Source: an uncultured Oscillospiraceae bacterium
GTDB taxonomy: Bacteria; Bacillota; Clostridia; Oscillospirales; Oscillospiraceae
Assembly: GCA_964384255.1 (NCBI GenBank)
Contig: CAYLKH010000001.1
Span: 10,668-74,667, forward strand
DNA: 64,000 nucleotides
Reading direction: 5' to 3'
How positions within the stretch are numbered: position 1 is the first letter of the stretch; each line of letters starts with the position of its first letter. Of the stretch, positions 1-64,000 are shown piece after piece. The translations under genes were made by a program, and so were the position numbers. The notes under the pieces are model-generated. The model made no database searches, was not told where the DNA came from, and saw nothing but the letters and a program-made list of their open reading frames with translations.

Positions 1-959
1 TAGAATTCCTTGTTGATGATGCCGTCGGCGTAAAGCTGAGCCAGCAGCTGGATGTATTCGCGATAACCGTCGGTGGTCATGCCGCTGATAAGGGTATCGC
101 CCTCACGGAACATGGCGATATCGGTGCCGGAAACGCCGAAAATGGCTGTGCCGTAGGCAGAGCTGGCGAAGTCGATGGAGCAGCCGGGGCCAACGGTGAT
201 GGTATGGGTGCAGCCGTAAGTTTCTTTAAGGGTGTAGGCCAGGTCGATCATGTCGGCAAAGGTGTTGGGCAGTTCAAGCCCCAGCTCATCCAGCCAGTCG
301 CCACGGGTCCACATACCGCTGTCGGACATACTGCTCTTTTTGAAGGAGGCCAGGTTAAGGAATCTTCCGTCAACAGTGGCGGCGGTCATGCCGTCGACAC
401 CGTAGGTTTGCAGCTCAGCCCAGAAATCGGGGGCGTGTTCTTCAACGATGTCGCTCAGGTCGATAATGACTTCGTCAATAAAAGCCTGAGCCATACCGCC
501 GGTGTAGTTGCTGCAAGGCAGGAAGTCGGTGTAGTCGCCACCGGCGATCATCAGGTTATACTGTTCGGTAGATACGGTGCTGCTGACCTCCTGGAATTTC
601 AGCAGAACGCCGGTCTGCTCCTGAACGTATTTAACGGTGGGCTTGTCGTTAAAGGAGCTGTAGAAGTTGCCAAAAGCGTTGGAGTCGAAGGATGCCCACA
701 TGGTAAGCACGTCGTTTTCGCCGTCGCCAATGGGATACTGGATAACGTACTGGGGTTCTTCTTCCACCGCCGCCTCTTCCGCGGCGGGAGCATCCTCTGC
801 GGGGGCTTCGTCCCCGGCGGACTCAGCTGCCGGAGCAGCAGAGACTTCTTCCACGGCGGTGTCACTGGCTTCGGTGGATGATTCGCCGGAGGAGCAGCCT
901 GCCATGAGACAGAAGAGCATCACGAGGGCAAGAAGCAATGCAAGCAGTTTTCTTTTCAT
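1..959 (-). CDS. ABC transporter extracellular solute-binding lipoprotein (family 1, sugar/oligosaccharide type); N-terminus present, C-terminal part runs off the left edge
   Basis: Absent from the ORF track because it is open to the window edge. Reverse translation from ATG 959-957 gives MKRKLLALLLALVMLFCLMAGCSSGESS (signal peptide plus lipobox), an acidic Ala/Glu linker, then ...QYNLMIAGGDYTDF...GMWTRGDWLDELGL... The listed + ORF 204..881 is its antisense shadow. Confidence 0.7.
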   Translation of the reverse strand, partial: MKRKLLALLLALVMLFCLMAGCSSGESSTEASDTAVEEVSAAPAAESAGDEAPAEDAPAAEEAAVEEEPQYVIQYPIGDGENDVLTMWASFDSNAFGNFYSSFNDKPTVKYVQEQTGVLLKFQEVSSTVSTEQYNLMIAGGDYTDFLPCSNYTGGMAQAFIDEVIIDLSDIVEEHAPDFWAELQTYGVDGMTAATVDGRFLNLASFKKSSMSDSGMWTRGDWLDELGLELPNTFADMIDLAYTLKETYGCTHTITVGPGCSIDFASSAYGTAIFGVSGTDIAMFREGDTLISGMTTDGYREYIQLLAQLYADGIINKEF

Positions 960-981
960 TTTTTTCTCTTCCTTTCTTCAA

Positions 982-1001
982 TTTAGCAAAATTTTGCTAA
1001 A
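982..1001. promoter_or_regulatory. Perfect 20-bp palindrome, candidate operator upstream of the binding-protein gene
   Basis: TTTAGCAAAATTTTGCTAAA is its own reverse complement. It lies about 23 nt upstream of the start codon at 959, in the divergent region shared with tctB. Confidence 0.35.
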
Positions 1002-1203
1002 CTAATTTTACCATAAACCGAAAGCTTTTCAACACAAAATCGTTTCAAAAACTTCGTCAAATCATCAAAAAACCATGGCAAAAGTTTGGTTAATTTAGCC
1101 GACAGCATATCCGAATCCCTCTGGATGCTGCTCATTGAGGTAAGGAGCAAAGGTGCTATTGTGGTCATAATGCGCCTTTGCTGTTTAATTTGTGCTTAAT
1201 CTA

Positions 1204-1232
1204 TTGACCTTGGTATTATACCATGGTTTAAT
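1204..1232 (+). promoter_or_regulatory. Candidate sigma-A promoter for tctBAC
   Basis: TTGACC (1204-1209), 17-nt spacer, TTTAAT (1227-1232). Confidence 0.4.
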
Positions 1233-1265
1233 ATATAAAGTTTATACATATGAGGAGGAAGACCT

Positions 1266-1724
1266 GTGACGCTGAGTGAAAGCAAGTCCGAACGTATTCT
1301 GGGGGGGACGTTTTTGGTTGTGGGAATAGTGCTGTATTTTGTTATTATTCCCTGGCAAATCAAAGATGTTGGCGCGGAATTTCCTACTCCGCGCTCATTT
1401 CCAAACCTGCTGGCGGGAATTCTGGCTGTGTTGGGAGCGGTGATGCTGTGTTCAGGATACAGAAAAAAGGATCGGCCTGACGAAGCGACGTATTCCATGA
1501 CCCGGGCAGAAATTGGCCTGGTATTGGCGACGTTGGGACTGATGACGGTCTATGTCATATCTTTGTATTTTGTTCCATATATTCCCGCTACAATTGTAAT
1601 ACTGGCCCTTATGATGCTTATTTATGGTCAACGTGATCCACGCAAGCTGGTTATCACATCGTTGATAGTGCCGGTGGCAATTTTCCTGGCATTTACCTAC
1701 GTTCTTAAATTCAAAATGCCCTGA
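1266..1724 (+). CDS. tctB: Tripartite tricarboxylate transporter small membrane subunit (TctB family)
   Basis: 152 aa with about 4 hydrophobic helices, GTG start preceded by GAGGAGG, directly upstream of TctA and TctC homologues. Confidence 0.7.
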   Translation: MTLSESKSERILGGTFLVVGIVLYFVIIPWQIKDVGAEFPTPRSFPNLLAGILAVLGAVMLCSGYRKKDRPDEATYSMTRAEIGLVLATLGLMTVYVISLYFVPYIPATIVILALMMLIYGQRDPRKLVITSLIVPVAIFLAFTYVLKFKMP

Positions 1725-1738
1725 AGGAGGTCTGACCG

Positions 1739-3250
1739 TTGGACGTTTTAGCTGCTCTTGCTACCGGATTTGGCGAGGTCATGCAGTTTTCCAATCTGAT
1801 ATACCTGGTCATAGGTGTTGTGGTAGGTGTGATAATGGGAGCCATACCCGGGTTGACAGCCACTATGGCCATTACTCTGATCATCCCCCTGACTTATTAC
1901 CTCACTCCAACCCAGTCGCTTATTATGCTGCTGGCTGCTTATAATGCGGGTAATTTTGGCGGATCCATATCCGCAATACTGATTTCGACCCCCGGCACTC
2001 CCGCCGCCGCTGCAACTGTGGCCGATGGTTATGGGCTTGCCCGGAAGGGACAGGGGGCAAAGGCTATAAAAGCTGCCCTTTACAGCTCGTGCTTTGGATG
2101 CCTTTTCAGTTCTATTGTTCTCATTCTGATAGCTCAGCCGATCGCTAAATATGCACTCAAATTTGGTCCCGCCGAATACACTGTGCTTATGGTGTTTTCC
2201 CTTACTATAATTGCTTCTGCTGCTCAAAGATCTATGGTCAAGGGGCTTATAGGAGGAGTATTGGGTCTGCTGTTTGGCTGTGTTGGAACCGATTCCATGT
2301 ATACGATTCCTCGTCTGAGCTTTGGAGTTTTGAAGCTTTACAGCGGTATTGACTTGGTGGTCATGCTCATAGGATCGCTGGCAGTTTCTCAGCTGCTTGT
2401 TCAAATCGAGAAGGTTGCTTCCGGATGGAAGGAGGCTCAGCTGCCTCCTGCATCATGCAGGGACGATAAGCGCTTTACCCTGGCAGACCTTAAAACCTGC
2501 TTCAAAACCTGGCTCAGGTCATCAGCCATTGGATGTGCTATCGGCGCTTTGCCGGGGCTTGGCCCGGCGCTTGCCTGCTACGTTGGCTATGATGCGGCAA
2601 AGCGAAGCTCCAAAACCCCGGAAAAGTTCGGCACTGGCTATATCGAGGGCGTTGCCGCTGCCGAGGCCGCTAACAATGCCGTGGTGGGAGCCAACATGAT
2701 CCCTCTGCTTTCTCTTGGGGTTCCGGGGGACACCGGTGCTGCGGTGCTTATTGGTGCGTTCCTTGTTCAGGGGCTGACTCCCGGACCACTTATCTTTACC
2801 GAATCGCCCCAAACGGTATACAACGTCTACGCCGGGCTTATTATCTGCAATCTGGTATTGCTGGTAGTAGTGCTGGCAACATACAGGTTGTTTGTCCGCC
2901 TGTGCAGTCTTGAAACAACCATAATTTTCCCCGTTGTGGCAATCTTTTGCATCATTGGAGTTTATGCTCTCAATTCGACTTTTGCTGATGTGTGGATAAT
3001 GATGTTTTTTGCAGTTATTGGATACATACTTATAAAGTTCGATTTTCCAACCACTACCATGCTGGTAGGCTTTATACTTTCGCCTCTTTTCGAAAAGAAT
3101 TTTCGCCGGGCGCTGACGCTTTCTGATGGAGATTTTTCCACCTTCTTTTCGTCACCGCTGTGCTGGATATTCTGGATAATAACTGCTGTTTCCCTTGTCT
3201 GCATTATCAGAAGCAAAAGAAAAAACAAGAATCTTAGCAACGGACTGTAA
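1739..3250 (+). CDS. tctA: Tripartite tricarboxylate transporter large permease (TctA family)
   Basis: 503-aa polytopic protein. N-terminal GAIPGLTATMAITLIIPLTYYL and later GALPGLGPALACYVGYDAAKR blocks are typical of TctA. TTG start with GAAGGAGG 8 nt upstream. Confidence 0.88.
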   Translation: MDVLAALATGFGEVMQFSNLIYLVIGVVVGVIMGAIPGLTATMAITLIIPLTYYLTPTQSLIMLLAAYNAGNFGGSISAILISTPGTPAAAATVADGYGLARKGQGAKAIKAALYSSCFGCLFSSIVLILIAQPIAKYALKFGPAEYTVLMVFSLTIIASAAQRSMVKGLIGGVLGLLFGCVGTDSMYTIPRLSFGVLKLYSGIDLVVMLIGSLAVSQLLVQIEKVASGWKEAQLPPASCRDDKRFTLADLKTCFKTWLRSSAIGCAIGALPGLGPALACYVGYDAAKRSSKTPEKFGTGYIEGVAAAEAANNAVVGANMIPLLSLGVPGDTGAAVLIGAFLVQGLTPGPLIFTESPQTVYNVYAGLIICNLVLLVVVLATYRLFVRLCSLETTIIFPVVAIFCIIGVYALNSTFADVWIMMFFAVIGYILIKFDFPTTTMLVGFILSPLFEKNFRRALTLSDGDFSTFFSSPLCWIFWIITAVSLVCIIRSKRKNKNLSNGL

Positions 3251-3311
3251 AGCTGAGTGATCGATGATGTAATCAGGGTTACCTGGAATATGCAATATAA
3301 GGAGAATGAAC

Positions 3312-4250
3312 ATGAAAAAGCTTTTATCTGGCCTTTTGGCGTGCCTTATTACCCTTGCGCTTTGCTCTGGCTGTTCTGCTGACACGGATATCTATCCAAA
3401 CGGCAATATCACCATGATAGTTAATTACAGCGCCGGTGGCGGCACCGATATTGCTGCCCGGGCGATGGCAGATGTTGCAGCAAAGGAGCTTGGGGTCGCA
3501 ATAACTGCAAGCAATGTTACCGGAGGCACCGGAACGGTTGGGGTTGCCGAACTGGCTAACAGAAAAAACGATGGCTACACTATTGGGGTTGCCTCACTGT
3601 CGCCTCTGGCGCTGTTGCCGTGGGTCCTTGAGGTGCCGTATACCCCCGATGATTTTGAATATATCTGCGCCTTTGGACAATATGGTTTTGGAATCGTTGT
3701 AGGGAAGGATTCGCCCTATGACACCCTTGACCAGCTTCTGGAGGCTGCCAGAGACGGTGAGATCAAATGCGGAGCTACCGGTTATCCCCAGCCATTTACT
3801 ATGGACGAACTTAATGAAGCAAGTGGCAGCCAGCTTTCTTTTGTGTCCTATCCAAGTACTACCGATCTGATCACCGATGTGCTGGGCGGGTTTATACCCT
3901 GCGCCATATGCGATGAAGCGTCCTTTACTACCTATGTTGAGGACGGGTCGATGAAGCTGCTGGCATCTGCTACTGATAAACCCTGGGCCTGCGCTCCAGA
4001 GGTTCCGACTCTTCTAGATCTGGGATATGACATCAGTATCATGTCGTATATGGGCCTTTGCGTCCCTGCCGGGACCGACGAAGCGATAGTTACTCAGCTT
4101 CGTGAGGTTTTTGAACTGGCCTGCAAGGACGAAACCTTTATCGAAACCATCGAAAACGGAAACCTTGTTCCCACATATATGAGCGGGCAGGAATATGAAA
4201 GCCTGGTATACGAAAAATACGAAGAATACAGGACGCTGCTGGCGGACTGA
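3312..4250 (+). CDS. tctC: Tripartite tricarboxylate transporter substrate-binding lipoprotein (TctC/Bug family)
   Basis: MKKLLSGLLACLITLALCSGC lipobox, then NGNITMIVNYSAGGGTDIAARAMA, typical of the Bug/TctC fold. Second ATG chosen because AAGGAGA lies 7 nt upstream; the ORF track starts at 3306. Confidence 0.82.
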   Translation: MKKLLSGLLACLITLALCSGCSADTDIYPNGNITMIVNYSAGGGTDIAARAMADVAAKELGVAITASNVTGGTGTVGVAELANRKNDGYTIGVASLSPLALLPWVLEVPYTPDDFEYICAFGQYGFGIVVGKDSPYDTLDQLLEAARDGEIKCGATGYPQPFTMDELNEASGSQLSFVSYPSTTDLITDVLGGFIPCAICDEASFTTYVEDGSMKLLASATDKPWACAPEVPTLLDLGYDISIMSYMGLCVPAGTDEAIVTQLREVFELACKDETFIETIENGNLVPTYMSGQEYESLVYEKYEEYRTLLAD

Positions 4251-4268
4251 GCTGGAGAAAATATTTTT

Positions 4269-4312
4269 ATCGGGAAAGCCTTCGATTAAGGTTGAAGCTT
4301 TCCCGATTTTCT
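4269..4312 (+). terminator. Intrinsic terminator after tctC
   Basis: ATCGGGAAAGC ... GCTTTCCCGAT stem followed by TTTT. Confidence 0.55.
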
Positions 4313-4358
4313 GCTAAAATATTTAGTATTGAAAAGAAAATCAGAAAGGATGAAATCA

Positions 4359-6416
4359 ATGGCAACTGCATATCCAAACCTTACCAAACCCATAAAGATC
4401 GGAACCTCCATGGTAAAGTCCCGGTTTCTCTATCCCTGCGCCCAGCCTCATTTCCTCCAGGGCCCGGAGCTTTATCCCGCAGACCCTGTAACCAGCTATT
4501 ATGCGTCGCTGGCCAAAAACGGCGCGGGCATCATGCTTTTCCACGATCTGGCCAACGACTATCAGCGCTCAACCGGCGGCTTCGATATCGTCCACTTCGC
4601 CATGTATGATATCAACGACAAGGGCTGCCAGAACTATTTTACCCATTTTACCCACATGGTCCATTATTACGGCGGCAAGATAATTTCTTCCATGAACACC
4701 GACATGACCGTGTCATACACCGTCAACGATCCTGCGTCGTCACCCATGGGCCACGGTATGCCGTCCGAACCTCCCTATGACCCCAATGACGAAGACGCTC
4801 TGCAATTTACCTTTGGCTCCCTTGTGGGACCCGAGGGGGTCGACCCGTCCCTGAAATCTCTGGGCAATTCCGCCCCGCCGTCCATGTTCACCGCCGAGAC
4901 TATCGACGAATACATAACCATGTGGATAGACCGGGCAAAGCTGTATAAGAGCCTGGGCTTCGACGGCGGCCTGATTGAGCTGGGGCGCTTCATCGGTCAG
5001 TTCTTCCGGGAAAGCTCTAACCACCGCACTGACGAATACGGCGGCAGCAGAGAAAACCGCGAACGTTTTGTCCATCAGTTCCTGGGCCGTGTGCGCAAGG
5101 AGCTGGGCAAGGACTTTATGGTAGTTGCCAGCTGCCCCGGCATAGCTATCGAGGGCGTTAAGCCCGGCCACGGCGAGATATGGCCTCTGGACGAGCTGGT
5201 GGATCTGCTTAAGGTCGTTACCCCATATGTCGATCTGCTTAATATTCGCCTGAGCAACAGCGAAAACCTGAGCGAAGAAGAAGCCGCCATGTATCCCTGC
5301 GCTTCCGCTATCGTTGGCCGTAAGCTGAAAGACGCAGGCGTTACTATCCCCATTGCCGGCAGCACCACATATTACGATCTGGAAACCAACGAAAAAACTC
5401 TCGCCTCCGGCGATCTTGACCTTATCTGCTCCAACCATATGTTCATGTGCAACGAGCATCTGGGCGATATCCTCAAATCCGGCCGCGGGCAGGACCTGAA
5501 CCCATGTATTCTCTGCCACCAGTGCCGCGGCGTTAGCTGGACCGGCCACTGGATGAGCCATTGTACTCTGAACCCCGAAATGGGTATGGAATACCGGAAG
5601 GATAAGATGATCGCTCCGGTAACAAAGCAGAAAAAAGTCGCCATTATCGGCGGCGGCCCCGGCGGCATGAAGGCTGCCATGTATCTTAAGGACAGGGGAC
5701 ACACCCCCGTCATATTTGAAAAATCCGATGCCCTTGGCGGCCAGATTAAGGCGGTGGAATCCCTTGACTTCAAGTGGAGACTGAACCGCTATCGCAAATT
5801 CCTGATTAACCAGATGAGCGAAAAGAATATCGAGGTCCGTCTGGGTGTTGAAGCAACTCCGGAAATGATCGAAGCCGAAGGCTTTGACGTATGTATCGCC
5901 GCCGTGGGCGCAACCGCCGCACTTCCCGCTATCGAAGGCGCGGAGACTGCACGGTGGACAGCCTTCAGCGTTCTTGGCCACGAAGCCGAGGTGGGCAAAA
6001 ACGTAGTGGTCGTCGGCGGCGCATCCACCGCTGCGGAGGCCGCTATCTACCTTGCCAGAGCCGGTCATAACGTGACCCAGATCTGCCGCAAGAATATCGT
6101 TGCCTACGAGCTGAACCCCATCCGCGAACGGGGCAATGTTAACCAGATGTCTCTGGATGCCGGGGTCAAGCATAAGAGACTTTGCACCACCACCAGGATC
6201 GAACCCGGCAAGGTCACCTATGTTGACCGCCACGGAGTGGAGCATACCATCGAATGTGACGACGTGGTGATCTCCGGCGGTACCGAGCCGTCTATCGAGC
6301 TGGCCGCATCATTCCATGGCTGCGCTCCCGAGTATTATGCCATCGGCGACTGCCGCCAGAGCGGAAATATGCGCGATGCCATATTCGACGCTTATGCGAC
6401 CTGTATGCAGATATAA
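4359..6416 (+). CDS. OYE-like FMN domain fused to an FAD/NAD(P)-binding domain (2-enoate reductase / 2,4-dienoyl-CoA reductase family)
   Basis: N-terminal TIM-barrel OYE-like region, CILCHQCRGVSWTGHWMSHCTLNP (4Fe-4S Cx2Cx2C...C motif), then KVAIIGGGPGGMKAAMYLKDRGH and VVVVGGASTAAEAAIYLARAGH dinucleotide folds. Start ATG 4359 follows AGGA; the ORF track starts at TTG 4329. Confidence 0.85.
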   Translation: MATAYPNLTKPIKIGTSMVKSRFLYPCAQPHFLQGPELYPADPVTSYYASLAKNGAGIMLFHDLANDYQRSTGGFDIVHFAMYDINDKGCQNYFTHFTHMVHYYGGKIISSMNTDMTVSYTVNDPASSPMGHGMPSEPPYDPNDEDALQFTFGSLVGPEGVDPSLKSLGNSAPPSMFTAETIDEYITMWIDRAKLYKSLGFDGGLIELGRFIGQFFRESSNHRTDEYGGSRENRERFVHQFLGRVRKELGKDFMVVASCPGIAIEGVKPGHGEIWPLDELVDLLKVVTPYVDLLNIRLSNSENLSEEEAAMYPCASAIVGRKLKDAGVTIPIAGSTTYYDLETNEKTLASGDLDLICSNHMFMCNEHLGDILKSGRGQDLNPCILCHQCRGVSWTGHWMSHCTLNPEMGMEYRKDKMIAPVTKQKKVAIIGGGPGGMKAAMYLKDRGHTPVIFEKSDALGGQIKAVESLDFKWRLNRYRKFLINQMSEKNIEVRLGVEATPEMIEAEGFDVCIAAVGATAALPAIEGAETARWTAFSVLGHEAEVGKNVVVVGGASTAAEAAIYLARAGHNVTQICRKNIVAYELNPIRERGNVNQMSLDAGVKHKRLCTTTRIEPGKVTYVDRHGVEHTIECDDVVISGGTEPSIELAASFHGCAPEYYAIGDCRQSGNMRDAIFDAYATCMQI

Positions 6417-6431
6417 TCAACAAATAACACC

Positions 6432-6465
6432 AAAAAGGCTGCCTCACTAAAGAGGCAGCCTTTTT
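6432..6465. terminator. Bidirectional terminator between convergent genes
   Basis: AAAAAGGCTGCCTC actaaa GAGGCAGCCTTTTT, a 14-bp stem flanked by an A-run and a T-run. Confidence 0.7.
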
Positions 6466-6474
6466 GCGCTCTGG

Positions 6475-8421
6475 TTATTCAATATCGAGAGTAATAAGCC
6501 CTGTATAGGTGCCTGGGACGGCGTCCACAGCAGCGCCGTCAACGGTCATGGTCAGCTTTTTGCCGCCCTGGCCGACTATCTGACAATCCTGGCCGATGGT
6601 CAGCCCGGTCAGCAGGCTTTTGCCGGTGACTTCCCATATTGCCCCGTTTTCCAGCTTTACTATAACGCCGTTGTTCAGAGGGGCGGAGGGAGTGATGTCT
6701 ACCACGCCCAGATACTGGGGATCGGTGTACCATATGCCGTAGCCTGCAAGGGGCAGGGTCTGGCCGTCGTCGGAATATTTGAATCCGCCATTTCCGTCTT
6801 CCACAGGCAGGGTATATTCCTTGGGCATTTTGCCAAACAGAAGGTCTTCAACAGTTTCGGTCACATATTTTCTGCCGTCCTTATCGGTGCAGACCTTTTT
6901 GCCGTCGCCGTCATAGGCGATGCCATAGGAGAAATCCCTGTGGCGATAATCGGCGGAGGATATGATGCCGGTGAGCTTTGTCCTGTCAAATACCAGAGAA
7001 AGGTTTTGACCGTTGATATATTTGGTGTTATAAAAATCGCCGGTAAGCTCCATGTTTTTGTAGCAGGAGTGGACAGTGCCTTCGGCGTTTTCGTCGGTAA
7101 TGTTGAAATTTTCCACTTTTTTGCGTTCAAAGAAGAATTCGCCGTTGGGCGCCCAGCACTTGTCGTGGGTCCGCACACCCATGCCCGGGTCGTCGCTTTC
7201 CATCAGATGGAGAATGACCGGAGATTTGATGGTGACACCGTCGCACAAAATGGTGGGGCTGTTGAGCCGCTGATCGCTCTTGATAAGGAAGGCAGCTTCC
7301 CCCGCTTCGATAACGGTGCCGGGACGGATGTCAAAGGTACCGGTGGACTGGTGGTGCCACATACCGGCAAAACGTTTTGTTTTGATGACGCAGGGCTTTT
7401 CTTCCACGTTTTCAAGGCCGACTTCGCTGTCCAGCTGAGCCAGAAGCTCGGCCCGTTCTTTCAGGTTTTCCTGACTGCTGGGACCGACGATGGCGAGATT
7501 TTCGTTGCCGCCAACGGAGAAAACGTAGTCCGGTACGTCAAATTCGCAGCCCAGGAAGGTAGAGGTGGTGCCGCCCAGAATGTAGGCGCAGTAGCCGCTG
7601 GCATAGCCTTTGTCGCCGGGGATAGATGCCTTGACGTTTATCATATTATGGACAGCGCCCCTGGTGCCGTCTACCGAAAGGACGCCCCAGCCGTTGCAGG
7701 TCAGGCGGGTATTGTAATAGGTGACGTTGGCCGCTTCAAGAACATTGGTTGCCCGGAGAGTTCCCCGCAGACCAAGGACCCAGGGTACCTCAGACAGATG
7801 GGGGTGCTTTGCGTACCAGTCGGCGTTGTCGGTGCCTTCGCATTCGATGGTGCTGTCTTTAACCAGAACCTTTGACTGACCGGCGGCAGCAACGGCGGTG
7901 GCGATAACGCCTCTGGTCCTGATATCGGTGTTGGAAACAATAACTTCCGCGTCGCCCCCAACGGCTATGGCGCTGCCCCAAAGCTGGAAATCGTCGCCGC
8001 CATTGCCGGTATAATCCATCACGGTTCCGTCCACAGTGATTTTGCCGCCGTCGGCAGAAACGCAATTGAAGCAGTTGCCTTTAACAGTTATCTTGCCGCC
8101 GGAAATGCCGCTGTCGCTGATGGAAGCGCCGGATATGGCGGGCAGGACAGAGGCCGAACGCATCAGACCGTCGCTGCCGAACATGGCGGCACTGCGATAG
8201 GAGTTTTCAAATCCGCACCAGCTGTCCACCGCGTCCGCAACGGTGATGACGATATTGCCTTCATAGCTGCCGGGAACAAAGTCGGCCAAAGCTCCGTTGA
8301 CAGTCATAATGGCGCACTTGCCCTCGGGGGCGGTTATTTCGCCGCCGTCTTCAATGGTCAGGCCACCTAAGGTGGTGGAGCTTTCTACCAGCCAGGTCTC
8401 GCCTTTTTTAATGGTTTTCAT
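6475..8421 (-). CDS. Beta-helix family protein, paralogue P1 (no Gly/Pro cassette), function unknown
   Basis: 648 aa with no signal peptide. Shares blocks with 52833..54947 and 61369..62826: GGDDFQLWGSAIAV, VPWVLGLRGTLRAT, NGWGVLSVDGTRG, LMESDDPGMG, and a C-terminal module NGAIWEVTGKSLLTGLTI...VDGAAVDAVPGTYTGLITL. Confidence 0.8.
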   Translation of the reverse strand: MKTIKKGETWLVESSTTLGGLTIEDGGEITAPEGKCAIMTVNGALADFVPGSYEGNIVITVADAVDSWCGFENSYRSAAMFGSDGLMRSASVLPAISGASISDSGISGGKITVKGNCFNCVSADGGKITVDGTVMDYTGNGGDDFQLWGSAIAVGGDAEVIVSNTDIRTRGVIATAVAAAGQSKVLVKDSTIECEGTDNADWYAKHPHLSEVPWVLGLRGTLRATNVLEAANVTYYNTRLTCNGWGVLSVDGTRGAVHNMINVKASIPGDKGYASGYCAYILGGTTSTFLGCEFDVPDYVFSVGGNENLAIVGPSSQENLKERAELLAQLDSEVGLENVEEKPCVIKTKRFAGMWHHQSTGTFDIRPGTVIEAGEAAFLIKSDQRLNSPTILCDGVTIKSPVILHLMESDDPGMGVRTHDKCWAPNGEFFFERKKVENFNITDENAEGTVHSCYKNMELTGDFYNTKYINGQNLSLVFDRTKLTGIISSADYRHRDFSYGIAYDGDGKKVCTDKDGRKYVTETVEDLLFGKMPKEYTLPVEDGNGGFKYSDDGQTLPLAGYGIWYTDPQYLGVVDITPSAPLNNGVIVKLENGAIWEVTGKSLLTGLTIGQDCQIVGQGGKKLTMTVDGAAVDAVPGTYTGLITLDIE

Positions 8422-8457
8422 ATTGCAGTTCCTTTCTTTTCAATCAACTTCACTATT

Positions 8458-8486
8458 AATATATCAGGGCTGAATAAGGTTGTCAA
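8458..8486 (-). promoter_or_regulatory. Candidate sigma-A promoter for P1
   Basis: On the minus strand: TTGACA (8486-8481), 17 nt, TATATT (8463-8458). Confidence 0.45.
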
Positions 8487-8496
8487 ATTCTATTAG

Positions 8497-8764
8497 AGGT
8501 TAGGATTCAGGATTTAGGGGTTAGGGAAAATAGCCGATAGCCAGTGCGTTTGACGCAGCGATGAAGTCACGCAAGGGGGAAAATCGTCACGGCGATTTGC
8601 CCTTGCAGTCAAATAAATCGGGTCAGGATAAGGTTGTCAATTTGTATGTTTTAGAGTATTATGGGGGTCAGGGATGCACGCCGGATAACAGATAACAGAT
8701 AACAGATGAGGTGTGCCTGCGGCACAGATTTGATTTTTTCTCTTCCCTATTCCCTAACCCCTAA
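8497..8764. repeat. TTAGGG-arm inverted-repeat element, copy A
   Basis: Left arm GAGGTTAGGATTCAGGATTTAGGGGTTAGGG (8497-8526), right arm CCCTATTCCCTAACCCCTAA (8745-8764). The core has a diverged CGCAAGGGGGAAAATCGTCACGGCG block (8570-8594), GATAACA x3 (8685-8705) and a GTGCCTGCGGCAC hairpin. Confidence 0.6.
8634..8662 (+). promoter_or_regulatory. Candidate promoter for alaX-L, inside repeat copy A
   Basis: TTGTCA, 17 nt, TATTAT. The resulting ~105-nt 5' UTR contains GGGGTCAGGGA, which can pair with TCCCTAACCCC next to the RBS. Confidence 0.4.
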
Positions 8765-8775
8765 AGGAGTATACC

Positions 8776-9921
8776 ATGACAGAAAAATTATACTATATCG
8801 ACAGCCATATGAAGACATTTACAGCTCGCGTCATAGCCTGCGACCCCGGCAAAAACGGGTTCCAGGTGATGCTTGACCGCACGGCGTTTTTCCCCGAAGG
8901 CGGCGGTCAGGGAGCGGACACGGGGACTTTGGGCGATGCCCGGGTGCTGGATGCCAGAGAAAAGGGGAGTGAGGTCGTCCATATAACCGATAAAGCCCTG
9001 ACCGTTGGCGAGACGGTCAGGGGCGAGATAGACTGGACATTGCGGTTTTCCCGGATGCAGCTCCACTCCGGCGAGCATATAGTATCGGGCATTATCCACC
9101 GACTTTATGGATATGAAAACGTGGGATTTCATATGAACGGGTCGGAAGCGACTCTTGACGCTGATGGATATCTGGACGAGGATCAGGTGCGCCTGGTGGA
9201 GCGAATGGCAAATGGCGCGGTTTGGGAAAACGTGCCTGTCAAAGCCGGATTCCCTGAGCCGGAGATATTGAAGACCATGGAATACCGCAGCAAGCTGGCT
9301 TTGACCGAAGGGGTGCGCATAGTCGAGATCGAGGGCTACGACCGCTGCGCCTGCTGCGCTCCCCACGTAAGCTTTACCGGAGAGATAGGGCAGATACGGC
9401 TGCTGACCCATATGCGCCATCGGGGCGGCACCCGGATGACCATGGTTTGCGGCGGAGGCGCTCTGGACGAAGCGGTTGCCAAATATTCGGCGGTGGCAGA
9501 GATATCCGCATCCCTGTCGGTGAAGCATCATCAGGCGGCGGAGGCGGTGCAGCGATTGAAGGACGAGGCGGCCCAGGCCAGATATGAGCTTAACCGGCTT
9601 CGTAAGGCTCAGGCGTTGAAGCAGCTGGATGGCCTTGAATATACCGACGGTAACCTTTGCTTTTTCGCCGAAGGGCTTGACAGCGATAGTCTGCGTACCC
9701 TTGTAAATGGAGCGGTGAGCCTGTGCGGTGGCATTGCTGCGGCTTTTTCAAAAAACGAAAAGGGCTGGAATTATATTATGGCCAGCAATACGGTAGACCT
9801 GAGGGCGAGCGCAAAGGACATCAACAGCGCCATCTCCGGCAAGGGCGGCGGCAGCAGCACCATGATCCAGGGCAGCTGCACCGCCGACCGGGAGGAGATA
9901 GAAAGGTATTTTAGGGGTTAG
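8776..9921 (+). CDS. alaX: Alanyl-tRNA editing protein AlaX-L (AlaRS editing domain plus DHHA1-like C-terminus)
   Basis: HSGEHIVSG (HxxxH) and CACCAPH (CxxxH) zinc motifs of the Thr/Ala-tRNA synthetase second additional domain. C-terminal GKGGGSSTMIQG is typical of DHHA1. AAGGAG RBS. Confidence 0.82.
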   Translation: MTEKLYYIDSHMKTFTARVIACDPGKNGFQVMLDRTAFFPEGGGQGADTGTLGDARVLDAREKGSEVVHITDKALTVGETVRGEIDWTLRFSRMQLHSGEHIVSGIIHRLYGYENVGFHMNGSEATLDADGYLDEDQVRLVERMANGAVWENVPVKAGFPEPEILKTMEYRSKLALTEGVRIVEIEGYDRCACCAPHVSFTGEIGQIRLLTHMRHRGGTRMTMVCGGGALDEAVAKYSAVAEISASLSVKHHQAAEAVQRLKDEAAQARYELNRLRKAQALKQLDGLEYTDGNLCFFAEGLDSDSLRTLVNGAVSLCGGIAAAFSKNEKGWNYIMASNTVDLRASAKDINSAISGKGGGSSTMIQGSCTADREEIERYFRG

Positions 9922-10298
9922 GATTTAGGGATTAGGGGCGCTTCCCGCAAGATTTATGCAATACTTGGGTAGTGCGCCGTAGGGGTCGGCGTCCTCGACG
10001 ACCCGCACGTTGCGTGATTGAGTTGTTGTGTCATGCGCACAGCGTCGCGCAACCACCCGTAGGGGACGCAAAAAATTGCTTCGCAATTTTTTGCGTCCCC
10101 TACGGCGCTCCCCGCAAGTTTTCGCAAAAATCTCGCGGGGAGCGCCCCTAATCCCTAGATCCTAAATCCTGACCCCTACTATGAGATTGCCACGTCGGCC
10201 TGTGGCCTCCTCGCAATGACATAAAGGGAACTGCGCTCCTCGCAATGACAGGCGGGGAGCGCCCCTGATTCCTGCCCCCTGAATCCTGAATCCTAACC
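9911..10298. repeat. TTAGGG-arm inverted-repeat element, copy B (composite: one full element plus a second core and right arm)
   Basis: Left arm AGGGGTTAGGATTTAGGGATTAGGGGCGCTTCCCGC (9913-9948) pairs with GCGGGGAGCGCCCCTAATCCCTAGATCCTAAATCCTGACCCCT (10135-10177). Inside are a 23-bp perfect hairpin at 10057..10105 and a second hairpin at 10106..10144. The second core 10183..10249 and right arm 10250..10298 follow. Confidence 0.72.
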
Positions 10299-11321
10299 CA
10301 TATTATCGATCGTTCCGCCACCAAGAACGGTATCGCCCACATAAAATACGGCTGCCTGACCGGCGGCGGGCGCCCGCTGAGGGGAATCGAACTTCAAAAC
10401 AGCGCTCCTGCCGTCGGTGGACAGGGTGGCCGGCTGGGGCTTTTGACTGTAGCGAAGACGGGCGGTAACGCTTACCGGCTCTGTGGGGACGTTGCCGGAA
10501 ACAAAGGTCACGTCCCGGACATAAACAGTGTCGGTCATTAATTCGGCCTCGGTCCCTACGGTGACGGTGCCTTTCGCCGGGTCCTTGCCGATAACATACA
10601 CCCGTTGGCCCATAGGCAGATCGAGGCCCCGGCGCTGGCCGATGGTATAGGCGGCAACGCCCCTGTGGGTCCCCAGTATTTTGCCGCTGCTGTCCACAAA
10701 GCTTCCGGGTTCCAGCTCCCGGCCGGTGTAGCGGGTTATAAAGCCCGGGTAATCTCCGTCAGGAATAAAGCAGATATCCTGACTTTCGGCCTTGTGGGCG
10801 GCCTCCAGCCCCAGAGAAAGAGCAATATCCCGAACCTGATCTTTAGTAAGCTCACCCAGAGGAAACAGCAGCCGATCCAGCTGGCTCTGGGTCAGGTTAT
10901 ACAGTACGTAGCTCTGGTCCTTTTTTGCGTCGGCGGCGGTGGAGATAGCCCAGTGACCCGGGCTGCCGGTTTTTCTTACGTAATGCCCGGTGGCCAGATA
11001 CTGGCATCCCAGCCTGTCGGCCAGGTCGAACAGAGCGCCGAATTTCAGGGCCTTGTTGCAGCTGATGCAGGGGTTTGGGGTCTCGCCCCGCAGATATGAA
11101 TCCACAAAGGGAGAAACTACGCATTTGTCAAATAGATCACGCATATCCACAGCGTGAAATTCTATGCCAAGACTGTTGCAGGCGCTTTCGGCGGACTGGG
11201 CTTCTGAACTGTCGGAAAGGAGCATGGTGGCCCCCACTACCTCATATCCCATATCCATAAGCAGCGCGGCGCAGACCGAGCTGTCAACTCCGCCGCTCAT
11301 GGCGGCTAAAACTTTGCTCAT
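10293..11321 (-). CDS. mnmA: tRNA-specific 2-thiouridylase MnmA
   Basis: AAMSGGVDSSVCAALL PP-loop, CISCN and ATGHY blocks. ATG 11321 follows GGAGG by 5 nt; the ORF track TTG at 11333 is less likely. Confidence 0.92.
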   Translation of the reverse strand: MSKVLAAMSGGVDSSVCAALLMDMGYEVVGATMLLSDSSEAQSAESACNSLGIEFHAVDMRDLFDKCVVSPFVDSYLRGETPNPCISCNKALKFGALFDLADRLGCQYLATGHYVRKTGSPGHWAISTAADAKKDQSYVLYNLTQSQLDRLLFPLGELTKDQVRDIALSLGLEAAHKAESQDICFIPDGDYPGFITRYTGRELEPGSFVDSSGKILGTHRGVAAYTIGQRRGLDLPMGQRVYVIGKDPAKGTVTVGTEAELMTDTVYVRDVTFVSGNVPTEPVSVTARLRYSQKPQPATLSTDGRSAVLKFDSPQRAPAAGQAAVFYVGDTVLGGGTIDNMG

Positions 11322-11350
11322 ATAGTCCTCCAAAAAATCATAAAAAAGTA

Positions 11351-11379
11351 TTGAAAAAACAATAGCTGTTGGTTATACT
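11351..11379 (+). promoter_or_regulatory. Candidate promoter for acpP
   Basis: TTGAAA, 17 nt, TATACT. Confidence 0.45.
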
Positions 11380-11421
11380 AGGCCATAGCGTGAACAGAAA
11401 CTAAAATTGGGAGGTGCTGTA

Positions 11422-11649
11422 ATGATCCTTGAAAAGGTTATTTCCCTGCTGGCGGACCAGCTGGGCTTCGACGAAGACTCTATCAACGAAAACACCGACA
11501 TCGCTGAGGAGCTGGGCGCCGACTCTCTTGACCTGGTTGAGCTTATGATGAGCGCAGAAGAGGAATTTGGTATCACAGTTGTTGATGACGATCTTGCCAA
11601 GCTGAAAACTGTTGCCGATATCGTTAAATATATCGAAGAGAATATGTGA
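11422..11649 (+). CDS. acpP: Acyl carrier protein
   Basis: 75 aa with LGADSLDLVELMMSAEEEFG (phosphopantetheine Ser in DSL). GGGAGG RBS. Stand-alone, with no fab genes nearby. Confidence 0.85.
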   Translation: MILEKVISLLADQLGFDEDSINENTDIAEELGADSLDLVELMMSAEEEFGITVVDDDLAKLKTVADIVKYIEENM

Positions 11650-11691
11650 GCGCCATGAGCCGCGACCCGTCGGCTCGCTCCACCAACCTCA

Positions 11692-11753
11692 AAAGGGCTG
11701 CCATCGGCAGCCCTTTCAGCGTGTCAAAATAGTCCGTTGGACTATTTTGACAC
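11692..11753. repeat. Hairpin pair: AAAGGGCTGCC/GGCAGCCCTTT stem, then conserved GTGTCAAAATAGTCC hairpin (copy H1)
   Basis: 11692-11716 is an 11-bp stem with a 3-nt loop. 11721-11753 is GTGTCAAAATAGTCC gtt GGACTATTTTGACAC, a 15-bp perfect stem. Lies just after the acpP stop. Confidence 0.7.
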
Positions 11754-11920
11754 GGGTTTTTGCGGCCTTCGGCAGCGCACTCAAAAGGCCGATATTCGGC
11801 CTTTTTCGCACGTTTGAAGGCCGAGCGGAGAAATTTTCGACGTACATGCCGCCGGAAATTTCATATGTGATTTAATTCGCCGCTCACGCGGCGAACTCTA
11901 CGAGGTTTTTTGACAGTCTC

Positions 11921-11945
11921 AAAGGGCTGCCATCGGCAGCCCTTT
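11921..11945. terminator. Second, identical copy of the AAAGGGCTGCC atc GGCAGCCCTTT hairpin, just 3' of rlmH
   Basis: The 25-nt sequence is identical to 11692-11716 and sits 3 nt from the rlmH stop (11949). Confidence 0.6.
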
Positions 11946-11948
11946 GAT

Positions 11949-12428
11949 TCATTTGTGGTAGCGACTTCCCTGATTTATTTTTTCTGCCCGGTACAGCTGC
12001 TCCAGCAGCATGACCCGCGCCAGATGGTGGGGAAAAGTCATGTCCGACATGGACAGCCGCAGGTCGGCCTGACGCTTAAGCTCTTCGTCAAGGCCAAAGG
12101 AGCCGCCGATCAGAAATACAAATCCGGATACGCCGCCGCTTTTCAGGGCGGCGATTTTTTTGGCCAGAGCTTCGGAGGATATCTTCTGACCCTCCACACA
12201 CATGGCCACCATAAAGGCGTTTTTAGGTATTTTTGCCCGAATGGCCGCAGCTTCTTTTGCAAGGGCGGCAGATATTTCGGCGGCAGACGGGTCGTCTGAC
12301 AGACGCTGCTCCGGCAGCTCCACCACTGTTGCCCCGCCAAAGGCGGACATACGCTTAATGTATTCGTCACAGGCTGATTTAAAATGGGCTTCTTTCAGCT
12401 TGCCCACGGCAATGATGCTATATGTCAT
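11949..12428 (-). CDS. rlmH: 23S rRNA (pseudouridine1915-N3)-methyltransferase RlmH
   Basis: MTYSIIAVGKLKE...FLIGGSFGLDEELKRQADLRLSMSDMTFPHHLARVMLLEQLYRA, a SPOUT RlmH signature. Start taken at MTYSI; overlaps the upstream stop by 11 nt. Confidence 0.9.
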   Translation of the reverse strand: MTYSIIAVGKLKEAHFKSACDEYIKRMSAFGGATVVELPEQRLSDDPSAAEISAALAKEAAAIRAKIPKNAFMVAMCVEGQKISSEALAKKIAALKSGGVSGFVFLIGGSFGLDEELKRQADLRLSMSDMTFPHHLARVMLLEQLYRAEKINQGSRYHK

Positions 12429-13695
12429 CTTCGTCCTTTTCCGTCTCCCTGACAACAACGCTCAGCTCGGTGACCCGAAGGTCGTCAGTTTCGGTAACGG
12501 TGATGGTCAGGTTTTCGTAGTCAAAGCTGTCCCCTGCGTTGGGATATCCCCCAAGCATTTCGATCGCCCAGCCGCCGAGGGTGGTATAATCGCCCTCAAA
12601 ATGGTCGGAATCGTGGCCGACCTCGTCGAGAAAGTCGTAAATGCTCATGTCGCCGCTGACCTCATAGCGATTGGGTTCGACCTCTTCAAACTCGGGTTCG
12701 ATATCGTCAGTCTCGTCCCAGATCTCGCCTACCAGCTGTTCAAGAACGTCTTCCATTGTCAGTATGCCCATTGTTCCGCCATATTCGTCGGTAACAACTG
12801 CCATATGCACCCGGCGGCGTTTCAGCTCAGCAAGAACCGCCGGCAGCTTCATGGATTTGTGGATAAAGCAGACCTCCATCAGCTGATCCCGGATGGATAC
12901 GTTGGGGTCGTCTACCAGCTGCTTATAAAAATGGTTAAGGAACAGTATGCCGATAATGTTGTCAACCGTACCTTCATATACCGGGATGCGGGAAAACTGA
13001 GAGGATGATGCGATGTGGAGAATGGTGTCCATATCGTCGTCGATATCGATAGCCACCATGTCGACCCGGTGAGTTATTATCTCCTGGGCAGTGATCTCGG
13101 CAAAGTCGATAGCGGATTGGATAAGGTCGCTTTGCTCCTCGTCGATAACGCCCTCGTCCTCAACGGTTTCGATGATGGAAACCAGCTCTTCTTCGGTGAC
13201 CGAGGGGCCGGTATCGCCATCGCCGGTCCATAGCCGGGACGCAAGGTCGATAAATTTTGAGACGACAAAAACGAAGGGATAGGTCAGCCACATCAGGAAC
13301 CTGAGGGGCAGAGATACTGCAACGGCAAAACTGTCGCAATTGGCGCTGGCCAGTATCTTTGGCAAAATCTCGCCAAAGATAAGGATAAGGACGGTCATAA
13401 CGACGCCGGACAGAGCAGCGCCCCGGGAACCGAACAGCCTGACCATTACCACCGCCGCCACAGATGAGGCGGCCAGGTTGACCAGAGTATTGCCAATAAG
13501 GATGGTGGACAGGGCTTTGCCGTAATTGTCGTAGATATAGCAGGCTGTTTGGAGCCGGATGCCGCCGTCTTCTTCGGCAGATTTTTTGAGCCGACGATGG
13601 TTGACAGAAGCGTAGGCTATCTCAGAGCCTGAAAAAAAGGCAGACAGGGCAATTAATACCACTATGCCTATATAGGGCAGGTACTCACTGTTCAT
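12418..13695 (-). CDS. CNNM/CorB-type membrane protein (DUF21 + CBS pair + CorC_HlyC), so-called hemolysin family
   Basis: N-terminal 4-TM DUF21 (GSEIAYASVN...LIGNTLVNL), a CBS pair, and a C-terminal transporter-associated domain. Confidence 0.85.
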   Translation of the reverse strand: MNSEYLPYIGIVVLIALSAFFSGSEIAYASVNHRRLKKSAEEDGGIRLQTACYIYDNYGKALSTILIGNTLVNLAASSVAAVVMVRLFGSRGAALSGVVMTVLILIFGEILPKILASANCDSFAVAVSLPLRFLMWLTYPFVFVVSKFIDLASRLWTGDGDTGPSVTEEELVSIIETVEDEGVIDEEQSDLIQSAIDFAEITAQEIITHRVDMVAIDIDDDMDTILHIASSSQFSRIPVYEGTVDNIIGILFLNHFYKQLVDDPNVSIRDQLMEVCFIHKSMKLPAVLAELKRRRVHMAVVTDEYGGTMGILTMEDVLEQLVGEIWDETDDIEPEFEEVEPNRYEVSGDMSIYDFLDEVGHDSDHFEGDYTTLGGWAIEMLGGYPNAGDSFDYENLTITVTETDDLRVTELSVVVRETEKDEDDI

Positions 13696-14950
13696 CGGTA
13701 TCCTCCCTTTTTATAATGAGCTTTGTGATGCGCATATTGCGAATCCGGGTGACAGTGATGGTCATATCAGCATATTTGAAGCTGCTGCCGTCGGAAGGAA
13801 CGTAGTCAAAGTTTTCCAGCGCCCAGGCGTTCATGGTGCGGTGACCCAGCTCATCCCGGTCGTAATCGTCGTATCCGATGGCGTCAAAGGCTTCGCGGAC
13901 CTGAAGCTCGCCGCTGACCTCATATCGGTTCTGGCCTATGGGCTTGAAGGTGTCTTTCACCTCGTCGTCCTCGTCCCAGATCTCGCCTACCAGCTCTTCG
14001 AGAATATCCTCGATGGTGACGATGCCCATAACGCCGCCGTAATCGTCGGTGACGATGGCCATGTGGCGTTTTTTGGTTTGCATATTGCGCAAAAGCTCGT
14101 CGATAAGCATACTTTTATGTACAAACAAAGGCTCGTCGATCAGGGATTTCAGGTCGACACTGCCGCCCTGGTCCATATAAGCCTTGAGGTATTTGCGTAT
14201 GCCCAGTATGCCGATGATGTTGTCGACAGTATCTTCATAAACAGGGATCCGGGAATGGCGGCTGTTTTTGATAAGGTCGACTATCTCCTCGCTGGAAAGC
14301 TGGCAGTCGATGGCTACCAGGTCGACCCGGGAGGTAAGAATGTCGGCGACGGTGATATCGTCGAAATCCAGGGCGGAGCGGATAAGACCGCTGCGCTGTT
14401 GATCCATGGTGCCTTCCTCGGCTATCTCGTCGATAATGTCGTAAAGCTCATCCTCAGTCACGGTGGGTTCAGCTCCGGAGCGGAACAGCTTTGCCAGAAG
14501 CCCGGACACCGAAGAAAAGATAAAGGTCACCGGGGTCAGCAGACGCATAAGGAAGAACAGGGACCCCGACGTTGCCAGAGAAAAGCTCTCGGCTTTGGAC
14601 TTGGCATAGCTTTTGGGGAGCATTTCGCTGAACAGGAACACTACCACCGAAAGGATGATGGTGGAAAGGGTAACTGCCCAGTCGCCCCAGAGACGGACCA
14701 CAATGACGGTGGCCAGGGTGCTGGCTCCGATATGCATAATGTTGTTGCCTATGAGAAGGGTGGTCAGAGCCTTGTCAAAATGGTTAAGAATGTAGGTGAC
14801 TCGCTTGGCACGCCGGTCGCCGGAATCGGCCATGGTTTTGATGCGGATTTTGTTAGACGACGCCAAAGCGATCTCGGTTGCAGCAAAGTATCCGCCGCCG
14901 ACGATCAGCAGCAGAAGAATAAAAAGCAACAACCAACTGTCGCTGTCCAC
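13685..14950 (-). CDS. CNNM/CorB-type membrane protein, tandem paralogue
   Basis: Same architecture as 12418..13695 (ATEIALASSN...LIGNNIMHI, CBS pair, CorC_HlyC). GTG start; overlaps the downstream paralogue by 11 nt. Confidence 0.85.
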   Translation of the reverse strand: MDSDSWLLLFILLLLIVGGGYFAATEIALASSNKIRIKTMADSGDRRAKRVTYILNHFDKALTTLLIGNNIMHIGASTLATVIVVRLWGDWAVTLSTIILSVVVFLFSEMLPKSYAKSKAESFSLATSGSLFFLMRLLTPVTFIFSSVSGLLAKLFRSGAEPTVTEDELYDIIDEIAEEGTMDQQRSGLIRSALDFDDITVADILTSRVDLVAIDCQLSSEEIVDLIKNSRHSRIPVYEDTVDNIIGILGIRKYLKAYMDQGGSVDLKSLIDEPLFVHKSMLIDELLRNMQTKKRHMAIVTDDYGGVMGIVTIEDILEELVGEIWDEDDEVKDTFKPIGQNRYEVSGELQVREAFDAIGYDDYDRDELGHRTMNAWALENFDYVPSDGSSFKYADMTITVTRIRNMRITKLIIKREDTDEQ

Positions 14951-14980
14951 TAAATGATCAACTCCTGTTAATAGTTTAAT

Positions 14981-15107
14981 AGGGGTTAGAGGTTAGAATT
15001 TAGGATTTAGGGTCGCATGAGGGAAGTTATTTGAGCTGCGGGTCAGAACAGTTATCCCACAAACGCAGTAACTATCCCATATGGACACTAAATTACTAAT
15101 CCCTAAC
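14981..15107. repeat. TTAGGG-arm inverted-repeat element, copy C (short)
   Basis: Left arm AGGGGTTAGAGGTTAGAATTTAGGATTTAGGG (14981-15013), right arm CTAAATTACTAATCCCTAAC (15088-15107). Lies between the predicted promoter and the start codon of the CorB operon. Confidence 0.5.
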
Positions 15108-15119
15108 GTATTTCTATCT

Positions 15120-15147
15120 ATTATACCGTAATCACAAATATTGTCAA
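15120..15147 (-). promoter_or_regulatory. Candidate promoter for the CorB-paralogue operon
   Basis: On the minus strand: TTGACA (15147-15142), 16 nt, TATAAT (15125-15120). Confidence 0.5.
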
Positions 15148-15180
15148 TATGCCATAAAGGCATAAAATCACCATCGCTCA

Positions 15181-15217
15181 CAAATAAACCAAAGCGGAGC
15201 TTTGATAAAAGCTCCGC
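15181..15217 (-). terminator. Intrinsic terminator ending the riboswitch-led operon
   Basis: GCGGAGCTTT gata AAAGCTCCGC stem, followed on the minus strand by TTTGGTTTATTTG. Confidence 0.6.
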
Positions 15218-15226
15218 CTGGGGGTC

Positions 15227-15778
15227 TTATTCGTTCAGCCATCGGGCGATGGCCATAACGTCGGCAATAGCCTGGCTGTCCTGCTGAGCAGGGACGGTGT
15301 CAGTGTTGGGGGAACAGGCCATGTGTTCACGGAAGCCCTGAGCATTGACCATGCGGAAAAAGGCGCTTAAATGGTGCCGCGCGTTTTCGTGATTGCCCTT
15401 GCTGCCGGCGGTCAGTATGGCTGCGGATTTTTTAGGCCGCAGCTGCAACGGCTGATTTAGAAAATATTTTGCCGCGTGCCAGGGCTGCAACCGGCTCATA
15501 AGGCTCAGTACCGACCCGGGCAGAGTGCCATAATACACCGGCGACGCAATGACAATATTGTCAAAATCGTCGTCATAAATGACTTGCATCCCGTCCTCTA
15601 CCACGCATTTTGCGGTTTCCCAGCAGCCACGGCAGTCAACACAGGGAGCGATGCCGGAGCGGAAGGCAGAGACTTCAATTACCTCGCCCTCCAGATGCTC
15701 ACGAAGGACGCTGATAAGGTAAGCGGAATTGCCGTTCGGCCGGGGAGAGCCGTTGATTATCAATGTCTTTTTGCTCAT
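15227..15778 (-). CDS. Flavodoxin-fold iron-sulfur flavoprotein (Isf-like, NADPH-dependent FMN reductase family)
   Basis: MSKKTLIINGSPRPNGNS (FMN-binding loop) and CVDCRGCWETAKC, the compact Cx2Cx2Cx5C cluster motif described for Isf. ATGA overlap with the upstream gene. Confidence 0.75.
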   Translation of the reverse strand: MSKKTLIINGSPRPNGNSAYLISVLREHLEGEVIEVSAFRSGIAPCVDCRGCWETAKCVVEDGMQVIYDDDFDNIVIASPVYYGTLPGSVLSLMSRLQPWHAAKYFLNQPLQLRPKKSAAILTAGSKGNHENARHHLSAFFRMVNAQGFREHMACSPNTDTVPAQQDSQAIADVMAIARWLNE

Positions 15779-16311
15779 TTTTCTTCTCCAGTTAACTGAC
15801 TGCGTACAAAATCCAGCACCTGAGGATACAGTTCGTCGCGGTTTTCTTCGGTGATATAAAAGCACTTTGCCTTTGGATGGCTGCGCACCGCCTGCAAAAA
15901 CGGAGTGTCCCTGGTTTTTACGGCGGCGATGACCGGTATATCACCGTCCAGCAGCTCAAGCACAGCAGAGCAGAAATCTTTTGCTTTGGACTCCATAAAT
16001 CCCAGCTCGTCCAGCAGGATGATACCGCCTTCCGGCACAGGCTGACGGAGCTTTGGGGCAAAGCGGTCGAACACCTGGGCGGACGCATCAAATCGGTGGT
16101 TTTTGCAATAACCCACCAGATTTTCTTCCGAGCGGCTCCGCTGCTGCCATGCGCTGTAGATATACACGGGACTGCCCAAGGCTTCATCGGCCAGAGCGTC
16201 CTCTTTCTTCGTTTCAAAACCGTAAACCGGCCGGCCGCAGGCTTTAAGCACCCTGTTTATAAGGGTGCTTTTGCCTACGCCCCGTTCACCAATAATAAGC
16301 GTATGCATCAT
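15775..16311 (-). CDS. P-loop NTPase, THEP1/DUF265-like
   Basis: MMHTLIIGERGVGKSTL Walker A, ILLDELG Walker B-like. 178 aa; 4-nt overlaps on both sides. Confidence 0.6.
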   Translation of the reverse strand: MMHTLIIGERGVGKSTLINRVLKACGRPVYGFETKKEDALADEALGSPVYIYSAWQQRSRSEENLVGYCKNHRFDASAQVFDRFAPKLRQPVPEGGIILLDELGFMESKAKDFCSAVLELLDGDIPVIAAVKTRDTPFLQAVRSHPKAKCFYITEENRDELYPQVLDFVRSQLTGEEK

Positions 16312-17444
16312 TTGAAAAAGGCGTTTGCGGTCAGGGTGGCATACTGCTCGTCGGTCAGGGTAACGCCATAGAACAGCTCGTAGTATTCGGTGACTTCTTC
16401 CTGAAGGTCATAGTCGCAGTATTCGGGATAGAGGATGCTGGGCAGCCACAGCAGCGCCAGATAGCGCTGGCAGGCGGGAGGAGCTACGGTCCAGTTGTGG
16501 GGCGAAGCGGGGGATTCCACGTACTTGCCGTTAACGATGGCGCTGATCTGGCTCCACACAGGGTCTTCGGTGGCGGTTTCATATACGCTGCCGTCGCCAA
16601 AGACGACGAATTCCGGATCCCACAGAGCTATCTGCTCCATATTGACAGTGTTGCCCGTGCCTTTACCGCTGGCGTTTTCGATAACTGCCAGATTGTTGAA
16701 CACCAGATTTATGACCTCGGCCTGAGACTGGCTTTCGGCAATAACGTTCAGACCGTCGTCACCCAGAGCGTAGATACCGTTGACCTTGTTGTCGCCTACC
16801 TGGTCCATAATGTCAAGAGCGCGCTGATAAACATCTTCGCACCATGAGGCCATTTCTTCGGCCTTTTCTTCACGGCCCAGCAGCTGACCCAGCTTGCGCA
16901 AGGCTTCGCCGTAATTGTCAAGACCTGCTTCGATGAAGACGCAGGTGATGCCGGTCAGCTCTTCGGTGGTGGCCAGTTCCTCTTCATAACCGGTCTTGGT
17001 ATAACCCATGTCGATGACCAGCTGAGCGTTGGTGGAGGCAAGGGCTTCTACATCAAGGTCGGCAGCACCCAGAACGGAGCCGAAATAGGTCAGCTGAGAC
17101 AGACGGTCATAGTCGGGGATGTATTCGGCCATATCGTCATACAGCTTGCCGCCCAGACCTGCTATCAGGTCGGGAGCAACACCCAGCAGCATGACCTGAG
17201 CCAGCTGGCCGGAGGGAACGACAGCGGTCAGGGGTTCGGTTATCTGAATCTCATGCCCCAGATCGTCTACAAAGGTGTATGGCTGGAAGCCTTCTTCAAC
17301 AGGTTCGGCAGCTTCTTCCACCGGGGTGGACACAGCAGGTTCGGACGAAGCTTCTGCTTCGGTGGTTTCGGCGGTGTTGGCACAGGCGGCAAGACTGAAA
17401 AGCATTGCGAAAGTCAGCAGCAGCGCCAAAAGTCTGGTTTTCAT
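16308..17444 (-). CDS. ABC transporter substrate-binding lipoprotein (cluster A / FecB-BtuF-MolA type)
   Basis: MKTRLLALLLTFAMLFSLAACAN lipobox, an acidic linker, then a periplasmic-binding-protein type 2 body. GAGGAGG RBS. Confidence 0.82.
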   Translation of the reverse strand: MKTRLLALLLTFAMLFSLAACANTAETTEAEASSEPAVSTPVEEAAEPVEEGFQPYTFVDDLGHEIQITEPLTAVVPSGQLAQVMLLGVAPDLIAGLGGKLYDDMAEYIPDYDRLSQLTYFGSVLGAADLDVEALASTNAQLVIDMGYTKTGYEEELATTEELTGITCVFIEAGLDNYGEALRKLGQLLGREEKAEEMASWCEDVYQRALDIMDQVGDNKVNGIYALGDDGLNVIAESQSQAEVINLVFNNLAVIENASGKGTGNTVNMEQIALWDPEFVVFGDGSVYETATEDPVWSQISAIVNGKYVESPASPHNWTVAPPACQRYLALLWLPSILYPEYCDYDLQEEVTEYYELFYGVTLTDEQYATLTANAFFK

Positions 17445-17502
17445 GGTTGGTTCCTCCTCGTTTAAATAAAATATGTTAAGCTTGTTGCTTACGTATTAGC
17501 AG

Positions 17503-17772
17503 TGGGTCAGGGGATATGGAACAGAGAACAGATGGTGAGTGCCTTCGGCACGGATTAAATCATATAAGTCGTTGTGTAGAGCGTTTTGCCATTGCGAGGA
17601 GCGCAGTACCCGTTTTGTCATTGCGAGGAGGCCAAAGGCCGACGCGGCAATCTCACCCCTTGCGAATTCGAGAAGTATCGATAAAACGCAACAGGCTTGG
17701 GTCAACAGTGTAAAATTTAAATATGTGCCGCAGGCACTAATCATCTGTTATCTGACCCCTGACCCCTGAATC
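17503..17772. repeat. TTAGGG-arm inverted-repeat element, copy D, inserted between two genes of one operon
   Basis: Left arm GGGTCAGGGGATATGGAACAGAGAACAGATGGTGAGTGCCTTCGGCAC, right arm GTGCCGCAGGCACTAATCATCTGTTATCTGACCCCTGACCCCTGAATC. Core 17588..17654 is 61/67 identical to the reverse complement of 10183..10249. Confidence 0.72.
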
Positions 17773-18533
17773 GGTACGCATACACGTACTCTGTCGTCGC
17801 TGAGACTGTGTATCTCAACATCGATGCCATAGAGCCTTGACATAAGCTCCGGCTGCATGACCTGCTGGGGAGTTCCCCAGGCCAGGACCTGACCGTCATG
17901 CATGGCAAGGATCCTGTCGGAATACATAAATGCCTGCTCCGGGTCGTGGGTGGTCTGCACAACGGCATAGCCGTCGGCCACAAGCCCCTTGACGGTCTGC
18001 ATGACCCGGATGCGGTTTCCAAAGTCCAGACTGGCAGAAGGCTCGTCCATCACCAGTATTTTTGCCTGCTGAGCAATGGCCCGGGCCAGCAGACAAAGCT
18101 GCTTTTCGCCCCCGGAGCAGAAGCCGTAGGGATGCTCTGCCAGATGGGAGATGTTCATCTTTGCCAATGCGCTGTGGGCAATCTCGATCTGCGCTTTGCC
18201 CGGAGTTGCCAGAGGGCCAAGCTGAGACGCCGTTCCCATAAGCACCATGTCCAGAACGGAATAATTGAAGGTGGGGTTATGGTACTGGGGGATATAGGCG
18301 ATGGAGCGGGCCAGCTCCTGAGCTGACATTTCGGCGACGTTCCGGCCGTCTATCTCGATGGTCCCGGACCTGGGCTTAAGCAGATTCAGAATGCAGCGAA
18401 ACAGGGTGCTTTTGCCAACTCCGTTGGGACCCAGTATGGACAGGAATTCCCCCCGGTGGGCCTCAAAGCTGATGTCCTTTAAAATCTGGCGTTTGCCAAA
18501 ATAAAAATCCAGATGCTGGACCTTTAAACTCAC
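17748..18533 (-). CDS. ABC transporter ATP-binding protein (FepC/BtuD/MolC type)
   Basis: GPNGVGKSTL Walker A, CSGGEKQL signature, ILVMDEP Walker B. The last 7 codons plus stop (IQGSGVR*) lie in the right arm of repeat D. Confidence 0.9.
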   Translation of the reverse strand: MSLKVQHLDFYFGKRQILKDISFEAHRGEFLSILGPNGVGKSTLFRCILNLLKPRSGTIEIDGRNVAEMSAQELARSIAYIPQYHNPTFNYSVLDMVLMGTASQLGPLATPGKAQIEIAHSALAKMNISHLAEHPYGFCSGGEKQLCLLARAIAQQAKILVMDEPSASLDFGNRIRVMQTVKGLVADGYAVVQTTHDPEQAFMYSDRILAMHDGQVLAWGTPQQVMQPELMSRLYGIDVEIHSLSDDRVRVCVPIQGSGVR

Positions 18534-19555
18534 AGCTTGTCACCCTCCTTCATAATGAGATAGATGAAAAACGGAGCACCCACAAAGGACGTGAGTATGC
18601 CGATAGGCAGGTCGGTGGCCCAGACGTTGCGGCAGATATTGTCCACCAGCAGCATGAATATTGAGCCGAAAAGCATGGTGGAGGGGATAAGCTTTTTATA
18701 GTCGTTGCCTACCACCCGGCGTGCCATGTGGGGGATGACCAGACCTACCCAGCCGATAATACCGCTGACAGCCACACTGGCGGCGGTTATAAGGGCTGAG
18801 CATATTATTATGATGACGCGCAGACGCCTGGCGTTGATGCCAAGGGTGCGGGCCTCGTCGTCGCCAAGAGACAGGATGTTTATCCTCCAGCGCAGGGCAA
18901 AGATGGGGATAAGGCCTATAGCCATGGGTATGGCCGCAAAGCCGATATCCCGCATATTGGCCCCGTTAAAGCTGCCCATGAGCCAGTAGGTTATGGCAGG
19001 CAGCTGGTCCTCAGTGTCGGCAATGAGCTTTAAAAAAGAGGTGCAGGAGGACACCAGACTGCTTATCATAACTCCGGCCAGTATCAGCCCAACTACCCGG
19101 TTGCCTCTGGCGCGGTTGCCTACGAAAATGACCAGAGCGACCGTACCCAGACTGAATACAAAGGCCATGATGCTGACGACATAATTGATGTAGCCCAGTA
19201 TAATAGCCAGAGCCGCGCCCAGAGCTGCGCCGGAGCTGGCTCCCAGAATATCGGGAGCGGCCATGGGGTTTTGGAACACGCCCTGATAGCAGGCGCCGGC
19301 GGTGGACAGACAGCAGCCTACCAGACAGGCCAGCAGTATCCGGGGTACCCGGTGCTTTAAAAACAGGGCCTCCTGAGTCTGGGACCAGAAAGGTTCAATG
19401 TCGGTAAAGGGCAGCTTTGACAGGGCAATCCCCCACAGCTCTTTCAGGCTGATGGGATATCTGCCCAAAGTGGTGGACAGGATGCACGCCGCCACCAGCC
19501 CGCCGAACAGGATAAGCATCACCGCCCAGAAGGGGAGTTTGTTTGTCTTTTTCAT
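18530..19555 (-). CDS. ABC transporter permease, FecCD/BtuC family (type II importer)
   Basis: Start taken at MKKTNKLPFWAVMLILFGG. About 10 TM helices, with the FecCD-typical GASSGAALGAALAII and LSLGDDEARTLGIN blocks. Confidence 0.9.
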   Translation of the reverse strand: MKKTNKLPFWAVMLILFGGLVAACILSTTLGRYPISLKELWGIALSKLPFTDIEPFWSQTQEALFLKHRVPRILLACLVGCCLSTAGACYQGVFQNPMAAPDILGASSGAALGAALAIILGYINYVVSIMAFVFSLGTVALVIFVGNRARGNRVVGLILAGVMISSLVSSCTSFLKLIADTEDQLPAITYWLMGSFNGANMRDIGFAAIPMAIGLIPIFALRWRINILSLGDDEARTLGINARRLRVIIIICSALITAASVAVSGIIGWVGLVIPHMARRVVGNDYKKLIPSTMLFGSIFMLLVDNICRNVWATDLPIGILTSFVGAPFFIYLIMKEGDKL

Positions 19556-19559
19556 TGGT

Positions 19560-20102
19560 TTACCTTTTATAATAGTCTCCACCGGCGCAGCCCTTGCACA
19601 GGGTCTTACTGTCAACGACAACGTGACGGTTATCGGAAACCTCTTCGCCACAGACTTCGCAGGTGACGATGGCGACCGGAGGCCCGGGCATATCCCCGGG
19701 AGCAAGGTCGACGGTGACTTCGGTGGCTTCCAGCCAGCCTTCTTCGGGGAGATTTTCGTAAAAATCGGTCAGATCTTCGCCGTTTTCGGGATGGATATGG
19801 TTTGCCCGGACCACCCGGACGGCTTTGCCGGTATCGAGATTTACGAAGGTGGCAGCGGTTTTGCCAAAGTCGTGGAAATAGAAGGTGCGTTTCCCCGGCG
19901 AGGTGCCGGTTGTTATCATAATGGAGTCTGCGGGGCAGCGGTTACACTCCACAAAAACCATCAGCTTCTTCCGGTCGCGCTCGTTGTCCAGCCCAAGCAG
20001 ACGCAGACCCATGTGGGCCATGCGCACTCCCAGACACTGGCCGGAGCAGAGGTGACCGTGAAAGGCCACGGCCCGGTCAAGATCTTCTCTAAATGTCCTC
20101 AT
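19560..20102 (-). CDS. FmdE-family protein with C-terminal zinc ribbon
   Basis: FHGHLCSGQCLGVRM (FmdE core motif) and CEVCGEEV...CKGC. ATG 20102 is 6 nt after GGAGGG; the ORF track start at 20108 is an alternative. Confidence 0.72.
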   Translation of the reverse strand: MRTFREDLDRAVAFHGHLCSGQCLGVRMAHMGLRLLGLDNERDRKKLMVFVECNRCPADSIMITTGTSPGKRTFYFHDFGKTAATFVNLDTGKAVRVVRANHIHPENGEDLTDFYENLPEEGWLEATEVTVDLAPGDMPGPPVAIVTCEVCGEEVSDNRHVVVDSKTLCKGCAGGDYYKR

Positions 20103-20805
20103 TTTCATCCCTCCGAATTACAAATATTCCAAATTCCTTCAGGTTTGGCAGATAGTACGGCCATTTTTCGTGGCCGGTATTTTCCATCCTGTCTGCCAGA
20201 TATTTTTCCAACACCTCGTCGCTCATGGGACGGGAATATGCCCGGGCAAAGGCTCTCGCTTCGTCCATATCTGCCAGCGGCTGACCGTATTCCAGGGAAA
20301 CACTTTCAAGGGTATATCTGACCCCAAGCCCATCCAGATATTCGCTGACGCTGGCAATATCAGAGCATTTTACCACCTGGTGACCTTCAGGGCCAAATTT
20401 GCCTTTTCGGGTCTTGTGGACCAGGATGATAAACTGCTGCTTCGCCAGACGAAAGTACTTTTCATAAAACTGGCTGCCGCCGAAGAAAAGGGCGGTCACA
20501 GTGTCCCATGAGCTTTCGAGAGTGGAGCAGTCGGCACATACGGTGTCCATGTTGCTGATGCCCCGGAGCAATGCACCGCTTTGAACAGCGGCAATAGCCT
20601 CGGGAGAAACGTCCACACAGGTGATACGGCTGCAATGGTCGGCCATTTCAAAATCCAACAGGCCTGCGCCGCAGCCTATGTCGCACAGGCTGCTGCCGAA
20701 GGGGATATATTTTTTCAGCATTTCGGCCAGTTTCCTGTTGTAGCCCGTATATTCCGATGCGTTTTCAAACCATTTGATGGACTGATCGTTCCATTTAATA
20801 TACAC
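20089..20805 (-). CDS. Class I SAM-dependent methyltransferase
   Basis: LCDIGCGAGLLDFEMA (motif I) and VDVSPEAI (motif II). GTG start with AGGAG upstream. Confidence 0.75.
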   Translation of the reverse strand: MYIKWNDQSIKWFENASEYTGYNRKLAEMLKKYIPFGSSLCDIGCGAGLLDFEMADHCSRITCVDVSPEAIAAVQSGALLRGISNMDTVCADCSTLESSWDTVTALFFGGSQFYEKYFRLAKQQFIILVHKTRKGKFGPEGHQVVKCSDIASVSEYLDGLGVRYTLESVSLEYGQPLADMDEARAFARAYSRPMSDEVLEKYLADRMENTGHEKWPYYLPNLKEFGIFVIRRDENEDI

Positions 20806-20809
20806 AGTT

Positions 20810-21919
20810 TCAAGCTCCTGTCAGGTCAACAGATAAGTATTTTAAAATAAATTCCATTATGGCGTCGATATCCTCCAGACCGAAGTGGGGGATATCCCCA
20901 TCTACCTCCATATCAGTCACCACGGCGACGAACCGGCTTATTTCGGCGGTAAAGCCCTTTCCCGTAGCGGAGCGGGCGATGCCTATCTGGGGCAGGTCGC
21001 CGTTTTTGTAGCCCTCGACCAGAATCAAATCAACGTCGTGGCACATGGCCATCTGCCGGTCAAGGGTCAGGGGACGGGATTCAATATAGGCGATTTTTTC
21101 CTTTGAGCCTATCATGGAGATGTCGGCTCCGGCGTGGGTAAAGCGCCATGAGTCCTTGCCCTGGTAGTCGATCTCAAATTTGTGGCCGTCGTGCTTGATG
21201 ACCGCCAGACGCAGACCCTTTTGCTTCATGGCGACGATCAGCTTTTCTATAAGGGTCGTTTTCCCGGTGCCGGAATAGGCGGCAAAGGCGATAGCGGGTA
21301 TGGCGGTTTTGTCCTCAGCTTTTTGCACAGGCAGGGGATGGTATTCGGCATCCCATTTCCGGCCGGAGTGTCCTTGCCTGAGCTTGCCCCGTTCGGGGTC
21401 GTTATAGTAGATGCGGTTGTTTTCAATAAGCTGTTCCAGGGTGACCGGGCGATAATCGTTGATATCCACCCCCGCGTTCAGCACCCGGGGCAGCTGCTGC
21501 AATATGCGGAAGGTTTCTTTCCTGGTGTTGTGGAGATGGCCGTGGATCATGCAGCCCCCCTGAATGTACACCAGTGGATAGTGACACAGAGTAATGTGGC
21601 GGTCGCCGTCGTCGATTTCCAGAAAGTCGGTCACCGTCTCAAAATAGTCCAACAGCTCCTGCTGGTTGGGGATGCAGGTATCGTGATTGCCCCGGATAAG
21701 GTGCTTGTGGCCCCGCAGGCGGCTGAGCTGCTGAGCCGGAAAAGGGGTGCGGTAGCTCCCTATGTCGCCGATGAGGTAAACAGTGTCGTCATCAGAAACG
21801 ACCTCGTTCCAGTTATTAATTAAAGCCTCGTCCATCTCCTCCACCGAGGCGAAGGGACGGGTGGTGGACTCGATAATGTGTTCATAACCAAAATGCTGGT
21901 CAGCAGTATAATAAATCAT
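20810..21919 (-). CDS. Fusion protein: calcineurin-like metallophosphoesterase (N) + MobB-like molybdopterin-guanine dinucleotide biosynthesis GTPase (C)
   Basis: N-terminal YYTADQHFGY...YLIGDIG...RGNHD...GHLH phosphoesterase motifs. C-terminal AYSGTGKTTLIEKLIVAMKQKGLRLAVIKHDGHKFEIDYQGKDSWRFTHAGA is a canonical MobB signature. Confidence 0.8.
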   Translation of the reverse strand: MIYYTADQHFGYEHIIESTTRPFASVEEMDEALINNWNEVVSDDDTVYLIGDIGSYRTPFPAQQLSRLRGHKHLIRGNHDTCIPNQQELLDYFETVTDFLEIDDGDRHITLCHYPLVYIQGGCMIHGHLHNTRKETFRILQQLPRVLNAGVDINDYRPVTLEQLIENNRIYYNDPERGKLRQGHSGRKWDAEYHPLPVQKAEDKTAIPAIAFAAYSGTGKTTLIEKLIVAMKQKGLRLAVIKHDGHKFEIDYQGKDSWRFTHAGADISMIGSKEKIAYIESRPLTLDRQMAMCHDVDLILVEGYKNGDLPQIGIARSATGKGFTAEISRFVAVVTDMEVDGDIPHFGLEDIDAIMEFILKYLSVDLTGA

Positions 21920-21929
21920 ATTCCTCCAA

Positions 21930-21969
21930 ATAAAAACAAAAAAGGCTGCCTTGAAAACAAGACAGCCTT
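21930..21969 (-). terminator. Leader terminator (attenuator) between the riboswitch-like element and the first gene
   Basis: Minus-strand AAGGCUGUCUUG uuuu CAAGGCAGCCUU (12-bp stem) followed by UUUUUUGUUUUU, then GGAGG and ATG 21919. A weaker hairpin plus U-run lies just upstream (about 21975..22015). Confidence 0.65.
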
Positions 21970-22044
21970 AAGCATACCAAAACCAGCCTCGCCAAAACAA
22001 GGCGAAGCAAAAAACGGTCCTGTCTCCTTCTCAAATACGGAAAG

Positions 22045-22173
22045 CCATGTCGTTTCCAACATAACTCAGTGAGGGCGAAATGCATCCCCTCAGGCCGCTG
22101 GTCATAGCTCAGGTAACCCCTGATTTAATCATCGGTCACTTAGGCCTTAGACTCCACGGCTCGGAAACATATG
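22045..22173 (-). promoter_or_regulatory. Riboswitch-like structured leader; class unresolved, best guess Moco/Tuco RNA motif
   Basis: Minus-strand RNA: GUUUCC-GAGCC-GUGG...(long imperfect helix)...CCAGCGGC-CUGAGGGGAUGCAUUUCGCCCUCACUGAG...GGAAAC. The outer GUUUCC/GGAAAC helix, CCGAGCC junction, GGCCUGA and CACU elements match my recollection of RF01055. No B12 box. Confidence 0.45.
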
Positions 22174-22185
22174 TAATTATCAAAA

Positions 22186-22214
22186 ATTGTAACACCAGAT
22201 TTGGAGAATGTCAA
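22186..22214 (-). promoter_or_regulatory. Near-consensus sigma-A promoter for the riboswitch-led operon
   Basis: On the minus strand: TTGACA (22214-22209), 17 nt, TACAAT (22191-22186), preceded by TGt (extended -10). Confidence 0.6.
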
Positions 22215-22303
22215 CATTTTTCCCCGGCGACCCACGAGGGTGACGGAGACTGGACCCCAATAAGGGCTGATATTCGGGCCGGAACGCTGATACCTCCGCG
22301 GTC

Positions 22304-22930
22304 TTATGCCTTCACATCTTCCCGCAGAGCGTTGGCTCTGGCGTTTTTGCTCAGCTTTTCCACCTCAAGGCCATAGTCATCCATAAGCTGATGGCAGATA
22401 TGGGGCAGCACAGAGCTGTCGCCAAACAGAAGCTCCAGCTCGACCTCGATAATAGGAAGGCGCCTGCTCCCGGCATAGAGTACGCCCACGTCACCGGCCA
22501 GCTCGATGCGGACCCCGTCGTCAAGGTAGAGGAAGTTGGTCCGGCGTTCAAATTCGGCGCCGCAAACCTCGATCAGTTTGCGGGTTTTGAGCAGATGGTC
22601 AAGCTCCCGGGGTGCGCCGATGGCCAAAAGGGCGGGGATGGCCTTTTCGATGGAGTCGGCTAAGCATTGCCACTCGTTGCGGGTAAAGACCTCGCCGTCG
22701 AAGCTGTTGGCGGTTTTGAGGGCGGCGACGGACTGGTCACCTTCTTTGCGCAGACGAAGGGTCCAGCGCCGGGAGGACAGCAGGCCGTCTTCGGTGTCAA
22801 AGTAGACTGAATGGAATTTTTTAACAGCAAATTCGTCCCGCATATACTGGGTGAGGTTGGGGTCAGCCAGTACGCGGTCAAGGGTTTGCCTGTCGGGTAC
22901 ACGAAGCTTCATTTCGATTTCGGTTGCCAT
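22304..22930 (-). CDS. CYTH-domain protein (triphosphate tunnel metalloenzyme / class IV adenylate cyclase fold)
   Basis: N-terminal MATEIEMKLRV contains the ExExK signature; 208 aa. Confidence 0.78.
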   Translation of the reverse strand: MATEIEMKLRVPDRQTLDRVLADPNLTQYMRDEFAVKKFHSVYFDTEDGLLSSRRWTLRLRKEGDQSVAALKTANSFDGEVFTRNEWQCLADSIEKAIPALLAIGAPRELDHLLKTRKLIEVCGAEFERRTNFLYLDDGVRIELAGDVGVLYAGSRRLPIIEVELELLFGDSSVLPHICHQLMDDYGLEVEKLSKNARANALREDVKA

Positions 22931-22995
22931 GGCGAAACCTCCTGATAAGTTATCTCACGGGTATATTTTATATCATTGCCGGGAAAATATCAATA

Positions 22996-23255
22996 GGATC
23001 CAGGGGTTAGGATTTAGGGGATAGGGATCAGGATTTAGAAACTGGAGATTAAGGAGCGTAACTGCAAGCATTTGCATTTAACACAACATTGTGGTTACGC
23101 AAGGGGAGAGATTACCACGTCGCACAGCTTCCTCGCAATGGCAGTCTCGGAAGTATCTGTTCTCTGCTCTGTGGTCAAACTGGGCAGTATCGGCAATACG
23201 CATAACCTCTCCCACACAGTCCCTAACCCCTGGATCCTAATCTCTAACCCCTGAA
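22996..23255. repeat. TTAGGG-arm inverted-repeat element, copy E
   Basis: GGATCCAGGGGTTAGG (22996-23011) is the exact reverse complement of CCTAACCCCTGGATCC (23222-23237). Core has CGCAAGGGGAGAGATTACCACGTCG (23098-23122) and CCTCGCAATGG (23130-23140), i.e. the shared core in inverted orientation. Confidence 0.72.
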
Positions 23256-23263
23256 ATTACTGT

Positions 23264-23292
23264 TTGCTATTTACATAAAACCGTGCTATAAT
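23264..23292 (+). promoter_or_regulatory. Candidate promoter for murA
   Basis: TTGCTA, 17 nt, TATAAT with TGc extended -10. Confidence 0.5.
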
Positions 23293-23355
23293 CTATGGGC
23301 TGGAGCTGTGCCTTCTCAGCGTCCGGCAATCTGTTAGTGATTCAGGGTATTAATT

Positions 23356-24642
23356 ATGGCTAAATATATTATAAACGGCGGCCGTCCCCTTTCCGGCGAG
23401 GTCACCATCAGCGGCGCCAAAAACGCTGCCGTTGCGATCATCCCCGCCGCCCTTCTGGTTGACGGCGTCTGCCGGATAGAAAATGTTCCCGCCATTTCTG
23501 ACGTCAGCCTTTATTTAAAAATATTCCAGCAGATGGGAGCCACCATCCGCAGGATCGACCGTTCGACCATCGAGATGGACTGCCGCGGCGTCCGCAGCCA
23601 TCGCCCTCCCTTTGATATCGTGTCCCGGTTCAGGGCTTCGTCCTACCTTATCGGCGCTATGCTTGGCCGTTTTGGCGAGGCTGAGGTGGCTCTCCCCGGG
23701 GGATGCGACTTTGGTCAGCGCCCTATTGACCAGCACATCAAGGGCTTTACCGCCATGGGCGCAGACGTTGAATTTTCCGGCGCTGCCGTTCACGCTAAGG
23801 CCAACGGCAAGCTCAGGGGCAATTATTGCAGACTTGATCTGGTTTCCGTTGGCGCCACAATGAACCTTATGATAGCGGCTGTACTGGCCGAGGGGACCAC
23901 CATCATCGAACCCGCTGCCAAGGAGCCTCATATTGTCGACCTGGCCAACTTCCTCAACGCCATGGGAGCCGATGTCTGGGGCGCTGGTACCGACACTATC
24001 AAGGTCAGGGGCGTTAAAAGGCTCCACGGCGGTACCTATTCCATCATTCCGGACCAGATCGAGGCCGGGACCTATCTGACTGCGGTGACCGCAGCCGGTG
24101 GCGAGGCCCTTGTTAAAAACGTTATTCCCAAGCATCTCGAATGCATCACCGGAAAGCTTATCGAAATGGGTGCCGAGGTGACCGAATATGACGATTCTGT
24201 CCTTATTCGCCGCACCGGCAGGCTGAAAAGAGCCAACATCAAAACAATGCCATATCCCGGATATCCCACGGATATGCAGCCTCAGGCAGGGGTGTGCCTT
24301 GCATTGGCCGAAGGCACGTCTATCATTACCGAAGGCGTTTTTGACAACCGGTACAAATATGTTGGCGAGCTTGTCAAAATGGGCGCTCAGATCCAGGTCG
24401 ACGGAAAGGTCGCCATAATCGAGGGCGTGGATTCCCTCAAAGGTTGCCCCATCAAAGCCTGCGATCTCCGGGCCGGGGCGGCAATGGTCATCGCTGCTCT
24501 GGCTGCCCATGGGCAGAGCGTGGTGGACGATGTGTTCCATATCGAGCGGGGATACGAAACCTTTGTTGAAAAGCTCAGCGGCCTTGGTGCCGACATCAGG
24601 CGGGTGGAAGATCTGCCTCCCGCAAGGGCGAAGGTATCCTGA
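23356..24642 (+). CDS. murA: UDP-N-acetylglucosamine 1-carboxyvinyltransferase
   Basis: MAKYIINGGRPLSGEVTISGAKNAAVAIIPAALL, an active-site loop LPGGCDFGQRPIDQH with Cys, and the two-domain EPSP-like length (428 aa). Confidence 0.93.
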   Translation: MAKYIINGGRPLSGEVTISGAKNAAVAIIPAALLVDGVCRIENVPAISDVSLYLKIFQQMGATIRRIDRSTIEMDCRGVRSHRPPFDIVSRFRASSYLIGAMLGRFGEAEVALPGGCDFGQRPIDQHIKGFTAMGADVEFSGAAVHAKANGKLRGNYCRLDLVSVGATMNLMIAAVLAEGTTIIEPAAKEPHIVDLANFLNAMGADVWGAGTDTIKVRGVKRLHGGTYSIIPDQIEAGTYLTAVTAAGGEALVKNVIPKHLECITGKLIEMGAEVTEYDDSVLIRRTGRLKRANIKTMPYPGYPTDMQPQAGVCLALAEGTSIITEGVFDNRYKYVGELVKMGAQIQVDGKVAIIEGVDSLKGCPIKACDLRAGAAMVIAALAAHGQSVVDDVFHIERGYETFVEKLSGLGADIRRVEDLPPARAKVS

Positions 24643-24667
24643 CTCCCCGGTTTTAAATCAATAAATC

Positions 24668-24703
24668 AGCCCCCACAGAGCTTAAGAACGCTCTGTGGGG
24701 GCT
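24668..24703. terminator. Bidirectional terminator between murA and the cupin operon
   Basis: AGCCCCCACAGAGC ttaagaac GCTCTGTGGGGGCT, a 14-bp stem with T-rich sequence after it. Confidence 0.7.
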
Positions 24704-24725
24704 TTAGCCATTTTTGGCAAATAAT

Positions 24726-25058
24726 TTACTGCATCGGTATGGCTGCCCAGAAAACAAGATCCTCGTCGCCGTCATTAATAAGACTGTGACTGTGACCTTT
24801 GGGGCAGTAATGGCAGCAGCCGGCGAAGATGCGCTCTTCACCATCGTCATAAAGGGCCTTACCGCTGCCGCTGAGGACGAACACGATCTCGCAGTTAACA
24901 TCGTGGGTATGCATACCTATGGACGCGCCGGGAACAAGGCGGCCGTGCATTATGCGGTTGCCCCCGTCGTCAAGAAACATTTTTGCCATGGTTTCCTTTT
25001 CGCCGCCCTTGAACTGGGGAAAGGCTTCCTCGTTCATTTTGCTGAAATCAATAACCAT
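24726..25058 (-). CDS. Cupin-domain protein
   Basis: 110 aa with GASIGMHTHDVNCEIVFVLSG...CPKGHSHSLIN, the two cupin His-containing motifs. Confidence 0.75.
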   Translation of the reverse strand: MVIDFSKMNEEAFPQFKGGEKETMAKMFLDDGGNRIMHGRLVPGASIGMHTHDVNCEIVFVLSGSGKALYDDGEERIFAGCCHYCPKGHSHSLINDGDEDLVFWAAIPMQ

Positions 25059-25081
25059 TTTTCTTCTCCTTTTAGCCTCTT

Positions 25082-25837
25082 TTACTCCTTGACAGCCTGA
25101 AGACCTTCGGTAACGTCGGTCACGTGCATGGTGATACTTATGGTGTCGCCGTCAACGCTGCCCACAAAGCGGAACAGGGAACCCTGGGCGGTAACGGTAT
25201 GCAGTTCAAAGGAACAGCCGTCCTTTTTACCGAAGGAAAAAACATTTACGTCGGTTTTGTCGCCAACCTTCATGGGCGGCATGGGAGGCATACCACCGGG
25301 ACCACCGGAACCACCGGGACCGCCAGGACCGCCAGGACCACCGGGACCACCAGGGCCACCAGGGCCACCGGGACCACCAGGACCGCCGGACATTTCGCCC
25401 ATCATCTGAGCCATCTGAGCCATAGACTCCTCGGTCACCAGACCGAACATTTCGCCGCTGAGCTCATCGCCGTTTTCCTCAATGACCAGATGGTTTTCTT
25501 TAACTCCGCCGGGAGAGTAGACACCCACGAGATATTCGCCCTGAACCTGACCGGAAACGCCGGATATCCTTTTTCCGGGTTGAAGCACAATAGTCTCGTT
25601 GGTGGTAAGGGTCAGGTTGGACAGGCTGCCGGAAAAGGTATATTCTGTCCGGCCGACCATAGCCTTGAAGGAAAGCTCGCCGCCGGAGGAGGAGCCGTCG
25701 AATATCTCCAGCTGAGCGCTGGGGTCATAGGGGTTTGAAACAAAGCCGGTGACAACGCCGGAGGTTTCCTCAAGCGTCAGCACGCAGTCCCGTTTTCCAC
25801 CGGGCAGTGACAGAGAAACAGTGTATTTGTCTGACAT
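25082..25837 (-). CDS. Small beta-rich protein split by a (GGP)n / Met-rich cassette, function unknown
   Basis: 251 aa with no signal peptide. ...[49 protein letters not shown]... is inserted between two beta-strand-rich segments. AAGGAA RBS. Confidence 0.7.
   Translation of the reverse strand: [251 protein letters not shown]
25271..25393. repeat. Tandem 9-nt (GGP-coding) repeat tract
   Basis: (GGN CCN CCN)-type units on the + strand, about 8 consecutive GGP codon triplets plus Met-rich flanks. Confidence 0.85.
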
Positions 25838-25886
25838 TCATAATCATTCCTTTTCAATATTTCGTTATATTTTGGGAGAGATATTG

Positions 25887-26456
25887 CTAAATAGCAATGA
25901 TCCCCAGATGCTCTAAAAGGATCTTCAGGCCAATAAGACATAGTACGGTGCCGCCCAGCAGCCCTGCTTTTTTCTGAAAACGGGAGCCAAAGCGGAAGCC
26001 TATTGCGACCCCGGCCAGAGAAAGCAGGAAGGTGACGACCCCGATAATGGCGGCAGAAACGGCGATGGATACCCGCAGGAAGGCAAAGGTTATGCCCACT
26101 GCCAGCGCGTCGATACTGGTAGCGATAGCCATCATCAGAAGCTCCCTGTGGTCAAGCCGGAACTCCCCCGGGTCTTCGTCGCTCTCGTGAAGAGTTTCGT
26201 AAATCATCTTGCCGCCAATGATGACAAGCAGACCAAAGGCTATCCAGTGGTCGATAGTTGTTATGTAAACCTCGAACTGCTTGCCCAGCAGCCATCCTAT
26301 AAAGGGCATAAGGGCCTGAAACCCGCCGAAATAAAGGGCGATGATCGCTCCGTGGCGCAGGCTGAGTTTTTTCATGCTCAGCCCCTTGCACATGGCGATG
26401 GCGCAGGCATCCATGCTCAGGCTGATACCGATAAGTATAAGCTCTATAAGTGACAT
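25887..26456 (-). CDS. mntP: Manganese efflux pump MntP
   Basis: MSLIELILIGISLSMDACAIAMCKG and the second half IATSIDALAVGITFA, the duplicated DUF204 motifs of MntP. Start taken at ATG 26456. Confidence 0.85.
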   Translation of the reverse strand: MSLIELILIGISLSMDACAIAMCKGLSMKKLSLRHGAIIALYFGGFQALMPFIGWLLGKQFEVYITTIDHWIAFGLLVIIGGKMIYETLHESDEDPGEFRLDHRELLMMAIATSIDALAVGITFAFLRVSIAVSAAIIGVVTFLLSLAGVAIGFRFGSRFQKKAGLLGGTVLCLIGLKILLEHLGIIAI

Positions 26457-26470
26457 TTTATCATCTCCAG

Positions 26471-27241
26471 TTAAAACTCGATGGGCGAACCCATTTCCGG
26501 CGGGGATACGTGGATACTTACTCCGTCGATATTTCCCAGGGCTTCCATGGCAGAGCTGTGGGCCAGCTGGGGGGTGTTGTTTTCTTTTGACAGATGGGCC
26601 AGAATAAAGGCAGAGGTCCCCCGCTGAGCCAGCCACAGGGCGGCTTCGGCCGCTGCCGTATTGGAAAGGTGGCCCCGGTCAGACATGATGCGCTGCTTGA
26701 GGTGGTAGGGATAAGGCCCGGCCAGCAGCCGGGGAATATCGTGATTGAACTCGATAACGATCGCCCGAACGCCCTCCATGCCCTTGAGAATATTTGGAGG
26801 GACATAGCCCAGGTCGGTCATTACCCCCAGATCGCCCTGAGAACAGCTTATCCGATAGCACACGCTGCCGTCGCTGTCGTGAGGGGTCGAAAACGAGGTG
26901 ACGCCAAATCCCTTGAGGTTGAAGGAGGAGCCTTCTTCAAAAACGATCAGATTACGCCGGGCTTCGGGACAGCAGCAGGTTATGCCCTGGGCTGTTGCCC
27001 GGGTACAGAGGATGGGAACGGCCCATTTTTTTGACAGGGTGTTAAGCCCGGAGATATGGTCGGTGTGGCTGTGGGTGATAAGAATTCCGGAAAGGTCGCC
27101 TACGGTCAGACCCAGCTGAGCCAGGGCAGCGGAAGTCTTTTTAAGGGATATTCCCATATCCACAAGGATATGCCTGCCGCAGTCAGACAGAAGGACGCTG
27201 TTGCCGCTGCTGCCGCTGGCAAGAGTACAGACCCTGGCCAT
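26471..27241 (-). CDS. MBL-fold metallo-hydrolase
   Basis: MARVCTLASGSSGNSVLL...ILITHSHTDHISGL (HxHxDH). The start overlaps the upstream stop by 1 nt. Confidence 0.8.
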   Translation of the reverse strand: MARVCTLASGSSGNSVLLSDCGRHILVDMGISLKKTSAALAQLGLTVGDLSGILITHSHTDHISGLNTLSKKWAVPILCTRATAQGITCCCPEARRNLIVFEEGSSFNLKGFGVTSFSTPHDSDGSVCYRISCSQGDLGVMTDLGYVPPNILKGMEGVRAIVIEFNHDIPRLLAGPYPYHLKQRIMSDRGHLSNTAAAEAALWLAQRGTSAFILAHLSKENNTPQLAHSSAMEALGNIDGVSIHVSPPEMGSPIEF

Positions 27242-27954
27242 CAGCTGCGGGACGCGGCATCCACCAGAAGGTGGAATATGGCCCTTGCGTGGTGATATTC
27301 CGGCCAGAGAAATTCCGGGTGCCACTGGACACCGAAATAGCATCCGGCAGTTTTGTGTTCAAGGGCTTCTACCAGACCGTCGGCTGAACGGGCCGCAACG
27401 GCAAAGCACTCAGGCACGTCCTTCACCGCCTGATGGTGCATGCTGTTGACCATTATGGAGCTTTCACCAATGGCGCTGTGAAGCCCGGTGCCGGGGACCA
27501 GCTCCACGCTGTGGAACGGTCTGGTGAACTCCATCTTTTCCATCTGGGCATGATCTACAGCCGTCCCAAACTGAGAGGGAAGATCCTGATACATGGTCCC
27601 GCCGCAGGCAACATTCATCATCTGTATCCCGCGGCAGATGCCGAGACAGGGCTTGTCCAGCTCCAGCAGCCGCCTGAGCATAAACAGCTCCTGAGTGTCC
27701 CGTCGGGGCGCCTGATAGGAGCATTGGGGTATTTTCTCTTCGCCATAAAGGGCAGGCTCCACGTCCTGGCCGCCGGTAAACAGATATCCGTCAAACTGGT
27801 GGCAAAGAAGCTCCAGCTCGTTTTCGTCGTCCAGCAGGGGGAGCAGATAGGGTATACCTCCGGCGGCGACGATACCGTCGAAGTAATAATGGTTGATCCA
27901 GAGGTTTTCGTCCCCCTGGTGAAATAGCGGCAGAACACCGATGCGTGGTTTCAT
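27241..27954 (-). CDS. Class I glutamine amidotransferase, peptidase C26 (gamma-glutamyl-GABA hydrolase-like)
   Basis: MKPRIGVLPL..., LGICRGIQMMNVACGG (nucleophile Cys), SMHHQAV. Start taken at ATG 27954. Confidence 0.85.
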   Translation of the reverse strand: MKPRIGVLPLFHQGDENLWINHYYFDGIVAAGGIPYLLPLLDDENELELLCHQFDGYLFTGGQDVEPALYGEEKIPQCSYQAPRRDTQELFMLRRLLELDKPCLGICRGIQMMNVACGGTMYQDLPSQFGTAVDHAQMEKMEFTRPFHSVELVPGTGLHSAIGESSIMVNSMHHQAVKDVPECFAVAARSADGLVEALEHKTAGCYFGVQWHPEFLWPEYHHARAIFHLLVDAASRS

Positions 27955-28027
27955 TTTGTTTCTCTTTTCTTTACGTATTTGGGGACAGGTGAGTTGGTGC
28001 GTAGATGGAAAGATATTGAAAATCATG

Positions 28028-28248
28028 GTCAGAGGGTCAGGGATCAGGGGCCGTAATTGTAAGCAATTGCGAAATATTTGAGGTTTTCAGTAGAACTGTC
28101 GTTGTGAAGCGGCAAAGCCGACGTGGCAATCTCACCCCTTGCGTGATTGCACGCGGTAGTTAAACGCATAGCTTTGCAGCTACGGACACTTAATTACCAA
28201 TCCCTAATTTCTAACCCCTGATTCTATCTGTTATCTGTATATCTGACC
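28028..28248. repeat. TTAGGG-arm inverted-repeat element, copy F
   Basis: Left arm GGTCAGAGGGTCAGGGATCAGGGG, right arm CCAATCCCTAATTTCTAACCCCTGATTCTATCTGTTATCTGTATATCTGACC. Core AGCCGACGTGGCAATCTCACCCCTTGCG (28116-28143). Abuts the stop codon at 28249. Confidence 0.7.
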
Positions 28249-29055
28249 TCAGGCATCCCGCGGCACGGTGTCGCGAACAAGGATAATGTGATCTGACACA
28301 GTGGCGGAGATGGTTTTGCTCTGGCCCACAGGGTCGCCGTCGTAGGTGTAGCGGTCAACGGCGCAGTCGGAATAATCCCGGCCATGGGCGATCTTGAGAT
28401 AACCGTCCTCTATCCGGGTGTTAAGGGTGGGGTCAAAAGCTATCCATTTGTTGTCCACATAGACCTCGGCCCAGACATGGGCTCTGGAAACCCCCTTGGC
28501 CAGACCGATAACGTACCTGGCCGGGATCCCGGACATGCGGCAGAAGGTGATGAATACCTGAACGTAGTCCCGGCTGACACCCCGGGCAGAGCGGAATGCT
28601 TCGGCTGCGGTGGTGGAGACGGCGGTTTCGCCGGGGGCATAGGTCATCATATTGTGGACAGTTTCCATCAGGCACTGGACCCGGGCATAAGGAACGGCGG
28701 GCAGCTGAAGATCCATCAAAAAGCGTTGCATTTCGCTGCTGGGGTTGGTAAAGCGGGAAGGATAAAGGAAGATGCGGTCCAGCTCTTCGTGGATCATATA
28801 TTTGCTGCAAAGCACGAATCCGGAGGCGGTGAAGCTGAAAGAGGTGTGATTTTTGTCGATACTGCCGCTGTAGGTCAGGTTGCCATAGCTGTCATATGCG
28901 GTGCTGACAGCGGCCTTGGGAGAAAGGGACAGAGTATGGCCATAGGTACGCTGGAATGGATAGGTGCCGGGCATACAGCGAAGCAGAAAATGGTGGCGCT
29001 TAACGGGGGCATCGAACACCCAGTTACAGCTGAAACTGAATTCATATTTTTTCAT
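28249..29055 (-). CDS. Transglutaminase-like (papain-fold) protein with Ser in place of the catalytic Cys
   Basis: RGVSRDYVQVFITFCRMSGIPARYVIG...AHVWAEVYVDNKWIAFDPT aligns to the usual GVCRDFA...GIPARYV...HAW.E.Y...W..FDPT core. AGGAGGG RBS. Confidence 0.8.
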   Translation of the reverse strand: MKKYEFSFSCNWVFDAPVKRHHFLLRCMPGTYPFQRTYGHTLSLSPKAAVSTAYDSYGNLTYSGSIDKNHTSFSFTASGFVLCSKYMIHEELDRIFLYPSRFTNPSSEMQRFLMDLQLPAVPYARVQCLMETVHNMMTYAPGETAVSTTAAEAFRSARGVSRDYVQVFITFCRMSGIPARYVIGLAKGVSRAHVWAEVYVDNKWIAFDPTLNTRIEDGYLKIAHGRDYSDCAVDRYTYDGDPVGQSKTISATVSDHIILVRDTVPRDA

Positions 29056-29066
29056 TTTGCGCCCTC

Positions 29067-30407
29067 CTATCTGGACATTATCCAGGTGTCTTTATACCCG
29101 CTGTGGCGGGATCCGTCGGCAGCGGTGTGGCTGAATTTGGTCAGACCGCCCATCCAGACCCGTATGCTGTCACAGTGGATAACAAAGGCGCGGTAATCGG
29201 CCTTGCAGGTAACTATCCGGGTACCGTCGGCAGATAAGGCATCCATAGGAGCCAGATCGACAATATCCTGGGCAACATATCGGCGGGGTTCGGCGGCAAG
29301 CCGTGCCTTAAGGTCGCTGAGCTGGGATCTGGTAAGGCCGGAACCCATAATGGAGGTAACTGCCTTGGGACCGTTGACGTGCTTGACTATGAGCCGGTCG
29401 AGATTGTCGAAAATGTATTTGCGCTCGTCCTCGCGATAGGGCAGATAGGTGGGAGTGTTCTCCAGCAGAGGCTCTTCGCCGAGATAATAGCGTATAGCGT
29501 CGGGAATATAGCAGAACAGGCCCTTGTCATCGGCAACGCCCGAGCCGGGAGCGTTAATGATCGCGACCTTGCCCTTGCGATAGCATTCCATCAGGTGGGC
29601 AACGCCGGTTTTGGAGTTTACATCAAAGGCCAGAGGGTCGAGACTGTTGTCAGAAATGTGGCGGTGGATGACCGCGACCTTCTGGAATCCGCCGCCTTCG
29701 GCAGGCCGATAATAGACAGTATCGTCCATGACCGTCAGCTCTTTGGATGTGGCGCAGACAGCGCCGGTCAGCTCGGCCAGATAATTCAGCTCAAAGTGGG
29801 AAAAGCTGCCTTCCCCGGGAGAGAGGATGACCGTGATCCCGTCCTTATTGTCCATTCCGTTGGTGACATCGCGGTAAAGCCGGTTCAGCAGAATGTTGTA
29901 GCCGTTGTTGTCGCACAGATTATCCTCGGGATAAAGGTCGGGGCTTACAGATCGGGAAAGCTTTCGGGCAAATATGGGATAGGCGGCGCCGGAAGGAAGA
30001 GCAAGATGATCCTCCATAACGTACCATTTGCCGTCAGCCGCACAGGCCAGGTCAACGGCGGTGATATGGTTATAAAGGCTCTTGACAGGGGTGAAACCAA
30101 CGCAGGGGATATGAAAATCAGAAGAGGAATAGACAAAATCCTCGGGGATGACCCCGTCCTTGATTATCATCCTTTTGCCGTAAAGGTCGTTCAAAAGCAG
30201 GTTGATGGCGTTAACCCGCTGCATCAGGCCCCGTTCAAGACGGGTAAAACGGTCGCCGGGGATCACGTGGGGGATGGGGTCAAAGGGGGAAGACAGGATC
30301 TCGGTCTTTCCGTGACGAAGCAGGGCAAAGCCGGCATTGTTTTTGTCCATCCATGAATTGACCCTGTCCCGGGATCGAACCAGGCTTTGCATATTGGTGG
30401 TGTCCAT
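29067..30407 (-). CDS. Circularly permuted type-2 ATP-grasp protein (COG2308 family)
   Basis: PFDPIPHVIPGDRFTRLERGLMQRVNAINLLLNDLYG...VIHRHISDNSLDPLAF... matches the family as I recall it. ATG 30407 follows AAGGAGG by 7 nt; the ORF track TTG is at 30425. Confidence 0.78.
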   Translation of the reverse strand: MDTTNMQSLVRSRDRVNSWMDKNNAGFALLRHGKTEILSSPFDPIPHVIPGDRFTRLERGLMQRVNAINLLLNDLYGKRMIIKDGVIPEDFVYSSSDFHIPCVGFTPVKSLYNHITAVDLACAADGKWYVMEDHLALPSGAAYPIFARKLSRSVSPDLYPEDNLCDNNGYNILLNRLYRDVTNGMDNKDGITVILSPGEGSFSHFELNYLAELTGAVCATSKELTVMDDTVYYRPAEGGGFQKVAVIHRHISDNSLDPLAFDVNSKTGVAHLMECYRKGKVAIINAPGSGVADDKGLFCYIPDAIRYYLGEEPLLENTPTYLPYREDERKYIFDNLDRLIVKHVNGPKAVTSIMGSGLTRSQLSDLKARLAAEPRRYVAQDIVDLAPMDALSADGTRIVTCKADYRAFVIHCDSIRVWMGGLTKFSHTAADGSRHSGYKDTWIMSR

Positions 30408-30436
30408 AAGCGTTTCCTCCTTCAAAAAAAGTGCGG

Positions 30437-32716
30437 TCAGTCGATCAGCGCCGAAACGGCCCGGACATACAGCTGGTTGCTGTCGCTGAGCTGGACCGGT
30501 GTCATCAGGCTGCTGCCGGCTTCGATAAATGCGTCGTATAGCTCTATTATCCTTTCGGCCTGACTGGCCTCGAGAACGGTAACAGGCAGATAGTTCGATA
30601 TGATGTCAAAATAATCGTTCCATGTCTGGCTGTCCGACCTGTTGCCCATGGCGCCAAATATGGCGCAGTCAAAGGCGCTGTCGTACATCTGCTTTTCCAG
30701 ATAATATTGCAGCAATATGCTGCTTATGGAGTTGGAACGGACGGTCGAAAGCTCCTGGGCATACTGCCGGGCCTGATCGTCATAAGCGCCGGAGTCTGAC
30801 CCCAGGCTGTTGTAAACATAAGAGATCTTGTAATCGTTGTATTCAAAGGGGTCCGCTGACGCAGCTCTGCTCAGCGCGTGCATAAAGGAGCTGTAGCTGT
30901 ATTGCGAGCGGTCTACCATATCTGCGGCCCACAGGTTGAGGCACACAAGGACGGTAAAAACTGCGTATATCCCGCCACAGCTCCATCCGAATACCTTTGA
31001 CGCGGCTCCGGAGCATGGCCTGTCCCCGGCCCCGGCCATGGCAAACACGCCAAAGGCAAAGGGAAGATACACGGACATACTCATGGAAACCTCCATAACA
31101 CTGTGTCCGATTATCATGAACAGGCAGGCTCCAAGGGCGGCTGACTGGGGTCCGGGATGCCTGACAAGGCTGACGATCAACAGAACAAGAACAGCCAGAT
31201 AGGCGGCCAGCCCCAAAGCTCCGCAGTCGGTCAGCAGCTGGATATAGTGGTTGTGGACATATCTGGTTTCGTAATAATATGACTGGACCGAGCAGGCAGC
31301 GCTTTCGAAGCTGCCATAGCCGTTGCCCAGAACGGGGCTTTGCAAAAACAGCTTAAGCCCGTCTTTAAAAAACACAGTTCGCTGGACAGCGTTCTGGCTT
31401 TTGAATATTCCCTGAAGCCGGTTGGCAATAAAGTCGGGCAGCAGCTTGTGATCCAGCTTGACACTGATGCTGCCGTCGACAACTACGCTTTCCAGCACAG
31501 AACCCTCCCTGGCCCACAGGACAAAATGCTGGACCTGAGAACCTTCGGGAACGGTGAACCGGATGGTCTGCCCGTCCTCCATCCAGCAGGAAAGGCAGGA
31601 CGATCTGGTGGCGGTCATTATTTCTCCGTCGGTCTGGCTGTAAACATTCAGCCCCAAAACGTCGCTGCAAGCTATGGTGACACTGTGCTCTCCCGGCGCG
31701 AGATACAGGCTCCGGCTGAAAGAACCGGTCTGGTCATAGCAATAAGCGCCGGATATGGAAAGGGCGGAGACGATGTATACGGCGGCGGCGGCCAGAGCAG
31801 CTCCCAGAATTATCAGGCTCCGGCGGCTGCTGGCAAAGAATGTAAGCAGCCTGCTGTGAAACAGCCGGAAAATGAGCAGGCTAAAACCGGCGGCTAAAAG
31901 CATCAGCAGAACAGGCACGGGAGAGGAGCCATTGTTGAAAAAAGGAAAAGCGCCAAAAGCAAAAACCGCCGCCGGCATAAAGAATTCGAGCATGGTCAGC
32001 AGCACGCTGCCCCGGTCTTTGCCGCTGAGCAGCAGATAAATCAGACAGGACAGGGCGAAAAACGCTGTTGCGCCGAGACTGAATGCAAGAACGAAGCAAA
32101 AGGTGCTGAAGCTCAGGGCCACGGCGCAGGGGCCAGCAAGGCTGCTTTCGCCGGAGGATATAAGGTGGATCGACAGAAGGATGCCTATAGCCAGAGCCGA
32201 AGCAAGAACATTGGGGTTTCCGAAAACGCCGGTGAGCCGCGTACCTTCCTCAAAACCGGTGCTGGTTGCGGTAAGACCGGTCAGGACGTTGAACAGTGGG
32301 CGAAGACAGGCGGTGCAGCCCAGCTCAACGCTGAAAAAGGCGAATACAGCTGCCATTATGCTGAGTATAAAGGCGCAGCGCGTTATTGCCCGCTTTCTGT
32401 CGCCGCTGGAAATAACGGCCAGAAATACGCAAAAGGCCATCAAAAGTTTTGAAAACTCTTTGAGAAAGAATTTACCGCTGATGGCGCTCAGCCCGGAAAG
32501 GGCAGAAACTGCCAGAAAAATCCCCATCGCCGCCGCTGCCGGAGAAAGCAGCAGCCTGCCCCGGCGGAGGATACATAAAGCAACAGCGGCCAGACAGAGG
32601 ACAAAAACCATCGCCCTGTAATGAACGCCGTAAAACATCAGGCATAGAAGGGCCAGCATTATGGCGCACAAAACCAGCAGCGGAGCAGCCGCCTCAGTCT
32701 TTTTTGTGCCGGTCAT
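30437..32716 (-). CDS. Wzy_C-domain polytopic membrane protein (O-antigen ligase / O-oligosaccharyltransferase-like) with a large external loop and a C-terminal helical-repeat domain
   Basis: 759 aa, more than 10 TM helices, VHNHYIQLLTDCGALGLAAYLAVLVLL (Wzy_C-type motif), and a ~170-aa soluble helical tail. AAGGAGG RBS. Confidence 0.72.
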   Translation of the reverse strand: MTGTKKTEAAAPLLVLCAIMLALLCLMFYGVHYRAMVFVLCLAAVALCILRRGRLLLSPAAAAMGIFLAVSALSGLSAISGKFFLKEFSKLLMAFCVFLAVISSGDRKRAITRCAFILSIMAAVFAFFSVELGCTACLRPLFNVLTGLTATSTGFEEGTRLTGVFGNPNVLASALAIGILLSIHLISSGESSLAGPCAVALSFSTFCFVLAFSLGATAFFALSCLIYLLLSGKDRGSVLLTMLEFFMPAAVFAFGAFPFFNNGSSPVPVLLMLLAAGFSLLIFRLFHSRLLTFFASSRRSLIILGAALAAAAVYIVSALSISGAYCYDQTGSFSRSLYLAPGEHSVTIACSDVLGLNVYSQTDGEIMTATRSSCLSCWMEDGQTIRFTVPEGSQVQHFVLWAREGSVLESVVVDGSISVKLDHKLLPDFIANRLQGIFKSQNAVQRTVFFKDGLKLFLQSPVLGNGYGSFESAACSVQSYYYETRYVHNHYIQLLTDCGALGLAAYLAVLVLLIVSLVRHPGPQSAALGACLFMIIGHSVMEVSMSMSVYLPFAFGVFAMAGAGDRPCSGAASKVFGWSCGGIYAVFTVLVCLNLWAADMVDRSQYSYSSFMHALSRAASADPFEYNDYKISYVYNSLGSDSGAYDDQARQYAQELSTVRSNSISSILLQYYLEKQMYDSAFDCAIFGAMGNRSDSQTWNDYFDIISNYLPVTVLEASQAERIIELYDAFIEAGSSLMTPVQLSDSNQLYVRAVSALID

Positions 32717-32728
32717 GCCAAAGCCTCC

Positions 32729-34111
32729 TTACCCGATTTTTTCTGAATTTACAAATCCCCTGAATACTGTCAGTATAAGGATCTTGATATCCAGCAGCAG
32801 GGACCAGTTTTCGATATAGAATATGTCGTGCCGTATGCGTTCGGGGATAGAGGTGTCGCCCCGGAACCCGCAGACCTGAGCCCAGCCGGTTATACCCGGC
32901 CGAACCTGATGCTTGACCATATACAGGGGTACGCTTTCTTTAAACTGGTCTACAAAATGGGGAAGCTCAGGACGGGGACCCACCAGACTCATATCGCCCT
33001 TGAGAACGTTGAAAAGCTGGGGCAGTTCGTCGATAGAGAATTTGCGGATAAAGGAGCCGAACCGGGTTTTCCTGGGGTCGGTGTCGGTGGTCCAGCCGGA
33101 GTTCTCGGCGGCGTTGACCCGCATGGAGCGGAATTTGTACATGGTAAAGTTTTTCTTGTTGCGTCCGACCCTGACCTGCCTGAAGATGACCGGCCCCGGA
33201 GAGGTGAGCTTGACACCCACAGCGGTAATGAGCATAATGGGCGACAGCAGGATCAGGGCACACAGGGAACCAAAAATGTCCATCACCCGTTTCAGAAAGG
33301 CGTTGGCCATATTGTCCAGCGGAATGCGACGGATATTGATAAGCTGGATCCCGCCGACCTCGTCGATATAAGGGTGGGCAGGCATGTATTCGAAGTAAAA
33401 CGGGATAAGCGACAGCTTGGTGCCGCTTTTTTCGCAGGCAGAGATTATGTCTCTGATCCTGTCCAGCTGGGATGCGTCCAGGGCGGCAATGACCTCGTCA
33501 AAATTGTTGCTGTCCAGCAGAGACTCAAGCTGGTCAAAGCCGCAGAGCCTTTTGATGCCGGAAGGAGGAGCGCCGTCGGTCACGCAGCCAACGATGGAAA
33601 AGCCAAGAGAGCTGTCGCTGTCGATAGCGGCGCGATATTTTTCGGCGGCGTGGCCGGAGCCTACCAGAAGCACGTGCTTGAGGTTATAGCCCTGGCTGCG
33701 ATAGGTACGGAGGATCCTCCGCAGAGCCAGCCGCTTCAGCCCCACCAGAACCGTTGAGCAGATGTAGTAAAAAATCAGGACCCAGCGGGAAATGTGGACA
33801 TCCTTGACAACGAACAGCCAGACCATATACAGCAGGGTGACGGCGGCGTTGGCGGCCAGCAGCTTTTCAAGCTCTTTATAAAATCGGACCGATCGGAAGG
33901 ATTCGTAAAGCCCCAGCAGGGCATAAACCAGCAAAAATACAGGGACCAGAAACAATGCGGCCCAAAGGTAGTGGGACAGGACCATATGGCTTGGGTCGCC
34001 GGTCAGTATCTTGAATCGGAGAGCATAGGCGGGGATGACGGATATGTAAACGATGACCGCGTCGCTGACGACGTTAAGCATATTCAAAACCCGCTGGTTT
34101 TCCTTTATCAA
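32729..34111 (-). CDS. Polyprenyl-phosphate hexose-1-phosphate transferase (WbaP/CpsE-type bacterial sugar transferase)
   Basis: C-terminal KRVMDIFGSLCALILLSPIMLI...PGPVIFRQVRVGRNKKNFTMYKFRSM...DELPQLFNVLKGDMSLVGPRP. N-terminal TM bundle plus a Rossmann-like linker. TTG start after GGAGGTG. Confidence 0.9.
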   Translation of the reverse strand: MIKENQRVLNMLNVVSDAVIVYISVIPAYALRFKILTGDPSHMVLSHYLWAALFLVPVFLLVYALLGLYESFRSVRFYKELEKLLAANAAVTLLYMVWLFVVKDVHISRWVLIFYYICSTVLVGLKRLALRRILRTYRSQGYNLKHVLLVGSGHAAEKYRAAIDSDSSLGFSIVGCVTDGAPPSGIKRLCGFDQLESLLDSNNFDEVIAALDASQLDRIRDIISACEKSGTKLSLIPFYFEYMPAHPYIDEVGGIQLINIRRIPLDNMANAFLKRVMDIFGSLCALILLSPIMLITAVGVKLTSPGPVIFRQVRVGRNKKNFTMYKFRSMRVNAAENSGWTTDTDPRKTRFGSFIRKFSIDELPQLFNVLKGDMSLVGPRPELPHFVDQFKESVPLYMVKHQVRPGITGWAQVCGFRGDTSIPERIRHDIFYIENWSLLLDIKILILTVFRGFVNSEKIG

Positions 34112-34124
34112 GACTTCACCTCCA

Positions 34125-34452
34125 TGTCAGGGGTTGCGGATCAGTAATTAGTGCGGGCAGTGCCTGCGGCATGACCTAATCAGGAGACGGGGCAGGAAAT
34201 CGGTTTTGCCCAATAACTGACCCCTGATAACTAACTCATATAACCTACCCATTATATCATATACACATGACAGTTTGCTAGACCAAAATGCGGTCAGGCA
34301 GCGGTTTTAATATTAAATAACGCTGCCGATTTCCAGATGATGGAAACCGGCAGCGTTTCAGCGTGTCAAAATGATCCGCTGGACTATTTTGACAGCCTCG
34401 ATATGATATGACTATTGGTTATCTGACAACTAACTACTGATAACTAATCCCT
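34125..34452. repeat. Composite repeat region, copy G: arm/core/arm element, variable hairpin, GTGTCAAAAT hairpin (H2), extra right arm
   Basis: Arms GTCAGGGGTTGCGGATCAGTAATTAG (34125-) and CAATAACTGACCCCTGATAACTAAC (34210-). Hairpin AACGCTGCCG...CGGCAGCGTT (34319-34357). H2 GTGTCAAAATGATCC gct GGACTATTTTGACAG (34363-34395). Arm GGTTATCTGACAACTAACTACTGATAACTAATCCCT (34417-34452) overlaps the galE stop. Confidence 0.55.
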
Positions 34453-35457
34453 GTCGACATATCCTTCCGGGTTTTTTATCTGCCAGTTCCAGGTGTCGCG
34501 GCACATATCTTCGATGGTCCTTTCTGCCTTCCATCCAAGAACACGCTGAGCCTTGGAGGGGTCGGCCAGAATAACGTCGATATCCCCGGGCCGCCTGGGG
34601 CCGATCCGGCACGGGATGTGGATACCGGTAGCTTTTTCAAATGCGGCTACCAGCTCAAGCACCGTGGTGCCTTCGCCGGTACCCAGATTGATGGCGTCGC
34701 ACCCGGGCTTCATCTGCTCCATGGCCATAACATGGCCACGGGCCAGATCCATAATGTGCAGATAATCCCTCAGCCCGGTGCCGTCACGGGTGTCGTAATC
34801 GGTGCCATATACGTTGAGGTATGGCCGACGACCGATGGCGACCTGGGTGATATATGGCATCAGGTTCCCCGGTACGCCGGAGGGGTCTTCCCCAATCAGC
34901 CCGCTTTCGTGGGCGCCGATGGGATTGAAGTAGCGCAGCAGAACAGCGTCGATAAGTCCGGCGTCGCAGGCATCGGATATTATCTGCTCCATCATCTGCT
35001 TGCTCCTGCCATAGGGGTGAGAAGGCTGAGAAAGCTTCATAGTCTCGATAAAGGGAGCGGGCAGCTGGCTGCCATAGACCGTGGCAGAGGAGCTGAAAAC
35101 AAAGCTCCGGCAGCCGTGAGCAGCCATGGACTCCATGACCGTTATGGCTCCGCCAATGTTGTTGCGGTAATATTCCAGCGGATGAGCCACAGAGGCCGGT
35201 ACGGATTTAAGGGCGGCAAAGTGGATAACGGCGGTTATTTCGTTTTCGTCAAAAACAGTATCTACGGCTACGGGGTCAGTGATGTCGATCTTATACAGCT
35301 TTGGCGAGACTCCGGTTATCCGGGCGATGCGCTGGGCGACGATATCCGAGCTGTTGCGAAGGTCGTCTGCCAGAATAACGTCGTATCCCGAGTTTATCAG
35401 TTCAACGGCGGTGTGGGAGCCGATGTATCCGCAACCGCCAGTAAGCAAAACAGACAT
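34444..35457 (-). CDS. galE: UDP-glucose 4-epimerase
   Basis: MSVLLTGGCGYIGSHT (GxxGxxG), SSSATVYG, and YGRSK (YxxxK). Start taken at ATG 35457. Confidence 0.9.
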   Translation of the reverse strand: MSVLLTGGCGYIGSHTAVELINSGYDVILADDLRNSSDIVAQRIARITGVSPKLYKIDITDPVAVDTVFDENEITAVIHFAALKSVPASVAHPLEYYRNNIGGAITVMESMAAHGCRSFVFSSSATVYGSQLPAPFIETMKLSQPSHPYGRSKQMMEQIISDACDAGLIDAVLLRYFNPIGAHESGLIGEDPSGVPGNLMPYITQVAIGRRPYLNVYGTDYDTRDGTGLRDYLHIMDLARGHVMAMEQMKPGCDAINLGTGEGTTVLELVAAFEKATGIHIPCRIGPRRPGDIDVILADPSKAQRVLGWKAERTIEDMCRDTWNWQIKNPEGYVDRD

Positions 35458-35563
35458 GGTAAAGGTCCTTTCGTTGTTTATAAGGTGATATCGACAAAAA
35501 GTACGGTCGGGGGAGCTTTTGCCCCTGATGCGGTCATCGTTCACCTGAGTGGATAAGGCAGAC

Positions 35564-37315
35564 CTATTTGCCGGGAGTTCCGGTTATCACAGGTTCCAGC
35601 ACCTGCTGGATCTTATAGTGCAGATAGCTGGGGTCGGCCCTGGTGGTAAGCTGCTCGATTATGCGCTTTTTTGAAGCGGATTCAAGAAAATTGTCAATGC
35701 TGTAAAACAGATATTGCTTACCGGGCCGCTCGGTAAAGGCGGCTTCCACAGAACCGTCATCAGAAAAATACAGCTTGACAGTCCGGTCGGAAACGGTCTC
35801 GCAGAAGGCTATGTCCAGTATAAGGACCAGACGGCCGTTTTCGTCGGTGGCGAATCTGCCCATACAGCCGACGATATATGGCTCGCCATGGCAGACGATA
35901 GTGCTGTATTCCGGAGCGAAAAAGCCGACCGATACCCGGTGAGTTTCGTCAGCTTCGGCAAACTCGGCGGTCAGGCTGTATTTACTGCCGGAAAAGCTGA
36001 GGGAACGCAGACCCCTGGTATAGTTGTTTTGAAGCGCCTGGGAAAACAGCGGGAGCAATCCCACCGAAGATGCGTCAGTCCTGGAAAAACGCCAGCTTCT
36101 GCCCCACAGGCGGGACAGCTGCTTTTTGAGCTTGAGCCGCTGAGAGAATGAATATGCCGCCGTTTTCCGGCTGAGATAAAGGGAGGATTCAAGGTCCCGG
36201 AGATTTTTAAGCTCCAGCGGGTCCTCGGCCAGCTTATCCCCGGGCGCATACTCGGGGCCGAAATATTTTCTGGTGATGGTAAAAAAGTTGCTTTGCTGGA
36301 AAAGCTCGTCGTTTCCCGCGTTGGAAACGATTATCACGCCGGTGTCTTTATATCCTATAACGTTTTGGCCAAACATACCGTTGAACAGAAAACTGTTCTG
36401 GTTGCGGCCTACCCAGATCTGGTAGCCGTAGTTAAAGTCACCGCAGCTTTCCGGGACGGTGATCTTGAACGAGGTGGCCTGTTGGATAAATTCCTCTGAT
36501 ATCAGCTGCTTCCCGTTCCACCGGCCGCCGTTCAGGACCAGCTGACCCAGCTTGGCGGCATCTTCGGCGTGGATATACAGGCCCCATCCGCCCTTGGATA
36601 TGCCGGTGGGTGAGCGCTCCCAGTGGTGAGCGGTTATGCCCAGCGGCTCCCACAGACGGGGAGCAAGATAGTCGTCAATGTCCATGCCCGCAAGCTCTTT
36701 GACTATGCAGGAGAGCATATAGGTGTTCATGCTGTTATAAGAGAATCTGCTCCCGGTTTCAAAAAGCGAAACGGATTCAAGATAGGCCGCCTGCCAGTCT
36801 TCCTCGCTGACAGAACCGGCTTCGTTGAAGGCAACTCCCGTAGACATGGTCAGCAGATGGCGGACAGTGAAGGATGCTTTCAGCAGCCTGAGTATGCCGC
36901 TTCGCATATTGAAAATATCCACCAGCCGGTCGTCCAGAGAGAGCTTGCCTTCGTCTATGAGCATACCTATAGCCAGAACGGTCACGCTTTTGGACATGGA
37001 ATAGCAGATGTGCCAGAGGTCCTTCCGCCGGGGACCGAACCAGCCCTCGGAGATAACGTGGCCGTTTCTGAGGACAAGGATATCGTGCATATCCAGGCTG
37101 GCGTCAGAATTCAGCTCGGAAAGATACTGGCGGAGGTAGGCAGAGCTTATTCCCTGGGCCTCCGGCGAGCTGCGGGGAAAGGGCTGGGATATGGAGCAGC
37201 CCTCGTCGCAGGCGATTTTTTGGGGATAATATGGGATAACGGCCTCGGTGCTGACCTTGTGGTCGAATATTCGGGCCAGAAGCTTGATGGCGTTACTGTG
37301 ATTTTTTAGTTCCAT
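35564..37315 (-). CDS. Serine hydrolase, beta-lactamase/transpeptidase-like family, with an extra C-terminal domain
   Basis: YSMSKSVTVLAIGMLIDEG (SxxK). 583 aa. ATG 37315 follows AGGAGG by 7 nt. Confidence 0.78.
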   Translation of the reverse strand: MELKNHSNAIKLLARIFDHKVSTEAVIPYYPQKIACDEGCSISQPFPRSSPEAQGISSAYLRQYLSELNSDASLDMHDILVLRNGHVISEGWFGPRRKDLWHICYSMSKSVTVLAIGMLIDEGKLSLDDRLVDIFNMRSGILRLLKASFTVRHLLTMSTGVAFNEAGSVSEEDWQAAYLESVSLFETGSRFSYNSMNTYMLSCIVKELAGMDIDDYLAPRLWEPLGITAHHWERSPTGISKGGWGLYIHAEDAAKLGQLVLNGGRWNGKQLISEEFIQQATSFKITVPESCGDFNYGYQIWVGRNQNSFLFNGMFGQNVIGYKDTGVIIVSNAGNDELFQQSNFFTITRKYFGPEYAPGDKLAEDPLELKNLRDLESSLYLSRKTAAYSFSQRLKLKKQLSRLWGRSWRFSRTDASSVGLLPLFSQALQNNYTRGLRSLSFSGSKYSLTAEFAEADETHRVSVGFFAPEYSTIVCHGEPYIVGCMGRFATDENGRLVLILDIAFCETVSDRTVKLYFSDDGSVEAAFTERPGKQYLFYSIDNFLESASKKRIIEQLTTRADPSYLHYKIQQVLEPVITGTPGK

Positions 37316-38078
37316 TTTTGCTCCTCCTTGGGGAAATATCAGGAACAGATTGGGTCCGGAGCTTTTCTCCATAAGCCCTCAGATGCTCGATAAAGGGTGT
37401 GTTGGTGTGCATGGTGAGGAAAAAACGGGCTTTCTCGTGGCTGAGCTTTCGGGCGATACGGATATGCTCCCGCAGATCTTCGTAGATGACCGTAAGCTCC
37501 TGCTCCCGTGCATAGCGGCGGATGGTGGGCAAAAGCTTTGCCGAGTAGGAAACGTCGATAATAAAAACGCCCATGTACAGTCCCACGAAAAACGAGAACG
37601 CCAGATTGTTTGACAGCCAGATAAGGGCATCCATAATGTGGGGATGGATAAGGAAATAATAGATGGCCGAAAGAATATACCAGTATACTGTGAACCGGAA
37701 ACAGATTATGCCCTTAATGTTCCACCGGAGGTTTGAATAATCCCAAAGACGGACATTGAGAAATCTTATGCAGAAAAGCCCCGTCAGATATTCAACGGCG
37801 GTTATGCAAAGGGCCATGATGGCGAACAATACGGTCTTTTTCAGCCAGGACCCATCGATCCCGATAACGGATTCAAGCCCCGCCAGAAGGAAAAGGATAA
37901 GCAGGCTGAAACCATAAAGCGGCAGACACGGCCCCACAAGAAAGCCGGGGTTTACCCAGTTGTGTTCGGGGTTCGAGCCGGAAAAGAATTTGCGAAAAAG
38001 GACTTCGATCCCCCACCCGACGGTGCTGCCGATAGCGAACAAAAAAGCCAGAATCAGGAAAAACGGCAAATGTGGCAC
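37293..38078 (-). CDS. Polytopic membrane protein (DUF1113 / putative ABC-transporter type IV-like)
   Basis: FAIGSTVGWGIEVLFRKFF...NPGFLVGPCLPLYGFS N-terminal block, about 6 TM helices. Start uncertain (GTG 38078 or TTG 38069). Confidence 0.55.
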   Translation of the reverse strand: MPHLPFFLILAFLFAIGSTVGWGIEVLFRKFFSGSNPEHNWVNPGFLVGPCLPLYGFSLLILFLLAGLESVIGIDGSWLKKTVLFAIMALCITAVEYLTGLFCIRFLNVRLWDYSNLRWNIKGIICFRFTVYWYILSAIYYFLIHPHIMDALIWLSNNLAFSFFVGLYMGVFIIDVSYSAKLLPTIRRYAREQELTVIYEDLREHIRIARKLSHEKARFFLTMHTNTPFIEHLRAYGEKLRTQSVPDISPRRSKNGTKKSQ

Positions 38079-38101
38079 CTCCCTAAGTTTATGGTAGGGA
38101 A

Positions 38102-38131
38102 ATTATAGCACGAAGCCGAACATCTTGGCAA
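38102..38131 (-). promoter_or_regulatory. Candidate promoter for the membrane protein / hydrolase / galE transcription unit
   Basis: On the minus strand: TTGCCA, 18 nt, TATAAT with TGc extended -10. Confidence 0.45.
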
Positions 38132-38294
38132 GAGGGGCAGACTCTCCAAAGGCTGTAATAAATGAAGCAGATATCCCATATGCTCCCCATAGCGCAGCGT
38201 CTGCACCATGGGGAGCATATGAGGTCACGGAGCATTATCCAGGCGCAGCCAAAGACAGACAGCTGCCCCAGCGGATAGAACGAACTTTACTGAA

Positions 38295-38334
38295 AACCTG
38301 AATCCAAAGACCTCCCGGCCTTTGGATTCAGGTT
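38295..38334 (-). terminator. Terminator-like hairpin after the MATE gene
   Basis: AACCTGAATCCAAAG (10-nt loop) CTTTGGATTCAGGTT, a 15-bp perfect stem followed on the minus strand by TTTCAG. Confidence 0.55.
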
Positions 38335-38337
38335 GTG

Positions 38338-39693
38338 TTATTCGGCGGCTTTGGTTTCGGCCAGAGCCTTTTTCTTCCAGCCGCCTGTGGTAAGGCGGAT
38401 GATGTACATAAGGGTGCCTACGGCAAAGTCGAGGCCCATGCATATGTAAATGGTCTTTCTGCCTACAGAAGGCCAGCCGGCCATCCAGTAAGCCAGGACT
38501 ATGCGCATGGCCAGAGTGGCGAAGGTGATGATGGTGCAGGTGGTAACGTCGCCTGCGCCCTGGAGCAGACCGCGGCTGGTGAACAGGACCATCATAAGGA
38601 CCAGAACACTGGCCATGAATTTCAGGTATTCAACACCGAAGGCAAGACTGTCGCCGGAGCAGCCGAACATGGCGGTCAGCGGGCCGGCAAAGATAATAAG
38701 CACGGTGCCGAGAGCGATACACAGGGAACATCCCATGACCAGACAGGCGAAATAACCCTTCCACACCCGCTTCATCTGGCCTGCGCCGATATTCTGGCCC
38801 ACATAGGTGGAAATACCTGAGGCGAAGGAGATGCCAGGCATGATGGCGAAGGATTCGACCTTGGACGCGGCGGCAACACCGGCCATGGTAGCTGAGCCGA
38901 AGCTGTTGATAAGGCGCTGAATAGCCAGAGAACCGGCAGAGGAGATTATGGTTTGCAGCATGACGGGTATGCCGAATTTGAGGATCATGCCGCACTGGCT
39001 GCTGTCGAAGGACAGGTCTTTAAGCTTCAGATCCAGCAGGGGATGCTTTTTGTGGATGTAGATAAGGCAGGTAATGGCGGATATGGCCTGAGAAAGCACC
39101 GTGCCGATGGCAACGCCCGCCACATCCCAATGGAAAACGATAACGAACACCAGGTCGAATATTACGTTGGCAATAGACGAGATGAGCAGAAACAGCATCG
39201 TCGCGCCGGAATCGCCCAAAGCCCGAAGCTCGGCGGCAAAGGCGTTGTAAGCAAACTGGAAAACCATGCCGATGAAGTAGATGCGCATATAGGTCATGGA
39301 ATAGTGGAGAATATCTTCCGGCACACCCAGAACACGGGTCAGCACTATGGACGCGGTGGCTTCGCCAACGATGGTTATGGCAAGACCAAGACCCAGCATG
39401 AGTATGAGCATGGTGGATATACAGCGCCGCACCGCCTCGCGGTTGCCTGCGCCATAAAGCTGGGCAATGACGATACCGCAGCCGGTGGACAGGCCGGTGG
39501 CTATGGCCAGCAGCACGTTGGAATAGCTGGTGGCCGAGTTCATAGCGCCCAGGGCGGTTTCGCTGACAAAGTTGCCCACAACGATGCCGTCAACGGTGGT
39601 ATACAGCAGCTGGAGCAGCATACCGCCCAAAATGGGCAGGGAAAACAGCAATATGTGCTTCCAGGGTGACCCCTGAGTCATGTTTTTTTCCAT
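38338..39693 (-). CDS. MATE family efflux transporter (1 of 4)
   Basis: 451 aa, 12 TM. The N-terminal ILLFSLPILGGMLLQLLYTTVDGIVVGNFV block is typical of MATE. Confidence 0.9.
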   Translation of the reverse strand: MEKNMTQGSPWKHILLFSLPILGGMLLQLLYTTVDGIVVGNFVSETALGAMNSATSYSNVLLAIATGLSTGCGIVIAQLYGAGNREAVRRCISTMLILMLGLGLAITIVGEATASIVLTRVLGVPEDILHYSMTYMRIYFIGMVFQFAYNAFAAELRALGDSGATMLFLLISSIANVIFDLVFVIVFHWDVAGVAIGTVLSQAISAITCLIYIHKKHPLLDLKLKDLSFDSSQCGMILKFGIPVMLQTIISSAGSLAIQRLINSFGSATMAGVAAASKVESFAIMPGISFASGISTYVGQNIGAGQMKRVWKGYFACLVMGCSLCIALGTVLIIFAGPLTAMFGCSGDSLAFGVEYLKFMASVLVLMMVLFTSRGLLQGAGDVTTCTIITFATLAMRIVLAYWMAGWPSVGRKTIYICMGLDFAVGTLMYIIRLTTGGWKKKALAETKAAE

Positions 39694-39762
39694 TTTCTTC
39701 TCTCCGTAATTGTTTTTTATTACATAGTATCATAGGGGCAGAAAAAAGGTCAAGCAAAGGTT

Positions 39763-39870
39763 GCACAACTTGTATACAAAGGCCCGATGGCCTTTGTATA
39801 CAAGTTGTGCGGAACGAACTGAAGTTCGTTCGAGCGTGTCAAAATAGTCTGTTGGACTATTTTGACACGC
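39763..39870. repeat. Three consecutive hairpins, the last being the conserved GTGTCAAAATAGTC hairpin (H3)
   Basis: 22-bp perfect stem GCACAACTTGTATACAAAGGCC cgat GGCCTTTGTATACAAGTTGTGC (39763-39810). GAACGAAC tgaa GTTCGTTC (39812-39831). GCGTGTCAAAATAGTCT gtt GGACTATTTTGACACGC (39834-39870). Confidence 0.7.
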
Positions 39871-41218
39871 TGACGTTGTTTACCTGCTTTTTCCAGCGGC
39901 CGCTGAAATAGTATACCACCATGACAACGGTGGATACTGCCGAGGATATGGGAGCGGCCAGACCAAGACCCAGAAGGCCGCCGCCCATGGCGATGGCAAA
40001 AACGTAGCTGGCGGGGACCCGGATAAATACCGACGAACACAGGCTGACCATGGATGGGAACAGGGTCCTGCCGGTGCCGAGGGCGAAGTTGATAAATGCG
40101 TTAAACACCGCAACGGCCAGATAGTCGAAACAGAAGGTCCGCAGATAAAGCACCGACGACGCGATAAGCTCCGGGTCGGAGGTAAAGATGGACGAAAGCT
40201 GGGCCGAAAACAGCTGGACAACGGTGAACAGAACGATGTTTATGCCAAGCCCCATGGCAAGACCTGTCCACATGGTTTTGACCGCCCGGTCCGGTTTGCC
40301 CGCGCCAAAGTTCTGGGCGCACATGGCCGTTATGGCGTTGCCCAGAGATATGACCGGCAGGATCGCAAAGCTGGTTATGCGCCCGCCGATGGCTGAGGCT
40401 GCCGACCCCATGACCCCCAGCTGGTTTGCAACTATCAGGATAACGGTGAAGGACAGGGAGGTTATTACGTTCTGGACCGTGGTGGGTATGCTTATGGTCA
40501 GCAGCGTTTTCAGAGTTTCTCCATGGATGCGGAAGGAAGAAGGTTTGAAATCAAAAACAAAATCCGCCCGCTTGAGATATATCACGCAAAGCACAACGCT
40601 CAATGCCTGGGATATAATGGTGGCGCCCGCTGCACCGGCGGCTCCCATACCCATAACCGCTACCGCTATCAGGTCGAGAACGATGTTGGTTATGCTGGCG
40701 ATAATGATGAAGATAAAGGGGTGGCGGCTGTCGCCCATGCCCCGGAACACCGCGCTGAAAATATTGTATCCAAAAATGAAAACGAATCCCGAAGCGCATA
40801 CCCGGAGATAGCTTTTCGCTTCGCTCAGGGCTTCGGCCGGGGTGTTGATAAGGTCGAAGATCCGGTCCATAAAGATGTGGACAACGAATGTGAAGATCAG
40901 CGCCGCGATGAACAGAAACGTTATCAGGGTACCCACCGTCTTTTTGATGGCGTCTCTGTTGCCGGAACCCAGCTGCCGGCCAATTAGGACGGTGGCCCCG
41001 GTGCAGAAGCCGACGGCGCAGTTGGTCACAAGGTTGACTATGTTGCCTGCGTTGTTGACACCCGAAAGGCTGTATGTGCCGGCAAACTGGCCCACGATAA
41101 TAAGGTCCACAGCGCTGTACAGATTCTGTATCATCGTGCTGACAATAAGGGGCAGAGCAAAGCTGATAAGCAGCCGCGGCACACTGCCCTCGGACAGGTT
41201 GCGTTCAAAATTTGCCAT
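39857..41218 (-). CDS. MATE family efflux transporter (2 of 4)
   Basis: 453 aa, 12 TM, LISFALPLIVSTMIQNLYSAVDLIIVGQF. The last codons VSK plus TAG lie inside hairpin H3. Confidence 0.9.
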   Translation of the reverse strand: MANFERNLSEGSVPRLLISFALPLIVSTMIQNLYSAVDLIIVGQFAGTYSLSGVNNAGNIVNLVTNCAVGFCTGATVLIGRQLGSGNRDAIKKTVGTLITFLFIAALIFTFVVHIFMDRIFDLINTPAEALSEAKSYLRVCASGFVFIFGYNIFSAVFRGMGDSRHPFIFIIIASITNIVLDLIAVAVMGMGAAGAAGATIISQALSVVLCVIYLKRADFVFDFKPSSFRIHGETLKTLLTISIPTTVQNVITSLSFTVILIVANQLGVMGSAASAIGGRITSFAILPVISLGNAITAMCAQNFGAGKPDRAVKTMWTGLAMGLGINIVLFTVVQLFSAQLSSIFTSDPELIASSVLYLRTFCFDYLAVAVFNAFINFALGTGRTLFPSMVSLCSSVFIRVPASYVFAIAMGGGLLGLGLAAPISSAVSTVVMVVYYFSGRWKKQVNNVSVSK

Positions 41219-41364
41219 ATGGGTCCTCCCGTAGATTTATTGATATTATCATATCATAATAATCTGGCCATTACCAGTTGTTTTTTTTGCCCTCAGCCGG
41301 GGCCTATGCAAACAGCCCGGTTCGTGATATACTGTTGGTAATAATATTCGGGAGATGACGCGTT

Positions 41365-42879
41365 ATGCCAGAATATGTCACCCTTCAGCAGGCGGCCGGA
41401 CTCATAAGCTCCGGCGATATGGTCGGGATAAATGCCTTCCTGGCTCTGGCCAATCCTGCCCAGCTTATTGAAGCCATTGGCCGCCGCTTTGAACAGACGG
41501 GAGAACCCCGGGACCTTTCCATCTATTGTACCACCGGCTTCGGCGGGTGGGCTCCGGATTCCCCCGTCGAGCTGCCTGTCAGGGCGGGAGCGGTGAAAAA
41601 GCTGATACTCAGCCATTATGCCACCATGCCGGATTCTGCCCGGATGGTGCTGAACAACGAGATAGAAGGCTATAATCTGCCTCTGGGGGTCATGAGCCAT
41701 ATGGTGCGGGCCGCCGCAGCCGGTCAGCCATATTATATTACAAAGGTGGGGTGCAACCTGTTTGTGGACCCCGCCATAGGCGGCAGCAGGCTGAACAGCC
41801 GTTCAAAGGACGATTGGGTGTCCGATATCGAAATCGACGGCCAGCGGTTTCTCCGCTACAAAACTCCCCGGTTTGACGTGGTGCTGATAAAAGGCTCCAG
41901 CGCCGACAGGTTTGGCAACATAAGCTTTGAAAACGAACCCACGACCCTTGATGCCCTGGCCACAGCTCAGGCGGCCAGAGCCAACGGGGGCAAGGTAATA
42001 GTCCAGGTGGCCCGCCAGGTGGAGGAAAAGCACCGCCCCTGGAACGTAATAATCCCCGGTGCGCTGGTAGACTATATTTGCATCTGCCCCGATCAGACTC
42101 AGGTATATGGCATAGACGGATACGACCCGTCGTTTTCCGGGGACCAGTTCATTGAGCCGGAAGAAATAGCAGGCTGGCTCCGCCAGCAGGCTGACAGCGG
42201 TGACGACACCGCCAGAAACCTGATCTCCCGGCGGGGAGTGAAGGAGCTGCGGCCCGGTCAGCTGGTAAACGTGGGGATAGGTATCCCCGAGGGCGTGTCC
42301 CGTGAGGCTGCCCGGACCGGGCTGATATCCCGGCTTACCATGACCGTAGAGTCCGGCGGCATGGGGGGTATGCCCACCTCCGGCAGGACCTTTGGCTCGA
42401 CCGTTGGCGCCCAGAGCATATTCAGCACAGCCCAGATGTTTGACTTTTACGACGGCGGAAGCCTGGACATATGCTTTATCGGCGCGCTGGAGGTCGATAA
42501 GGAAGGAAACGTTAACGGCCATTACAGCCCCAACAAGCTGGCGGGTATTGGCGGATTTGCCAATATTACCCAAAACGCCAAAAAGGTGGTTTTCTGCTGC
42601 ACCTTTTCCGCCGGAGGACTCCAGGTCCGGGAGGACAGCGGCCGGGTGACCGTGGTCAGCGAAGGCAGGTACCAGAAGTTTGTAAACAGGGTCAGCGCGG
42701 TCAGCTTTTCGGCGGCTAATGCCCATCGCCAGGGCCAGGAGGTTTTGTATATCACCGAGCGCTGCGTGTTCCGTCTGGGCAGCAGCGGCCTGGAGCTGGT
42801 GGAGGCAGCCCCCGGCATCGACATCCAAAGGGATATCCTTTCCCGGCTTCCTTTCGACGTAAAGATATGTATGGACTGA
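41365..42879 (+). CDS. Family I acyl-CoA transferase (propionate CoA-transferase / YdiF-like, fused alpha-beta)
   Basis: 504 aa. N-terminal SSGDMVGINAF, central LTMTVESGGMGGMP (catalytic-Glu ExG region), and overall COG4670-like length. Confidence 0.82.
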   Translation: MPEYVTLQQAAGLISSGDMVGINAFLALANPAQLIEAIGRRFEQTGEPRDLSIYCTTGFGGWAPDSPVELPVRAGAVKKLILSHYATMPDSARMVLNNEIEGYNLPLGVMSHMVRAAAAGQPYYITKVGCNLFVDPAIGGSRLNSRSKDDWVSDIEIDGQRFLRYKTPRFDVVLIKGSSADRFGNISFENEPTTLDALATAQAARANGGKVIVQVARQVEEKHRPWNVIIPGALVDYICICPDQTQVYGIDGYDPSFSGDQFIEPEEIAGWLRQQADSGDDTARNLISRRGVKELRPGQLVNVGIGIPEGVSREAARTGLISRLTMTVESGGMGGMPTSGRTFGSTVGAQSIFSTAQMFDFYDGGSLDICFIGALEVDKEGNVNGHYSPNKLAGIGGFANITQNAKKVVFCCTFSAGGLQVREDSGRVTVVSEGRYQKFVNRVSAVSFSAANAHRQGQEVLYITERCVFRLGSSGLELVEAAPGIDIQRDILSRLPFDVKICMD

Positions 42880-42884
42880 ATAAT

Positions 42885-42930
42885 AAAAACCGGCTGTGGT
42901 TGAGCTGATGCTCAGTCACAGCCGGTTTTT
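42885..42930. terminator. Bidirectional terminator between convergent genes
   Basis: AAAAACCGGCTGTG (18-nt loop) CACAGCCGGTTTTT. Confidence 0.7.
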
Positions 42931-44322
42931 TTATTCTCCCTGGCGGGTCAGGTTTTTCAGCCATTTATACCGGTTGCATACGATGAAGTTGGGTATGCAT
43001 TTCAAAACCTGGTCAAGCTTCAAAATGCAAAATACTGCCACAGGCGGCGCATTGAAAATAAAGGCCGCGGCAGCCGCGCCGGGGATGGTGAACAGCCACA
43101 TAAACAGGTTGTCGATTATGGCCTGATATTTGGGGTTTCCGCCGCCGGCTATAATGCCGCCCTCCACAGGATATTCATAGCAGGAGCCTATTGAGCTGAC
43201 GCTCAGCACCACAAGAAAATCCATAGCCATCAGCTTGGCTTCCTCTGACACGGAATAGAACGAAACTATTGCCTCGCGGCAAAGGAACATGGCCGCTCCG
43301 GAAACAAGCCCGATACACAGAAAGATGAATTGCAGCGTCCGGGAATAGGGGCGAACATCCTCCATCCGGCCTTCGCCTACGGTTTTGCCGATAGTGACCG
43401 ATGAAGCGCTGGCGCAGGACATGCCTACCACAACAAAAATCTGAAAAATGACCGAAGCGATGCTGTTGGCGGCAATGACCGTTGCATTAAGGTGGCCCAG
43501 TATCGCGGTCTGCGCTCCCTGAGAAACGCCCCACAGGGCGCCGGACACCATGACCGGCAGCGCAGCAGAAGCAAAGTCCTTCAGGTATCCAAAATCGATA
43601 CCGAAAATATGGCGGAGCCTGAGCTTAAGCTTTTTGTCAATAAAAAGGACGTAGATAAGGATTATGGCCAGCTCTACTATCCGGCTGGTAAGGGTGGCTA
43701 TGGCCGCGCCCCTTATGCCCAGCTGCGGGAAACCGAAGTTGCCATAGATCAGGCAATAGTTAAGGCAGACGTTGATAAATATGGTGGACACCGACATGAC
43801 CGTTCCGATAAAGGCTGTTTCAACGCTTTGGAGAGAATACATCAGGGTATTGGCTACGGCAAAAACGATGTAGGTCCAGCACATGATCTCCAGATATTTA
43901 ACAGCTTCGGCAATGACCGCCTCGTCGGCGGTGAAAAGCCCAACCACCGCTTCGGGAGCCAGCCGGGTGACCAGCAGAAAGATCAGGCCGATGACCAGGG
44001 CGAATTTAATGCCTACGGAGACGATGCGGCGGATAGGCTCGACCTGGCGCTTGCCCCAGTATTGGCTGCCCAAAACCGAAACCCCCAGACCGATTCCGTG
44101 GACCACCGACTGTAGAACAAACTGGATCTGGTTTACCAGAGTGGCTCCGGACAGAGCCAGCTCGGTATAGCGCCCAAGCATGATGTTGTCTGCCAGATTA
44201 ACGGTCAGAGATGCCAGCTGCTGGAGGGATATTACCAGCAGCAGGGGAAAAAAGGTTTTATATAGCCGCCTGTCCCGGGAAAAGAAGGGGCTTTCTGCAA
44301 CTTGTGATACCATGGTGTTCAC
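42931..44322 (-). CDS. MATE family efflux transporter (3 of 4)
   Basis: 463 aa, 12 TM, FFPLLLVISLQQLASLTVNLADNIMLGRY. Confidence 0.88.
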   Translation of the reverse strand: MNTMVSQVAESPFFSRDRRLYKTFFPLLLVISLQQLASLTVNLADNIMLGRYTELALSGATLVNQIQFVLQSVVHGIGLGVSVLGSQYWGKRQVEPIRRIVSVGIKFALVIGLIFLLVTRLAPEAVVGLFTADEAVIAEAVKYLEIMCWTYIVFAVANTLMYSLQSVETAFIGTVMSVSTIFINVCLNYCLIYGNFGFPQLGIRGAAIATLTSRIVELAIILIYVLFIDKKLKLRLRHIFGIDFGYLKDFASAALPVMVSGALWGVSQGAQTAILGHLNATVIAANSIASVIFQIFVVVGMSCASASSVTIGKTVGEGRMEDVRPYSRTLQFIFLCIGLVSGAAMFLCREAIVSFYSVSEEAKLMAMDFLVVLSVSSIGSCYEYPVEGGIIAGGGNPKYQAIIDNLFMWLFTIPGAAAAAFIFNAPPVAVFCILKLDQVLKCIPNFIVCNRYKWLKNLTRQGE

Positions 44323-44413
44323 CTTTCAGATTGTACTCGTTTTGCCGATCTCTGCGGCAAGCCGGTTGATTTTATCATTTATGTCAGCTATCGTCAAGGC
44401 TTTGTGAACCCTA

Positions 44414-44442
44414 TTGACTTAAGCTTAAGTATGCGTTATCAT
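44414..44442 (+). promoter_or_regulatory. Candidate promoter for the fourth MATE gene
   Basis: TTGACT, 17 nt, TATCAT. Confidence 0.45.
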
Positions 44443-44493
44443 TAACATATTAATAATTAGTACACTAAACTTTATGTATGCAAGGAAGGAATC

Positions 44494-45858
44494 ATGAAAA
44501 AAGAGAATAACATTATCCAGGACCTTACCTCGGGGAGCGTGACCAGGCTGCTTCTCGTATTCGCGTTCCCGATGCTGATGTCAAACCTGCTGCAAACGGT
44601 TTATAACATGGTCGATATGATAGTTATTGGCCAGTTTGTGGGCAGTGTCGGACTGTCGGCGGTATCTATCGGCGCCGATGTGCTTCACTTTCTGACCTTT
44701 GTGGGCATGGGCTTTGCCAATGCCGGTCAGGTCGTGCTGTCCCAGAATATCGGCGCAGGCAACAAAGACCGTATCCGGGGGACCATAGGCACCATGTTCA
44801 CCCTGATACTGGGCGTGTCCATCGTTATCAGCGTGGCCTGCCTGTTCTTTATCGACCCTATTCTGGAAGCCATGAACACTCCTCAGGAGGCGTTTGAGTA
44901 TGCCCGGCAGTATGGCATAACCTGTATGGCGGGCCTGTTCTTCATTTATGGCTACAATATGGTCAGCGCTATCCTCCGGGGCATGGGCGACTCAAAGCAC
45001 CCATTTATCATCATCGCCGTGGCGGCTGTTATCAACCTGGTGCTCGACCTGCTGTTTGTTGCCGGTTTTGGGATGGGTCCCTTTGGCGCTGCCCTGGCTA
45101 CCGTCATCGGTCAGGCAGTGAGCTTTATCTGGGCGGTCATCTTCCTTTACAGAAACCGGGAATCCTTTGGATTTGACTTCAAGCCCAGAAGCTTTATCCC
45201 CGACAGGGACGTTCTGCCGGGCTATGTAAAGCTGGCTCTGCCCATGTGCCTCCAATCCGCAGCTATCCATTTTTCGATGCTGTTTGTCAATTCCTATATC
45301 AATTCTTATGGCGTTGTGGCCTCTGCCGTTACCGGCATCGGCAACAAGCTGGGTTCCATCACCGCCGTGGTCACCAACGCTCTGTCCACCGCCGGAAGCT
45401 CCATGGTGGGCCAGAATCTGGGCGCGGGAAAGTACCACCGGGTCCCCAGGATCATCGGCGTGTCCATGGTGGCGGATCTGGCCTTTGCAGCCATATTGTC
45501 TGCCCTGACCATATTCTTCCCCAGAGCCATTTTTGGCATCTTCAATTCCGACCCCGAGGTTTTGGAAATGGCGATGACCTATATCCCCGTGGCTGTGCTG
45601 CTGTATCTGGGATTCGCCCTCAGGTCGCCCTTCTTCGCCCTTATTAACGGCTCCGGCAACGCAAAGCTTAACCTTTGCGTCGGACTGCTGGACGGCGTGG
45701 TTTGCCGTATCGGTCTGGCGATACTGCTGGGCGTTACCCTTGGAATGGGTATCAACGGCTTCTGGTATGGAAACGCCCTTGCGGGATATATGCCCTTTGT
45801 TATCGGCGGCGTGTTTTACGCCAGCGGAAAATGGAAAAAAGCAAAGGCTGTTGATTAA
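44494..45858 (+). CDS. MATE family efflux transporter (4 of 4)
   Basis: 454 aa, 12 TM, LLVFAFPMLMSNLLQTVYNMVDMIVIGQFVG. Confidence 0.9.
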   Translation: MKKENNIIQDLTSGSVTRLLLVFAFPMLMSNLLQTVYNMVDMIVIGQFVGSVGLSAVSIGADVLHFLTFVGMGFANAGQVVLSQNIGAGNKDRIRGTIGTMFTLILGVSIVISVACLFFIDPILEAMNTPQEAFEYARQYGITCMAGLFFIYGYNMVSAILRGMGDSKHPFIIIAVAAVINLVLDLLFVAGFGMGPFGAALATVIGQAVSFIWAVIFLYRNRESFGFDFKPRSFIPDRDVLPGYVKLALPMCLQSAAIHFSMLFVNSYINSYGVVASAVTGIGNKLGSITAVVTNALSTAGSSMVGQNLGAGKYHRVPRIIGVSMVADLAFAAILSALTIFFPRAIFGIFNSDPEVLEMAMTYIPVAVLLYLGFALRSPFFALINGSGNAKLNLCVGLLDGVVCRIGLAILLGVTLGMGINGFWYGNALAGYMPFVIGGVFYASGKWKKAKAVD

Positions 45859-45860
45859 TA

Positions 45861-45894
45861 AAAATCGCCGCGACAAATCGTCGCGGCGATTTTT
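45861..45894 (+). terminator. Intrinsic terminator after the MATE gene
   Basis: AAAATCGCCGCGAC aaatc GTCGCGGCGATTTT followed by T. Confidence 0.7.
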
Positions 45895-45898
45895 ATCC

Positions 45899-45933
45899 CG
45901 TGTCAAAATAGTCCATCGGACTATTTTGACACG
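45899..45933. repeat. Conserved GTGTCAAAATAGTCC hairpin, copy H4
   Basis: CGTGTCAAAATAGTCC atc GGACTATTTTGACACG, a 16-bp perfect stem directly after the terminator hairpin. Confidence 0.75.
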
Positions 45934-45953
45934 CTTTAAACACGATAAAAAAA

Positions 45954-46736
45954 CTAATCGAAGCTGCGGGAGAACACGACTCCGTCCTTTTGCATAAGCA
46001 CGTCCAGCCGGACCCGGTCGCCCCGAATAACGGAGCGGGTGAATTCAAAGACCTCGCCCCCTTCGGTGGCGCAGCGACGCTGATGGTAAAAGCCGAAATT
46101 GCAGCGCCTGCACTGCAAAAGCTCCACATCCTCCCGGCTCAGGCGGATGACCTCGTAGGTGTCTTCGGCAGTCCCCGGGACAATGCCTGCGTCAAACAGC
46201 AGAGAATACATGGAGTTTTCCTCGACCTGTTCTCTGGTCAGCCCGGGATAGATGTATTCCGGGTAATAGGATGTCTCCAGCATCAGGGGTTCGCCGTTGA
46301 CCCGGCGGATACGGGTAAATTTATAAACCTTTATGTCCGCCCGGGCCAGCTCCAGCTTACCGGCAATATCCAGCGCGGGGGTTATGAGTTCAAAGGAAAT
46401 CAGGGTGGAAGAGGGGGTCTTGCCCATGGCCGTTACCTCGGAGGTGAAGGACCATATGTTTTCCACCCTTCGGGTCAGAGCAGGCTCGGCCACAAAGGTC
46501 CCCCGTCCTCTTTTTCGGACAATAAGACCTTCTTCCTCCAGCGCGCCCATAGCCCGACGGACAGTGGAACGGCTTATGCCAAAAAATTCAATCATTTCCG
46601 CCTCGGATGGCAAAAGGTCGCCTGCTGCCAGCAGACCGGAGGAGATGCTGCGCTTGATTACGTTAATAAGCTGGGAATACAGGGGGATGTTCCCGTCGTC
46701 GGTCAGACGGGTTTTGAAGATCGGGTTTAACTCCAT
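45954..46736 (-). CDS. GntR-family transcriptional regulator, HutC/UTRA subfamily
   Basis: IPLYSQLINVIKRSISSGLLAAGDLLPSEAEMIEFFGISRSTVRRAMGALEEEGLIVRKRGRGTFV winged helix, followed by a UTRA-like effector domain. Confidence 0.88.
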   Translation of the reverse strand: MELNPIFKTRLTDDGNIPLYSQLINVIKRSISSGLLAAGDLLPSEAEMIEFFGISRSTVRRAMGALEEEGLIVRKRGRGTFVAEPALTRRVENIWSFTSEVTAMGKTPSSTLISFELITPALDIAGKLELARADIKVYKFTRIRRVNGEPLMLETSYYPEYIYPGLTREQVEENSMYSLLFDAGIVPGTAEDTYEVIRLSREDVELLQCRRCNFGFYHQRRCATEGGEVFEFTRSVIRGDRVRLDVLMQKDGVVFSRSFD

Positions 46737-46759
46737 GGATACCTCCGGAATGTGCTGAC

Positions 46760-47998
46760 TTAAGATGGGCTGCCTGAGTCCTCGCCGCCGGGAAGCAACG
46801 GGGCGGCCATAGGGTCAAGCTGGGTCAGACTGTGCTGAAAAACCGCGTCGCACCGCTTAAGGCTTGCCCGGAGCTTCCGGGTGACTGACAAAACAGTTTT
46901 CAGCCCGTCTTCCCGGCTCGTTTCGGGCAAAAGGATAAGATACTGCCTCATGCTGTATTGGGTGTATGCGCAGTTGATGGGCAAAAGGTTGCCAAGCCCT
47001 TTTTTGACAGTGTCCATGACCCGCTTTGTGGGCTGGTCGCCGTCGGCGGTAGAGACTGTCAGCAACGCCAGCTGGGCCGCCGAATTGGGGTCAAGGCTTT
47101 CGCGGATCTTGAAATGAAGGATGTCGATAAAAACGGTCAGCCCGCAGAACATGGCTCCCTCAGGGCGGGATATCCCCGGCAGCGAACGAAGAACAAGGTT
47201 GACATCTCCTTCAAAGCTGCGTATGTCGGCGCATATGTCTTTATAAAGGCTCATCAGCTGCTCTGACGGGACCTTGCCATAATGGATATACCAGGATTCG
47301 CAGATGGACCGATAATATGCCAGAGCCTTTTCCTGCTGACCGGTTCGTGAAAGGGCGCGGATATACAGCACGTGGAGAGTTTCGACAGTGACCCCCAGCT
47401 TGAGGGCAGGCTCGACCAGGGCCAAAAGCTGGTCATAGCGCCCCACAGAGTCGAGAATGTTTGCACAGTTGAGACAAAATTCCGTAAAACGGAGATGGAA
47501 GCTTTCGTTAAGGGATGCAGCCCAGGGATAAGCCGTGGATTCCGGCAGAAACCGGCCCTTATACAGGTTGATGGCCTCTATGGACCAGTTGACCAGGGAT
47601 TCTCCGGTTTTTCTGATGGCTTCGAGATACATCCGGTCGAAGCTCTCGCAGTCGACCACGGTGGGGATGCTGCTGTTCCATCGGTATGTACCCTGCTGAT
47701 TAATAATAATATCCTTGCCGGTGTATACGCCCAGTCTGTCAAGCTCGGCCCTTGCCCGGTGGACCAGAATTTTCAGGGCGTTGGCGGACGAATCTCCCGA
47801 TTCATCGGGCCAGAATACATGGCAAAGCTCCGCCACGGTCAGGGCCCGGTCCCGGTTGATTACAAGGTATTGAATAAATGGGAACAGCTTTTTGCTTCGG
47901 CCACCGGCCCGCACAACGCCGCAGCTTTCCTCCGGCGCGTTCACGACGGATATGGTAAATTCGCCAAATGTGGTCACGCGTAAAGCATATGGCTCCAT
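46760..47998 (-). CDS. SARP-like regulator: OmpR-type winged helix + BTAD domain fused to a degenerate GGDEF-like domain
   Basis: LRVTTFGEFTISV...KKLFPFIQYLVINRDRALTVAELCHVFWPDE...ILVHRARAEL (wHTH), then a helical BTAD (LYIRALSRTGQQEKALAYYRSI). The C-terminus GLTVFIDILHFKIRE...TQYSMRQYLILLPETSRED aligns to GGDEF domains with SMRQY in place of GGDEF. ATG 47998 follows GGGAGG. Confidence 0.72.
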   Translation of the reverse strand: MEPYALRVTTFGEFTISVVNAPEESCGVVRAGGRSKKLFPFIQYLVINRDRALTVAELCHVFWPDESGDSSANALKILVHRARAELDRLGVYTGKDIIINQQGTYRWNSSIPTVVDCESFDRMYLEAIRKTGESLVNWSIEAINLYKGRFLPESTAYPWAASLNESFHLRFTEFCLNCANILDSVGRYDQLLALVEPALKLGVTVETLHVLYIRALSRTGQQEKALAYYRSICESWYIHYGKVPSEQLMSLYKDICADIRSFEGDVNLVLRSLPGISRPEGAMFCGLTVFIDILHFKIRESLDPNSAAQLALLTVSTADGDQPTKRVMDTVKKGLGNLLPINCAYTQYSMRQYLILLPETSREDGLKTVLSVTRKLRASLKRCDAVFQHSLTQLDPMAAPLLPGGEDSGSPS

Positions 47999-48105
47999 CT
48001 GAAATAACCTCCCGGGGCGGATCAACAGCTGGCCAGTGCCGCTCAGCGCCGCCAATCATTCGATACAAAGTTCGCAGTATGAAGACAAAGGTCTTCGATA
48101 CGGCA

Positions 48106-48134
48106 ATTATATGTCAAAATTTACATATTTTCAA
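48106..48134 (-). promoter_or_regulatory. Candidate promoter for the SARP-like / GntR unit
   Basis: On the minus strand: TTGAAA, 17 nt, TATAAT. The palindrome GAAGAC aaag GTCTTC (48081-48096) lies downstream. Confidence 0.5.
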
Positions 48135-48162
48135 TACGCATTTTCGATTTAATGTGAAAAAA

Positions 48163-48196
48163 TTGGAGCCATAAAGCAAAAACTTTATGGCTCCAA
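48163..48196 (-). terminator. Intrinsic terminator of beta-helix gene P2
   Basis: TTGGAGCCATAAAG caaaaa CTTTATGGCTCCAA, followed on the minus strand by TTTTTTCAC. Confidence 0.68.
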
Positions 48197-48204
48197 AAGG
48201 AGGA

Positions 48205-49890
48205 TCAGTGATTTCTGGGCATGAAGTGAGCGCCGCCCATAACGGGAGTGTCTTCGGACAGGGCGCTGCCTTCGCCGGTGAAGCTTACGGTACACCAGCC
48301 GCCGGGAGAATCGGGTACACGGCCGGGGCCGCGAAGTCCCGCAGGAACGGCATCACCGGTGAGGGTGCCGATACCGGCATCACTGGTATAGGTCATCTGA
48401 GCGCCGTTGACAAGCTCGAGATCAAGGCCGTCGAACTTGCCCACAGCGATGGTGTTGTCCAGAATGACCTTGAATTTGCAGCCACGCTGCAATCCCATAT
48501 CGCCGAAAATGACGGAGTTTTTGATGGTCAGGGTGCATTCGCCGATTTCACCGGGGCGCTCCTCGCCATTGATGCAAACCGCCAGAGCCTGACCGTTGGG
48601 GACGATTAGGTTGCAGTGGTCGAGGACGATATCGCAGTAGCCGCCGTCGACTATGATGGCGCTGCCTTCGGTGGCGACCAGAGTGGTGTCCTTCGCTTCG
48701 AACAGAGCCTTGTTGCCAACGCGGAAACGGACGCGCAGAGCGTTCTTGCCCTTGACAACGCAGTCGTCCAGCTTAATGTGGCCGTCGTTGCAGATGATGG
48801 CGCCTTCGTCGTTAACGGCTTCGAAGTAGCTTTTGCTGAAAACCACGTTGCTGCCGCCGTCGCAGTAGATACCGGCAGAAGCGGGGCCATAGCTGACAGC
48901 GATGGACTTGCTGCCGTCGATATCGGCACCGGGGTTGTCGGTAGCTACGACAGAGCCGTTGTTGCCGGATGTGGTCATATAGGTGTTGTCCACATGGATG
49001 GTGCCGAAGCTGGTGTTGTAAACGCCGTGGCCGAAGCTGGCATCGGAGCGGACGATACAGCCGTCAAGGTCGGCATGACCCTTAAATACAGTAAATACGC
49101 CGTGAGCTGCGTCCAGCTTTTTGTCGCCGGCAACACAGTTGGCAAACATACAGGTGTTTTTCAGGCTGATTTTTGAGCCTTCGCCGGTGGCCAGAACAAC
49201 AGAGTTGACGCCGTTGCTCATGCCGGGACCCGTAAGGCCTTCGGGCTTTTTGTAAGCGCCGTCCACCTTGTCCAGCATACAGCCTTCTACAAATATCTCC
49301 TTACCGCCGCCTTCAAAAATGACGGATTCGTTTTCGGCGGTGGACTGGATGTAGGAATCCTTAACAGTGCGCCCGGAGATATCGCCGCCGTAGACCTTTT
49401 CGTCAATAAGCTTCAGACCGTCCCCATCGCCATAAACGGTGGAAGTAAGAACAGCCATATAAGCTTCGGGCATTTCGGTGGGCAGGGGAGGCATTTCCAT
49501 AGGCTCGCCGCCGGGCATTCCACCGGGCATTCCGCCACCGGGACCGCCGGGACCACCGGGTCCGCCTGCTGCCTTGGCAGCTTCGGCCCGCTGACGCTGC
49601 TGCTCGGCATAGGTTTCCAGAATGGTGTCATCGGGGCCGTTGGGGAGCTTGGCTTCGGGAGCCTCGGGATATCCGCAGATGTTGGGGATGCCTTCGGGCT
49701 TCTGCATTTCGCCGCCACCACCAGGACCGCCAGGACCGCCAGGACCACCGGGCATTCCGCCACCGGGACCACCGGGACCACCGGGCATTCCGCCACCGGG
49801 ACCGCCGGGACCACCGGGCATTCCGCCGCCGGGACCGCCGGGACCACCGGGTCCGCCGCCGCCAAACATACTCAGTTCAGACAGTTTCAT
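48205..49890 (-). CDS. Beta-helix family protein, paralogue P2, with two Gly/Pro/Met cassettes at the N-terminus
   Basis: MKLSELSMFGGGG-(PGGPGGPGGGM)x3..., a helical AEQQRQRAEAAKAA spacer, a second GGPGGPGGPGGGMPGGMPGGEPMEMPP cassette, then rungs such as LKNTCMFANC, LDGCIVRS, LDDCVVKG, LDHCNLIV. ATG 49890 is 8 nt after GGAGG. No signal peptide. Confidence 0.8.
   Translation of the reverse strand: MKLSELSMFGGGGPGGPGGPGGGMPGGPGGPGGGMPGGPGGPGGGMPGGPGGPGGPGGGGEMQKPEGIPNICGYPEAPEAKLPNGPDDTILETYAEQQRQRAEAAKAAGGPGGPGGPGGGMPGGMPGGEPMEMPPLPTEMPEAYMAVLTSTVYGDGDGLKLIDEKVYGGDISGRTVKDSYIQSTAENESVIFEGGGKEIFVEGCMLDKVDGAYKKPEGLTGPGMSNGVNSVVLATGEGSKISLKNTCMFANCVAGDKKLDAAHGVFTVFKGHADLDGCIVRSDASFGHGVYNTSFGTIHVDNTYMTTSGNNGSVVATDNPGADIDGSKSIAVSYGPASAGIYCDGGSNVVFSKSYFEAVNDEGAIICNDGHIKLDDCVVKGKNALRVRFRVGNKALFEAKDTTLVATEGSAIIVDGGYCDIVLDHCNLIVPNGQALAVCINGEERPGEIGECTLTIKNSVIFGDMGLQRGCKFKVILDNTIAVGKFDGLDLELVNGAQMTYTSDAGIGTLTGDAVPAGLRGPGRVPDSPGGWCTVSFTGEGSALSEDTPVMGGAHFMPRNH
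49507..49568. repeat. Gly/Pro/Met-coding low-complexity tract (second cassette of P2)
   Basis: Codes GGPGGPGGPGGGMPGGMPGG on the minus strand. Confidence 0.8.
49711..49866. repeat. Tandem 33-nt repeat x3 plus flanking GGP units (first cassette of P2)
   Basis: GGCATTCC recurs at 49751, 49784 and 49817, a 33-nt period equal to 11 codons (GGPGGPGGGMP). Confidence 0.88.
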
Positions 49891-49952
49891 ATTATTGACC
49901 TCCAATTCATTTCATTTTCTTCAAATCGCAGTTTACACAGATCGATGGAACA

Positions 49953-49981
49953 ATTATATTGCTAAATAATGGAATAGTCAA
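49953..49981 (-). promoter_or_regulatory. Near-consensus sigma-A promoter for P2
   Basis: On the minus strand: TTGACT (49981-49976), 17 nt, TATAAT (49958-49953). Confidence 0.55.
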
Positions 49982-50010
49982 TAATCAACGTGATAATTCC
50001 CGGGGCAAGC

Positions 50011-50045
50011 TCCGGTCCGGCCAGTGGTCATCCGGGTCCCGGCCC
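50011..50045. promoter_or_regulatory. GC-rich direct repeat in the P2 / MerR divergent region, candidate regulator-binding site
   Basis: TCCGGTCCGGCCAG (50011-) and TCCGGGTCCCGGCCCCAG (50031-), starts 20 nt apart, in otherwise AT-rich DNA and about 30 nt upstream of the P2 -35. The second unit contains the palindrome CCGGGTCCCGG. Confidence 0.3.
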
Positions 50046-50152
50046 CAGCTGCTGGCCGGAGGAAATTTGTGGATATTACGCTTTTTTTGCTTATATCTAT
50101 TGACATTACATCTGGTGTATATGCTAATCTAAAGCTGGAAAGGGGGATGACC

Positions 50153-51268
50153 ATGAAGATAAAAGAGGCAGCTGCCATCACCGGACTGGCGGAACGCACG
50201 ATCCGCTTTTATGAAGAAGAGGGGCTGTTTGAACCACGGAAAAAATATTCCAATGGCCGCTACTATCGGGATTATTCCGACGACGATATCCGGGACCTGA
50301 AAACTCTGGCGACACTGCGTCGGGCGGGATTTACCATGGATGAGATACGTCGGATGCAAAACGAAGACGATGTTATTGGCCCAATACTTACTGACCTTGG
50401 CCTGAGACTGGAACGCCAGAAGGGATCGGCCGAGGCTATGGCAAAAATAATCGGTTCTGTCACCGGCGCTGATAAGATGGACATCTACCAGCTTTCCGAC
50501 AGGATAACATCCGGTATCGAAACCGCTCACGCTCCGGATATCCAGCTCAGGTTTGGCAGGATGGACGGAGTGGACGACGCTCAGCGGGCTGCTGAATATG
50601 AGCGCTTCGCCAAAAGACGTGACCGAAAAAGGCCAAATATGGCTGCTGTGCTGGCGGTAATTTTTGGCGTTCTTGCGCTGCTGCTTTCTTTCGCGCTGGC
50701 ATATGTTATAATGGAGCAGCGATATACCGTTCCGCCCGCAGCGGGGCTTACGGCAGATTGGGAATATCGCGTTGACATGGAAGAGGGCAGCGGCCTGCTG
50801 GAGATATATGGCAAAAAGGATGGAGCGGAAAAGCTTATCTACAGCCAGGAGACTGCTTCGGCTTATGCGAACTTTAATTATTTCGTGGGCAGCAGCCACC
50901 TTTATATCTATCTTGAAGATCGCCTGTTTTCCCTCAATGCCGACGGCAGCGGCTATCACAGGATATATTCAAAAAGCGGCAGCACGGCGGTGATACTGGG
51001 AGAATTTGGCCAGAATCTGGTGTTTTATGGCCCCAGCGGCTATGGAAAAAGCCTTATGTACGTTCCTATTGAGGGCGGTCGGGTCAAAAAGCTGCTAAAC
51101 GGCATTAACGGTCAGGTCACGGTGACGAATGACACTGTGTTTGCTCTTGTGAGCGGCAGGGGATATTATGCCGTTGATTTATACAGCCTTGAAAAGCAGG
51201 CGCTGGGCCGCAGAGATCAACAATTGAACGATATTATCAACGACTATTTTCAGGAGGTCGAGCCATGA
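50153..51268 (+). CDS. Membrane-anchored MerR-family regulator with an extracytoplasmic beta-propeller-like (DUF5050-like) domain
   Basis: MKIKEAAAITGLAERTIRFYEEEGLFEP...YYRDYSDDDIRDLKTLATLRRAGFTMDEIRRM (MerR HTH plus start of the coiled coil), one TM (MAAVLAVIFGVLALLLSFALAYVIM), then ~190 aa with HLYIYLEDRLFSLNADGSGYHRIY-type repeats. ATG 50153 is 6 nt after GGGGG. Confidence 0.78.
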   Translation: MKIKEAAAITGLAERTIRFYEEEGLFEPRKKYSNGRYYRDYSDDDIRDLKTLATLRRAGFTMDEIRRMQNEDDVIGPILTDLGLRLERQKGSAEAMAKIIGSVTGADKMDIYQLSDRITSGIETAHAPDIQLRFGRMDGVDDAQRAAEYERFAKRRDRKRPNMAAVLAVIFGVLALLLSFALAYVIMEQRYTVPPAAGLTADWEYRVDMEEGSGLLEIYGKKDGAEKLIYSQETASAYANFNYFVGSSHLYIYLEDRLFSLNADGSGYHRIYSKSGSTAVILGEFGQNLVFYGPSGYGKSLMYVPIEGGRVKKLLNGINGQVTVTNDTVFALVSGRGYYAVDLYSLEKQALGRRDQQLNDIINDYFQEVEP

Positions 51269-51489
51269 ACTTGAATATGAACAATAACTATCAGCAGTCT
51301 CCCAACCAGCCCCATATCAATTATGACGCTGTTGACAAGCTCCAGATGCAGCAGGTGCAGCAGGCTATGGAGTCAAACAGCTTTGGCAAAACCCGGGCGC
51401 GCAAAAAAAGCGGAAACGACTGGAAAACGCTGGTTATCGCCATAGGCATTGTGGCGGTTATAGTCCTGGGGATAATAATTCTGCTGTAA
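51265..51489 (+). CDS. Small Gln/Asn-rich protein with a C-terminal TM anchor
   Basis: 74 aa. ATGA start/stop overlap with the MerR-like gene. KTLVIAIGIVAVIVLGIIILL is the tail anchor. Confidence 0.5.
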   Translation: MNLNMNNNYQQSPNQPHINYDAVDKLQMQQVQQAMESNSFGKTRARKKSGNDWKTLVIAIGIVAVIVLGIIILL

Positions 51490-51495
51490 ATAGCG

Positions 51496-51545
51496 GCAGC
51501 GTGCCGAAAACCATCAGCTGATGGCTCCGGCACGCTGCTTTTTTG
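51496..51545 (+). terminator. Intrinsic terminator
   Basis: GCAGCGTGCCG ... CGGCACGCTGC stem followed by TTTTTT. Confidence 0.6.
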
Positions 51546-51552
51546 CGGCCAT

Positions 51553-51954
51553 TTATCTTGCGGCGGTGCCGCCGGTGGTGCCTTCGTTGCCAACATGGCC
51601 GTCGCTGTCGCTGACAACGCCGTCGTGAGCATCGTTGCCCTTTTCTGCGCCGTCAATGGCTCCGTCCACAGCGCCCTCAACAGCTCCGGCAACTCCACCA
51701 ACAACTCCGTCGACTGCGTCGCCTATGGCGGTCCCGGTGTCGGTCCTGTCGTTTGTGTCAGGAGTGGTTACATTGTCGTCGGCAGGATCGTTGTCAGCGG
51801 GGGTAGTCACGGTGACAGAGGGGGATGGGCTTGCGCTTTCCGATACCTGGGGAGATACGGTGGTGTCGGATCCTTCTTTTTCTTTGCCTGTACAGGCTGA
51901 AAAACCGCACATCATCATGGCGGCAATAATCAGAACTGCGGTGGTTCTTTTCAT
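51553..51954 (-). CDS. Low-complexity lipoprotein
   Basis: MKRTTAVLIIAAMMMCGFSACTG lipobox, followed by a Ser/Thr/Pro/Asp-rich region and then a Gly/Ala/Val/Asp-rich region. Confidence 0.6.
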   Translation of the reverse strand: MKRTTAVLIIAAMMMCGFSACTGKEKEGSDTTVSPQVSESASPSPSVTVTTPADNDPADDNVTTPDTNDRTDTGTAIGDAVDGVVGGVAGAVEGAVDGAIDGAEKGNDAHDGVVSDSDGHVGNEGTTGGTAAR

Positions 51955-52096
51955 TATTGATTCCTCCGGTCGATCTTGTTCGGCAGCTGCCGGTCAGGCG
52001 GTGGTCAGATCCCAGCCGGAGCTGTCCATAATCCTGACCCGCAGTTGCCCTGTGAAAAGTATTATTAGCAGTTATTTAAAAAATATAAAAAACCTC

Positions 52097-52144
52097 TTGC
52101 AATTTATTTAAAATGTGCTAATATAAAAAACAGGAATGATTCTT
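52097..52144 (+). promoter_or_regulatory. Candidate rubrerythrin promoter with a Fur/PerR-like inverted repeat just downstream
   Basis: TTGCAA, 16 nt, TAATAT (TGc extended -10), then AGGAATGATTCTT (52132-52144; GAAT-g-ATTC core palindrome). Confidence 0.35.
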
Positions 52145-52190
52145 ATTTTTGAAATAAACTAAAAATCTGTACTTTTATGGAGGAAACAAT

Positions 52191-52724
52191 ATGGAACTTA
52201 AAGGCAGCAAAACCGAAGCCAATCTGCTTTTTGCATTTGCAGGCGAATCTCAGGCCAGAAATAAATACACTTACTTTGCTTCCGTCGCTAAAAAAGAGGG
52301 CTATGAGCAGATAGCCGCCATTTTCCAGGAAACTGCCGACAACGAAAAAGAACACGCAAAACTGTGGTTCAAGCAGCTGGGCGGCATCGGCGACACCCGT
52401 GCCAACCTCATCGCCGCCGCCGAGGGCGAAAACGAAGAATGGACTTCCATGTATAAAGAATTTGCCGAGGTCGCCAAAGAAGAGGGCTTTGACCACATCG
52501 CTTATCTGTTTTCCGAGGTGGGCAAGATCGAAAAGCACCACGAAGAACGCTATCTGAAACTGGTCGCCAACCTGGACGACGAACTGGTGTTCGCCCGCGG
52601 CGAAGAGCAGATCTGGATCTGCCGCAACTGTGGCCATATCGTCAAGGGCGCTTCCGCACCCAGGATGTGTCCCGTCTGCGCTCATCCCCAGTCTTATTTT
52701 GAACTTTACAGCTCAAATTATTAA
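52191..52724 (+). CDS. rbr: Rubrerythrin
   Basis: MELKGSKTEANLLFAFAGESQARNKYTYFA (ferritin-like diiron ExxH motifs) plus a C-terminal rubredoxin, WICRNCGH...CPVCAHP. Confidence 0.93.
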   Translation: MELKGSKTEANLLFAFAGESQARNKYTYFASVAKKEGYEQIAAIFQETADNEKEHAKLWFKQLGGIGDTRANLIAAAEGENEEWTSMYKEFAEVAKEEGFDHIAYLFSEVGKIEKHHEERYLKLVANLDDELVFARGEEQIWICRNCGHIVKGASAPRMCPVCAHPQSYFELYSSNY

Positions 52725-52738
52725 TTTATCAAACCTTT

Positions 52739-52770
52739 AAGGGCCGCGAGCTAAACTGCTCGCGGCCCTT
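52739..52770. terminator. Bidirectional terminator between rbr and P3
   Basis: AAGGGCCGCGAGC taaact GCTCGCGGCCCTT, a 13-bp stem followed by TTGG. Confidence 0.7.
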
Positions 52771-52832
52771 TTGGCGTGATTTATGAATCGTGTTGTCGGC
52801 TGGCGGATGAGTTATCCGGCCACCGGGGCGGA

Positions 52833-54947
52833 TCAGCCCTTAACGAGGATCTTGCCGGTGTATACCCTGCCGGGTTCCACAGCGACTTCAGCGCCGTCCA
52901 TCAGGACAGTACCCTTGATGGCGCAGCCGGCTTCTACTTCCAGCCTGCTGATAAAGCTGTCGCCAACAGGAGTCCAGACGGAACCGTTCTTCAATGATAC
53001 CCAAACGCCGTTGTTTACGGTGGGAGATGGGGTGTTGCTCAGGTTGCCCAGAAGGGTGGCATCGGCAGAAACGATGTGGCCTTCGTCAGCGGTGAGCTTT
53101 TCGGTGCCGATAACGATGGTCTTGCCGTTGGCGTCCAGCTCGGGAGTGAATGCCCAGGCAGGCTCAGCCATCATCATGGGCATCATGCCGCCCATATCAG
53201 GCATACCGCCCATATCAGGCATACCACCCATATCGGGACCGCCGGGGCCGCCGGGCATACCGCCGCCGGGAGCGCCGCCGCCCATGCCGGGCATCTTGCT
53301 CTTGGGTTTTTCCCAGGTACCCCTGATCTCGTAGCCATCAGCGTTGATGGCGATAGCGCCGTATTCGTTGTCGGCCTTGGCGGTGAAGAAGGAGTATTCG
53401 TCGTGCAGTGCGGTGGAGGAGGAGCAGGCGCCTTCGATCTCGCAGTTGTCGAAGCTGAGAATGAGGTTCTGACCCCACCATTTCATGCCTTCGCCTTCGG
53501 TCTCGACGGTGATGCTGTTGAAGAAATTGCCCTTAAGAGCGGTCTCGCCCCTGCAGTCCTTGAAGCTGGCCTGAACGTCGCCAATAAAGCCGTTGACATC
53601 GAACTTGCGGAAGAAGCTCTGGTTTCTCAGATTGTAGTCATAGGGGTTATACTTGGGATCGGCTTCCACGGGAGCGGAAGTATCCATTTTTTCCTTGAAA
53701 GCGGAGCTGCCCATGCCGGGGTCGTCGCAGACCATCAGCTGAACGATAACGCCCTTTTCGGAATTGAATTTGCTGTTTACGACTTCGATAACAGGAACGC
53801 AGGCCTTGACCAGGAAAGCAGCGCCGTAGGTATTGAAGGTAGAGTCCTTGACCTCGGTAATGCCGCAGGGAGCGAACTGGCCTTCGGTGCCGGGTACCCA
53901 GCGGACGTTGCCGGTCTTGTGGTACATAACGCCGTACTTGGTGGTGACGTTGCAGCCGTCGTACCAGCCTGCGCTGGCGTGTTCGTTGGCCACAACGGCG
54001 GCGTAGGTCATGCCGTACTTTTTGGTGCTGTAGTTATAGTCAACACCGGTATCCTTTAAACCGGCCTTGAGAGCCTTGAAGGCATCGGAATCAGCGGCGT
54101 TGCCTACGGTGCAGCCGTAGAATTTGTTAAAGCAGCCGCCGATGGAATAGGTGGCGTAGCAGCTGGGGTCGGGGGTGCTGTCGGTAGTAACGTCGATAAC
54201 GCTGCCGCGAACGTTCATGTCGATGGAATATGCGCCCCAGTTAACGGTGTCGCCGGTGTCGTCGACAGACAGAACGCCCCAACCATCGGACAGAAGGATA
54301 TCGTTTTCGTAGTTAACGGTAGAGTAGCCGTCGCACATGGTGGCTCTGGCATGACCGTTGGCGCTGATACCCAGCATCCAGGGGCAGCTGGACATACCTT
54401 CGGCAAAGGATTCGTGCCTGGAGCCGTCGGCACGGACGAAGGAGTTCTTAACGGTAACGTTCAGCTTGTCTTCAGCCTTGGTGCCACCGGCAAAAACGCC
54501 GTGACGGACAGCACCGGATGCATCGAAAACATAGCCGTCGGCCACAACGTTGGATTTGCCATAGCAGGCAATACCTGCGCCAAAGCCCTTAAAGTCGTTG
54601 CCGCCGGAGCCGTGGGCGGTCATGGTAAGGCCGCTTACGGTGTAGTCGGTGTCGTTGATCATAACGCCGTTGAAGTGCCGGTTTTCGGATTTGATAACGC
54701 CGCCTTCCAGCTTTGCGCCATCGAAGGAGCCGCCGCTGATGGCGGCGGTAACGGACTGGGACTCGGATACCTTGCCGCCGTCGATAAACAGGGCGGTGCG
54801 ATAGTCGGCGCTGCCTTTGGTCATGCCGCCGTTATACAGGCCGGTTTCGGGAGCGATAGCTCCGGTTTCGTACAAAACGGCGCCAGCGGTGCCTTCGGGG
54901 ACCTCAACGCCGTCTTTAAGCCAGGTGCTGAGCTTTTTAACATCCAT
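52833..54947 (-). CDS. Beta-helix family protein, paralogue P3, with a Met/Gly/Pro cassette near the C-terminus
   Basis: 704 aa with no signal peptide. GGNDFKGFGAGIAC, CPWMLGISANGHARAT, DGWGVLSVDDTGD and LMVCDDPGMG match P1. The cassette KMPGMGGGAPGGGMPGGPGGPDMGGMPDMGGMPDMGGMMPMMM precedes the shared C-terminal module. Confidence 0.8.
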   Translation of the reverse strand: MDVKKLSTWLKDGVEVPEGTAGAVLYETGAIAPETGLYNGGMTKGSADYRTALFIDGGKVSESQSVTAAISGGSFDGAKLEGGVIKSENRHFNGVMINDTDYTVSGLTMTAHGSGGNDFKGFGAGIACYGKSNVVADGYVFDASGAVRHGVFAGGTKAEDKLNVTVKNSFVRADGSRHESFAEGMSSCPWMLGISANGHARATMCDGYSTVNYENDILLSDGWGVLSVDDTGDTVNWGAYSIDMNVRGSVIDVTTDSTPDPSCYATYSIGGCFNKFYGCTVGNAADSDAFKALKAGLKDTGVDYNYSTKKYGMTYAAVVANEHASAGWYDGCNVTTKYGVMYHKTGNVRWVPGTEGQFAPCGITEVKDSTFNTYGAAFLVKACVPVIEVVNSKFNSEKGVIVQLMVCDDPGMGSSAFKEKMDTSAPVEADPKYNPYDYNLRNQSFFRKFDVNGFIGDVQASFKDCRGETALKGNFFNSITVETEGEGMKWWGQNLILSFDNCEIEGACSSSTALHDEYSFFTAKADNEYGAIAINADGYEIRGTWEKPKSKMPGMGGGAPGGGMPGGPGGPDMGGMPDMGGMPDMGGMMPMMMAEPAWAFTPELDANGKTIVIGTEKLTADEGHIVSADATLLGNLSNTPSPTVNNGVWVSLKNGSVWTPVGDSFISRLEVEAGCAIKGTVLMDGAEVAVEPGRVYTGKILVKG
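53168..53300. repeat. Tandem 18-nt repeat (DMGGMP x3) plus Gly/Pro/Met tract in P3
   Basis: CATATCAGGCATACCGCC / CATATCAGGCATACCACC / CATATCGGGACCGCC on the + strand. Confidence 0.85.
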
Positions 54948-54994
54948 GGTTTGTGGTTCCTTTCATTTTCGTATTGTTTAGTATTCTGACAATA

Positions 54995-55023
54995 ATTGTA
55001 TGACAAACCAAAACTGATGTCAA
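54995..55023 (-). promoter_or_regulatory. Near-consensus sigma-A promoter for P3
   Basis: On the minus strand: TTGACA (55023-55018), 17 nt, TACAAT (55000-54995). Confidence 0.55.
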
Positions 55024-55049
55024 GCAAATGGCCGCAATTGTTGAAGGCG

Positions 55050-55862
55050 CTACTTTCCGATGGTTATGGTCAGCACCAGAGCGTCGTCGGTTTCACTGCG
55101 CTGCATATGGGCGCATATGCCTGCATCCTGCATGGTCCGCAGATTATTCTTGACAGAGTTGAGAAAGAATCTTACGTCCTTCAATAGCAGGGTGCGGGTC
55201 TGGCCGGGGGATTTTTCTGCCGATGGGGCAAGCAGCGAATCGATATATTGCTCGGTTTTGGCGACAGTCAGGTCGTTGGCGATAACATATTGCAGCGCCT
55301 GCCAGCGGTCAGCTTCGTCATCGATGCGAAGCAGCGCCCTTGCATGGCGCTCGGAAAGCCCGCTTTCCCGCATGGCCTGCAATATCCGGGGCGAATGCTT
55401 AAGCAGCCTGAGCTTGTTGGCAACGGCAGACTGGGAACGGCCTACTTTGGCGGCGGCCTGCTCCTGACTCAGGCCATATAGCTTCATCAGTCGGGCCAGC
55501 CCCTGAGCCTCCTCGATAAAATCCAGATCCCTGCGTTGAAGATTTTCCACCAGGGCGATCATGCCGGACTGCTGACTGTCCACCGACAGCACGATACATG
55601 GGACATCGCTCAATCCGGCCAGAGCGGCGGCCCTGAGCCTGCGCTCCCCGGCCACCAGCTCATAACCTCCGGACCTTTTTCTTACCGAAAGGGGCTGGAT
55701 GATGCCATAGCTTTTGATGCTGTTGGCCAGCTCCTCCAGGGCCTGACGTTCAAAAATCTTTCGGGGCTGATCCGGATTGGGAGATATGTCCCTGATGGGG
55801 ATATAAACCACGCGATTGTTTTCAAAAAAAGTTCGTCTTCTGAAAGGTTCCATTTGCTCCAC
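55050..55862 (-). CDS. ParB-family protein, Noc-like (nucleoid occlusion type)
   Basis: ISPNPDQPRKIF, GIIQPLSV, YELVAGERRLRAA (ParB box), HTH GLSQEQAAAKVGRSQSAVANKLRLL, LSERHARALL. The C-terminal KDVRFFLNSVKNNLRTMQDAG...LTITIGK resembles the B. subtilis Noc tail. The N-terminal FRRRTFF could be an amphipathic membrane tag. Confidence 0.75.
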   Translation of the reverse strand: MEQMEPFRRRTFFENNRVVYIPIRDISPNPDQPRKIFERQALEELANSIKSYGIIQPLSVRKRSGGYELVAGERRLRAAALAGLSDVPCIVLSVDSQQSGMIALVENLQRRDLDFIEEAQGLARLMKLYGLSQEQAAAKVGRSQSAVANKLRLLKHSPRILQAMRESGLSERHARALLRIDDEADRWQALQYVIANDLTVAKTEQYIDSLLAPSAEKSPGQTRTLLLKDVRFFLNSVKNNLRTMQDAGICAHMQRSETDDALVLTITIGK

Positions 55863-55965
55863 CTCGAAATGTAAATAATTTCCATATTATGTATACCTAT
55901 TGTACACCCGGGACCCGGTGGATAATAGTGAAAGCTGTCGGGGGCCCGGCCTTTGCAAATTATGG

Positions 55966-55994
55966 TTGAAACCGGCCCGATGTTGCGATATTAT
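55966..55994 (+). promoter_or_regulatory. Candidate promoter for the GH3 operon
   Basis: TTGAAA, 17 nt, TATTAT. Confidence 0.4.
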
Positions 55995-56036
55995 ATATTG
56001 TAAGAAAACATAAATTTCATTGAAGGCGGAAATAAT

Positions 56037-58601
56037 ATGGCTACAATAAGAAATACTCTGCTTACCGGTCCCGCCCGGGAAGCCTTCTGCGCCCAGGTGT
56101 CCCGGCTGGCGGCTGCCGAAAGCATGGTCCTGATGAAAAACGAAAACGGACTGCTGCCCCTTGCATCCGACCAGGGGAAATATCCCATAGCCGTTTTCGG
56201 TATTGGGCAGATATATTCGGTCAAGGGCGGCACCGGCTCAGGAGAAGTAAATAATGTCAACAATGTGAACATACTGGAAGGGCTTACTGCCTGCGGATCG
56301 CTGGAGGTCGACCGGCTGGTAGCCTCCAAATACGAAGCCTGGGTGGCTAACCACCCCAAAAAGGAAGCGAACTTCCTTGCGCCCGACGTGTTTTCTCAGG
56401 AAGAAATGCCCCTGAGCATCGTCAATGTTGAGCTGGCTGCTCAGCGTAACAGCGCGGCGGTCATCGTCATTTCCCGGGTCGCCGGTGAAGGGGCTGACAT
56501 GCCCGGAAGCCGGGGAGACTATTTCCTCAGCCCCGGCGAAGAAGACATGATAGACCAGGTCTGCACCCACTTTGAAAACGTTGTGCTGCTGCTGAACACC
56601 TCCGGCGTTATTGATACCTCCTTTATCGACAGCCGTATCGGCGCGGTGCTTTTTACCTCCCTGCCCGGACAGGAGGGGGGACACGCTGTGGCCGACGTGC
56701 TTTGCGGCGCGGTGGTTCCCTCCGGCAAGCTGACCGACAGCTGGACAAAACACATTGAGGACTACCCCTCTTATCGCAATTTCGGCACCGGTAAGAAAAA
56801 CGGCCTTGAGTTCCCTGCCATGGGTCCCGGAGGAAACGGAGGCATGGAGCAGCAGTGCTACATCAACTATGAAGAAAGCATTTTCGTCGGCTATCGCTAT
56901 TTCGATACCTTTGGGGTAGACGTGGCCTTCCCCTTTGGCCACGGACTGTCCTACGCAGACTTTGAGACAACTGACTGCGCCATGGAGGTGGACAGCGGAC
57001 GCATAACCGTCAGGACTACTGTCGCCAACATCAGCGACCGGTATTGCGGCAAGGATGTTCTGGAGGTTTATTTCTCCGCCCCCGACGGAAAGCTGGAAAA
57101 GCCATATCAGGAGCTGGCAGGATTTGCCAAAACCGGTCTGCTGGCTCCCGGCGAGAGCCAGCAGCTCAGCGTGACCTTTGACGTGAACGACATGGCTTCT
57201 TACAGCCAGGAGGATTCCGCATATATCCTTGAAAGCGGGTATTACTATATCCGGGCGGGCAGAAGCTCGAGAGATACCTTTATCGTCGGCGCCGTATACA
57301 TCGACCGCGAGGTCAGGACCCTTACCCTTTCCGGCCGGCTGAAAATGCTCCCCGGCGGCGACTTTAAGGCTGTCAGCAAGCAGGGAGCCATCCCCCTGAC
57401 CTATGACGGCGAGGAGCTTCAGATGGAGGCGGCGCGGAAGATGGCCGTCCGGCTCAGCTCAAAAAGCTTTAAACCCAGGACCGTTCATTACAGGGGCGAA
57501 CCAAAGCTTTGCGCCGCCAGTGAAGGGGAAGGACTCACCCTTGACGACGTAAGAGCGGGAAAATGCACCGTGGCAAATCTGGTGGCTCAGATGACTGTTG
57601 AGGAAATGGCGTCCCTGTGCTGCGGTACCGGCATGGATATGTCTGCCATGCCTGCGGATATATTCGAGAATATGCCAAAGGGCGACGACGGCGAAGCATC
57701 CCACATGGGGGTTGGGGGCATGGATGCGGGAGAACCCAATTCCGTCCCCGGAGCTGCCGGTCAGACCGTTGACATGACCGAAAAATACGGTATCCGTCGT
57801 ATCATTCTGGCCGACGGCCCTGCGGGAGTTCGCATAACCCGTGAGATAAAAGACGACGAGGGCCAGGTGGTCAAACGCCAGAACTGCACTGCCTTCCCGG
57901 TGGGTACCCTTCTGGCTTCCAGCTGGGACACAGAGCTTATTCGTTCTGTTGGCGCTGCCGTCGGCATGGAAATGCTGGAATACAAGATCGACCTGTGGCT
58001 TGCGCCGGGTATGAATATCCATCGCCATCCCTATTGCGGCAGAAACTTTGAATACTATTCCGAAGATCCCCGCCTTGCGGGCGCTGTGGCCGCGGCCATG
58101 ACCGAAGGCGTCCAGTCCCGTGGGGTCGGCGTGACCCTTAAGCATTTTGCCTGCAACAACCAGGAGGATCAGCGCACAAACTCCAACTCTGTCGTTGACC
58201 AGCGGGCGCTGAGAGAGATATATCTCAAGGGCTTTGAGGTGGCGGTCAAAAAGGCATCGCCTATGGCTATCATGACCTCTTATAACGACATTAACGGCGT
58301 TCCTGCTGCGGACAACTACGACCTGTGTACCGCCATAACAAGGGACGAATGGGGCTTCAAGGGCATTATCATGACCGACTGGGGCGGCGGCAATTCCAGC
58401 CCTGCCATAAGCATGTATGCCGGTAACGACATGATCCAGCCCGGCGGACATTCCAGCGTTAGGGCCATAATTGACGGCGTGGAAAGCAGCGACCCTGTTA
58501 CCTCAAAGGGTCAGGCGGCAAAGCAGGTAACCGTTACCCGGGCCATGCTGGAAAGGTCTGTATGCCATATCCTTAATGTTCTGCTCAGATTGCCTGAATA
58601 A
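56037..58601 (+). CDS. Glycoside hydrolase family 3 beta-glucosidase-like enzyme with permuted domain order
   Basis: The GH3 C-terminal alpha/beta sandwich comes first (SMVLMKNENGLLPL...GTGSGEV), then an Fn3-like domain (LEVYFSAPDGKLEKPYQELAGFAKT), then the GH3 N-terminal barrel (GPAGVRI..., KHFACNNQE, SYNDINGVPA, GIIMTDWGG). No signal peptide. Confidence 0.88.
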   Translation: MATIRNTLLTGPAREAFCAQVSRLAAAESMVLMKNENGLLPLASDQGKYPIAVFGIGQIYSVKGGTGSGEVNNVNNVNILEGLTACGSLEVDRLVASKYEAWVANHPKKEANFLAPDVFSQEEMPLSIVNVELAAQRNSAAVIVISRVAGEGADMPGSRGDYFLSPGEEDMIDQVCTHFENVVLLLNTSGVIDTSFIDSRIGAVLFTSLPGQEGGHAVADVLCGAVVPSGKLTDSWTKHIEDYPSYRNFGTGKKNGLEFPAMGPGGNGGMEQQCYINYEESIFVGYRYFDTFGVDVAFPFGHGLSYADFETTDCAMEVDSGRITVRTTVANISDRYCGKDVLEVYFSAPDGKLEKPYQELAGFAKTGLLAPGESQQLSVTFDVNDMASYSQEDSAYILESGYYYIRAGRSSRDTFIVGAVYIDREVRTLTLSGRLKMLPGGDFKAVSKQGAIPLTYDGEELQMEAARKMAVRLSSKSFKPRTVHYRGEPKLCAASEGEGLTLDDVRAGKCTVANLVAQMTVEEMASLCCGTGMDMSAMPADIFENMPKGDDGEASHMGVGGMDAGEPNSVPGAAGQTVDMTEKYGIRRIILADGPAGVRITREIKDDEGQVVKRQNCTAFPVGTLLASSWDTELIRSVGAAVGMEMLEYKIDLWLAPGMNIHRHPYCGRNFEYYSEDPRLAGAVAAAMTEGVQSRGVGVTLKHFACNNQEDQRTNSNSVVDQRALREIYLKGFEVAVKKASPMAIMTSYNDINGVPAADNYDLCTAITRDEWGFKGIIMTDWGGGNSSPAISMYAGNDMIQPGGHSSVRAIIDGVESSDPVTSKGQAAKQVTVTRAMLERSVCHILNVLLRLPE

Positions 58602-58702
58602 CCGCTGACCTGATCGTCGGTTACACGAATCAAATAATCGGCCGCCGGGGTCGGCGAGCCGGGAAAGGACGCTTTTATCAAAAAGCGACAGAATAGATAC
58701 CT

Positions 58703-60091
58703 ATGACTGATAATATCGTTATTGTCGGAGCCGGTCCTGCGGGTATATTTACTGCGGTTGAAATGCTCCGCAAAGGAAGTAAAAAGAAGATAACCATCGT
58801 CGAAAAGGGCAGAGCCGTTGAAAACCGGGTATGCCCCAAGGCAAAAACCGGCAAATGCATGAGCTGCAAGCCCTATTGCCATATCACCACCGGATTTTCC
58901 GGAGCGGGAGCTTTTTCTGACGGTAAGCTTTCCCTGAGCTATGAGGTCGGCGGGGATCTGCCCAGCCTCATTGGCGAAAATCTGGCCCAGGATACTATCG
59001 ACTATGCCGACAAAATTTATCTCGAATTTGGGGCCGACACCCATGTTGAGGGGGTTGGAGATCCGGAGGAGGTAAAAGATATCCGCCGCCGGGCCATCAA
59101 CGCCGGATTGAAGCTGGTGGATTGCCCCATACGCCATATGGGTACCGAAAAGGCTCAGGATATTTATTATCGCATTGAGCAATATCTGGTAGACAACGGC
59201 GTTGAGCTTATTTTTGGATGGGAGTGTACCGACCTTATCCTTGAAAGCGGCTGCTGCAAGGGCGTACGGATCACCAATGGCGGCAACACCCGGGAGCTTT
59301 CTGCTGCCCACACTATCGTGGCTACCGGCCGCAGAGGAGCCGACTGGCTGGAAAAAATATGCGCCGAATATGGTATCGCCCATCAGCCCGGGACCGTGGA
59401 TATCGGCGTCCGGGTCGAGGTGCGCAACGAGATAATGGAAACCGTCAACAAGGTCCTTTATGAATCCAAGCTTATTGGATATCCTCAGCCCTTTAAGAAC
59501 AAGGTCCGCACCTTCTGCCAGAATCCCGGCGGATTTGTCAGCCAGGAAAATTACGACAACGATCTGGCTGTGGTCAACGGACATTCCTTTAAGGACACCA
59601 AGTCCAACAATACCAACCTGGCTATCCTCTGCTCCCACAACTTTGTTTATCCCTTCAATCAGCCTATTGCCTATGCCCAGAAGATCGGCGAGCTGACAAA
59701 TATGCTGGGAGCGGGGCATATTCTGGTCCAGCGCTTTGGGGATATTCTCGACGGAAAACGCACCTGGGAAAAGGAGCTTAGCCAGTCAAACGTCCGGCCC
59801 ACCCTGCCTGATGCCGTGGCCGGTGACATAACCGCCGCCATGCCTTATCGGGCTATGATAAATATTATCAACTTCATCAAGGCTGTGGACCATGTTGTTC
59901 CCGGCTTTGCGGCCAACGAGACTCTGCTGTATTCCCCCGAGCTTAAGTTCTATTCCAACAGGGTGAAGATGGACGAGAACTTCAACACCAATGTTGAAGG
60001 ACTCCACTGCCTTGGCGATTCCAGCGGCTGGACAAGAGGTCTGATGATGGCATCGGTCATGGGCGTGCTTATGGGCCGTAAGCTGGTTTAA
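58703..60091 (+). CDS. FAD-dependent protein (COG2509 family, uncharacterised oxidoreductase)
   Basis: IVIVGAGPAGIFTAVEM dinucleotide fold, GFSGAGAFSDGKL, and C-terminal GLHCLGDSSGWTRGLMMA. Confidence 0.78.
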   Translation: MTDNIVIVGAGPAGIFTAVEMLRKGSKKKITIVEKGRAVENRVCPKAKTGKCMSCKPYCHITTGFSGAGAFSDGKLSLSYEVGGDLPSLIGENLAQDTIDYADKIYLEFGADTHVEGVGDPEEVKDIRRRAINAGLKLVDCPIRHMGTEKAQDIYYRIEQYLVDNGVELIFGWECTDLILESGCCKGVRITNGGNTRELSAAHTIVATGRRGADWLEKICAEYGIAHQPGTVDIGVRVEVRNEIMETVNKVLYESKLIGYPQPFKNKVRTFCQNPGGFVSQENYDNDLAVVNGHSFKDTKSNNTNLAILCSHNFVYPFNQPIAYAQKIGELTNMLGAGHILVQRFGDILDGKRTWEKELSQSNVRPTLPDAVAGDITAAMPYRAMINIINFIKAVDHVVPGFAANETLLYSPELKFYSNRVKMDENFNTNVEGLHCLGDSSGWTRGLMMASVMGVLMGRKLV

Positions 60092-60121
60092 TGTAATCAA
60101 TTTAAGAGTTAAGGTATAGAT

Positions 60122-61330
60122 ATGCTGATAAATAAAGAGGTTGCTGCCCTTTTGGATTATGCTGTCAAAACCAGAAGGGAGCTGCACAAAATACCCGAGG
60201 TGGGTTTTGAGCTTTACAAAACCCACCGGTTCGTTGTGTCCGAGCTGGAAAAGCTTAAGCCTGACGTGCTGGAAACCATGGCGGATACCGGGGTGAAGGC
60301 CGTCTGGTTTGCCCGGGAGCCTGTGGATACCATCGCTTTCCGGGCGGATATGGACGGGCTTAACGTCCTTGAACAGAACGAAACTGACTACGTTTCTTCC
60401 CATGTGGGGAAGATGCATGGCTGCGGCCACGACGGCCACATGACCATGCTGCTGATGCTGGCAAAGCTGGTGGACAGTCACCGGGATCAGCTTAAGAACA
60501 ATGTTGTGCTGCTGTTCCAGCCGGCGGAAGAAGGCTGGGGCGGCGCCGCCGCCATGATAGAAGACGGCGCGCTGGAAGATCCCCGTGTAGACCGCATTTA
60601 TGGCATCCACCTGTGGCCCACTGTCCCCAAGGGCAGGATCGGTATCCGCTGGGGATACATGATGGCCCGCAGCTGCGAATTCGATATTTATGCTCAGGGC
60701 ATCAGCGCTCACGGAGCCAGCCCCCAGATGGGGGTCGATGCCATCGTTGCGGCTGCCGAGCTGATAATCATGCTGCAAAGCGCCATAACCCGGTCGGTAG
60801 ATCCCCATCAGGACGCTTTGTTAACAATAGGCCGCGTTAATGGCGGCAGCGCAAGAAACGTTATTGCCGACCAGGTGGAAATGAATGGGACACTCAGAGT
60901 TTTTTCTTCCGAGGTTTATGACAACCTGATGGCCCGTATCCACGCCATGACCGAAGGAGTGGCCCTTGCCACGGGGGCAAGGTTCAATATTTTCGAGCGG
61001 ATGCAGTATCCCAGCGTTGAAAACCCCCGGCCCATGGTGGAAGACCTTTATACATACACCGGTATGGAGGATATTGTGCTGGTTGAGCCTGCCATGGCGG
61101 CAGAGGATTTTGCCTGTTATCAGCAGAAGGTCCCGGGGATCTTTATGTGGCTGGGTATCCAGGGTGGCAAAAATCAGCAGCCGCTTCACAACTGCCGGTT
61201 CGATTTTGACGAGGACGTTCTGCTGGTGGGGGTCGAGGTTTATAGAAGACTGCTGGGGATATGCCAGCAGGCGGACATATTTGACTGCAAATCACCGAAT
61301 GTGGCAATTGCGGACAGAACAGGCCTGTGA
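60122..61330 (+). CDS. M20D-family amidohydrolase (N-acyl-amino acid / hippurate hydrolase-like)
   Basis: FRADMDGL, HGCGHDGHMTMLL, FQPAEEGWGGA, and GISAHGASPQMGVDAI. Confidence 0.87.
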   Translation: MLINKEVAALLDYAVKTRRELHKIPEVGFELYKTHRFVVSELEKLKPDVLETMADTGVKAVWFAREPVDTIAFRADMDGLNVLEQNETDYVSSHVGKMHGCGHDGHMTMLLMLAKLVDSHRDQLKNNVVLLFQPAEEGWGGAAAMIEDGALEDPRVDRIYGIHLWPTVPKGRIGIRWGYMMARSCEFDIYAQGISAHGASPQMGVDAIVAAAELIIMLQSAITRSVDPHQDALLTIGRVNGGSARNVIADQVEMNGTLRVFSSEVYDNLMARIHAMTEGVALATGARFNIFERMQYPSVENPRPMVEDLYTYTGMEDIVLVEPAMAAEDFACYQQKVPGIFMWLGIQGGKNQQPLHNCRFDFDEDVLLVGVEVYRRLLGICQQADIFDCKSPNVAIADRTGL

Positions 61331-61368
61331 TATGCTGATATAAGTAAATACAGGAAAGGAAATGCGAA

Positions 61369-62826
61369 ATGAAAATAATCGGAATCCCTGACGAAGAATA
61401 TGTCAGAAGCCCTTATGTAAAAATGCAGCCCCATCCCGAAGGCGAAGGCGGACCTGACGGCCCCGGCGGCCCGGGAGGTCCCGGCGGCCCCGGTGGAGAA
61501 GGTGGTCCCGGCGGACCCGGCGGAGAAGGCATGATGATGGAGCAGAAGCCCACCTTTGCCTGCGTGGAGGTCATTGACGGAACCCTTCGGCCCGGTGCCG
61601 AAGAAACGAAGGCGGCTTTCCTGGGCGGCACTGTGACCGCTACCGGGGGCGATATGGTCGAGATCCTGTCCTCCAACAGCTCTGTGGGCGGAGTTTATGT
61701 TTCCGGCGAAGGCAGCGACTTTACTCTTTCAAACGCTGTTATCAGGCTTTCCGGCGAAGGTGCCGGACTTGGTGGAAAAATATCCGGCGCCAGCGTTGAG
61801 GATCATGGCGTGCTTACCCTGAAAAACTGCTTTATCAATATGGACGGCAAGCTGCGCTGCGCCACCTCCTGCGGCGGCAATTCCCTGCTTAAGGTCTATG
61901 ATTCCATGCTGGTGTCCCACGGGGATCCGTGGCCCGTAGACGTAAAAGAGGTCACGTGGGTAATGGGGCCGGGTATGGCGAAGCCCCCTGTTTTCCTCGA
62001 GATCGAGGGCAATATGCGCACCCACTGCACCGTGATGGACTCCGAAAGCTATTTCTATAATTCAACGATCATTGCCGACAGCTGGGCAGCTCTGTCTACC
62101 GATGCCGGTGGCGACAGGGTATATCTTGAAGCTAACGACTGCAAGGTGATCACTACCCGCTCCGGATACGGCACCTATGCCGACACCATGTGCCACTGCG
62201 TCCTGAACCGGTGCGACCTGGAGGTTGCCAACATGGGCGCTATCATCGCAGGCGAGGCAGATGTCAGGTTCCATGATTGCCGGGCAAAATGCGGCAGCTA
62301 TCTGGCGCTTATCCATGTGGTGGGCGGCTCCAACACTCAGGTCAGCGGCCTTGACGTGGTGGGCGGAAATATCCGCACCAGAGACTGCGCCGTTATCGTC
62401 AAGAGCGAAAACGCCGATATCCTGTTTGACGGCGCTGAGGTCAGCTCCCTGGCGGGAGTCCTTGTCCGGTCAAAGATCAACGACGACCCCATGGCCGCAA
62501 AGGTGGGCAGCGACATAGTTTATGGCATCCATGTCAAGCTGCGCAATGTGGACACCGAAAACGATATTATCCATGGGGATACCCAGCGCCGCATGGTGGT
62601 ATATTTTGAAAACTCCAGGCTCAGAGGCGCTATAACCGGCGGCGCTGTCGTCAAAATGGACGAAGGCAGCTTCTGGTTTGCCGACAGGGACTCGGATGTG
62701 GTCCTTATGGGGAACGCAGACACCCAGAATATCGATGCGCCTGCCGGAGTCACTATCTCGGCAAAGGGTGCCGCTGCCGGAGAATTTGCCCTCGCTTCCG
62801 GCGGTGTTTTGAAAGTTACAGAATAA
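61369..62826 (+). CDS. Beta-helix family protein, paralogue P4, with an N-terminal Gly/Pro cassette
   Basis: MKIIGIPDEEYVRSPYVKMQPHPEGEGGPDGPGGPGGPGGPGGEGGPGGPGGEGMMME..., then LKNCFINMDG, DSWAALSTDAGGD, ANDCKVI, LNRCDLEV, FHDCRAKCG, TRDCAVIV rungs. 38 nt after the M20 gene, so possibly co-transcribed. Confidence 0.8.
   Translation: MKIIGIPDEEYVRSPYVKMQPHPEGEGGPDGPGGPGGPGGPGGEGGPGGPGGEGMMMEQKPTFACVEVIDGTLRPGAEETKAAFLGGTVTATGGDMVEILSSNSSVGGVYVSGEGSDFTLSNAVIRLSGEGAGLGGKISGASVEDHGVLTLKNCFINMDGKLRCATSCGGNSLLKVYDSMLVSHGDPWPVDVKEVTWVMGPGMAKPPVFLEIEGNMRTHCTVMDSESYFYNSTIIADSWAALSTDAGGDRVYLEANDCKVITTRSGYGTYADTMCHCVLNRCDLEVANMGAIIAGEADVRFHDCRAKCGSYLALIHVVGGSNTQVSGLDVVGGNIRTRDCAVIVKSENADILFDGAEVSSLAGVLVRSKINDDPMAAKVGSDIVYGIHVKLRNVDTENDIIHGDTQRRMVVYFENSRLRGAITGGAVVKMDEGSFWFADRDSDVVLMGNADTQNIDAPAGVTISAKGAAAGEFALASGGVLKVTE
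61438..61540. repeat. Gly/Pro-coding tract (GGP units) in P4
   Basis: GGCGGACCTGACGGCCCCGGCGGCCCGGGAGGTCCCGGCGGCCCCGGTGGAGAAGGTGGTCCCGGCGGACCCGGCGGAGAAGGCATGATGATG. Confidence 0.85.
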
Positions 62827-62878
62827 TCAGTCTGTAAACAACGGCAGAAGGTTGCCGTAACGGAAAGGAACGGACCAC

Positions 62879-62909
62879 GGGAGCGGATGTATTTTCCGCT
62901 CCCGTTTTT
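62879..62909 (+). terminator. Intrinsic terminator after P4
   Basis: GGGAGCGGA tgtattt TCCGCTCCC followed by GTTTTT. Confidence 0.65.
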
Positions 62910-62983
62910 CAGGGGGAAAGCAAAGTTCACACAATTTTCACGGTAAAACGATAATTAGAAACAATTTACTCCCTAATACGCTA

Positions 62984-63012
62984 TTGCGAAAATTAAAAAT
63001 GCCTGATATAAT
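62984..63012 (+). promoter_or_regulatory. Candidate promoter for the 116-aa gene
   Basis: TTGCGA, 17 nt, TATAAT. The 5' UTR contains the palindrome CCGGGCCAGGCCCGG (63037-63051). Confidence 0.5.
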
Positions 63013-63092
63013 TGATTTGTTTGCCAAGTGGATCATCCGGGCCAGGCCCGGTTATAAAACATAAAATGTTAACATTTAAGGAGAAGAACAAA

Positions 63093-63443
63093 ATGGCAAA
63101 AGCAGATGTACTTTTTGACAAAACTGAGTTCATCGTCCAGATCGCCGACAAGCAGGCCATGAGCATGAGCGTTAAGGCCGAGGACATCACCTCCATTACC
63201 TTCGAACCCTGCGAATACAAAAAACTGTTTGGCCTGAGCAAAGGCGTTACCGAACACATCGTTATCAAAACCAAAAGAATGCCCATCATGATCGACAAGA
63301 TCGCTGTGGAAAAGAAAAAGGCCGGCAACTGGGACAACATCAAATCCCAGATGGAAACCTTTGCCAAGAACAACAAGCTGTCTGTCTACCACGAAACTGA
63401 GGTCTGGAAGCTTCCTTCTCTGGGCAGCGACGGCATGGAATAA
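63093..63443 (+). CDS. Hypothetical 116-aa protein
   Basis: MAKADVLFDKTEFIVQIADKQ... AAGGAGA RBS 7 nt upstream; the ORF track start at 63012 is unlikely. Lower GC than its surroundings. No motif recognised. Confidence 0.55.
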   Translation: MAKADVLFDKTEFIVQIADKQAMSMSVKAEDITSITFEPCEYKKLFGLSKGVTEHIVIKTKRMPIMIDKIAVEKKKAGNWDNIKSQMETFAKNNKLSVYHETEVWKLPSLGSDGME

Positions 63444-63468
63444 TCGTCATCACTCAGCATAACAGGCA

Positions 63469-63496
63469 TCCCGGCAGAGCATCGGCTCTGCCGGGA
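63469..63496 (+). terminator. Intrinsic terminator
   Basis: TCCCGGCAGAGC atcg GCTCTGCCGGGA followed by ACTTGTTTTGTT. Confidence 0.6.
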
Positions 63497-63640
63497 ACTT
63501 GTTTTGTTGGGGCGGCTGTTTAATATTTGCCTGAACCGGCATATCTTCCAAACGGTAGGAATCCCCCCTTGATATGCAGCGGGATATTGAGTATAATTGA
63601 ACCGGAAAATTGTGATCTTTTCACAGCGGGGGATGGTTAT

Positions 63641-64000
63641 ATGCTTAATAACGGACCGGTTATTGACGAACCTTTGCAGGCAGTATTCAACAGCGCGCTG
63701 ACGGCTGATAGCAGGGAAGCTGTGGTCAAAAGCTTCTATGACCTGACCGGTATGCCCGCTGTTGTGGTGGATATGGCAAACCATGTTGCGGTTGCCTCCG
63801 GGAACGGGGAATGCGATTTCGGAACGATCGAAGATGAGCTTAGCAAGGCCGAATTGCCGCCGGATGTTTCGGGATGCCCCATCTCTCAGCCGGTGGTGAT
63901 CACCGCCGGTGGAGAAAACTCGTGGGCGCTGTGGGCCATTTATGACGGCTACCAATGCCTGATGAAGCTGGCTGTATGCGTTGGCCATGAGCCTGACCGC
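63641..64000 (+). CDS. Hypothetical protein, N-terminal 120 codons only (runs off the right edge)
   Basis: ATG 63641 after GGGGGATGG. The open frame MLNNGPVIDEPLQAVFNSALTADSREAVVKSFYDLTGMPAVVVD... continues to the window end. Absent from the ORF track because it is truncated. Confidence 0.4.
   Translation, partial: MLNNGPVIDEPLQAVFNSALTADSREAVVKSFYDLTGMPAVVVDMANHVAVASGNGECDFGTIEDELSKAELPPDVSGCPISQPVVITAGGENSWALWAIYDGYQCLMKLAVCVGHEPDR

Follow-up and report, generated by a model that had tools for sequence, protein, structure and literature searches.

Mirror-image heptamer arrays enclose REP-like hairpin modules in mosaic intergenic elements of a Clostridia-type DNA

A mosaic, non-coding repeat is present in seven intergenic gaps of a 64-kb stretch of gut-type Clostridia (Oscillospiraceae-like) DNA, which was analysed as a whole and is referred to here as the window. 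The affiliation, Oscillospiraceae/Ruminococcaceae-like, is taken from relatives. At all seven sites (A to G) the left arm consists of three to seven degenerate tandem heptamers with the consensus WYAGRRN, including TTAGGGG, TTAGGAT, TCAGGGA and ACAGATA, and the right arm is of the reverse-complement, C-rich type, the order being G-rich left and C-rich right. The elements are 130-390 bp in size and lack coding capacity, and each is a mosaic in which arms and core units are combined with two further kinds of hairpin, a GTAG-type, REP-like one and GTGCC..GGCAC. Each site is best read as a nest of non-coding DNA, selfish or neutral in nature, which is neither a gene nor a telomere relic, and the arms are best read as members of a class of intergenic heptamer simple-sequence repeats that has been noted since 1990 and is still functionally unexplained. 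BIME/REPIN-like selfish mosaic DNA with arms of this class is the explanation favoured here, with modest confidence. New in this analysis are a Clostridia lineage with heptamer arrays as mirror-image pairs around REP-like hairpin nests, sister lineages in which elements and heptamer type turn over and position, period and symmetry are retained, and a rule for the G-rich strand, measured in a sample of phyla: it begins at the gene boundary and points away from it.

All seven sites listed in an initial annotation of the window are indeed present, at the coordinates given there. Three WYAGRRN units in register match 15 times against 0.01 expected from shuffles, all 15 matches falling inside the seven sites, and a stricter four-unit heptamer pattern matches twice against 0.00 expected. 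Tandem Repeats Finder places period-7/period-14 arrays at 8684, 9910, 10262/10278, 14993, 17752, 22993 and 28191/28225 and detects no period-7 array elsewhere in the window. That the arms might be chance low-complexity G-rich sequence with no family relationship could be argued from the TTAGGG hexamer, which is not over-represented (8 copies in 64 kb), but this reading is already refuted by the number of in-register arrays and its probability is negligible; it is also contradicted by the confinement of the arms to intergenic gaps, by their G-then-C order without exception and by identical stretches of 18-27 nt which are common to different loci.

The G-rich arm of site A (8493..8527, plus strand; TTAGAGG TTAGGAT TCAGGAT TTAGGGG TTAGGGA) lies within an insert of 141 bp, on either side of which stands a copy of a 13-nt -35 box (8474-8486 and 8628-8640). 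A second G-type run in the alaX 5' leader (8663..8731, plus strand) is composed of GGGGGTCAGGGATG, three GATAACA units and the hairpin TGTGCCTGCGGCACA (8712-8726), includes a period-7 array with 100% matches in Tandem Repeats Finder (8684-8707), and is homologous to positions 17520-17556 and 17719-17754 of site D. The C-rich arm (8740..8764, plus strand) adjoins the AGGAG ribosome-binding site (8765-8769) of alaX (ATG 8776), and 8750-8765 is complementary to 8513-8528 at 16/16 positions. Site B begins with a G-rich arm (9911..9938, plus strand; TTAGGGG TTAGGAT TTAGGGA TTAGGGG) that holds the alaX TAG stop (9919-9921). Its interior (9939..10144, no strand assigned) is a long imperfect palindrome with GTAG-type REP-like hairpins, whose motifs are GTAGGGG at 9979 and 10059 and CCCCTAC at 10097, and with a near-perfect 49-nt palindrome at 10057-10105; the interior module GGGGNCGGCGTCCTCGACGNCCC is common to site B of the window and of the sister lineage. 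A first C-rich arm (10145..10178, plus strand) is followed by a core (10182..10250, minus strand) of one and a half hairpin units (GTCATTGCGAGGAG ... GTCATTGCGAGGAG-GCCACAGGC-CGACGTGGCAATCTC) and by a second C-rich arm (10262..10299, plus strand) that holds the mnmA stop (TAG, minus strand, 10293-10295), and positions 9913-9959 and 10124-10170 are 87% complementary. The whole element at site C (14979..15108, no strand assigned) comprises a G arm (14979-15013), cargo and a C arm (15088-15107).

Site D carries a G-type arm with the hairpin GAGTGCCTTCGGCAC (17503..17556, plus strand; TCAGGGG ATATGGA ACAGAGA ACAGATG), a core (17587..17664, plus strand; GCCATTGCGAGGAG ... GTCATTGCGAGGAG-GCCAAAGGC-CGACGCGGCAATCTCACCCCTTGCG) in whose predicted RNA fold an ATTGC/GCAAT stem closes a GGCC-triloop-GGCC hairpin, and an inverted GTGCC..GGCAC hairpin with a C-type arm (17719..17772, plus strand), which holds the TAA stop (17748-17750, minus strand) of an ABC ATPase gene. 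At site E a G-rich arm of 6-7 units (22996..23040, plus strand), which is identical in a Logan contig of the same species (L130), precedes a degenerate core unit (23097..23143, minus strand; GAGGAA, GGTAATC) and a C-rich arm (23220..23255, plus strand) located upstream of a murA promoter-like site (23264-23292). Exact complementarity had been claimed for 22996-23011 and 23222-23237, and it extends over 22994-23011 and 23222-23239 (18/18). Site F consists of a G-type arm (28027..28050, plus strand; TCAGAGG GTCAGGG ATCAGGGG), half a core (GCCGACGTGGCAATCTCACCCCTTGCG; 28117..28144, plus strand) and a GGACACTTAATTAC module with a C-type arm of CCCTAA, TTCTAA, CCCCTGA and ATCTGTT units (28184..28252, plus strand), the arm holding the TGA stop (28249-28251, minus strand) of a transglutaminase-like gene. 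At site G a degenerate G-type arm with a GTGCCTGCGGCA hairpin (34125..34175, plus strand) ends, read on the minus strand, 2 nt from the GGAGGTG ribosome-binding site of a sugar-transferase gene (TTG start 34111); a first C-type arm (AATAACTGACCCCTGATAACTAACTC; 34212..34237, plus strand) and a second (34420..34455, plus strand) follow, the latter holding the TAG stop (34444-34446, minus strand) of an epimerase/dehydratase gene.

An all-against-all BLAST of the sites limits homology between them to the arms and scattered modules, not the whole length. The left arms of A and C are identical at 25/27 positions and those of B and E at 18/18, and the right ends of C and F agree at 22/24 (15083-15106 and 28184-28207), non-heptamer sequence included. 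Of the earlier label MITE/BIME-like, the second half is apt, since the repeat family is genuine, lies between genes and encodes nothing, and its inverted arms enclose a mosaic interior; the first half is not established, the ends being common to the copies and the interiors not, and no transposase being seen. A true MITE would be one in which arms and cargo are cut and pasted as a unit by a transposase encoded elsewhere, which might be a TA-targeting IS630/Tc1-like enzyme, with the heptamer arrays as terminal inverted repeats. Such an origin is unlikely, though it would agree with the inverted arms found at 7/7 sites (albeit varying in sequence and length), the small size, the absence of coding capacity, the near-identical arm ends at different loci, the clean block insertion or deletion at site C and the presence/absence polymorphism between relatives (sites C and E, and an extra element in the sister-lineage contig L251). 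The outermost bases are often TA-GGGG...CCCC-TA and a TA in the empty site fits a TA duplication; however, TA at the element ends proves nothing because it is found in every TTAGG unit. Possible duplications are TA or TAA at site C and 13 nt, not TA, at site A, and site E is no simple insertion but replaced the resident spacer. Arm unit type, number and length differ widely among copies, and their interiors are non-homologous.

The statement in the initial annotation that the window lacks a transposase is confirmed, as a scan of 49 ORFs of the window, 110 to 854 aa long, detected no transposase domain (Y1 included). Likewise, no transposase lies between the distant G and C arrays of three loci from elsewhere (L039, L049 and L083), which contain ordinary housekeeping genes, and BLAST returned no match for site B in plasmids or for site D in phages. 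That no mobilising enzyme was identified, whether in the window or among the genes enclosed by distant arm pairs of other loci, also speaks against the selfish-mosaic reading. Several other origins were considered: the arrays as footprints of repeated target-site duplication were rejected because the flanking repeats would then be direct, not inverted, and tRNA-related, CRISPR and attC origins were dropped, there being no tRNA in the window, no repeat-spacer structure and no fit of the arm units to GTTRRRY.

The core is a hairpin unit in which GTCATTxyGAG and y'x'AATC enclose a variable stem, mostly with a triloop, and whose stems covary. A fuzzy search retrieves full units on both strands of the window (10185-10218, minus; 17619-17652, plus; 23110-23140, minus) and none in 20 shuffles. 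The likeness claimed between 17588..17654 and the reverse complement of 10183..10249 is borne out by about 91-92.4% complementarity over 66-69 nt (10182-10250 and 17587-17655); the shorter core pieces proposed at 23097-23143 and 28117-28144 are genuine, and the one at 8570-8594 is weak, with about 9 nt in common (CGCAAGGGG). Covariation, for which a check had been proposed, is evident in the outer stem, where two variable positions have a complementary partner in 10/12 sites against 0.4 expected, with four pair types. The inner stem is of variable length and forms an end-to-end hairpin in 53 of 78 distinct variants, triloops being the commonest loop. Matches to the core unit in metagenomes of many habitats amount to more than 120 loci among the matches listed, often as inverted doublets or tandem arrays and with near-identical flanks, and the unit occurs once in the loci from other phyla that were selected by their arms (0.84 Mb). 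Arms and core are separate modules and not the single element family initially described, the core being an independent hairpin repeat of very many metagenomes. A G arm, core units and a C arm are also arranged in this order in two unrelated contigs (L210 and L208), and more loosely in a third (L142) whose left array is not G-rich.

A match to a described ncRNA family was not obtained: in Rfam 15 only a Moco riboswitch is matched in the window, no site is matched at the gathering score with E up to 5, and canonical core copies have no match at E up to 0.1. A weak match of mir-5728 to the 10057-10105 palindrome scores 33 bits against 100 for gathering. With respect to described repeats, the arms belong to the known heptamer class (Rehm et al. 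2015, PMC4692102), and a search of the published literature by exact core sequence found no relevant paper for the core.

The sister lineage used for comparison has a MurA 94% identical to that of the window, and different heptamer types are found there at two sites. Site C is a clean 130-bp presence/absence difference with empty sites in L125 and L251, although the empty-site alignment is ambiguous in that a TA or a TAA duplication are both possible. The whole element at site E is missing from the same two contigs, and more distant relatives (L126, L127 and L122) have a different armed element at its position. L251 in turn carries, downstream of murA, an armed element without counterpart in the window; its alaX leader is made of wholly different modules, and its site B holds an inverted doublet of GTAG-type units. 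Where site B of the window has TTAGGGN/NCCCTRA arms, that of L251 has AATTAAT/CTGTTAA-TTATTAA, and the GTAGGGG hairpin module is common to both. Empty sites, swapped heptamer types and the extra element together imply that the elements turn over as blocks between lineages and are not conserved regulatory RNAs. One relative (L122) has one extra unit on each of both arms compared with another (L126). No polymorphism in unit number was seen in 6-8 independent sister-lineage samples with identical armed elements, which were chosen by identical MurA protein and may be one clone, and fast slippage of unit number is to that extent not observed. An armed element occupies the murA-CYTH gap in lineages down to 82% MurA identity, which could represent long persistence at one site and would then tell against the selfish-mosaic reading, as would the type swap of both arms at site B and the growth of both arms in L122 if these were due to selection for pairing, i.e. 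to function.

Function is the essence of a further explanation, in which the elements are cis-acting structures whose paired arms make up a long stem, either in the mRNA or in the DNA. Such a stem could serve as a bidirectional insulator or terminator, as a stabiliser of mRNA 3' ends, as an RNase III site (RNase III cuts Correia-element hairpins) or in coupling termination of the upstream gene to the next ribosome-binding site, with the heptamers ensuring stops in three frames. The pairing of the arms into large hairpins, as initially predicted, is supported by very stable computed folds (z = -13.8, -5.6 and -4.25), and REP hairpins no further than about 15 nt from a stop codon reportedly affect translation in E. 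coli. The arms contain the stop codons of five genes (alaX, mnmA, ABC ATPase, transglutaminase-like and epimerase/dehydratase), two C arms adjoin ribosome-binding sites, and all three frames are closed by 7/9 C arms in the plus direction and by the TTAGG-type G arms B, C and E, arm A closing two. The strict polarity and gene-boundary rule across phyla and the joint switch of both arms at orthologous site B would also be expected of a functional structure. Nevertheless, arms from the same site pair no better than arms from different sites (mean scores 13.8 and 12.1, p = 0.07), which led to the rejection of element-specific compensatory pairing, and in a Lachnospiraceae locus (L054) both arms keep the motif without being strictly complementary. 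Orthologous gaps of the sister lineage either have no element (C and E) or contain unrelated modules (the A leader), arms at divergent sites are located upstream of promoters, no T-tract of the terminator type was seen after the arm stems, and TCAGGGG-type arms have no stops in the inward direction. On balance a functional cis-acting structure is improbable.

The G-rich heptamers have also been considered as a G-quadruplex or as a protein-binding array, the latter with tandem sites for a CsrA-like GGA binder, S1, Csp or a nucleoid protein. For the binding array it counts that the arm units TCAGGAT and TTAGGAT resemble the CAGGAUG repeats of CsrB; against it, no protein is known to bind the heptamer arms. 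The repeat class and its positional rule are the same as those of G-quadruplex-forming repeats, the 3-7 units per arm are near the four-unit preference of the latter (PMC4692102), and the Lachnospiraceae locus keeps the motif in both arms despite its imperfect complementarity. Yet a scan of all arms predicted no canonical motif of four G3+ tracts in any of them; the window contains three such motifs, all in coding Gly/Pro repeats and equal in number to shuffles, and two-tetrad motifs are no denser in the sites, at about 4.2 per kb, than in the window overall, at 5.8 per kb. In addition, the AATTAAT arms of the sister lineage at site B are AT-rich and can neither form a G-quadruplex nor carry GGA. 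Both variants are held to be very unlikely.

The initial view that a G-rich unit of this kind is unusual in a bacterial chromosome does not stand, given the precedent of Xanthomonas and Nostoc (PMC4692102) and a genome scan in which similar heptamer arrays were found at loci from many phyla, among the matches listed. Across phyla, paired arrays are ordered G arm then C arm in 14 cases and C then G in 2. The 5' end of the G-strand adjoins a gene, with the G-rich strand pointing away from it, in 79 cases against 22 (window excluded, p = 1e-8), and the median distance to the gene, calculated with 10 window arrays included, is 16 nt on the G-strand 5' side and 120 nt on the other. Among arrays of other phyla located within 30 nt of a gene, 43 are at 3' ends and 21 at 5' ends. 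It is conceivable, although distinctly improbable, that a single pan-bacterial process or enzyme, so far undiscovered, leaves inward heptamer arrays at gene boundaries as its signature. This could be a hairpin-directed single-stranded DNA transposition or repair activity that writes 7-nt repeats symmetrically at both edges of an intergenic hairpin nest, or else an insulator of translation or transcription on which selection has settled repeatedly. The signature would comprise the fixed G-then-C polarity, the frequent donation of stops and the bracketing, in several lineages, of hairpin nests with triloops (often GNA), and the GTCATTxyGAG...AATC hairpin would be its mobile partner, an undescribed REP-like superfamily across phyla. 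If such a common mechanism were true, it would count among the general features of genome architecture in bacteria.

In the selfish-mosaic reading the sites have two independent ingredients. The arms are degenerate heptamer arrays in mirror-image pairs, with the G-rich strand running inward from both flanks and the arrays reaching the neighbouring genes, and the cargo is a variable set of the pan-bacterial GTCATTxyGAG...y'x'AATC unit, GTAG-type palindromes and the GTGCC..GGCAC hairpin. It is proposed that the hairpin modules spread as non-autonomous DNA via single-stranded hairpin intermediates, like REP/REPIN; the prevalent triloops, many of them GNA, fit DNA hairpins. The arms may grow and change by replication slippage, their symmetry may be maintained by intra-strand template switching, and selection may tolerate only the G-then-C orientation, which would place stop-rich units after genes and exclude G-rich Shine-Dalgarno-like sequence from 5' leaders. 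Gene expression is probably affected as well, but as a secondary consequence, through long hairpins in read-through transcripts, closure of all frames and displacement of promoters. In practical terms, real genes obtain stop codons and C-terminal tails from the elements, which also displace promoters, interrupt assemblies and lead to spurious small ORFs in annotation.

Among known systems, eukaryotic telomere repeats (TTAGGG, TTTAGGG) are likewise short G-rich units containing TTAGGG, but the telomere-like character initially ascribed to the arms is superficial because their period is 7 and not 6. The window arrays are internal, have 3-7 units, are always paired with an inverted copy and consist of degenerate heptamers mixed with TCAGGGG and ACAGATA, which are replaced by AATTAAT units in the sister lineage, and a telomere relic is thus rejected. 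Bacterial MITEs such as Correia/NEMIS, ERIC, RUP and Nezha are similarly small, non-coding and intergenic with inverted ends, show presence/absence differences and can supply stops, promoters and mRNA hairpins. Their copies, however, are homologous over the full length with defined terminal repeats and duplications, whereas here an arm motif and scattered modules are held in common. Closer parallels are offered by the REP/BIME/REPIN sequences of Proteobacteria (PMC2817692, PMC3116915), which are extragenic mosaics of short imperfect palindromes in both orientations, form long hairpins as inverted doublets, are non-coding and have lineage-specific content. Here too there are palindromes with covarying stems, units in both orientations, doublets in metagenome loci and in L251, and GTAG-type units (the GTAGGGG hairpins of site B and the doublet at site B of L251). 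Unlike REP, which is usually species-specific, the GTCATTxyGAG...AATC unit is spread over metagenomes from many habitats, and heptamer arrays do not bracket BIMEs. REP families are characterised by an associated RAYT (Y1 HUH) transposase and by more than about 100 copies per genome; no RAYT transposase is seen within the 64-kb window.

The arms are more directly comparable with described heptamer repeats. Cyanobacterial STRR heptanucleotide repeats are known from Calothrix PCC 7601 (cited in PMC4692102), and TAACTGA repeats, which contain stop triplets, are found just upstream of starts in Beggiatoaceae, Cyanobacteria and Bacteroidetes (MacGregor 2015, PMC4679880). Like the arms, both consist of heptamers repeated in tandem at the edges of genes, and their phylogenetic distribution is scattered; the TAACTGA type resembles the arms in its stop triplets too. 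Their units are different, they are described as direct repeats that almost never form inverted pairs, and no nested hairpin cargo has been reported for them. The intergenic G-rich heptamer repeats of Xanthomonas (GGGAATC) and Nostoc (GGGGA(C/T)T) are a few units long, with a preference for four, and are found no more than about 50 bp from ORF ends, in sense orientation behind stops, which they sometimes overlap, and in antisense orientation ahead of starts. They form 70-75 convergent inverted pairs per Xanthomonas genome, flank housekeeping genes and form G-quadruplexes in vitro, and their function is unknown (Rehm et al. 2015, PMC4692102). The window arms agree with this class in their 7-nt tandem units that are G-rich on one strand (3-7 units here) and in their location beside ORF ends, with five stops inside the arms. 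They differ from it in a unit, WYAGRRN, that is degenerate within a single array, in G tracts too irregular for a canonical G-quadruplex, in the stop codon carried by most units, which GGGAATC does not have, and in their Clostridia (Oscillospiraceae-like) host. The window pairs differ further in that they enclose REP-like hairpin nests and that whole elements differ between sister lineages.

The seven elements occupy intergenic gaps at 8497..8764 (site A), 9911..10298 (B), 14981..15107 (C), 17503..17772 (D), 22996..23255 (E), 28028..28248 (F) and 34125..34452 (G), all in a chromosomal region made up of ordinary housekeeping genes. Among the flanking genes are those for an AlaX-type editing protein, MnmA, two CNNM/CorC transporters, an iron- or B12-type ABC importer, a CYTH protein, MurA, a C26 peptidase, a transglutaminase-like protein, an ATP-grasp protein, a sugar transferase and an epimerase. 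At 7/7 sites the left arm is G-rich and the right arm C-rich, so that the 5' arm is G-rich whichever strand is read. Inspection of the sites shows that the arms are tandem heptamers and not hexamers, with the consensus WYAGRRN and typical units TTAGGGG, TTAGGAT, TTAGGGA, TCAGGGG, ATAGGGA and ACAGATA, the right arms being composed of reverse complements of left-arm heptamers. Dinucleotide-preserving shuffles predict 0.01 runs of three in-register units in the window; 15 are present, each within one of the seven sites, which confirms all seven as a real repeat; the stricter pattern of four TYAGGNN units occurs twice against 0.00 expected. Tandem Repeats Finder independently supports period-7 or period-14 arrays at the sites and detects no period-7 array elsewhere in the window. 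The word TTAGGG is present in eight copies and is not over-represented. The likening of the arms to telomeres by the initial annotation does not hold, and a telomere relic is ruled out, as the period is 7 and the arrays are internal, short, degenerate, paired and, in a sister lineage, AT-rich. Between 8 and 35 kb, seven of approximately ten intergenic gaps of at least 100 bp carry a heptamer arm, and between 35000 and 64000 none of approximately nine.

All-against-all comparison reveals near-identical stretches common to arms of different loci (25/27, 18/18, 22/23 and 22/24), an identity above that given by a 64-fold-degenerate motif; these arms are thus copies by descent. The detailed arm complementarity claimed previously is borne out, and the large hairpins expected from it are recovered in predicted folds, in which the arms are paired and whose stability far exceeds that of shuffles (z = -13.8, -5.6 and -4.25). 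In their heptamer parts, arms of the same site pair no better than arms of different sites (mean local score 13.8 versus 12.1, p = 0.07), and where arms do pair over greater length with their own partner, at sites B and D, this is due to extra non-heptamer inverted repeats. It is most improbable that the arms act as G-quadruplexes or protein-binding arrays; four tracts of three or more G are found in no arm and two-tetrad motifs are not enriched, which excludes a canonical G-quadruplex former.

The core is a very widespread hairpin unit, GTCATTxyGAG...y'x'AATC, with the layout GTCATTGCGAGGAG-[inner segment]-CGACGYGGCAATC, and full units are located at 10185-10218, 17619-17652 and 23110-23140. 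Units often stand in tandem or are followed by an inverted partner (GGATTGCTTCGCTNCGCTCGCAATGAC), and singles also occur. A metagenome scan for CATTGCGAGGAG-N3-30-GACGYGGCAATC yields at least 120 loci (L131-L250, e.g. L211, L140 and L161); judged from contig names, one human gut assembly and various other kinds of sample are among their sources. Of 78 distinct variants, 53 have an inner segment that forms one end-to-end hairpin. Stems are 2-8 bp long and loops are most commonly triloops, with GGA, GTA, GAA and GCA most frequent. GNA triloops confer exceptional stability on DNA hairpins, and their prevalence hints at a single-stranded DNA stage for the core. The outer stem covaries at its two variable positions (ATTGC/GCAAT, ATTCC/GGAAT, ATTTC/GAAAT, ATTCT/AGAAT); in loci chosen independently of the metagenome pattern, 10 of the 12 GTCATTxyGA sites of the window and its relatives have a complementary partner, against 0.4 expected. 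The 67-nt core described earlier is thus upheld as a REP-like hairpin with conserved flanks. Rfam searches gave no family match for the core, nor one above gathering score for the elements as a whole, which rules out a known RNA family, and no paper quoting the core sequence was found. Across 0.84 Mb of loci selected by their arms in other phyla, the strict core unit is present once, and looser relatives lie mostly more than 1 kb away from the arms; therefore arms and core are two independent repeat classes and not parts of one element, as had been assumed. The composite of G arm, core units and C arm also occurs in two unrelated metagenome contigs (L210 and L208), and a third (L142) carries a looser version in which the left array is not G-rich.

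Comparing every gap with every other yields four kinds of module. One is the heptamer arm and another a small GTGCC(kk)CGGCAC hairpin adjoining ACAGAT units (8696-8731, 17520-17556, 17719-17754 and 34159-34171). The third is the core (10182-10250, 17587-17664 and 23097-23143, with a half unit at 28117-28144), and the fourth, GGACACTWAATTAC, adjoins the inner edge of the C arm at sites C and F. The shorter core copies of the initial annotation stand, with the exception of the weak 'short version' at 8570-8594. Site B additionally contains GC-rich palindromes of GTAG type (GTAGGGG at 9979 and 10059) as well as a near-perfect palindrome of 49 nt. Apart from these modules the interiors are unrelated to one another, and the elements are mosaics. 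On balance they are probably BIME/REPIN-like, which retains one half of the former 'MITE/BIME-like' label. The other half, a true MITE moved by an unseen transposase, is unlikely: the interiors are not homologous between sites, target duplication is ambiguous, and transposases are lacking in the window, as already stated in the initial annotation, and between distant arm pairs in other loci. BLAST found no plasmid matches for site B and no phage matches for site D.

The window holds further repeats. A 37-39-nt palindrome (AGCGTGTCAAAATAGTCCGTTGGACTATTTTGACACG) is present in four copies of 85-100% identity at 11714-11752, 34356-34394 (within site G), 39829-39867 and 45893-45931, and could be a bidirectional terminator or operator-like site. 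Identical 25-nt palindromes (AAAGGGCTGCCATCGGCAGCCCTTT) at 11692-11716 and 11921-11945, 229 bp start to start, lie in the gap between mnmA and a SPOUT methyltransferase gene. Four MatE-family transporter paralogues of alternating orientation surround a CoA-transferase gene at 38338-45858, and two of them contain an 86-nt inverted repeat (40706-40791 versus 44930-45015, 76% complementary). Gly/Pro-rich tandem repeats of 9 nt and 27-33 nt (25292-25389, 49502-49873, 53184-53277 and 61434-61529) sit in four ORFs without Pfam matches (25082-25837 (-), 48205-49905 (-), 52833-54947 (-) and 61369-62826 (+)), which look like collagen-like or low-complexity secreted proteins.

An arm supplies the stop codon of five genes, namely alaX (9919-9921), mnmA (10293-10295), the ABC ATPase gene (17748-17750), the transglutaminase-like gene (28249-28251) and the epimerase gene (34444-34446), and two C arms, at alaX and the sugar transferase gene, lie 0-2 nt from the ribosome-binding site. 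Because the period is 7, stop-containing units close all three frames; this holds for 7/9 C arms read in the plus direction and for G arms B, C and E, which are of TTAGG type, while arm A closes two and TCAGGGG-type arms read inwards do not close all three.

Relatives were reached through AlaX and MurA homologues and are of four kinds: the same species (L130), in which site E is identical; a sister lineage whose MurA is 94% identical (L125 and L251-L258, which NCBI labels Ruminococcaceae/Oscillospiraceae); more distant lineages with 82% MurA identity (L126, L127) or 62% AlaX identity (L122); and a lineage with 76% AlaX identity (L121). L251 is syntenic with the window over 6.5-32.7 kb. The flanks of site C, 130 bp apart in the window, are directly joined in L125 and L251, a clean block difference. 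Both also lack site E; the same divergent promoter pair is separated there by an AT-rich spacer. The more distant L126, L127 and L122 carry at this exact spot a shorter armed element with a core-type hairpin (GTCATTCT...AGAATGAC), both arms of which are one unit longer in L122 than in L126. At site B the sister lineage has AT-rich heptamers (AATTAAT left, CTGTTAA and TTATTAA right) enclosing an inverted doublet of the GTAGGGG hairpin, and in both lineages the alaX and mnmA stops fall within the first arm units; its site F has AGGTTAA-type units. The modules of site A, in the alaX leader, differ completely between the two. Here a 13-nt box (ATAAGGTTGTCAA) occurs twice in the window (8474-8486 and 8628-8640) around a 141-bp insert, each copy serving one promoter, whereas the single copy of the sister lineage is the -35 region of both divergent promoters. 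Conversely, L251 has an armed element 3' of murA (TTAGGGGTTAGGATTTAGGGG ... CTGTTAC/CTTATTA) and the window none. Six to eight sister-lineage samples are identical, which has little bearing on slippage rates as they were chosen by identical MurA protein. A separate difference is the replacement of approximately 7 kb (~15200-22300) by one metallo-beta-lactamase-fold gene in the sister lineage (L125:3094-3969, L251:8224-9099). This segment encodes an FMN reductase, an NTPase, a periplasmic-binding-protein/FecCD/ABC importer, a methyltransferase and a MobB-domain protein (20810-21919) with an upstream molybdenum cofactor (Moco) riboswitch (22008-22178 (-), 64.9 bits); site D lies inside it and sites C and E at its borders. 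Close lineages thus differ by gain, loss and remodelling of elements, and gene-end position, 7-nt period and mirror symmetry stay constant. Such turnover argues against a conserved regulatory RNA and makes a selected insulator, terminator or stabiliser hairpin quite unlikely; it favours selfish or neutral DNA under structural or mechanistic constraint.

Similar arrays exist in many phyla, and the G-rich unit is not the bacterial rarity it was first taken for (see also PMC4692102). A genome scan for four TYAGGNN units, which is a sample and not a census, includes among the matches listed Cyanobacteria, Acidobacteriota, Planctomycetota, Verrucomicrobiota, Bacteroidota, Chloroflexota, Gemmatimonadota, Deltaproteobacteria, Lachnospiraceae and others; arrays less than 300 nt from contig ends were left out as some of them may be contaminating eukaryotic telomeres. 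In many sampled loci a G array is followed, after a spacer that may be short or long, by a C array, and among the matches listed opposite-type neighbours within 400 bp are G-then-C in 14 cases and C-then-G in 2. The gene-proximal end is the 5' end of the G-rich strand in 79 versus 22 cases (102 intergenic arrays outside the window, p = 1e-8), and in 63 versus 13 for those within 30 nt of a gene. Median gene distance is 16 nt on this side and 120 nt on the other (112 arrays, ten from the window). Within 30 nt, 43 arrays adjoin a gene 3' end on the sense strand and 21 a gene 5' end on the antisense strand, and 18 have the stop in or at the array. The arms of a Lachnospiraceae MAG locus (L054:508-585) fit the heptamer motif (ATAGGGG versus CCCTAA/CCCTGA units) without strict complementarity, which suggests that motif and orientation rather than pairing alone are kept.

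In the BIME/REPIN-like reading, the hairpin modules would be non-autonomous DNA that spreads via single-stranded hairpin intermediates and piles up in intergenic nests, edged by heptamer arrays as simple-sequence repeats. The arrays may change by slippage, and the joint arm change at site B and joint growth in L122 suggest that template switching inside the hairpin maintains their mirror symmetry. Selection would let one orientation alone survive: after a stop codon, G-rich stop-carrying units are presumably harmless and could even substitute the last codons of a gene, and G-rich, Shine-Dalgarno-like runs would be eliminated if they lay directly 5' of a start. Both the polarity, G then C, and the rule on gene boundaries would follow from such selection. 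Selection, slippage and template switching are inferred, and what the data show is the structure itself, its turnover and the rules.

The main import is that heptamer arrays are tied to REP-like hairpin nests and that they obey sharp cross-phylum rules which are open to testing. Positional bias has been reported for the GGGAATC repeats of Xanthomonas, which has 70-75 convergent repeat pairs per genome and some repeats overlapping stops, and for the GGGGA(C/T)T repeats of Nostoc (Rehm et al. 2015, PMC4692102). Related reports concern TAACTGA repeats (MacGregor 2015, PMC4679880) and heptamer repeats near Nostoc recF and recO (bioRxiv 10.1101/2022.06.06.494920); none of the three establishes a function. 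The positional bias of Rehm et al. is reproduced here on an independent and broader sample. The repeat kind is already known though unexplained, and the elements of the window are a variant new to it.

Follow-up and report, generated by a model that had tools for sequence, protein, structure and literature searches.

A Moco riboswitch and an intrinsic terminator precede a MolBC-type ABC importer operon in an uncultured Oscillospiraceae bacterium

A structured leader RNA in front of an eight-gene operon raises two connected questions, namely what the leader senses and what the importer encoded behind it carries. The locus lies on the minus strand of a 64-kb window (the whole stretch of 64,000 nucleotides that was analysed), and all features described below are on that strand. 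The reading favoured here, which is considered probable as a whole, is that an operon for a MolBC-type molybdenum importer and its helper proteins is shut down by a Moco riboswitch acting through premature transcription termination.

Identity and structure of the leader RNA

Transcription is predicted to start from a sigma-70-type promoter at 22186..22214 (TTGACA, a 17-nt spacing and TG-n-TACAAT), which has 11 of 12 consensus matches and an upstream TG, as the preliminary description had recognised. The end of its -10 box is separated by 8 nt from the first position of the aptamer, located at 22008..22178. This region matches the Moco/Tuco riboswitch family RF01055 at 64.9 bits (gathering score 36, E 2.4e-13), with an alignment covering model positions 1-135 in full. 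It is the sole Rfam match at the gathering score within the whole 64-kb window; thus, neither a cobalamin (RF00174) nor a TPP (RF00059) riboswitch was found there at this threshold. Judged by its sequence, the leader is a typical representative of the already known Moco riboswitch family, in agreement with the initial guess of a Moco or Tuco leader. A new leader class, which had been kept as an alternative, is ruled out by the clear full-length match.

The aptamer belongs to the P3-containing subtype. P1 is formed by GUUUCC (22168-22163) and GGAGAC (22027-22022), and P2 by 22160-22150 with 22103-22094; the latter contains the CUAAG/UAUGA tetraloop receptor and, at its distal end, an insert of 31 nt. 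P3 (UGAGGG/CCCUCA) pairs 22092-22087 with 22075-22070, and P4 pairs 22067-22057 with 22052-22042, capped by the GAAA loop at 22056-22053. The CCGAGCC junction and the long internal helix, which is P2, are as first described. The outer helix had been drawn as GUUUCC/GGAAAC and requires correction, since GGAAAC belongs to the P4 tetraloop. Similarly, the length had been estimated at about 130 nt, while the aptamer measures 171 nt because of the insert at the P2 tip. This insert distinguishes the RNA from the Moco motif of Regulski et al. 2008 (PMC2408646), which it otherwise resembles in the Moco-subtype P3, in its position 5' of Moco-related genes and in the expected OFF logic. The P1-P5 architecture, the junction, and the GAAA tetraloop with its receptor are shared with the E. 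coli moaA leader (RF01055).

The leader folds with an energy z of -6.2 relative to shuffled sequences. The Rfam scan and the covariation analysis of orthologous upstream regions had both been proposed as checks, and covariation proved strong. In 42 homologous aptamers, pairing holds in 93% of cells and compensatory changes occur at 31 of the 37 pairs, values attained in none of 500 shuffles; when the 3' partners were slid by 1-3 columns as a control, pairing fell to 35-52%.

Terminator and proposed switch

Two terminator-like hairpins had been noted downstream of the aptamer, and one of them holds as such. The second is an intrinsic terminator (21930..21969) with a 12-bp stem at 21969..21942 (AAGGCUGUCUUG / CAAGGCAGCCUU), a UUUU loop and a U-run, the stem being followed by UUUUUUGUUUUU. 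The first (GCUUCGCC...GGCGAGGC, 21986..22008) has 8 bp, extended to about 16 bp in the minimum-energy fold. Its U tract is poor, and therefore it is probably a spacer hairpin inside an antiterminator. The Shine–Dalgarno sequence GGAGG (21927-21923) and the gene 1 start codon ATG (21919-21917) follow the terminator as described, together occupying 21917..21927. A terminator follows the aptamer in 37 of 39 orthologous leaders, and the arm GCUGUCUUGUUUUCAAG recurs in orthologous leaders L001, L006, L010, L011 and L042.

Constrained folding suggests a candidate antiterminator. Its putative 5' strand, UUGAGAAGGAGACAG (22020..22034), takes in both the aptamer's conserved 3' core and the P1 3' strand, and it can pair with 21965-21951 (CUGUCUUGUUUUCAA) over 14 bp with one G.G mismatch. 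This duplex scores z = -2.2 in the window; among 30 leaders, z averages -1.77 and is negative in 28 and below -2 in 13. Additionally, the two strands covary in leaders L031 and L034, where GGAAGCAGC pairs with GCUGUUUCC. The terminator and the enriched antiterminator complementarity together bear out the attenuation architecture that had been suspected.

In the proposed mechanism, the P3-containing riboswitch would head the transcript starting at 22214..22186. When molybdenum cofactor is plentiful, the aptamer would be bound and P1 (GUUUCC/GGAGAC) locked, allowing the terminator to form and RNA polymerase to halt before gene 1. When the cofactor is scarce, the 3' core and P1 3' strand would instead pair with the 5' arm and loop of the terminator, surrounding the first hairpin and permitting read-through into all eight genes. 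A point against this scheme is that constrained folding favours the terminator state over the antiterminator state by about 10 kcal/mol even when P1 is absent; a working switch would therefore have to depend on kinetics. This platform differs from that of the E. coli moaA leader, which is described as hiding the ribosome-binding site, in that a separate intrinsic terminator and a putative antiterminator are used. The regulated genes differ too: they encode a type II ABC importer and accessory proteins instead of moaABCDE or modABC.

The operon and its importer

Pfam and NCBIfam profiles agree with all eight gene assignments of the preliminary description. Gene 1 (20810..21919) encodes a metallophosphoesterase (residues 1 to about 195) fused to MobB (residues 210-362; MobB 132.7 bits; TIGR00176 127.7 bits, cut-off 76), two halves that are separate genes in loci L006, L010 and L017. 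It is followed by a class I SAM-dependent methyltransferase (gene 2, 20089..20805) and by an FmdE domain with a C-terminal DksA/TraR-type C4 zinc ribbon (gene 3, 19560..20108; FmdE 100 bits; PDB 2gvi). The importer comprises a MolB-like FecCD-family permease (gene 4, 18530..19558; FecCD 307 bits), a MolC-like ABC_tran ATPase (gene 5, 17748..18533) and a substrate-binding lipoprotein of the Peripla_BP_2 family (gene 6, 16308..17444; class III / cluster A, lipobox Cys21, AF2 pLDDT 83.8). Gene 7 (15775..16311) encodes a THEP1-like P-loop NTPase (NTPase_1), the accessory gene seen most often with this transporter family (39 of 80 loci), and gene 8 (15227..15778) an FMN_red-family flavoprotein, whose start was taken at MSKKTL, overlapping the gene 7 stop codon. 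An intrinsic terminator at 15192..15219 closes the operon.

The genes had been described as packed with 4-nt overlaps, which does not apply at all junctions: the ATPase and binding-protein genes are 303 nt apart (17445..17747). This spacer contains copies of dispersed intergenic repeats, namely I2 (17587-17655 versus 10182-10250, 91%) and I4 (17707-17754 versus 8696-8743), and no terminator-like site was found in it. It could hold an internal promoter, and hence genes 6-8 may depend only partly on the riboswitch.

The precedent suggested for the importer was MolBC-A of Haemophilus influenzae (HI1470/HI1471/HI1472), a low-affinity type II importer that transports molybdate and whose binding protein MolA binds both molybdate and tungstate (PMC4031551). 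The comparison bears this out for permease and ATPase, which are homologous to MolB and MolC. The best solved relative of the permease is HI1471 MolB (241 bits, end to end), ahead of HmuU (175) and BtuC (132), and that of the ATPase is HI1470 MolC (134 bits). The binding protein shares the class III fold of MolA and is only remotely related to it: the sequence match is confined to the C-terminal 100 residues (E 7.7e-6), with 17% identity in the fold alignment. In a Foldseek search with the AF2 model, 4pag, 4ovk, 4hn9 and 2etv came first and MolA (3psa) ranked sixth, ahead of siderophore binders.

The two closest structures, 4pag and 4ovk, are without a known ligand, which counts against the favoured reading.

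Both systems stand in a molybdenum context, although the substrate of the present one is predicted. The gene order is A-B-C in Haemophilus and B-C-A here, and the characterised Pasteurellaceae molABC loci have neither a Moco aptamer nor the accessory genes of the window, the missing aptamer likewise counting against the favoured reading. The proposed regulatory logic, with a cofactor-sensing aptamer repressing metal uptake, is that of the type I importers ModABC, TupABC and WtpABC, many of which are under Moco/Tuco riboswitches. The presumed physiological purpose is alike, but the folds are unrelated, a BPD_transp_1 permease and class II binding protein contrasting with FecCD and Peripla_BP_2.

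Recurrence and the identity of the cargo

The sample comprised 80 species-level loci encoding a related binding protein, nearly all from gut, rumen or termite-gut anaerobes. The aptamer lies directly 5' and on the same strand in 39 of them, and in the binding-protein clade of the window, where 39 loci have sufficient upstream DNA, 33 of these carry it. Neighbours in relatives include XdhC, a MobA-like protein, MoeA fusions and DUF364. Together with MobB inside the operon and the extra aptamer and modABC genes next to the system at locus L019, these neighbours speak for a molybdenum or tungsten role.

Combining a Moco aptamer with a FecCD-type importer is not new, and calling it non-standard, as was done at first, overstated the case. 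The supplement of Regulski et al. 2008 lists such RNAs upstream of FepD/FecCD-FepC-TroA_e clusters in Desulfitobacterium hafniense, tabulated without interpretation (PMC2408646). One context reads RNA, Crp, FepD, FepC, COG2014, TroA_e; the other reads RNA, MoeA, NifH, two nitrogenase-like genes, MoeA, FecCD, FepC, TroA_e (PMC2408646). By these listed gene contexts, the likeness lies in a Moco aptamer before a FecCD, FepC and class III binding-protein importer. These partner sets recur among the relatives, with DUF364 in L049, L060, L062, L063, L076 and L078-L080, NifH and nitrogenase-like::MoeA in L054, and Crp-type regulators in L002 and L012. In contrast, the accessory set of the window (phosphoesterase-MobB, methyltransferase, FmdE, NTPase_1 and FMN_red) is unlike that of D. 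hafniense.

The most serious alternative, held to be possible though clearly less likely, retains the riboswitch and attenuation but assigns the importer another form of molybdenum, tungsten or cofactor. Candidate cargoes are thiomolybdate or thiotungstate, chelated metal, or pterins to be salvaged (Moco, molybdopterin, cPMP or a dinucleotide form), that is, bulkier or chemically different compounds of sulfidic, cofactor-sharing gut habitats. The phosphoesterase, methyltransferase, flavoprotein, FmdE protein and NTPases would then convert the cargo to usable metal or cofactor. Type II importers typically handle bulky and rare ligands, B12, haem and siderophores among them, the runners-up among the NCBIfam and PDB matches are BtuC, HmuU and FhuB, and the conserved accessory enzymes have no obvious part in oxyanion uptake. 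The gut origin of the loci fits as well. Sulfide rapidly turns molybdate into thiomolybdates (PMC10390477), and a pterin- or flavin-like compound has been suggested as the substrate of DUF364 (PMC2954201), a partner in relatives. Directly downstream of the system at locus L019 there is a second aptamer with a classical modABC behind it, which speaks against simple redundancy; however, H. influenzae has both ModABC and MolBC-A as high- and low-affinity systems, a mundane precedent for this co-occurrence. Moreover, the cargo of MolBC-A, the nearest characterised transporter, is the oxyanion.

An oxyanion pump would have no obvious need for a phosphoesterase, methyltransferase or flavoprotein, and this too weighs against the favoured reading.

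It is unlikely that the aptamer senses the tungsten cofactor (Tuco) and that the operon serves tungsten acquisition. FmdE, like several of the partners, has ties to tungsten as well as molybdenum systems, MolA binds tungstate as well as molybdate, and tungstoenzymes are common in gut Clostridia (PMC11980592). Among the 39 linked aptamers, 29 have P3 and ten are P3-less, the "Tuco type" of Regulski et al. The window aptamer has a well-formed P3, and in the 2008 survey P3-containing RNAs occurred exclusively with MPT/Moco-synthesis and Moco-using genes, although this P3 rule is a correlation only. P3-containing and P3-less aptamers alternate inside one orthologous transporter clade, which fits a carrier serving both metals, as MolA does.

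Very improbable is an ordinary iron-chelate, haem or corrinoid importer, the call that automatic annotation would make, with an aptamer that is incidental or governs gene 1 (the MobB fusion) only. In its favour, NCBIfam models for BtuC, FecC/D and FhuB (permease) and for haem or corrinoid ATPases match, all below their cut-offs, relatives are named "iron ABC transporter" in source annotations, and the 303-nt spacer might hold a promoter for the binding-protein gene. Against it, no solved structure comes as close to the permease and ATPase as MolB and MolC, by a clear margin, the window has no cobalamin riboswitch or other Rfam element at the gathering score, and the linkage is retained in 39 species, including many in which the permease is the first gene of the operon and is not preceded by MobB (L007-L009, L014, L025, L026, L028, L029 and L031-L034).

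The reading as a Moco-controlled, MolBC-type operon remains the preferred one. The FecCD permease, ATPase and class III binding lipoprotein would form a type II importer of the MolBC-A kind, carrying molybdenum (and tungsten in relatives), most likely in oxyanion form. Its cytoplasmic helpers, the phosphoesterase-MobB fusion, methyltransferase, FmdE-zinc ribbon protein, NTPase and flavoprotein, would presumably deal with the metal or cofactor as it passes to molybdopterin and the enzymes.

Identity and architecture of the leader RNA

The observation of a riboswitch-like leader in front of the eight-gene operon is real, and the element is a further member of a known riboswitch class, a plain RF01055 RNA with nothing new in kind. 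The aptamer match lies on the minus strand at 22178..22008 and covers model positions 1-135 of 135, with 64.9 bits against a gathering score of 36 (E 2.4e-13). Rfam gives this family the title "Molybdenum/Tungsten riboswitch aptamer, Moco RNA motif", and it is the sole family at the gathering score within the 64-kb window. The preliminary description, which had guessed a Moco/Tuco leader and proposed a comparison with RF01055, RF00174, and RF00059, was therefore essentially correct in its reading: RF01055 matched, and a permissive E-value scan of the leader gave no cobalamin or TPP riboswitch signal, its extra matches being at chance level. One of these, resembling an L20 leader (22.9 bits vs 58.7), was merely the terminator. 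Since RF01055 alone emerged from the gathering scan of the window and the E-value scan of the leader, another riboswitch class, or the new leader class offered as an alternative in that description, was rejected.

Alignment to the family consensus places the outer helix P1 at 22168-22163 with 22027-22022 (minus strand, as for all leader elements below), where GUUUCC pairs with GGAGAC rather than with GGAAAC, as had been supposed; the latter belongs to the tetraloop region of P4. The GAAA tetraloop capping P4 (22056-22053) was recognized by inspection of the sequence and the Rfam alignment. P2 (22160-22150 with 22103-22094) carries both halves of the tetraloop receptor, seen by inspection as CUAAG at 22150-22146 and UAUGA at 22106-22102; a correlation between a GNRA tetraloop on P4 and a receptor in P2 has been described (PMC2408646). 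The aptamer measures 171 nt, not the roughly 130 nt first estimated, because the tip of P2 holds a 31-nt insertion relative to the family consensus. P3 is present as UGAGGG/CCCUCA, the Moco subtype.

Conservation of structure, proposed earlier as a check on orthologous leaders, was found in an alignment of 42 homologous aptamers, where standard pairs fill 93% of the base-pair cells and 31 of the 37 pairs show compensatory change, although these counts lean towards structure because the alignment was fitted to the model. None of 500 shuffles reached the observed values, and sliding the 3' partners by 1-3 columns lowered pairing to 35-52%. The whole leader also folds far better than shuffled controls (z = -6.2). 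For the E. coli Moco RNA, the evidence for cofactor-dependent repression is genetic (PMC2408646).

The near-consensus promoter noted previously stands: the promoter-like site at 22214..22186 agrees with the consensus at 11 of 12 positions (TTGACA and TACAAT, 17 nt apart, plus an upstream TG), and the aptamer match begins eight bases past its -10 box. Two terminator-like hairpins had been proposed downstream. The second holds, being an intrinsic terminator with a 12-bp stem at 21969-21942 followed by UUUUUUGUUUUU, the U tract reaching 21930; the first (22008-21986) is GC-rich but has a poor U tract. GGAGG (21927-21923) and the ATG of the first gene (21919) complete the leader. A terminator-like hairpin lies 3' of the aptamer in 37 of the 39 orthologous leaders, several of which share the terminator arm GCUGUCUUGUUUUCAAG with the window.

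A candidate antiterminator is formed by UUGAGAAGGAGACAG (22034-22020) and CUGUCUUGUUUUCAA (21965-21951), which pair over 14 bp with one G.G mismatch. Its 5' strand consists of the conserved 3' core of the aptamer and the P1 3' strand, and its partner comprises the 5' arm and loop of the terminator; in constrained folding, the pairing would enclose the first hairpin. Compared with shuffled sequences, the complementarity is stronger both in the window (z = -2.2) and over a set of 30 leaders (mean z of -1.77, with 28 values negative and 13 below -2). In two related loci, L031 and L034, the two strands covary, GGAAGCAGC being paired with GCUGUUUCC. The conserved terminators, this complementarity, and the covariation together argue for an OFF switch, and the leader most likely acts as the usual kind, by transcription termination. 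Binding of the cofactor would stabilize P1 and block the antiterminator, so that the terminator halts transcription; when the cofactor is absent, the antiterminator would form and the polymerase would read through. The terminator state is calculated to be about 10 kcal/mol more stable than the antiterminator state even without P1, and therefore the decision would have to be kinetic, as is common among transcriptional riboswitches.

A separate feature appears in the minimum-energy fold of the full leader, where the P1 5' strand with its flank, CAUAUGUUUCCGA (22172-22160), pairs over 12 bp with UUGGAGGAAUAUG (21929-21917), covering the ribosome-binding site and start codon. This pairing may reflect the GGAG-like P1 3' strand of the family, with the CAUAU/AUAUG match going beyond that.

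The importer and its operon

By its closest relatives, the transporter is a MolBC-type type II importer, its substrate being predicted. The best solved relative of the permease is HI1471, the MolB of H. influenzae MolBC-A, which aligns end to end at 241 bits; HmuU reaches 175, FhuB 169, and BtuC 132. The best solved relative of the ATPase is HI1470 (MolC, 134 bits). MolBC-A, cited in the preliminary description as a precedent for a BtuCD-fold importer, thus turned out to be the nearest known system. For the binding protein, whose relationship is more distant, the Peripla_BP_2 fold was confirmed. Structures were ranked by sequence profiles and by Foldseek with a confidently predicted AlphaFold model (pLDDT 83.8), and the closest are the structural-genomics entries 4pag (Sulfurospirillum), 4ovk (Veillonella), 4hn9, and 2etv. 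Sixth among the fold matches is MolA (3psa; E 3e-17, 17% identity), which outranks the siderophore binders CeuE, YiuA, and FatB; its sequence match is limited to about 100 C-terminal residues (E 7.7e-6, or 3.4e-11 with a profile). The assignment thus follows from MolB and MolC as best relatives of the permease and ATPase. MolBC-A transports molybdate with low affinity, and its MolA component binds both molybdate and tungstate (PMC4031551).

An importer of the BtuCD-F, siderophore, or haem kind is disfavoured by NCBIfam equivalog scores far below their cut-offs (BtuC 236 vs 461) and by RF00174, which had no match in the window nor in the seven relatives scanned. A type I importer (ModABC, TupABC, or WtpABC) was rejected, as the permease is of the FecCD and not the BPD_transp_1 family and the binding protein is of the Peripla_BP_2 family; no operon protein matched the ModA, TupA, or WtpA models of Pfam and NCBIfam.

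Unlike the window operon, the characterised Pasteurellaceae molABC loci (L081-L083) have no Moco aptamer, even at E values up to 0.01; therefore, the riboswitch link is not general to MolBC systems. For the same reason, a Moco aptamer was rejected as the factor behind molybdate repression of molB (PMC4031551). In L081 (937-6768 of a Haemophilus-like contig), a second mod-like type I transporter and a ModD-like gene of the QRPTase family lie immediately before molABC, leaving only 68 nt in front of molA.

The combination had earlier been considered not a standard arrangement, but Moco aptamers paired with FecCD-type importers form a catalogued genomic arrangement and are not new. The gene-context table of Regulski et al. 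(2008) contains two D. hafniense contexts with such an importer that the main text does not discuss, one being "RNA -> Crp -> FepD -> FepC -> COG2014 -> TroA_e" (PMC2408646). Among the papers covered by a full-text search, none links the Moco riboswitch to MolBC, FecCD, or FmdE; precedent for Moco RNA with FecCD came from the 2008 supplement only and from no main text.

All eight gene assignments of the preliminary description were confirmed by Pfam and NCBIfam. Gene 1 encodes a metallophosphoesterase fused to MobB (TIGR00176, 127.7 bits, cut-off 76), gene 2 a class I SAM methyltransferase, gene 3 an FmdE domain with a DksA/TraR zinc ribbon, gene 4 the FecCD permease (307 bits), gene 5 the ABC ATPase, gene 6 the Peripla_BP_2 lipoprotein, gene 7 a THEP1-like NTPase_1 protein, and gene 8 an FMN_red flavoprotein. 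Several genomes (L006, L010, and L017) have the phosphoesterase at the start of the operon and MobB at its end; gene 1 therefore fuses two operon members that are usually separate. A strong terminator ends the operon (15219-15192, minus strand).

The tight packing described for these genes applies to all junctions except that between the ATPase and binding-protein genes, which are separated by a 303-nt spacer (17747-17445, minus strand) interrupted by stops in every reading frame. The idea of an in-frame stop or selenocysteine codon 5' of the binding-protein gene was rejected, the spacer being non-coding with multiple stops and dispersed repeats. These repeats recur between other genes of the window, where 10182-10250 is 91% complementary to a 69-nt part of the spacer and 8696-8743 is 83% complementary to a 48-nt part. 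The tandem 18-mer CCTCGCAATGRCAAAACG is recorded with the spacer in two copies, with coordinates 10209-10226. In L001, the closest relative, this junction spans only about 66 nt, and the spacer resembles a small mobile or REP-like element that has entered the operon. It contains a promoter-like TTGACC, and no terminator-like site was detected in it. Thus, co-transcription of the eight genes is likely, not certain.

The flanking genes have no relation to molybdenum, being a CYTH-domain gene and EPSP synthase on the upstream side and two CNNM/CorC paralogues on the downstream side. The latter are tandem CNNM/CBS/CorC_HlyC genes of a putative Mg/Co efflux type (12418-13695 and 13685-14950, minus strand) directly past the operon, beside a perfect-consensus promoter, TTGACA-16-TATAAT, at 15147-15120. 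No Mo-related gene was found among 20 neighbouring or large ORFs of the window, ten of them being other large ORFs. Elsewhere in the window, a 39-nt palindrome, GTGTCAAAATAGTCCnnnGGACTATTTTGACAC, has four intergenic copies that are 85-100% identical (11714-11752, 34356-34394, 39829-39867, and 45893-45931), and may act as a bidirectional terminator or an operator, or else be a REP-like repeat. Runs of a 9-nt periodic repeat of the GGACCNCCG type (25297-25397, 49502-49873, and 53234-53289) lie in ORFs without a Pfam match, such as 48205-49905 and 52833-54947, which suggests that these ORFs may encode Gly/Pro-rich repetitive proteins.

Linkage of aptamer and transporter in related loci

A binding-protein profile scan of one genome per GTDB species yielded 80 related loci, from Flavonifractor (87% identity, which places the window in a Flavonifractor-like member of the Oscillospiraceae), other Oscillospiraceae, Lachnospiraceae, Faecousia, Treponema, other spirochaetes, Desulfosporosinus, Acetobacterium, and Clostridium, nearly all from organisms of the gut, rumen, or termite gut. 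The permease, ATPase, and binding protein are kept throughout; NTPase_1 follows in 39 loci, and the flavoprotein, methyltransferase, phosphoesterase, and MobB recur. A covariance model was built from three aptamers and rebuilt from 42 (R2). With either version, 39 of the 80 loci have a Moco-type aptamer directly 5' and on the same strand. The more sensitive R2 added none in the 41 riboswitch-less loci, and Rfam agreed on both relatives checked. In the binding-protein tree, the window's clade contains 45 loci, namely 33 with an aptamer, six cut by contig ends, and six without.

P3 is present in the leaders of 29 loci and missing from ten, and the ten fall in three separate subclades. Regulski et al. 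associated the P3-less subtype with the tungsten cofactor (PMC2408646). Tungsten-enzyme genes sought near the P3-less leaders gave nothing informative, most ORFs tested having no Pfam match.

Two close relatives among the six clade members without an aptamer, L002 and L012, also have no phosphoesterase-MobB gene. Beside the methyltransferase gene, they share a homologous divergent regulator of the Crp/Fnr type (5841-6599 in L002 and 6629-7381 in L012, both minus strand). A Crp gene separates the Moco RNA from the transporter in D. hafniense (PMC2408646). The riboswitch may have given way to, or been combined with, a protein regulator.

In L019, from a Lachnospiraceae MAG (124-7836), two Moco aptamers stand one after the other on a single strand, the first in front of the type II importer and NTPase_1 and the second (4543-4682) in front of a classical modABC, which lies directly past the operon and has a genuine ModA (TIGR01256, 114 bits, cut-off 62.5). 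In L054, from a Sporobacter termitidis MAG (59-6984), the aptamer sits between the binding protein and a NifH/CfbC-like gene, followed by a nitrogenase-component-1-like gene, a gene for an 807-aa protein in which a nitrogenase-like domain is fused to full-length MoeA, the FecCD permease, and the ATPase. The same context is listed for D. hafniense in the 2008 supplement (PMC2408646), and the fusion family (cluster c85) also occurs 5' of the binding-protein gene in L039 and L056. A separate case is L076, whose two Moco aptamers, 5879-6032 (minus) and 6864-7024 (plus), face apart, with no convincing ORF within about 1 kb downstream of the minus-strand one.

A more distant transporter clade carries a conserved trio of partners. 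In eight loci (L049, L060, L062, L063, L076, L078, L079, and L080), a CobW/HypB-like GTPase, a soluble ABC-type ATPase, and a DUF364/DUF4213 protein follow the binding-protein gene (for example, 10976-13581 in L080), often with the methyltransferase and NTPase_1 next.

Predicted function and implications

The aptamer stands 5' of the MobB fusion, FmdE, and the MolBC-like importer, and XdhC and MobA-like genes adjoin relatives. DUF364 has a known association with molybdate/tungstate transporters (PMC2954201; bioRxiv 10.1101/2024.03.05.583561). Together with the modABC of L019 and the MoeA of L054, these genes form a consistent Mo/W context. On the simplest reading of the gene content, the operon would be a module for Mo/W uptake in the manner of MolBC-A, repressed by the riboswitch and assisted by cytoplasmic helpers. 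That aptamers with and without P3 alternate on one orthologous transporter would fit a carrier of both metals, like MolA.

An unlikely, though not negligible, alternative is that the substrate is a non-oxyanion form of Mo or W, namely thiomolybdate or thiotungstate, a chelate, or a salvaged pterin cofactor, handled by a dedicated pathway of strict gut anaerobes, so that the module would go beyond a back-up pump for molybdate. It draws on the conserved phosphoesterase, methyltransferase, and flavoprotein, which oxyanion uptake leaves unaccounted for, and on the separate modABC that adjoins the type II importer in L019. The THEP1-like NTPase, phosphoesterase, MobB, SAM methyltransferase, FmdE, and Isf-like flavoprotein would then be processing or insertion machinery, with DUF364, the CobW-like GTPase, and the NifH/NifDK-like::MoeA proteins as further partners in relatives. 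If true, this would provide the first functions for several long-standing 'unknown' families.

As any Rfam-based annotation pipeline would label the RNA, its value lies in what the aptamer marks. In 39 species of anaerobes from the gut, rumen, and termite gut, a cofactor-sensing riboswitch gives a type II importer of the MolBC type an independent functional label. The proposed P3 distinction between Moco and Tuco also gains a natural test set in the alternation of the two aptamer forms on one orthologous transporter. NTPase_1/THEP1, FmdE, DUF364, the small phosphoesterase, and the nitrogenase-like::MoeA fusions become tied to Mo/W handling as candidates. Databases routinely name such transporters 'iron ABC transporter', and for MolBC-type importers many of these annotations are probably wrong. 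Linkage in 39 species, homology to MolB and MolC, and the fixed accessory set together support the testable proposal that such importers serve gut anaerobes in acquiring Mo and W, and the Mo and W supply of gut Clostridia and treponemes may rely on a MolBC-type system besides ModABC or TupABC.

Follow-up and report, generated by a model that had tools for sequence, protein, structure and literature searches.

The stretch of DNA analysed here (the window) is 64,000 nt long and corresponds to positions 10668-74667 of contig C1 of an uncultured Oscillospiraceae genome (G000; 2.21 Mb in 123 contigs, 52% GC, 93% complete). Genes were modelled crudely as the longest open reading frame (ORF), which gave 1,763 ORFs in the genome at a minimum length of 100 aa, and gene identities were taken from Pfam. 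A first-pass annotation of the window had claimed that repeats supply the last codons and stop codons of five genes, and each of the five positions was confirmed exactly to the base. On the plus strand, an alaX-like gene (8776-9921) ends with AGG GGT TAG at 9913-9921 inside the left arm of a repeat, and the convergent mnmA gene on the minus strand (10293-11333) ends with ATG GGT TAG at 10293-10301 inside a right arm. An ABC transporter ATPase of 261 aa (17748-18533, minus strand; Pfam ABC_tran, E = 2e-30) ends with ATT CAG GGG TCA GGG GTC AGA TAA at 17748-17771, that is I-Q-G-S-G-V-R-stop, and Q-G-S-G-V-R together with the TAA (17748-17768, minus strand) is encoded by the arm of a repeat designated copy D. 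The galE gene (34444-35544, minus strand) ends with GAC AGG GAT TAG at 34444-34455, the final D-R-D and the TAG being encoded by an arm that holds AGG GAT TAG at 34444-34452. The end of the MATE gene (39857-41218, minus strand), AGC GTG TCA AAA TAG at 39857-39871, coincides with the 3' arm of a palindromic hairpin (39833-39871), which thereby encodes S-V-S-K and the TAG. In addition, the TGA (28249-28251) of a transglutaminase-like gene identified with Pfam (28249-29055, minus strand) abuts a repeat, as had been noted; the arm next to this stop (28196-28251, minus strand) is 1-2 nt away.

Copy D is located inside a conserved gene string. The gene order is MobB-like, methyltransferase, FmdE, FecCD permease, ATPase, copy D, substrate-binding protein, NTPase_1 and FMN reductase, and the genes are tightly packed both here and in the relative L017. 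The binding-protein gene of the same ABC system (16308-17444, minus strand; Pfam Peripla_BP_2) follows the ATPase gene in the relatives as well. A Moco (molybdenum/tungsten cofactor) riboswitch (22008-22178, minus strand; Rfam RF01055, scoring 64.9 bits where the gathering score is 36) heads this string of eight genes, possibly an operon for cofactor- or metal-related uptake. The placement of copy D within one ABC operon was therefore borne out by the order kept in relatives, by their spacers of 36-75 nt and by the riboswitch at the head. A scan of copy D for promoter-like and terminator-like sites gave none, and co-transcription through copy D is predicted to be likely, with a transcript carrying a long hairpin. 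Copy D overlaps the stop codon of the ATPase gene and is separated from the ATG of the binding-protein gene by 55 nt of non-repeat DNA (17445-17499). It thus differs from MIRU, an intercistronic repeat that reportedly covers the stop of the gene before it as well as the start of the gene after it and in this way keeps translational coupling.

The gap of 303 nt between the ATPase and binding-protein genes was correctly placed at 17445-17747, and the repeat proper spans only about 17500-17768. From its sequence and from genome BLAST, copy D is a mosaic repeat of 269 nt (17500-17768). On the outside it has inverted arms made up of (CAGGGGT)2, then CAGATAA-type units and a GTGCC...GGCAC hairpin, and its interior contains a nested high-copy module, GAGATTGCC..CCTCCTCGCAATGACA..CTCCTCGCAATGGCA. 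The inner 70-90 nt have more than 100 genomic copies of 82-95% identity in BLAST, and the outer half has about 10 copies of about 76% identity. Between copy D and the binding-protein gene, a short relic of the native 3' end of the ATPase gene (CTAATACGTAA; 17489-17499, minus strand) was recognised by comparing the sequence by eye with that of the relatives L014-L017; it includes the presumed old TAA of the ATPase gene (17489-17491, minus strand). The relic is followed by the native intercistronic spacer (17445-17488, minus strand), conserved in relatives, in which the binding-protein gene has its ribosome-binding site, AGGAGGAAC. In this comparison, made by eye and not with an alignment program, homology stops after ...GTACCG (Val-Pro) and resumes at ...AATACGTAAGCAACAAGCTTAA...AGGAGGAAC...ATG, where ...AATTCTTTGTAAGCAAGTAAGCTTAA... 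of the relatives corresponds to ...AATACGTAAGCAACAAGCTTAA... just downstream of the insert. The native sequence ...ACGTAAGCAACAAGCTTAA...AGGAGGAAC is thus kept immediately past copy D, and the insert of about 269 nt falls among the final three or four codons of the ATPase. In relatives whose ATPases are 85-88% identical, the spacers between the two genes are 36, 39 and 75 nt long, compared with 303 nt here. Judged from these junctions, copy D is an insertion near the very end of the ATPase coding sequence. A second sample (Logan SRR10277277) also has this filled site, differing by one SNP. In exact sequence look-up, the ATPase matched only the same filled allele and the binding protein gave no match, and a metagenome scan for the junction GTGTATGCGTACCG N0-30 GTAAGCAACAAGCTTAAC found no empty site of the same species. 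All comparisons of filled with empty sites are therefore made between species, at protein identities of 61-97%.

The most abundant 10-14-mers in G000 fall into three modules: the heptamer arms (AGGGGTTAGGATTTAGG...), the module TCCTCGCAATGACA / GAGATTGCCACGTCG, and the palindrome CGTGTCAAAATAGTCC-N4-GGACTATTTTGACACG. The arms are short arrays of units of 7-8 nt and were searched for as at least two such heptamer units. The chance level was obtained from first-order Markov shuffles; reversal of the genome was unsuitable as a control for this pattern because GGATTAGG-type units are nearly identical when read backwards. In the 2.21-Mb genome 153 arms were found, against 5-7 per shuffle. The unit counts genome-wide are 150 for TAGGATT, 81 for TAGGGGT, 67 for TAGGGAT and 40 for CAGGGGT, and CAGATAA represents a second unit type. 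The number and the order of units vary among arms. It had been stated that the arms are rich in TAG and TAA in several frames, and the counts agree: read inward, 100 of the 153 arms (65%) close all three frames within about 27 nt, whereas this happens in 0.5% of random segments matched for length; read outward, 90 of the 153 (59%) do so. Twenty-eight pairs of arms are inverted, 59-596 nt apart, around varied cores, and in this respect resemble the inverted ends of a classical MITE, although the arms are imperfect and variable in length. The module GGCAATCTC stands directly before 36 arms, and a logo of the arm flanks gave no clear target motif. The G-quadruplex (G4) potential of many arms is doubtful, as many of the units, such as TAGGATT, have no more than GG. 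In Rfam no family matches these repeats, the Moco riboswitch being the sole match. The arm motif occurs 96 times in G000 and 38 times in the sister species G001, and sampling of 79 other genera of the family turned up essentially none; among the genera sampled, it is confined to one genus of Oscillospiraceae.

Of the 1,763 ORFs, 25 run into an arm from its outer side and have their stop codon there. To recognise shadow ORFs among them, a codon-usage score gave no separation, but Pfam matches and composition did, and five of the 25 are probably spurious, having no Pfam match and an antisense-like composition. About 20 credible genes therefore end inside an arm. The first TAG of the arm is the stop codon itself in 13 of the 25 ORFs (ten when three doubtful ones are left out), while neighbouring positions each have only about one arm start. 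Ninety-two arms face the 3' end of a gene, 37 of them within 9 nt of the stop, and arms that face a start begin 5-40 nt upstream of it. By class of gap, arms are present in 37 of the 1,024 co-directional, 24 of the 318 convergent and 14 of the 298 divergent ones, or 3.6-7.5% of each class, and the position of copy D is nothing out of the ordinary. The claim that repeats supply gene ends thus stands for the arms, with about 20 credible genes, but not for the hairpins as a habit. The palindromic hairpin family has 50 copies genome-wide, usually 12-60 nt past a stop, and was rejected as a common supplier of stops because only the MATE gene has its stop within a copy (1/50).

To see how these ends compare with those of genes lacking the repeat, the C-terminal tails of ten genes were compared with those of the sister species G001 and G002 and of more distant relatives. 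Seven tails are longer here, by 1-9 aa, three keep the stop position, and none is shorter. The ATPase continues after its RVCVP motif with IQGSGVR, where relatives have an RVCVP-type motif and usually four further residues (+3). The galE product ends GYVDRD here and GYV in both sister species (+3), where ...GYV is followed by an ordinary terminator hairpin. The MATE protein ends KKQVNNVSVSK against KKQVAVK in the sister species (+4), the hexokinase-like protein AAAAALLKKQISGQGSGAR against AAAAAILTNN (+9), the TtcA-like protein YWEVDGRE against YWGIE (+3), and the thiolase VIEMID against VIEML (+1). The PHP-like protein extends 10 aa past the aligned VLKSL here and 4 aa past VIEAL in the sister (+6). 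In five of these, namely the ATPase, galE, MATE, hexokinase-like and TtcA-like proteins, canonical repeat units encode the added residues. For the ATPase, 98 homologues have an RVCVP-like motif, 49 of them with four further residues and none ending GSG or GVR; the tail found in G000 is absent from all 119 homologues compared. Homologues of the ATPase are typically 258 aa long, against 261 aa here. The three genes with unchanged stop position are a 493-aa protein on contig C89, whose tails are identical and whose TGA in the sister is replaced by the first TAG of the arm here, the alaX-like gene (YFRG here, FFYN in the sister) and mnmA (TIDNMG here, TITVNN in the sister); in the last two the differences are limited to the last 2-4 residues. 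The overlaps would be coincidental if orthologues had the same C-terminal residues and stop position, and this refutation therefore fails for seven of ten genes, whose tails are altered; in three of ten the stop position has not moved. Genes whose stop and last codons lie inside a repeat and whose orthologues end differently are the mark by which repeats supplying 3' ends can be recognised, and such genes are present here.

We consider it probable, at roughly 80%, that stop-rich repeat ends have been inserted at or just inside the 3' ends of genes and that only near-neutral events survive. The intergenic DNA of this genus would have been colonised by small non-coding mosaic repeats whose ends are inverted arrays, mostly of TAGGATT, TAGGGGT, TAGGGAT or CAGGGGT and in some cases of CAGATAA. 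Where such an element lands at a stop codon, or a few codons before it, the ribosome would enter the arm, add 0-9 arm-encoded residues and halt at the first in-frame TAG or TAA. Two or three units are enough to stop every frame, because the units hold TAG (TAA when read from the opposite strand) and their length of 7 is not divisible by 3. The protein would be barely altered because the tails involved are naturally variable, which would account for about 20 genes now ending within repeats. Copy D may be regarded as one such insertion, with a second repeat nested in it and with the downstream ribosome-binding site spared. From this pattern we infer that the elements arrived by transposition-like insertion and that selection filtered the surviving insertions.

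A different origin is conceivable, in which the arrays arise and turn over in place beside stops, through slippage or gene conversion, and overwrite the last codons, the cores being inserted separately. Several observations point in this direction. The target-site duplication expected of a MITE is not visible in the flanks of the 28 paired elements, nor could one be read from the junctions at the ATPase site. Copy D has no full-length paralogue in a BLAST search of G000, where a MITE would have near-identical copies, and its inner module is far commoner than its arms. PF01797 (Y1_Tnp), the sole transposase profile run, gave no match in the 93%-complete G000 and matched 6 of 14 reference genomes as a control; this search thus found no RAYT of the kind that defines a REP/REPIN-RAYT system. 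Unit number and order vary, as described above, and the first TAG of the arm serves as the stop in 13 of 25 ORFs, even if three of the 13 look spurious. The alaX-mnmA spacer of G001 (L019/L028) is also suggestive: it has AT-only heptamer arms, TAATTAATAA and CAGTTAACAG, around a core hairpin GGGACGTCGAGGACGCCGTCCCCTAC that is related to the hairpin at 9980-10005 of the window, so that the spelling of the arms differs between the species while their richness in stops, their position and the stop positions of both genes are kept. However, slippage adds units within an array and does not overwrite flanking codons, the ATPase site looks like a clean insertion of 269 nt with both native flanks retained, and the orthologous galE and MATE sites of the sister species are without any heptamer array. 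Turnover in place is for these reasons judged unlikely.

It is considerably less probable still that the arms are selected as punctuation, acting as fail-safe stops and as RNA stems for mRNA processing or stability, with copy D setting how much ATPase is made relative to binding protein. Intercistronic REP and ERIC elements are known to alter mRNA stability, closure of all three frames is very frequent in both directions, the arm types of both species are rich in stops despite their different sequence, and RNA folding pairs the two arms of copy D (-109 kcal/mol, z = -4.7). But the relatives run the same operon without the insert, only the small fraction of gaps given above carries an arm in each class, and survivorship predicts stop-rich arms equally well, since selection would clear 3' ends of any element that lacks stops. 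Simple coincidence, with repeats filling short gaps, native stops resembling the first unit and proteins left unchanged, is just as hard to maintain: the alaX-like, mnmA and C89 genes do share their stop position with the sister species, and any element of 150-300 nt must abut genes where the median co-directional gap is 38 nt, but seven of ten tails are longer, the ATPase tail occurs in none of 119 homologues, and the repeat-encoded tails already refute coincidence for the ATPase, galE, MATE, hexokinase-like and TtcA-like genes.

Insertion of stop-rich ends followed by survival of near-neutral events thus remains the preferred reading, and it can be taken one step further. The elements might be aimed at stop codons and not just tolerated there, their stop-laden ends being an adaptation that makes insertion at a gene end harmless. 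The pile-up on the first TAG, the lack of any shortened tail in ten comparisons and the stop-rich arms of the sister species are consistent with such aiming, which we nevertheless regard as speculative and probably not the case. If it were true, the elements would represent a self-insulating, stop-codon-seeking class of bacterial repeat.

The phenomenon is real, and the supply of gene ends by repeats is already documented in other bacteria. REP/BIME elements are high-copy intergenic palindromes that lie just past stops and sometimes between the cistrons of ABC transporter operons. They differ from the elements described here in consisting of a single imperfect palindrome and not of tandem heptamer arms, and their association with RAYT has no counterpart in the Y1/RAYT search of the 93%-complete G000. 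The closest outcome has been reported for QMITE1 and QMITE2 of Coxiella burnetii, non-coding inverted-repeat elements with an overlap of 1-50 bp at the 3' ends of genes that include ubiB, pntAA, mutT, nagZ, recN and ruvB (Wachter et al. 2018, PMC5896051). They supply the last residues and the stop, so that the residues change and the size of the protein hardly does, although one copy of QMITE2 extends the C-terminus of EnhC by 33 aa; it was also suggested that the stem may be a substrate of RNase III (PMC5896051). The elements of both organisms are thus alike in being non-coding inverted-repeat elements that furnish gene 3' ends. However, the QMITEs have conventional terminal inverted repeats where tandem heptamer arrays are found here, QMITE2 has copy-specific direct repeats where no duplication was seen here, and Coxiella belongs to another phylum.

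The closest placement has been reported for the G-rich heptamers GGGAATC of Xanthomonas and GGGGA(C/T)T of Nostoc, which are tandem, mostly intergenic and often arranged as convergent inverted pairs (Rehm et al. 2015, PMC4692102). Their G-rich strand is on the coding strand 0-50 bp from the stop, which some copies overlap, or else on the non-coding strand just upstream of starts (PMC4692102). The same geometry was found here, with tandem G-containing units, proximity to stops and convergent pairs. By our own reading of the units, however, GGGAATC and GGGGAYT are free of stops in every frame, whereas the units here (TAGGGGT, TAGGATT) carry TAG or TAA and end any incoming frame. The arms here also enclose shared high-copy core modules, and the host is a Firmicute-type gut anaerobe. 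For the Chunjie MITE of Geobacter uraniireducens (Chen et al. 2008, as cited in PMC3184786 and PMC5896051), an overlap of several copies with protein genes is reported, as are highly stable RNA folds of about -98 to -130 kcal/mol. Chunjie reportedly carries terminal inverted repeats of 21 bp and direct repeats of 9 bp, neither of which was found here. The first-pass annotation had compared the behaviour with Correia, RUP and ERIC-type elements, and its statement that such behaviour is known was right in substance, well-documented parallels being the QMITEs of Coxiella and the heptamers of Xanthomonas and Nostoc. No new mechanism is therefore proposed, as the outcome is known from the former and the placement from the latter. 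What the present case adds is that the C-termini of about 1% of the genes in this genus are written by repeats. Stop-rich arms let an element occupy a gene end or the interior of an operon at almost no cost, and this low cost helps explain how more than 150 copies are accommodated in a compact 2.2-Mb genome.

Several further observations were made on the repeats. On contig C16 a palindromic CAGATAA-type element of 59 nt (24825-24883) holds the ends of a sigma-54-type activator gene and a LysR-type regulator gene, which converge and end 10 nt apart, one in each arm; both proteins end D-N-R-stop from mirrored arm units, and the LysR-type gene had no orthologue in the five relatives searched. On contig C14 a gene on the minus strand (22782-24128) passes a CAGATAA-type arm without meeting an in-frame stop and continues into the GTGCC hairpin core (...ITDNREQMRSACGTHSYFS...), so that its repeat-encoded tail is longer than all others. 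In a 267-kb sample of the sister species G001 (L039-L053), TAGGGG-type arms mostly stand directly after the T-run of a terminator hairpin, and none of 14 arms overlaps a stop; the habit of overlapping stops may accordingly be stronger in the species of the window than in G001. Many contig ends of the G000 assembly (C18, C25, C45, C63, C88, C93, C114 and others) lie, in their first 40-140 nt, within a palindromic hairpin or an arm. The assembly is thus broken by repeats at many contig ends, and the real copy numbers are therefore probably above those counted. Finally, the ORF calls of a dUTPase-like gene (C4, 40030-40599) and of a small protein (C37, 5610-6056) were extended upstream through TCATTGCGAGGAGCG...GGCAATCTC, which resulted in the false N-termini SLRGAKRRGNL or SLRGAQRRGNL. 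Such 5' over-extension through repeats is a likely source of annotation artefacts, as exemplified by the spurious N-terminus SLRGAKRRGNL... of the dUTPase-like protein.
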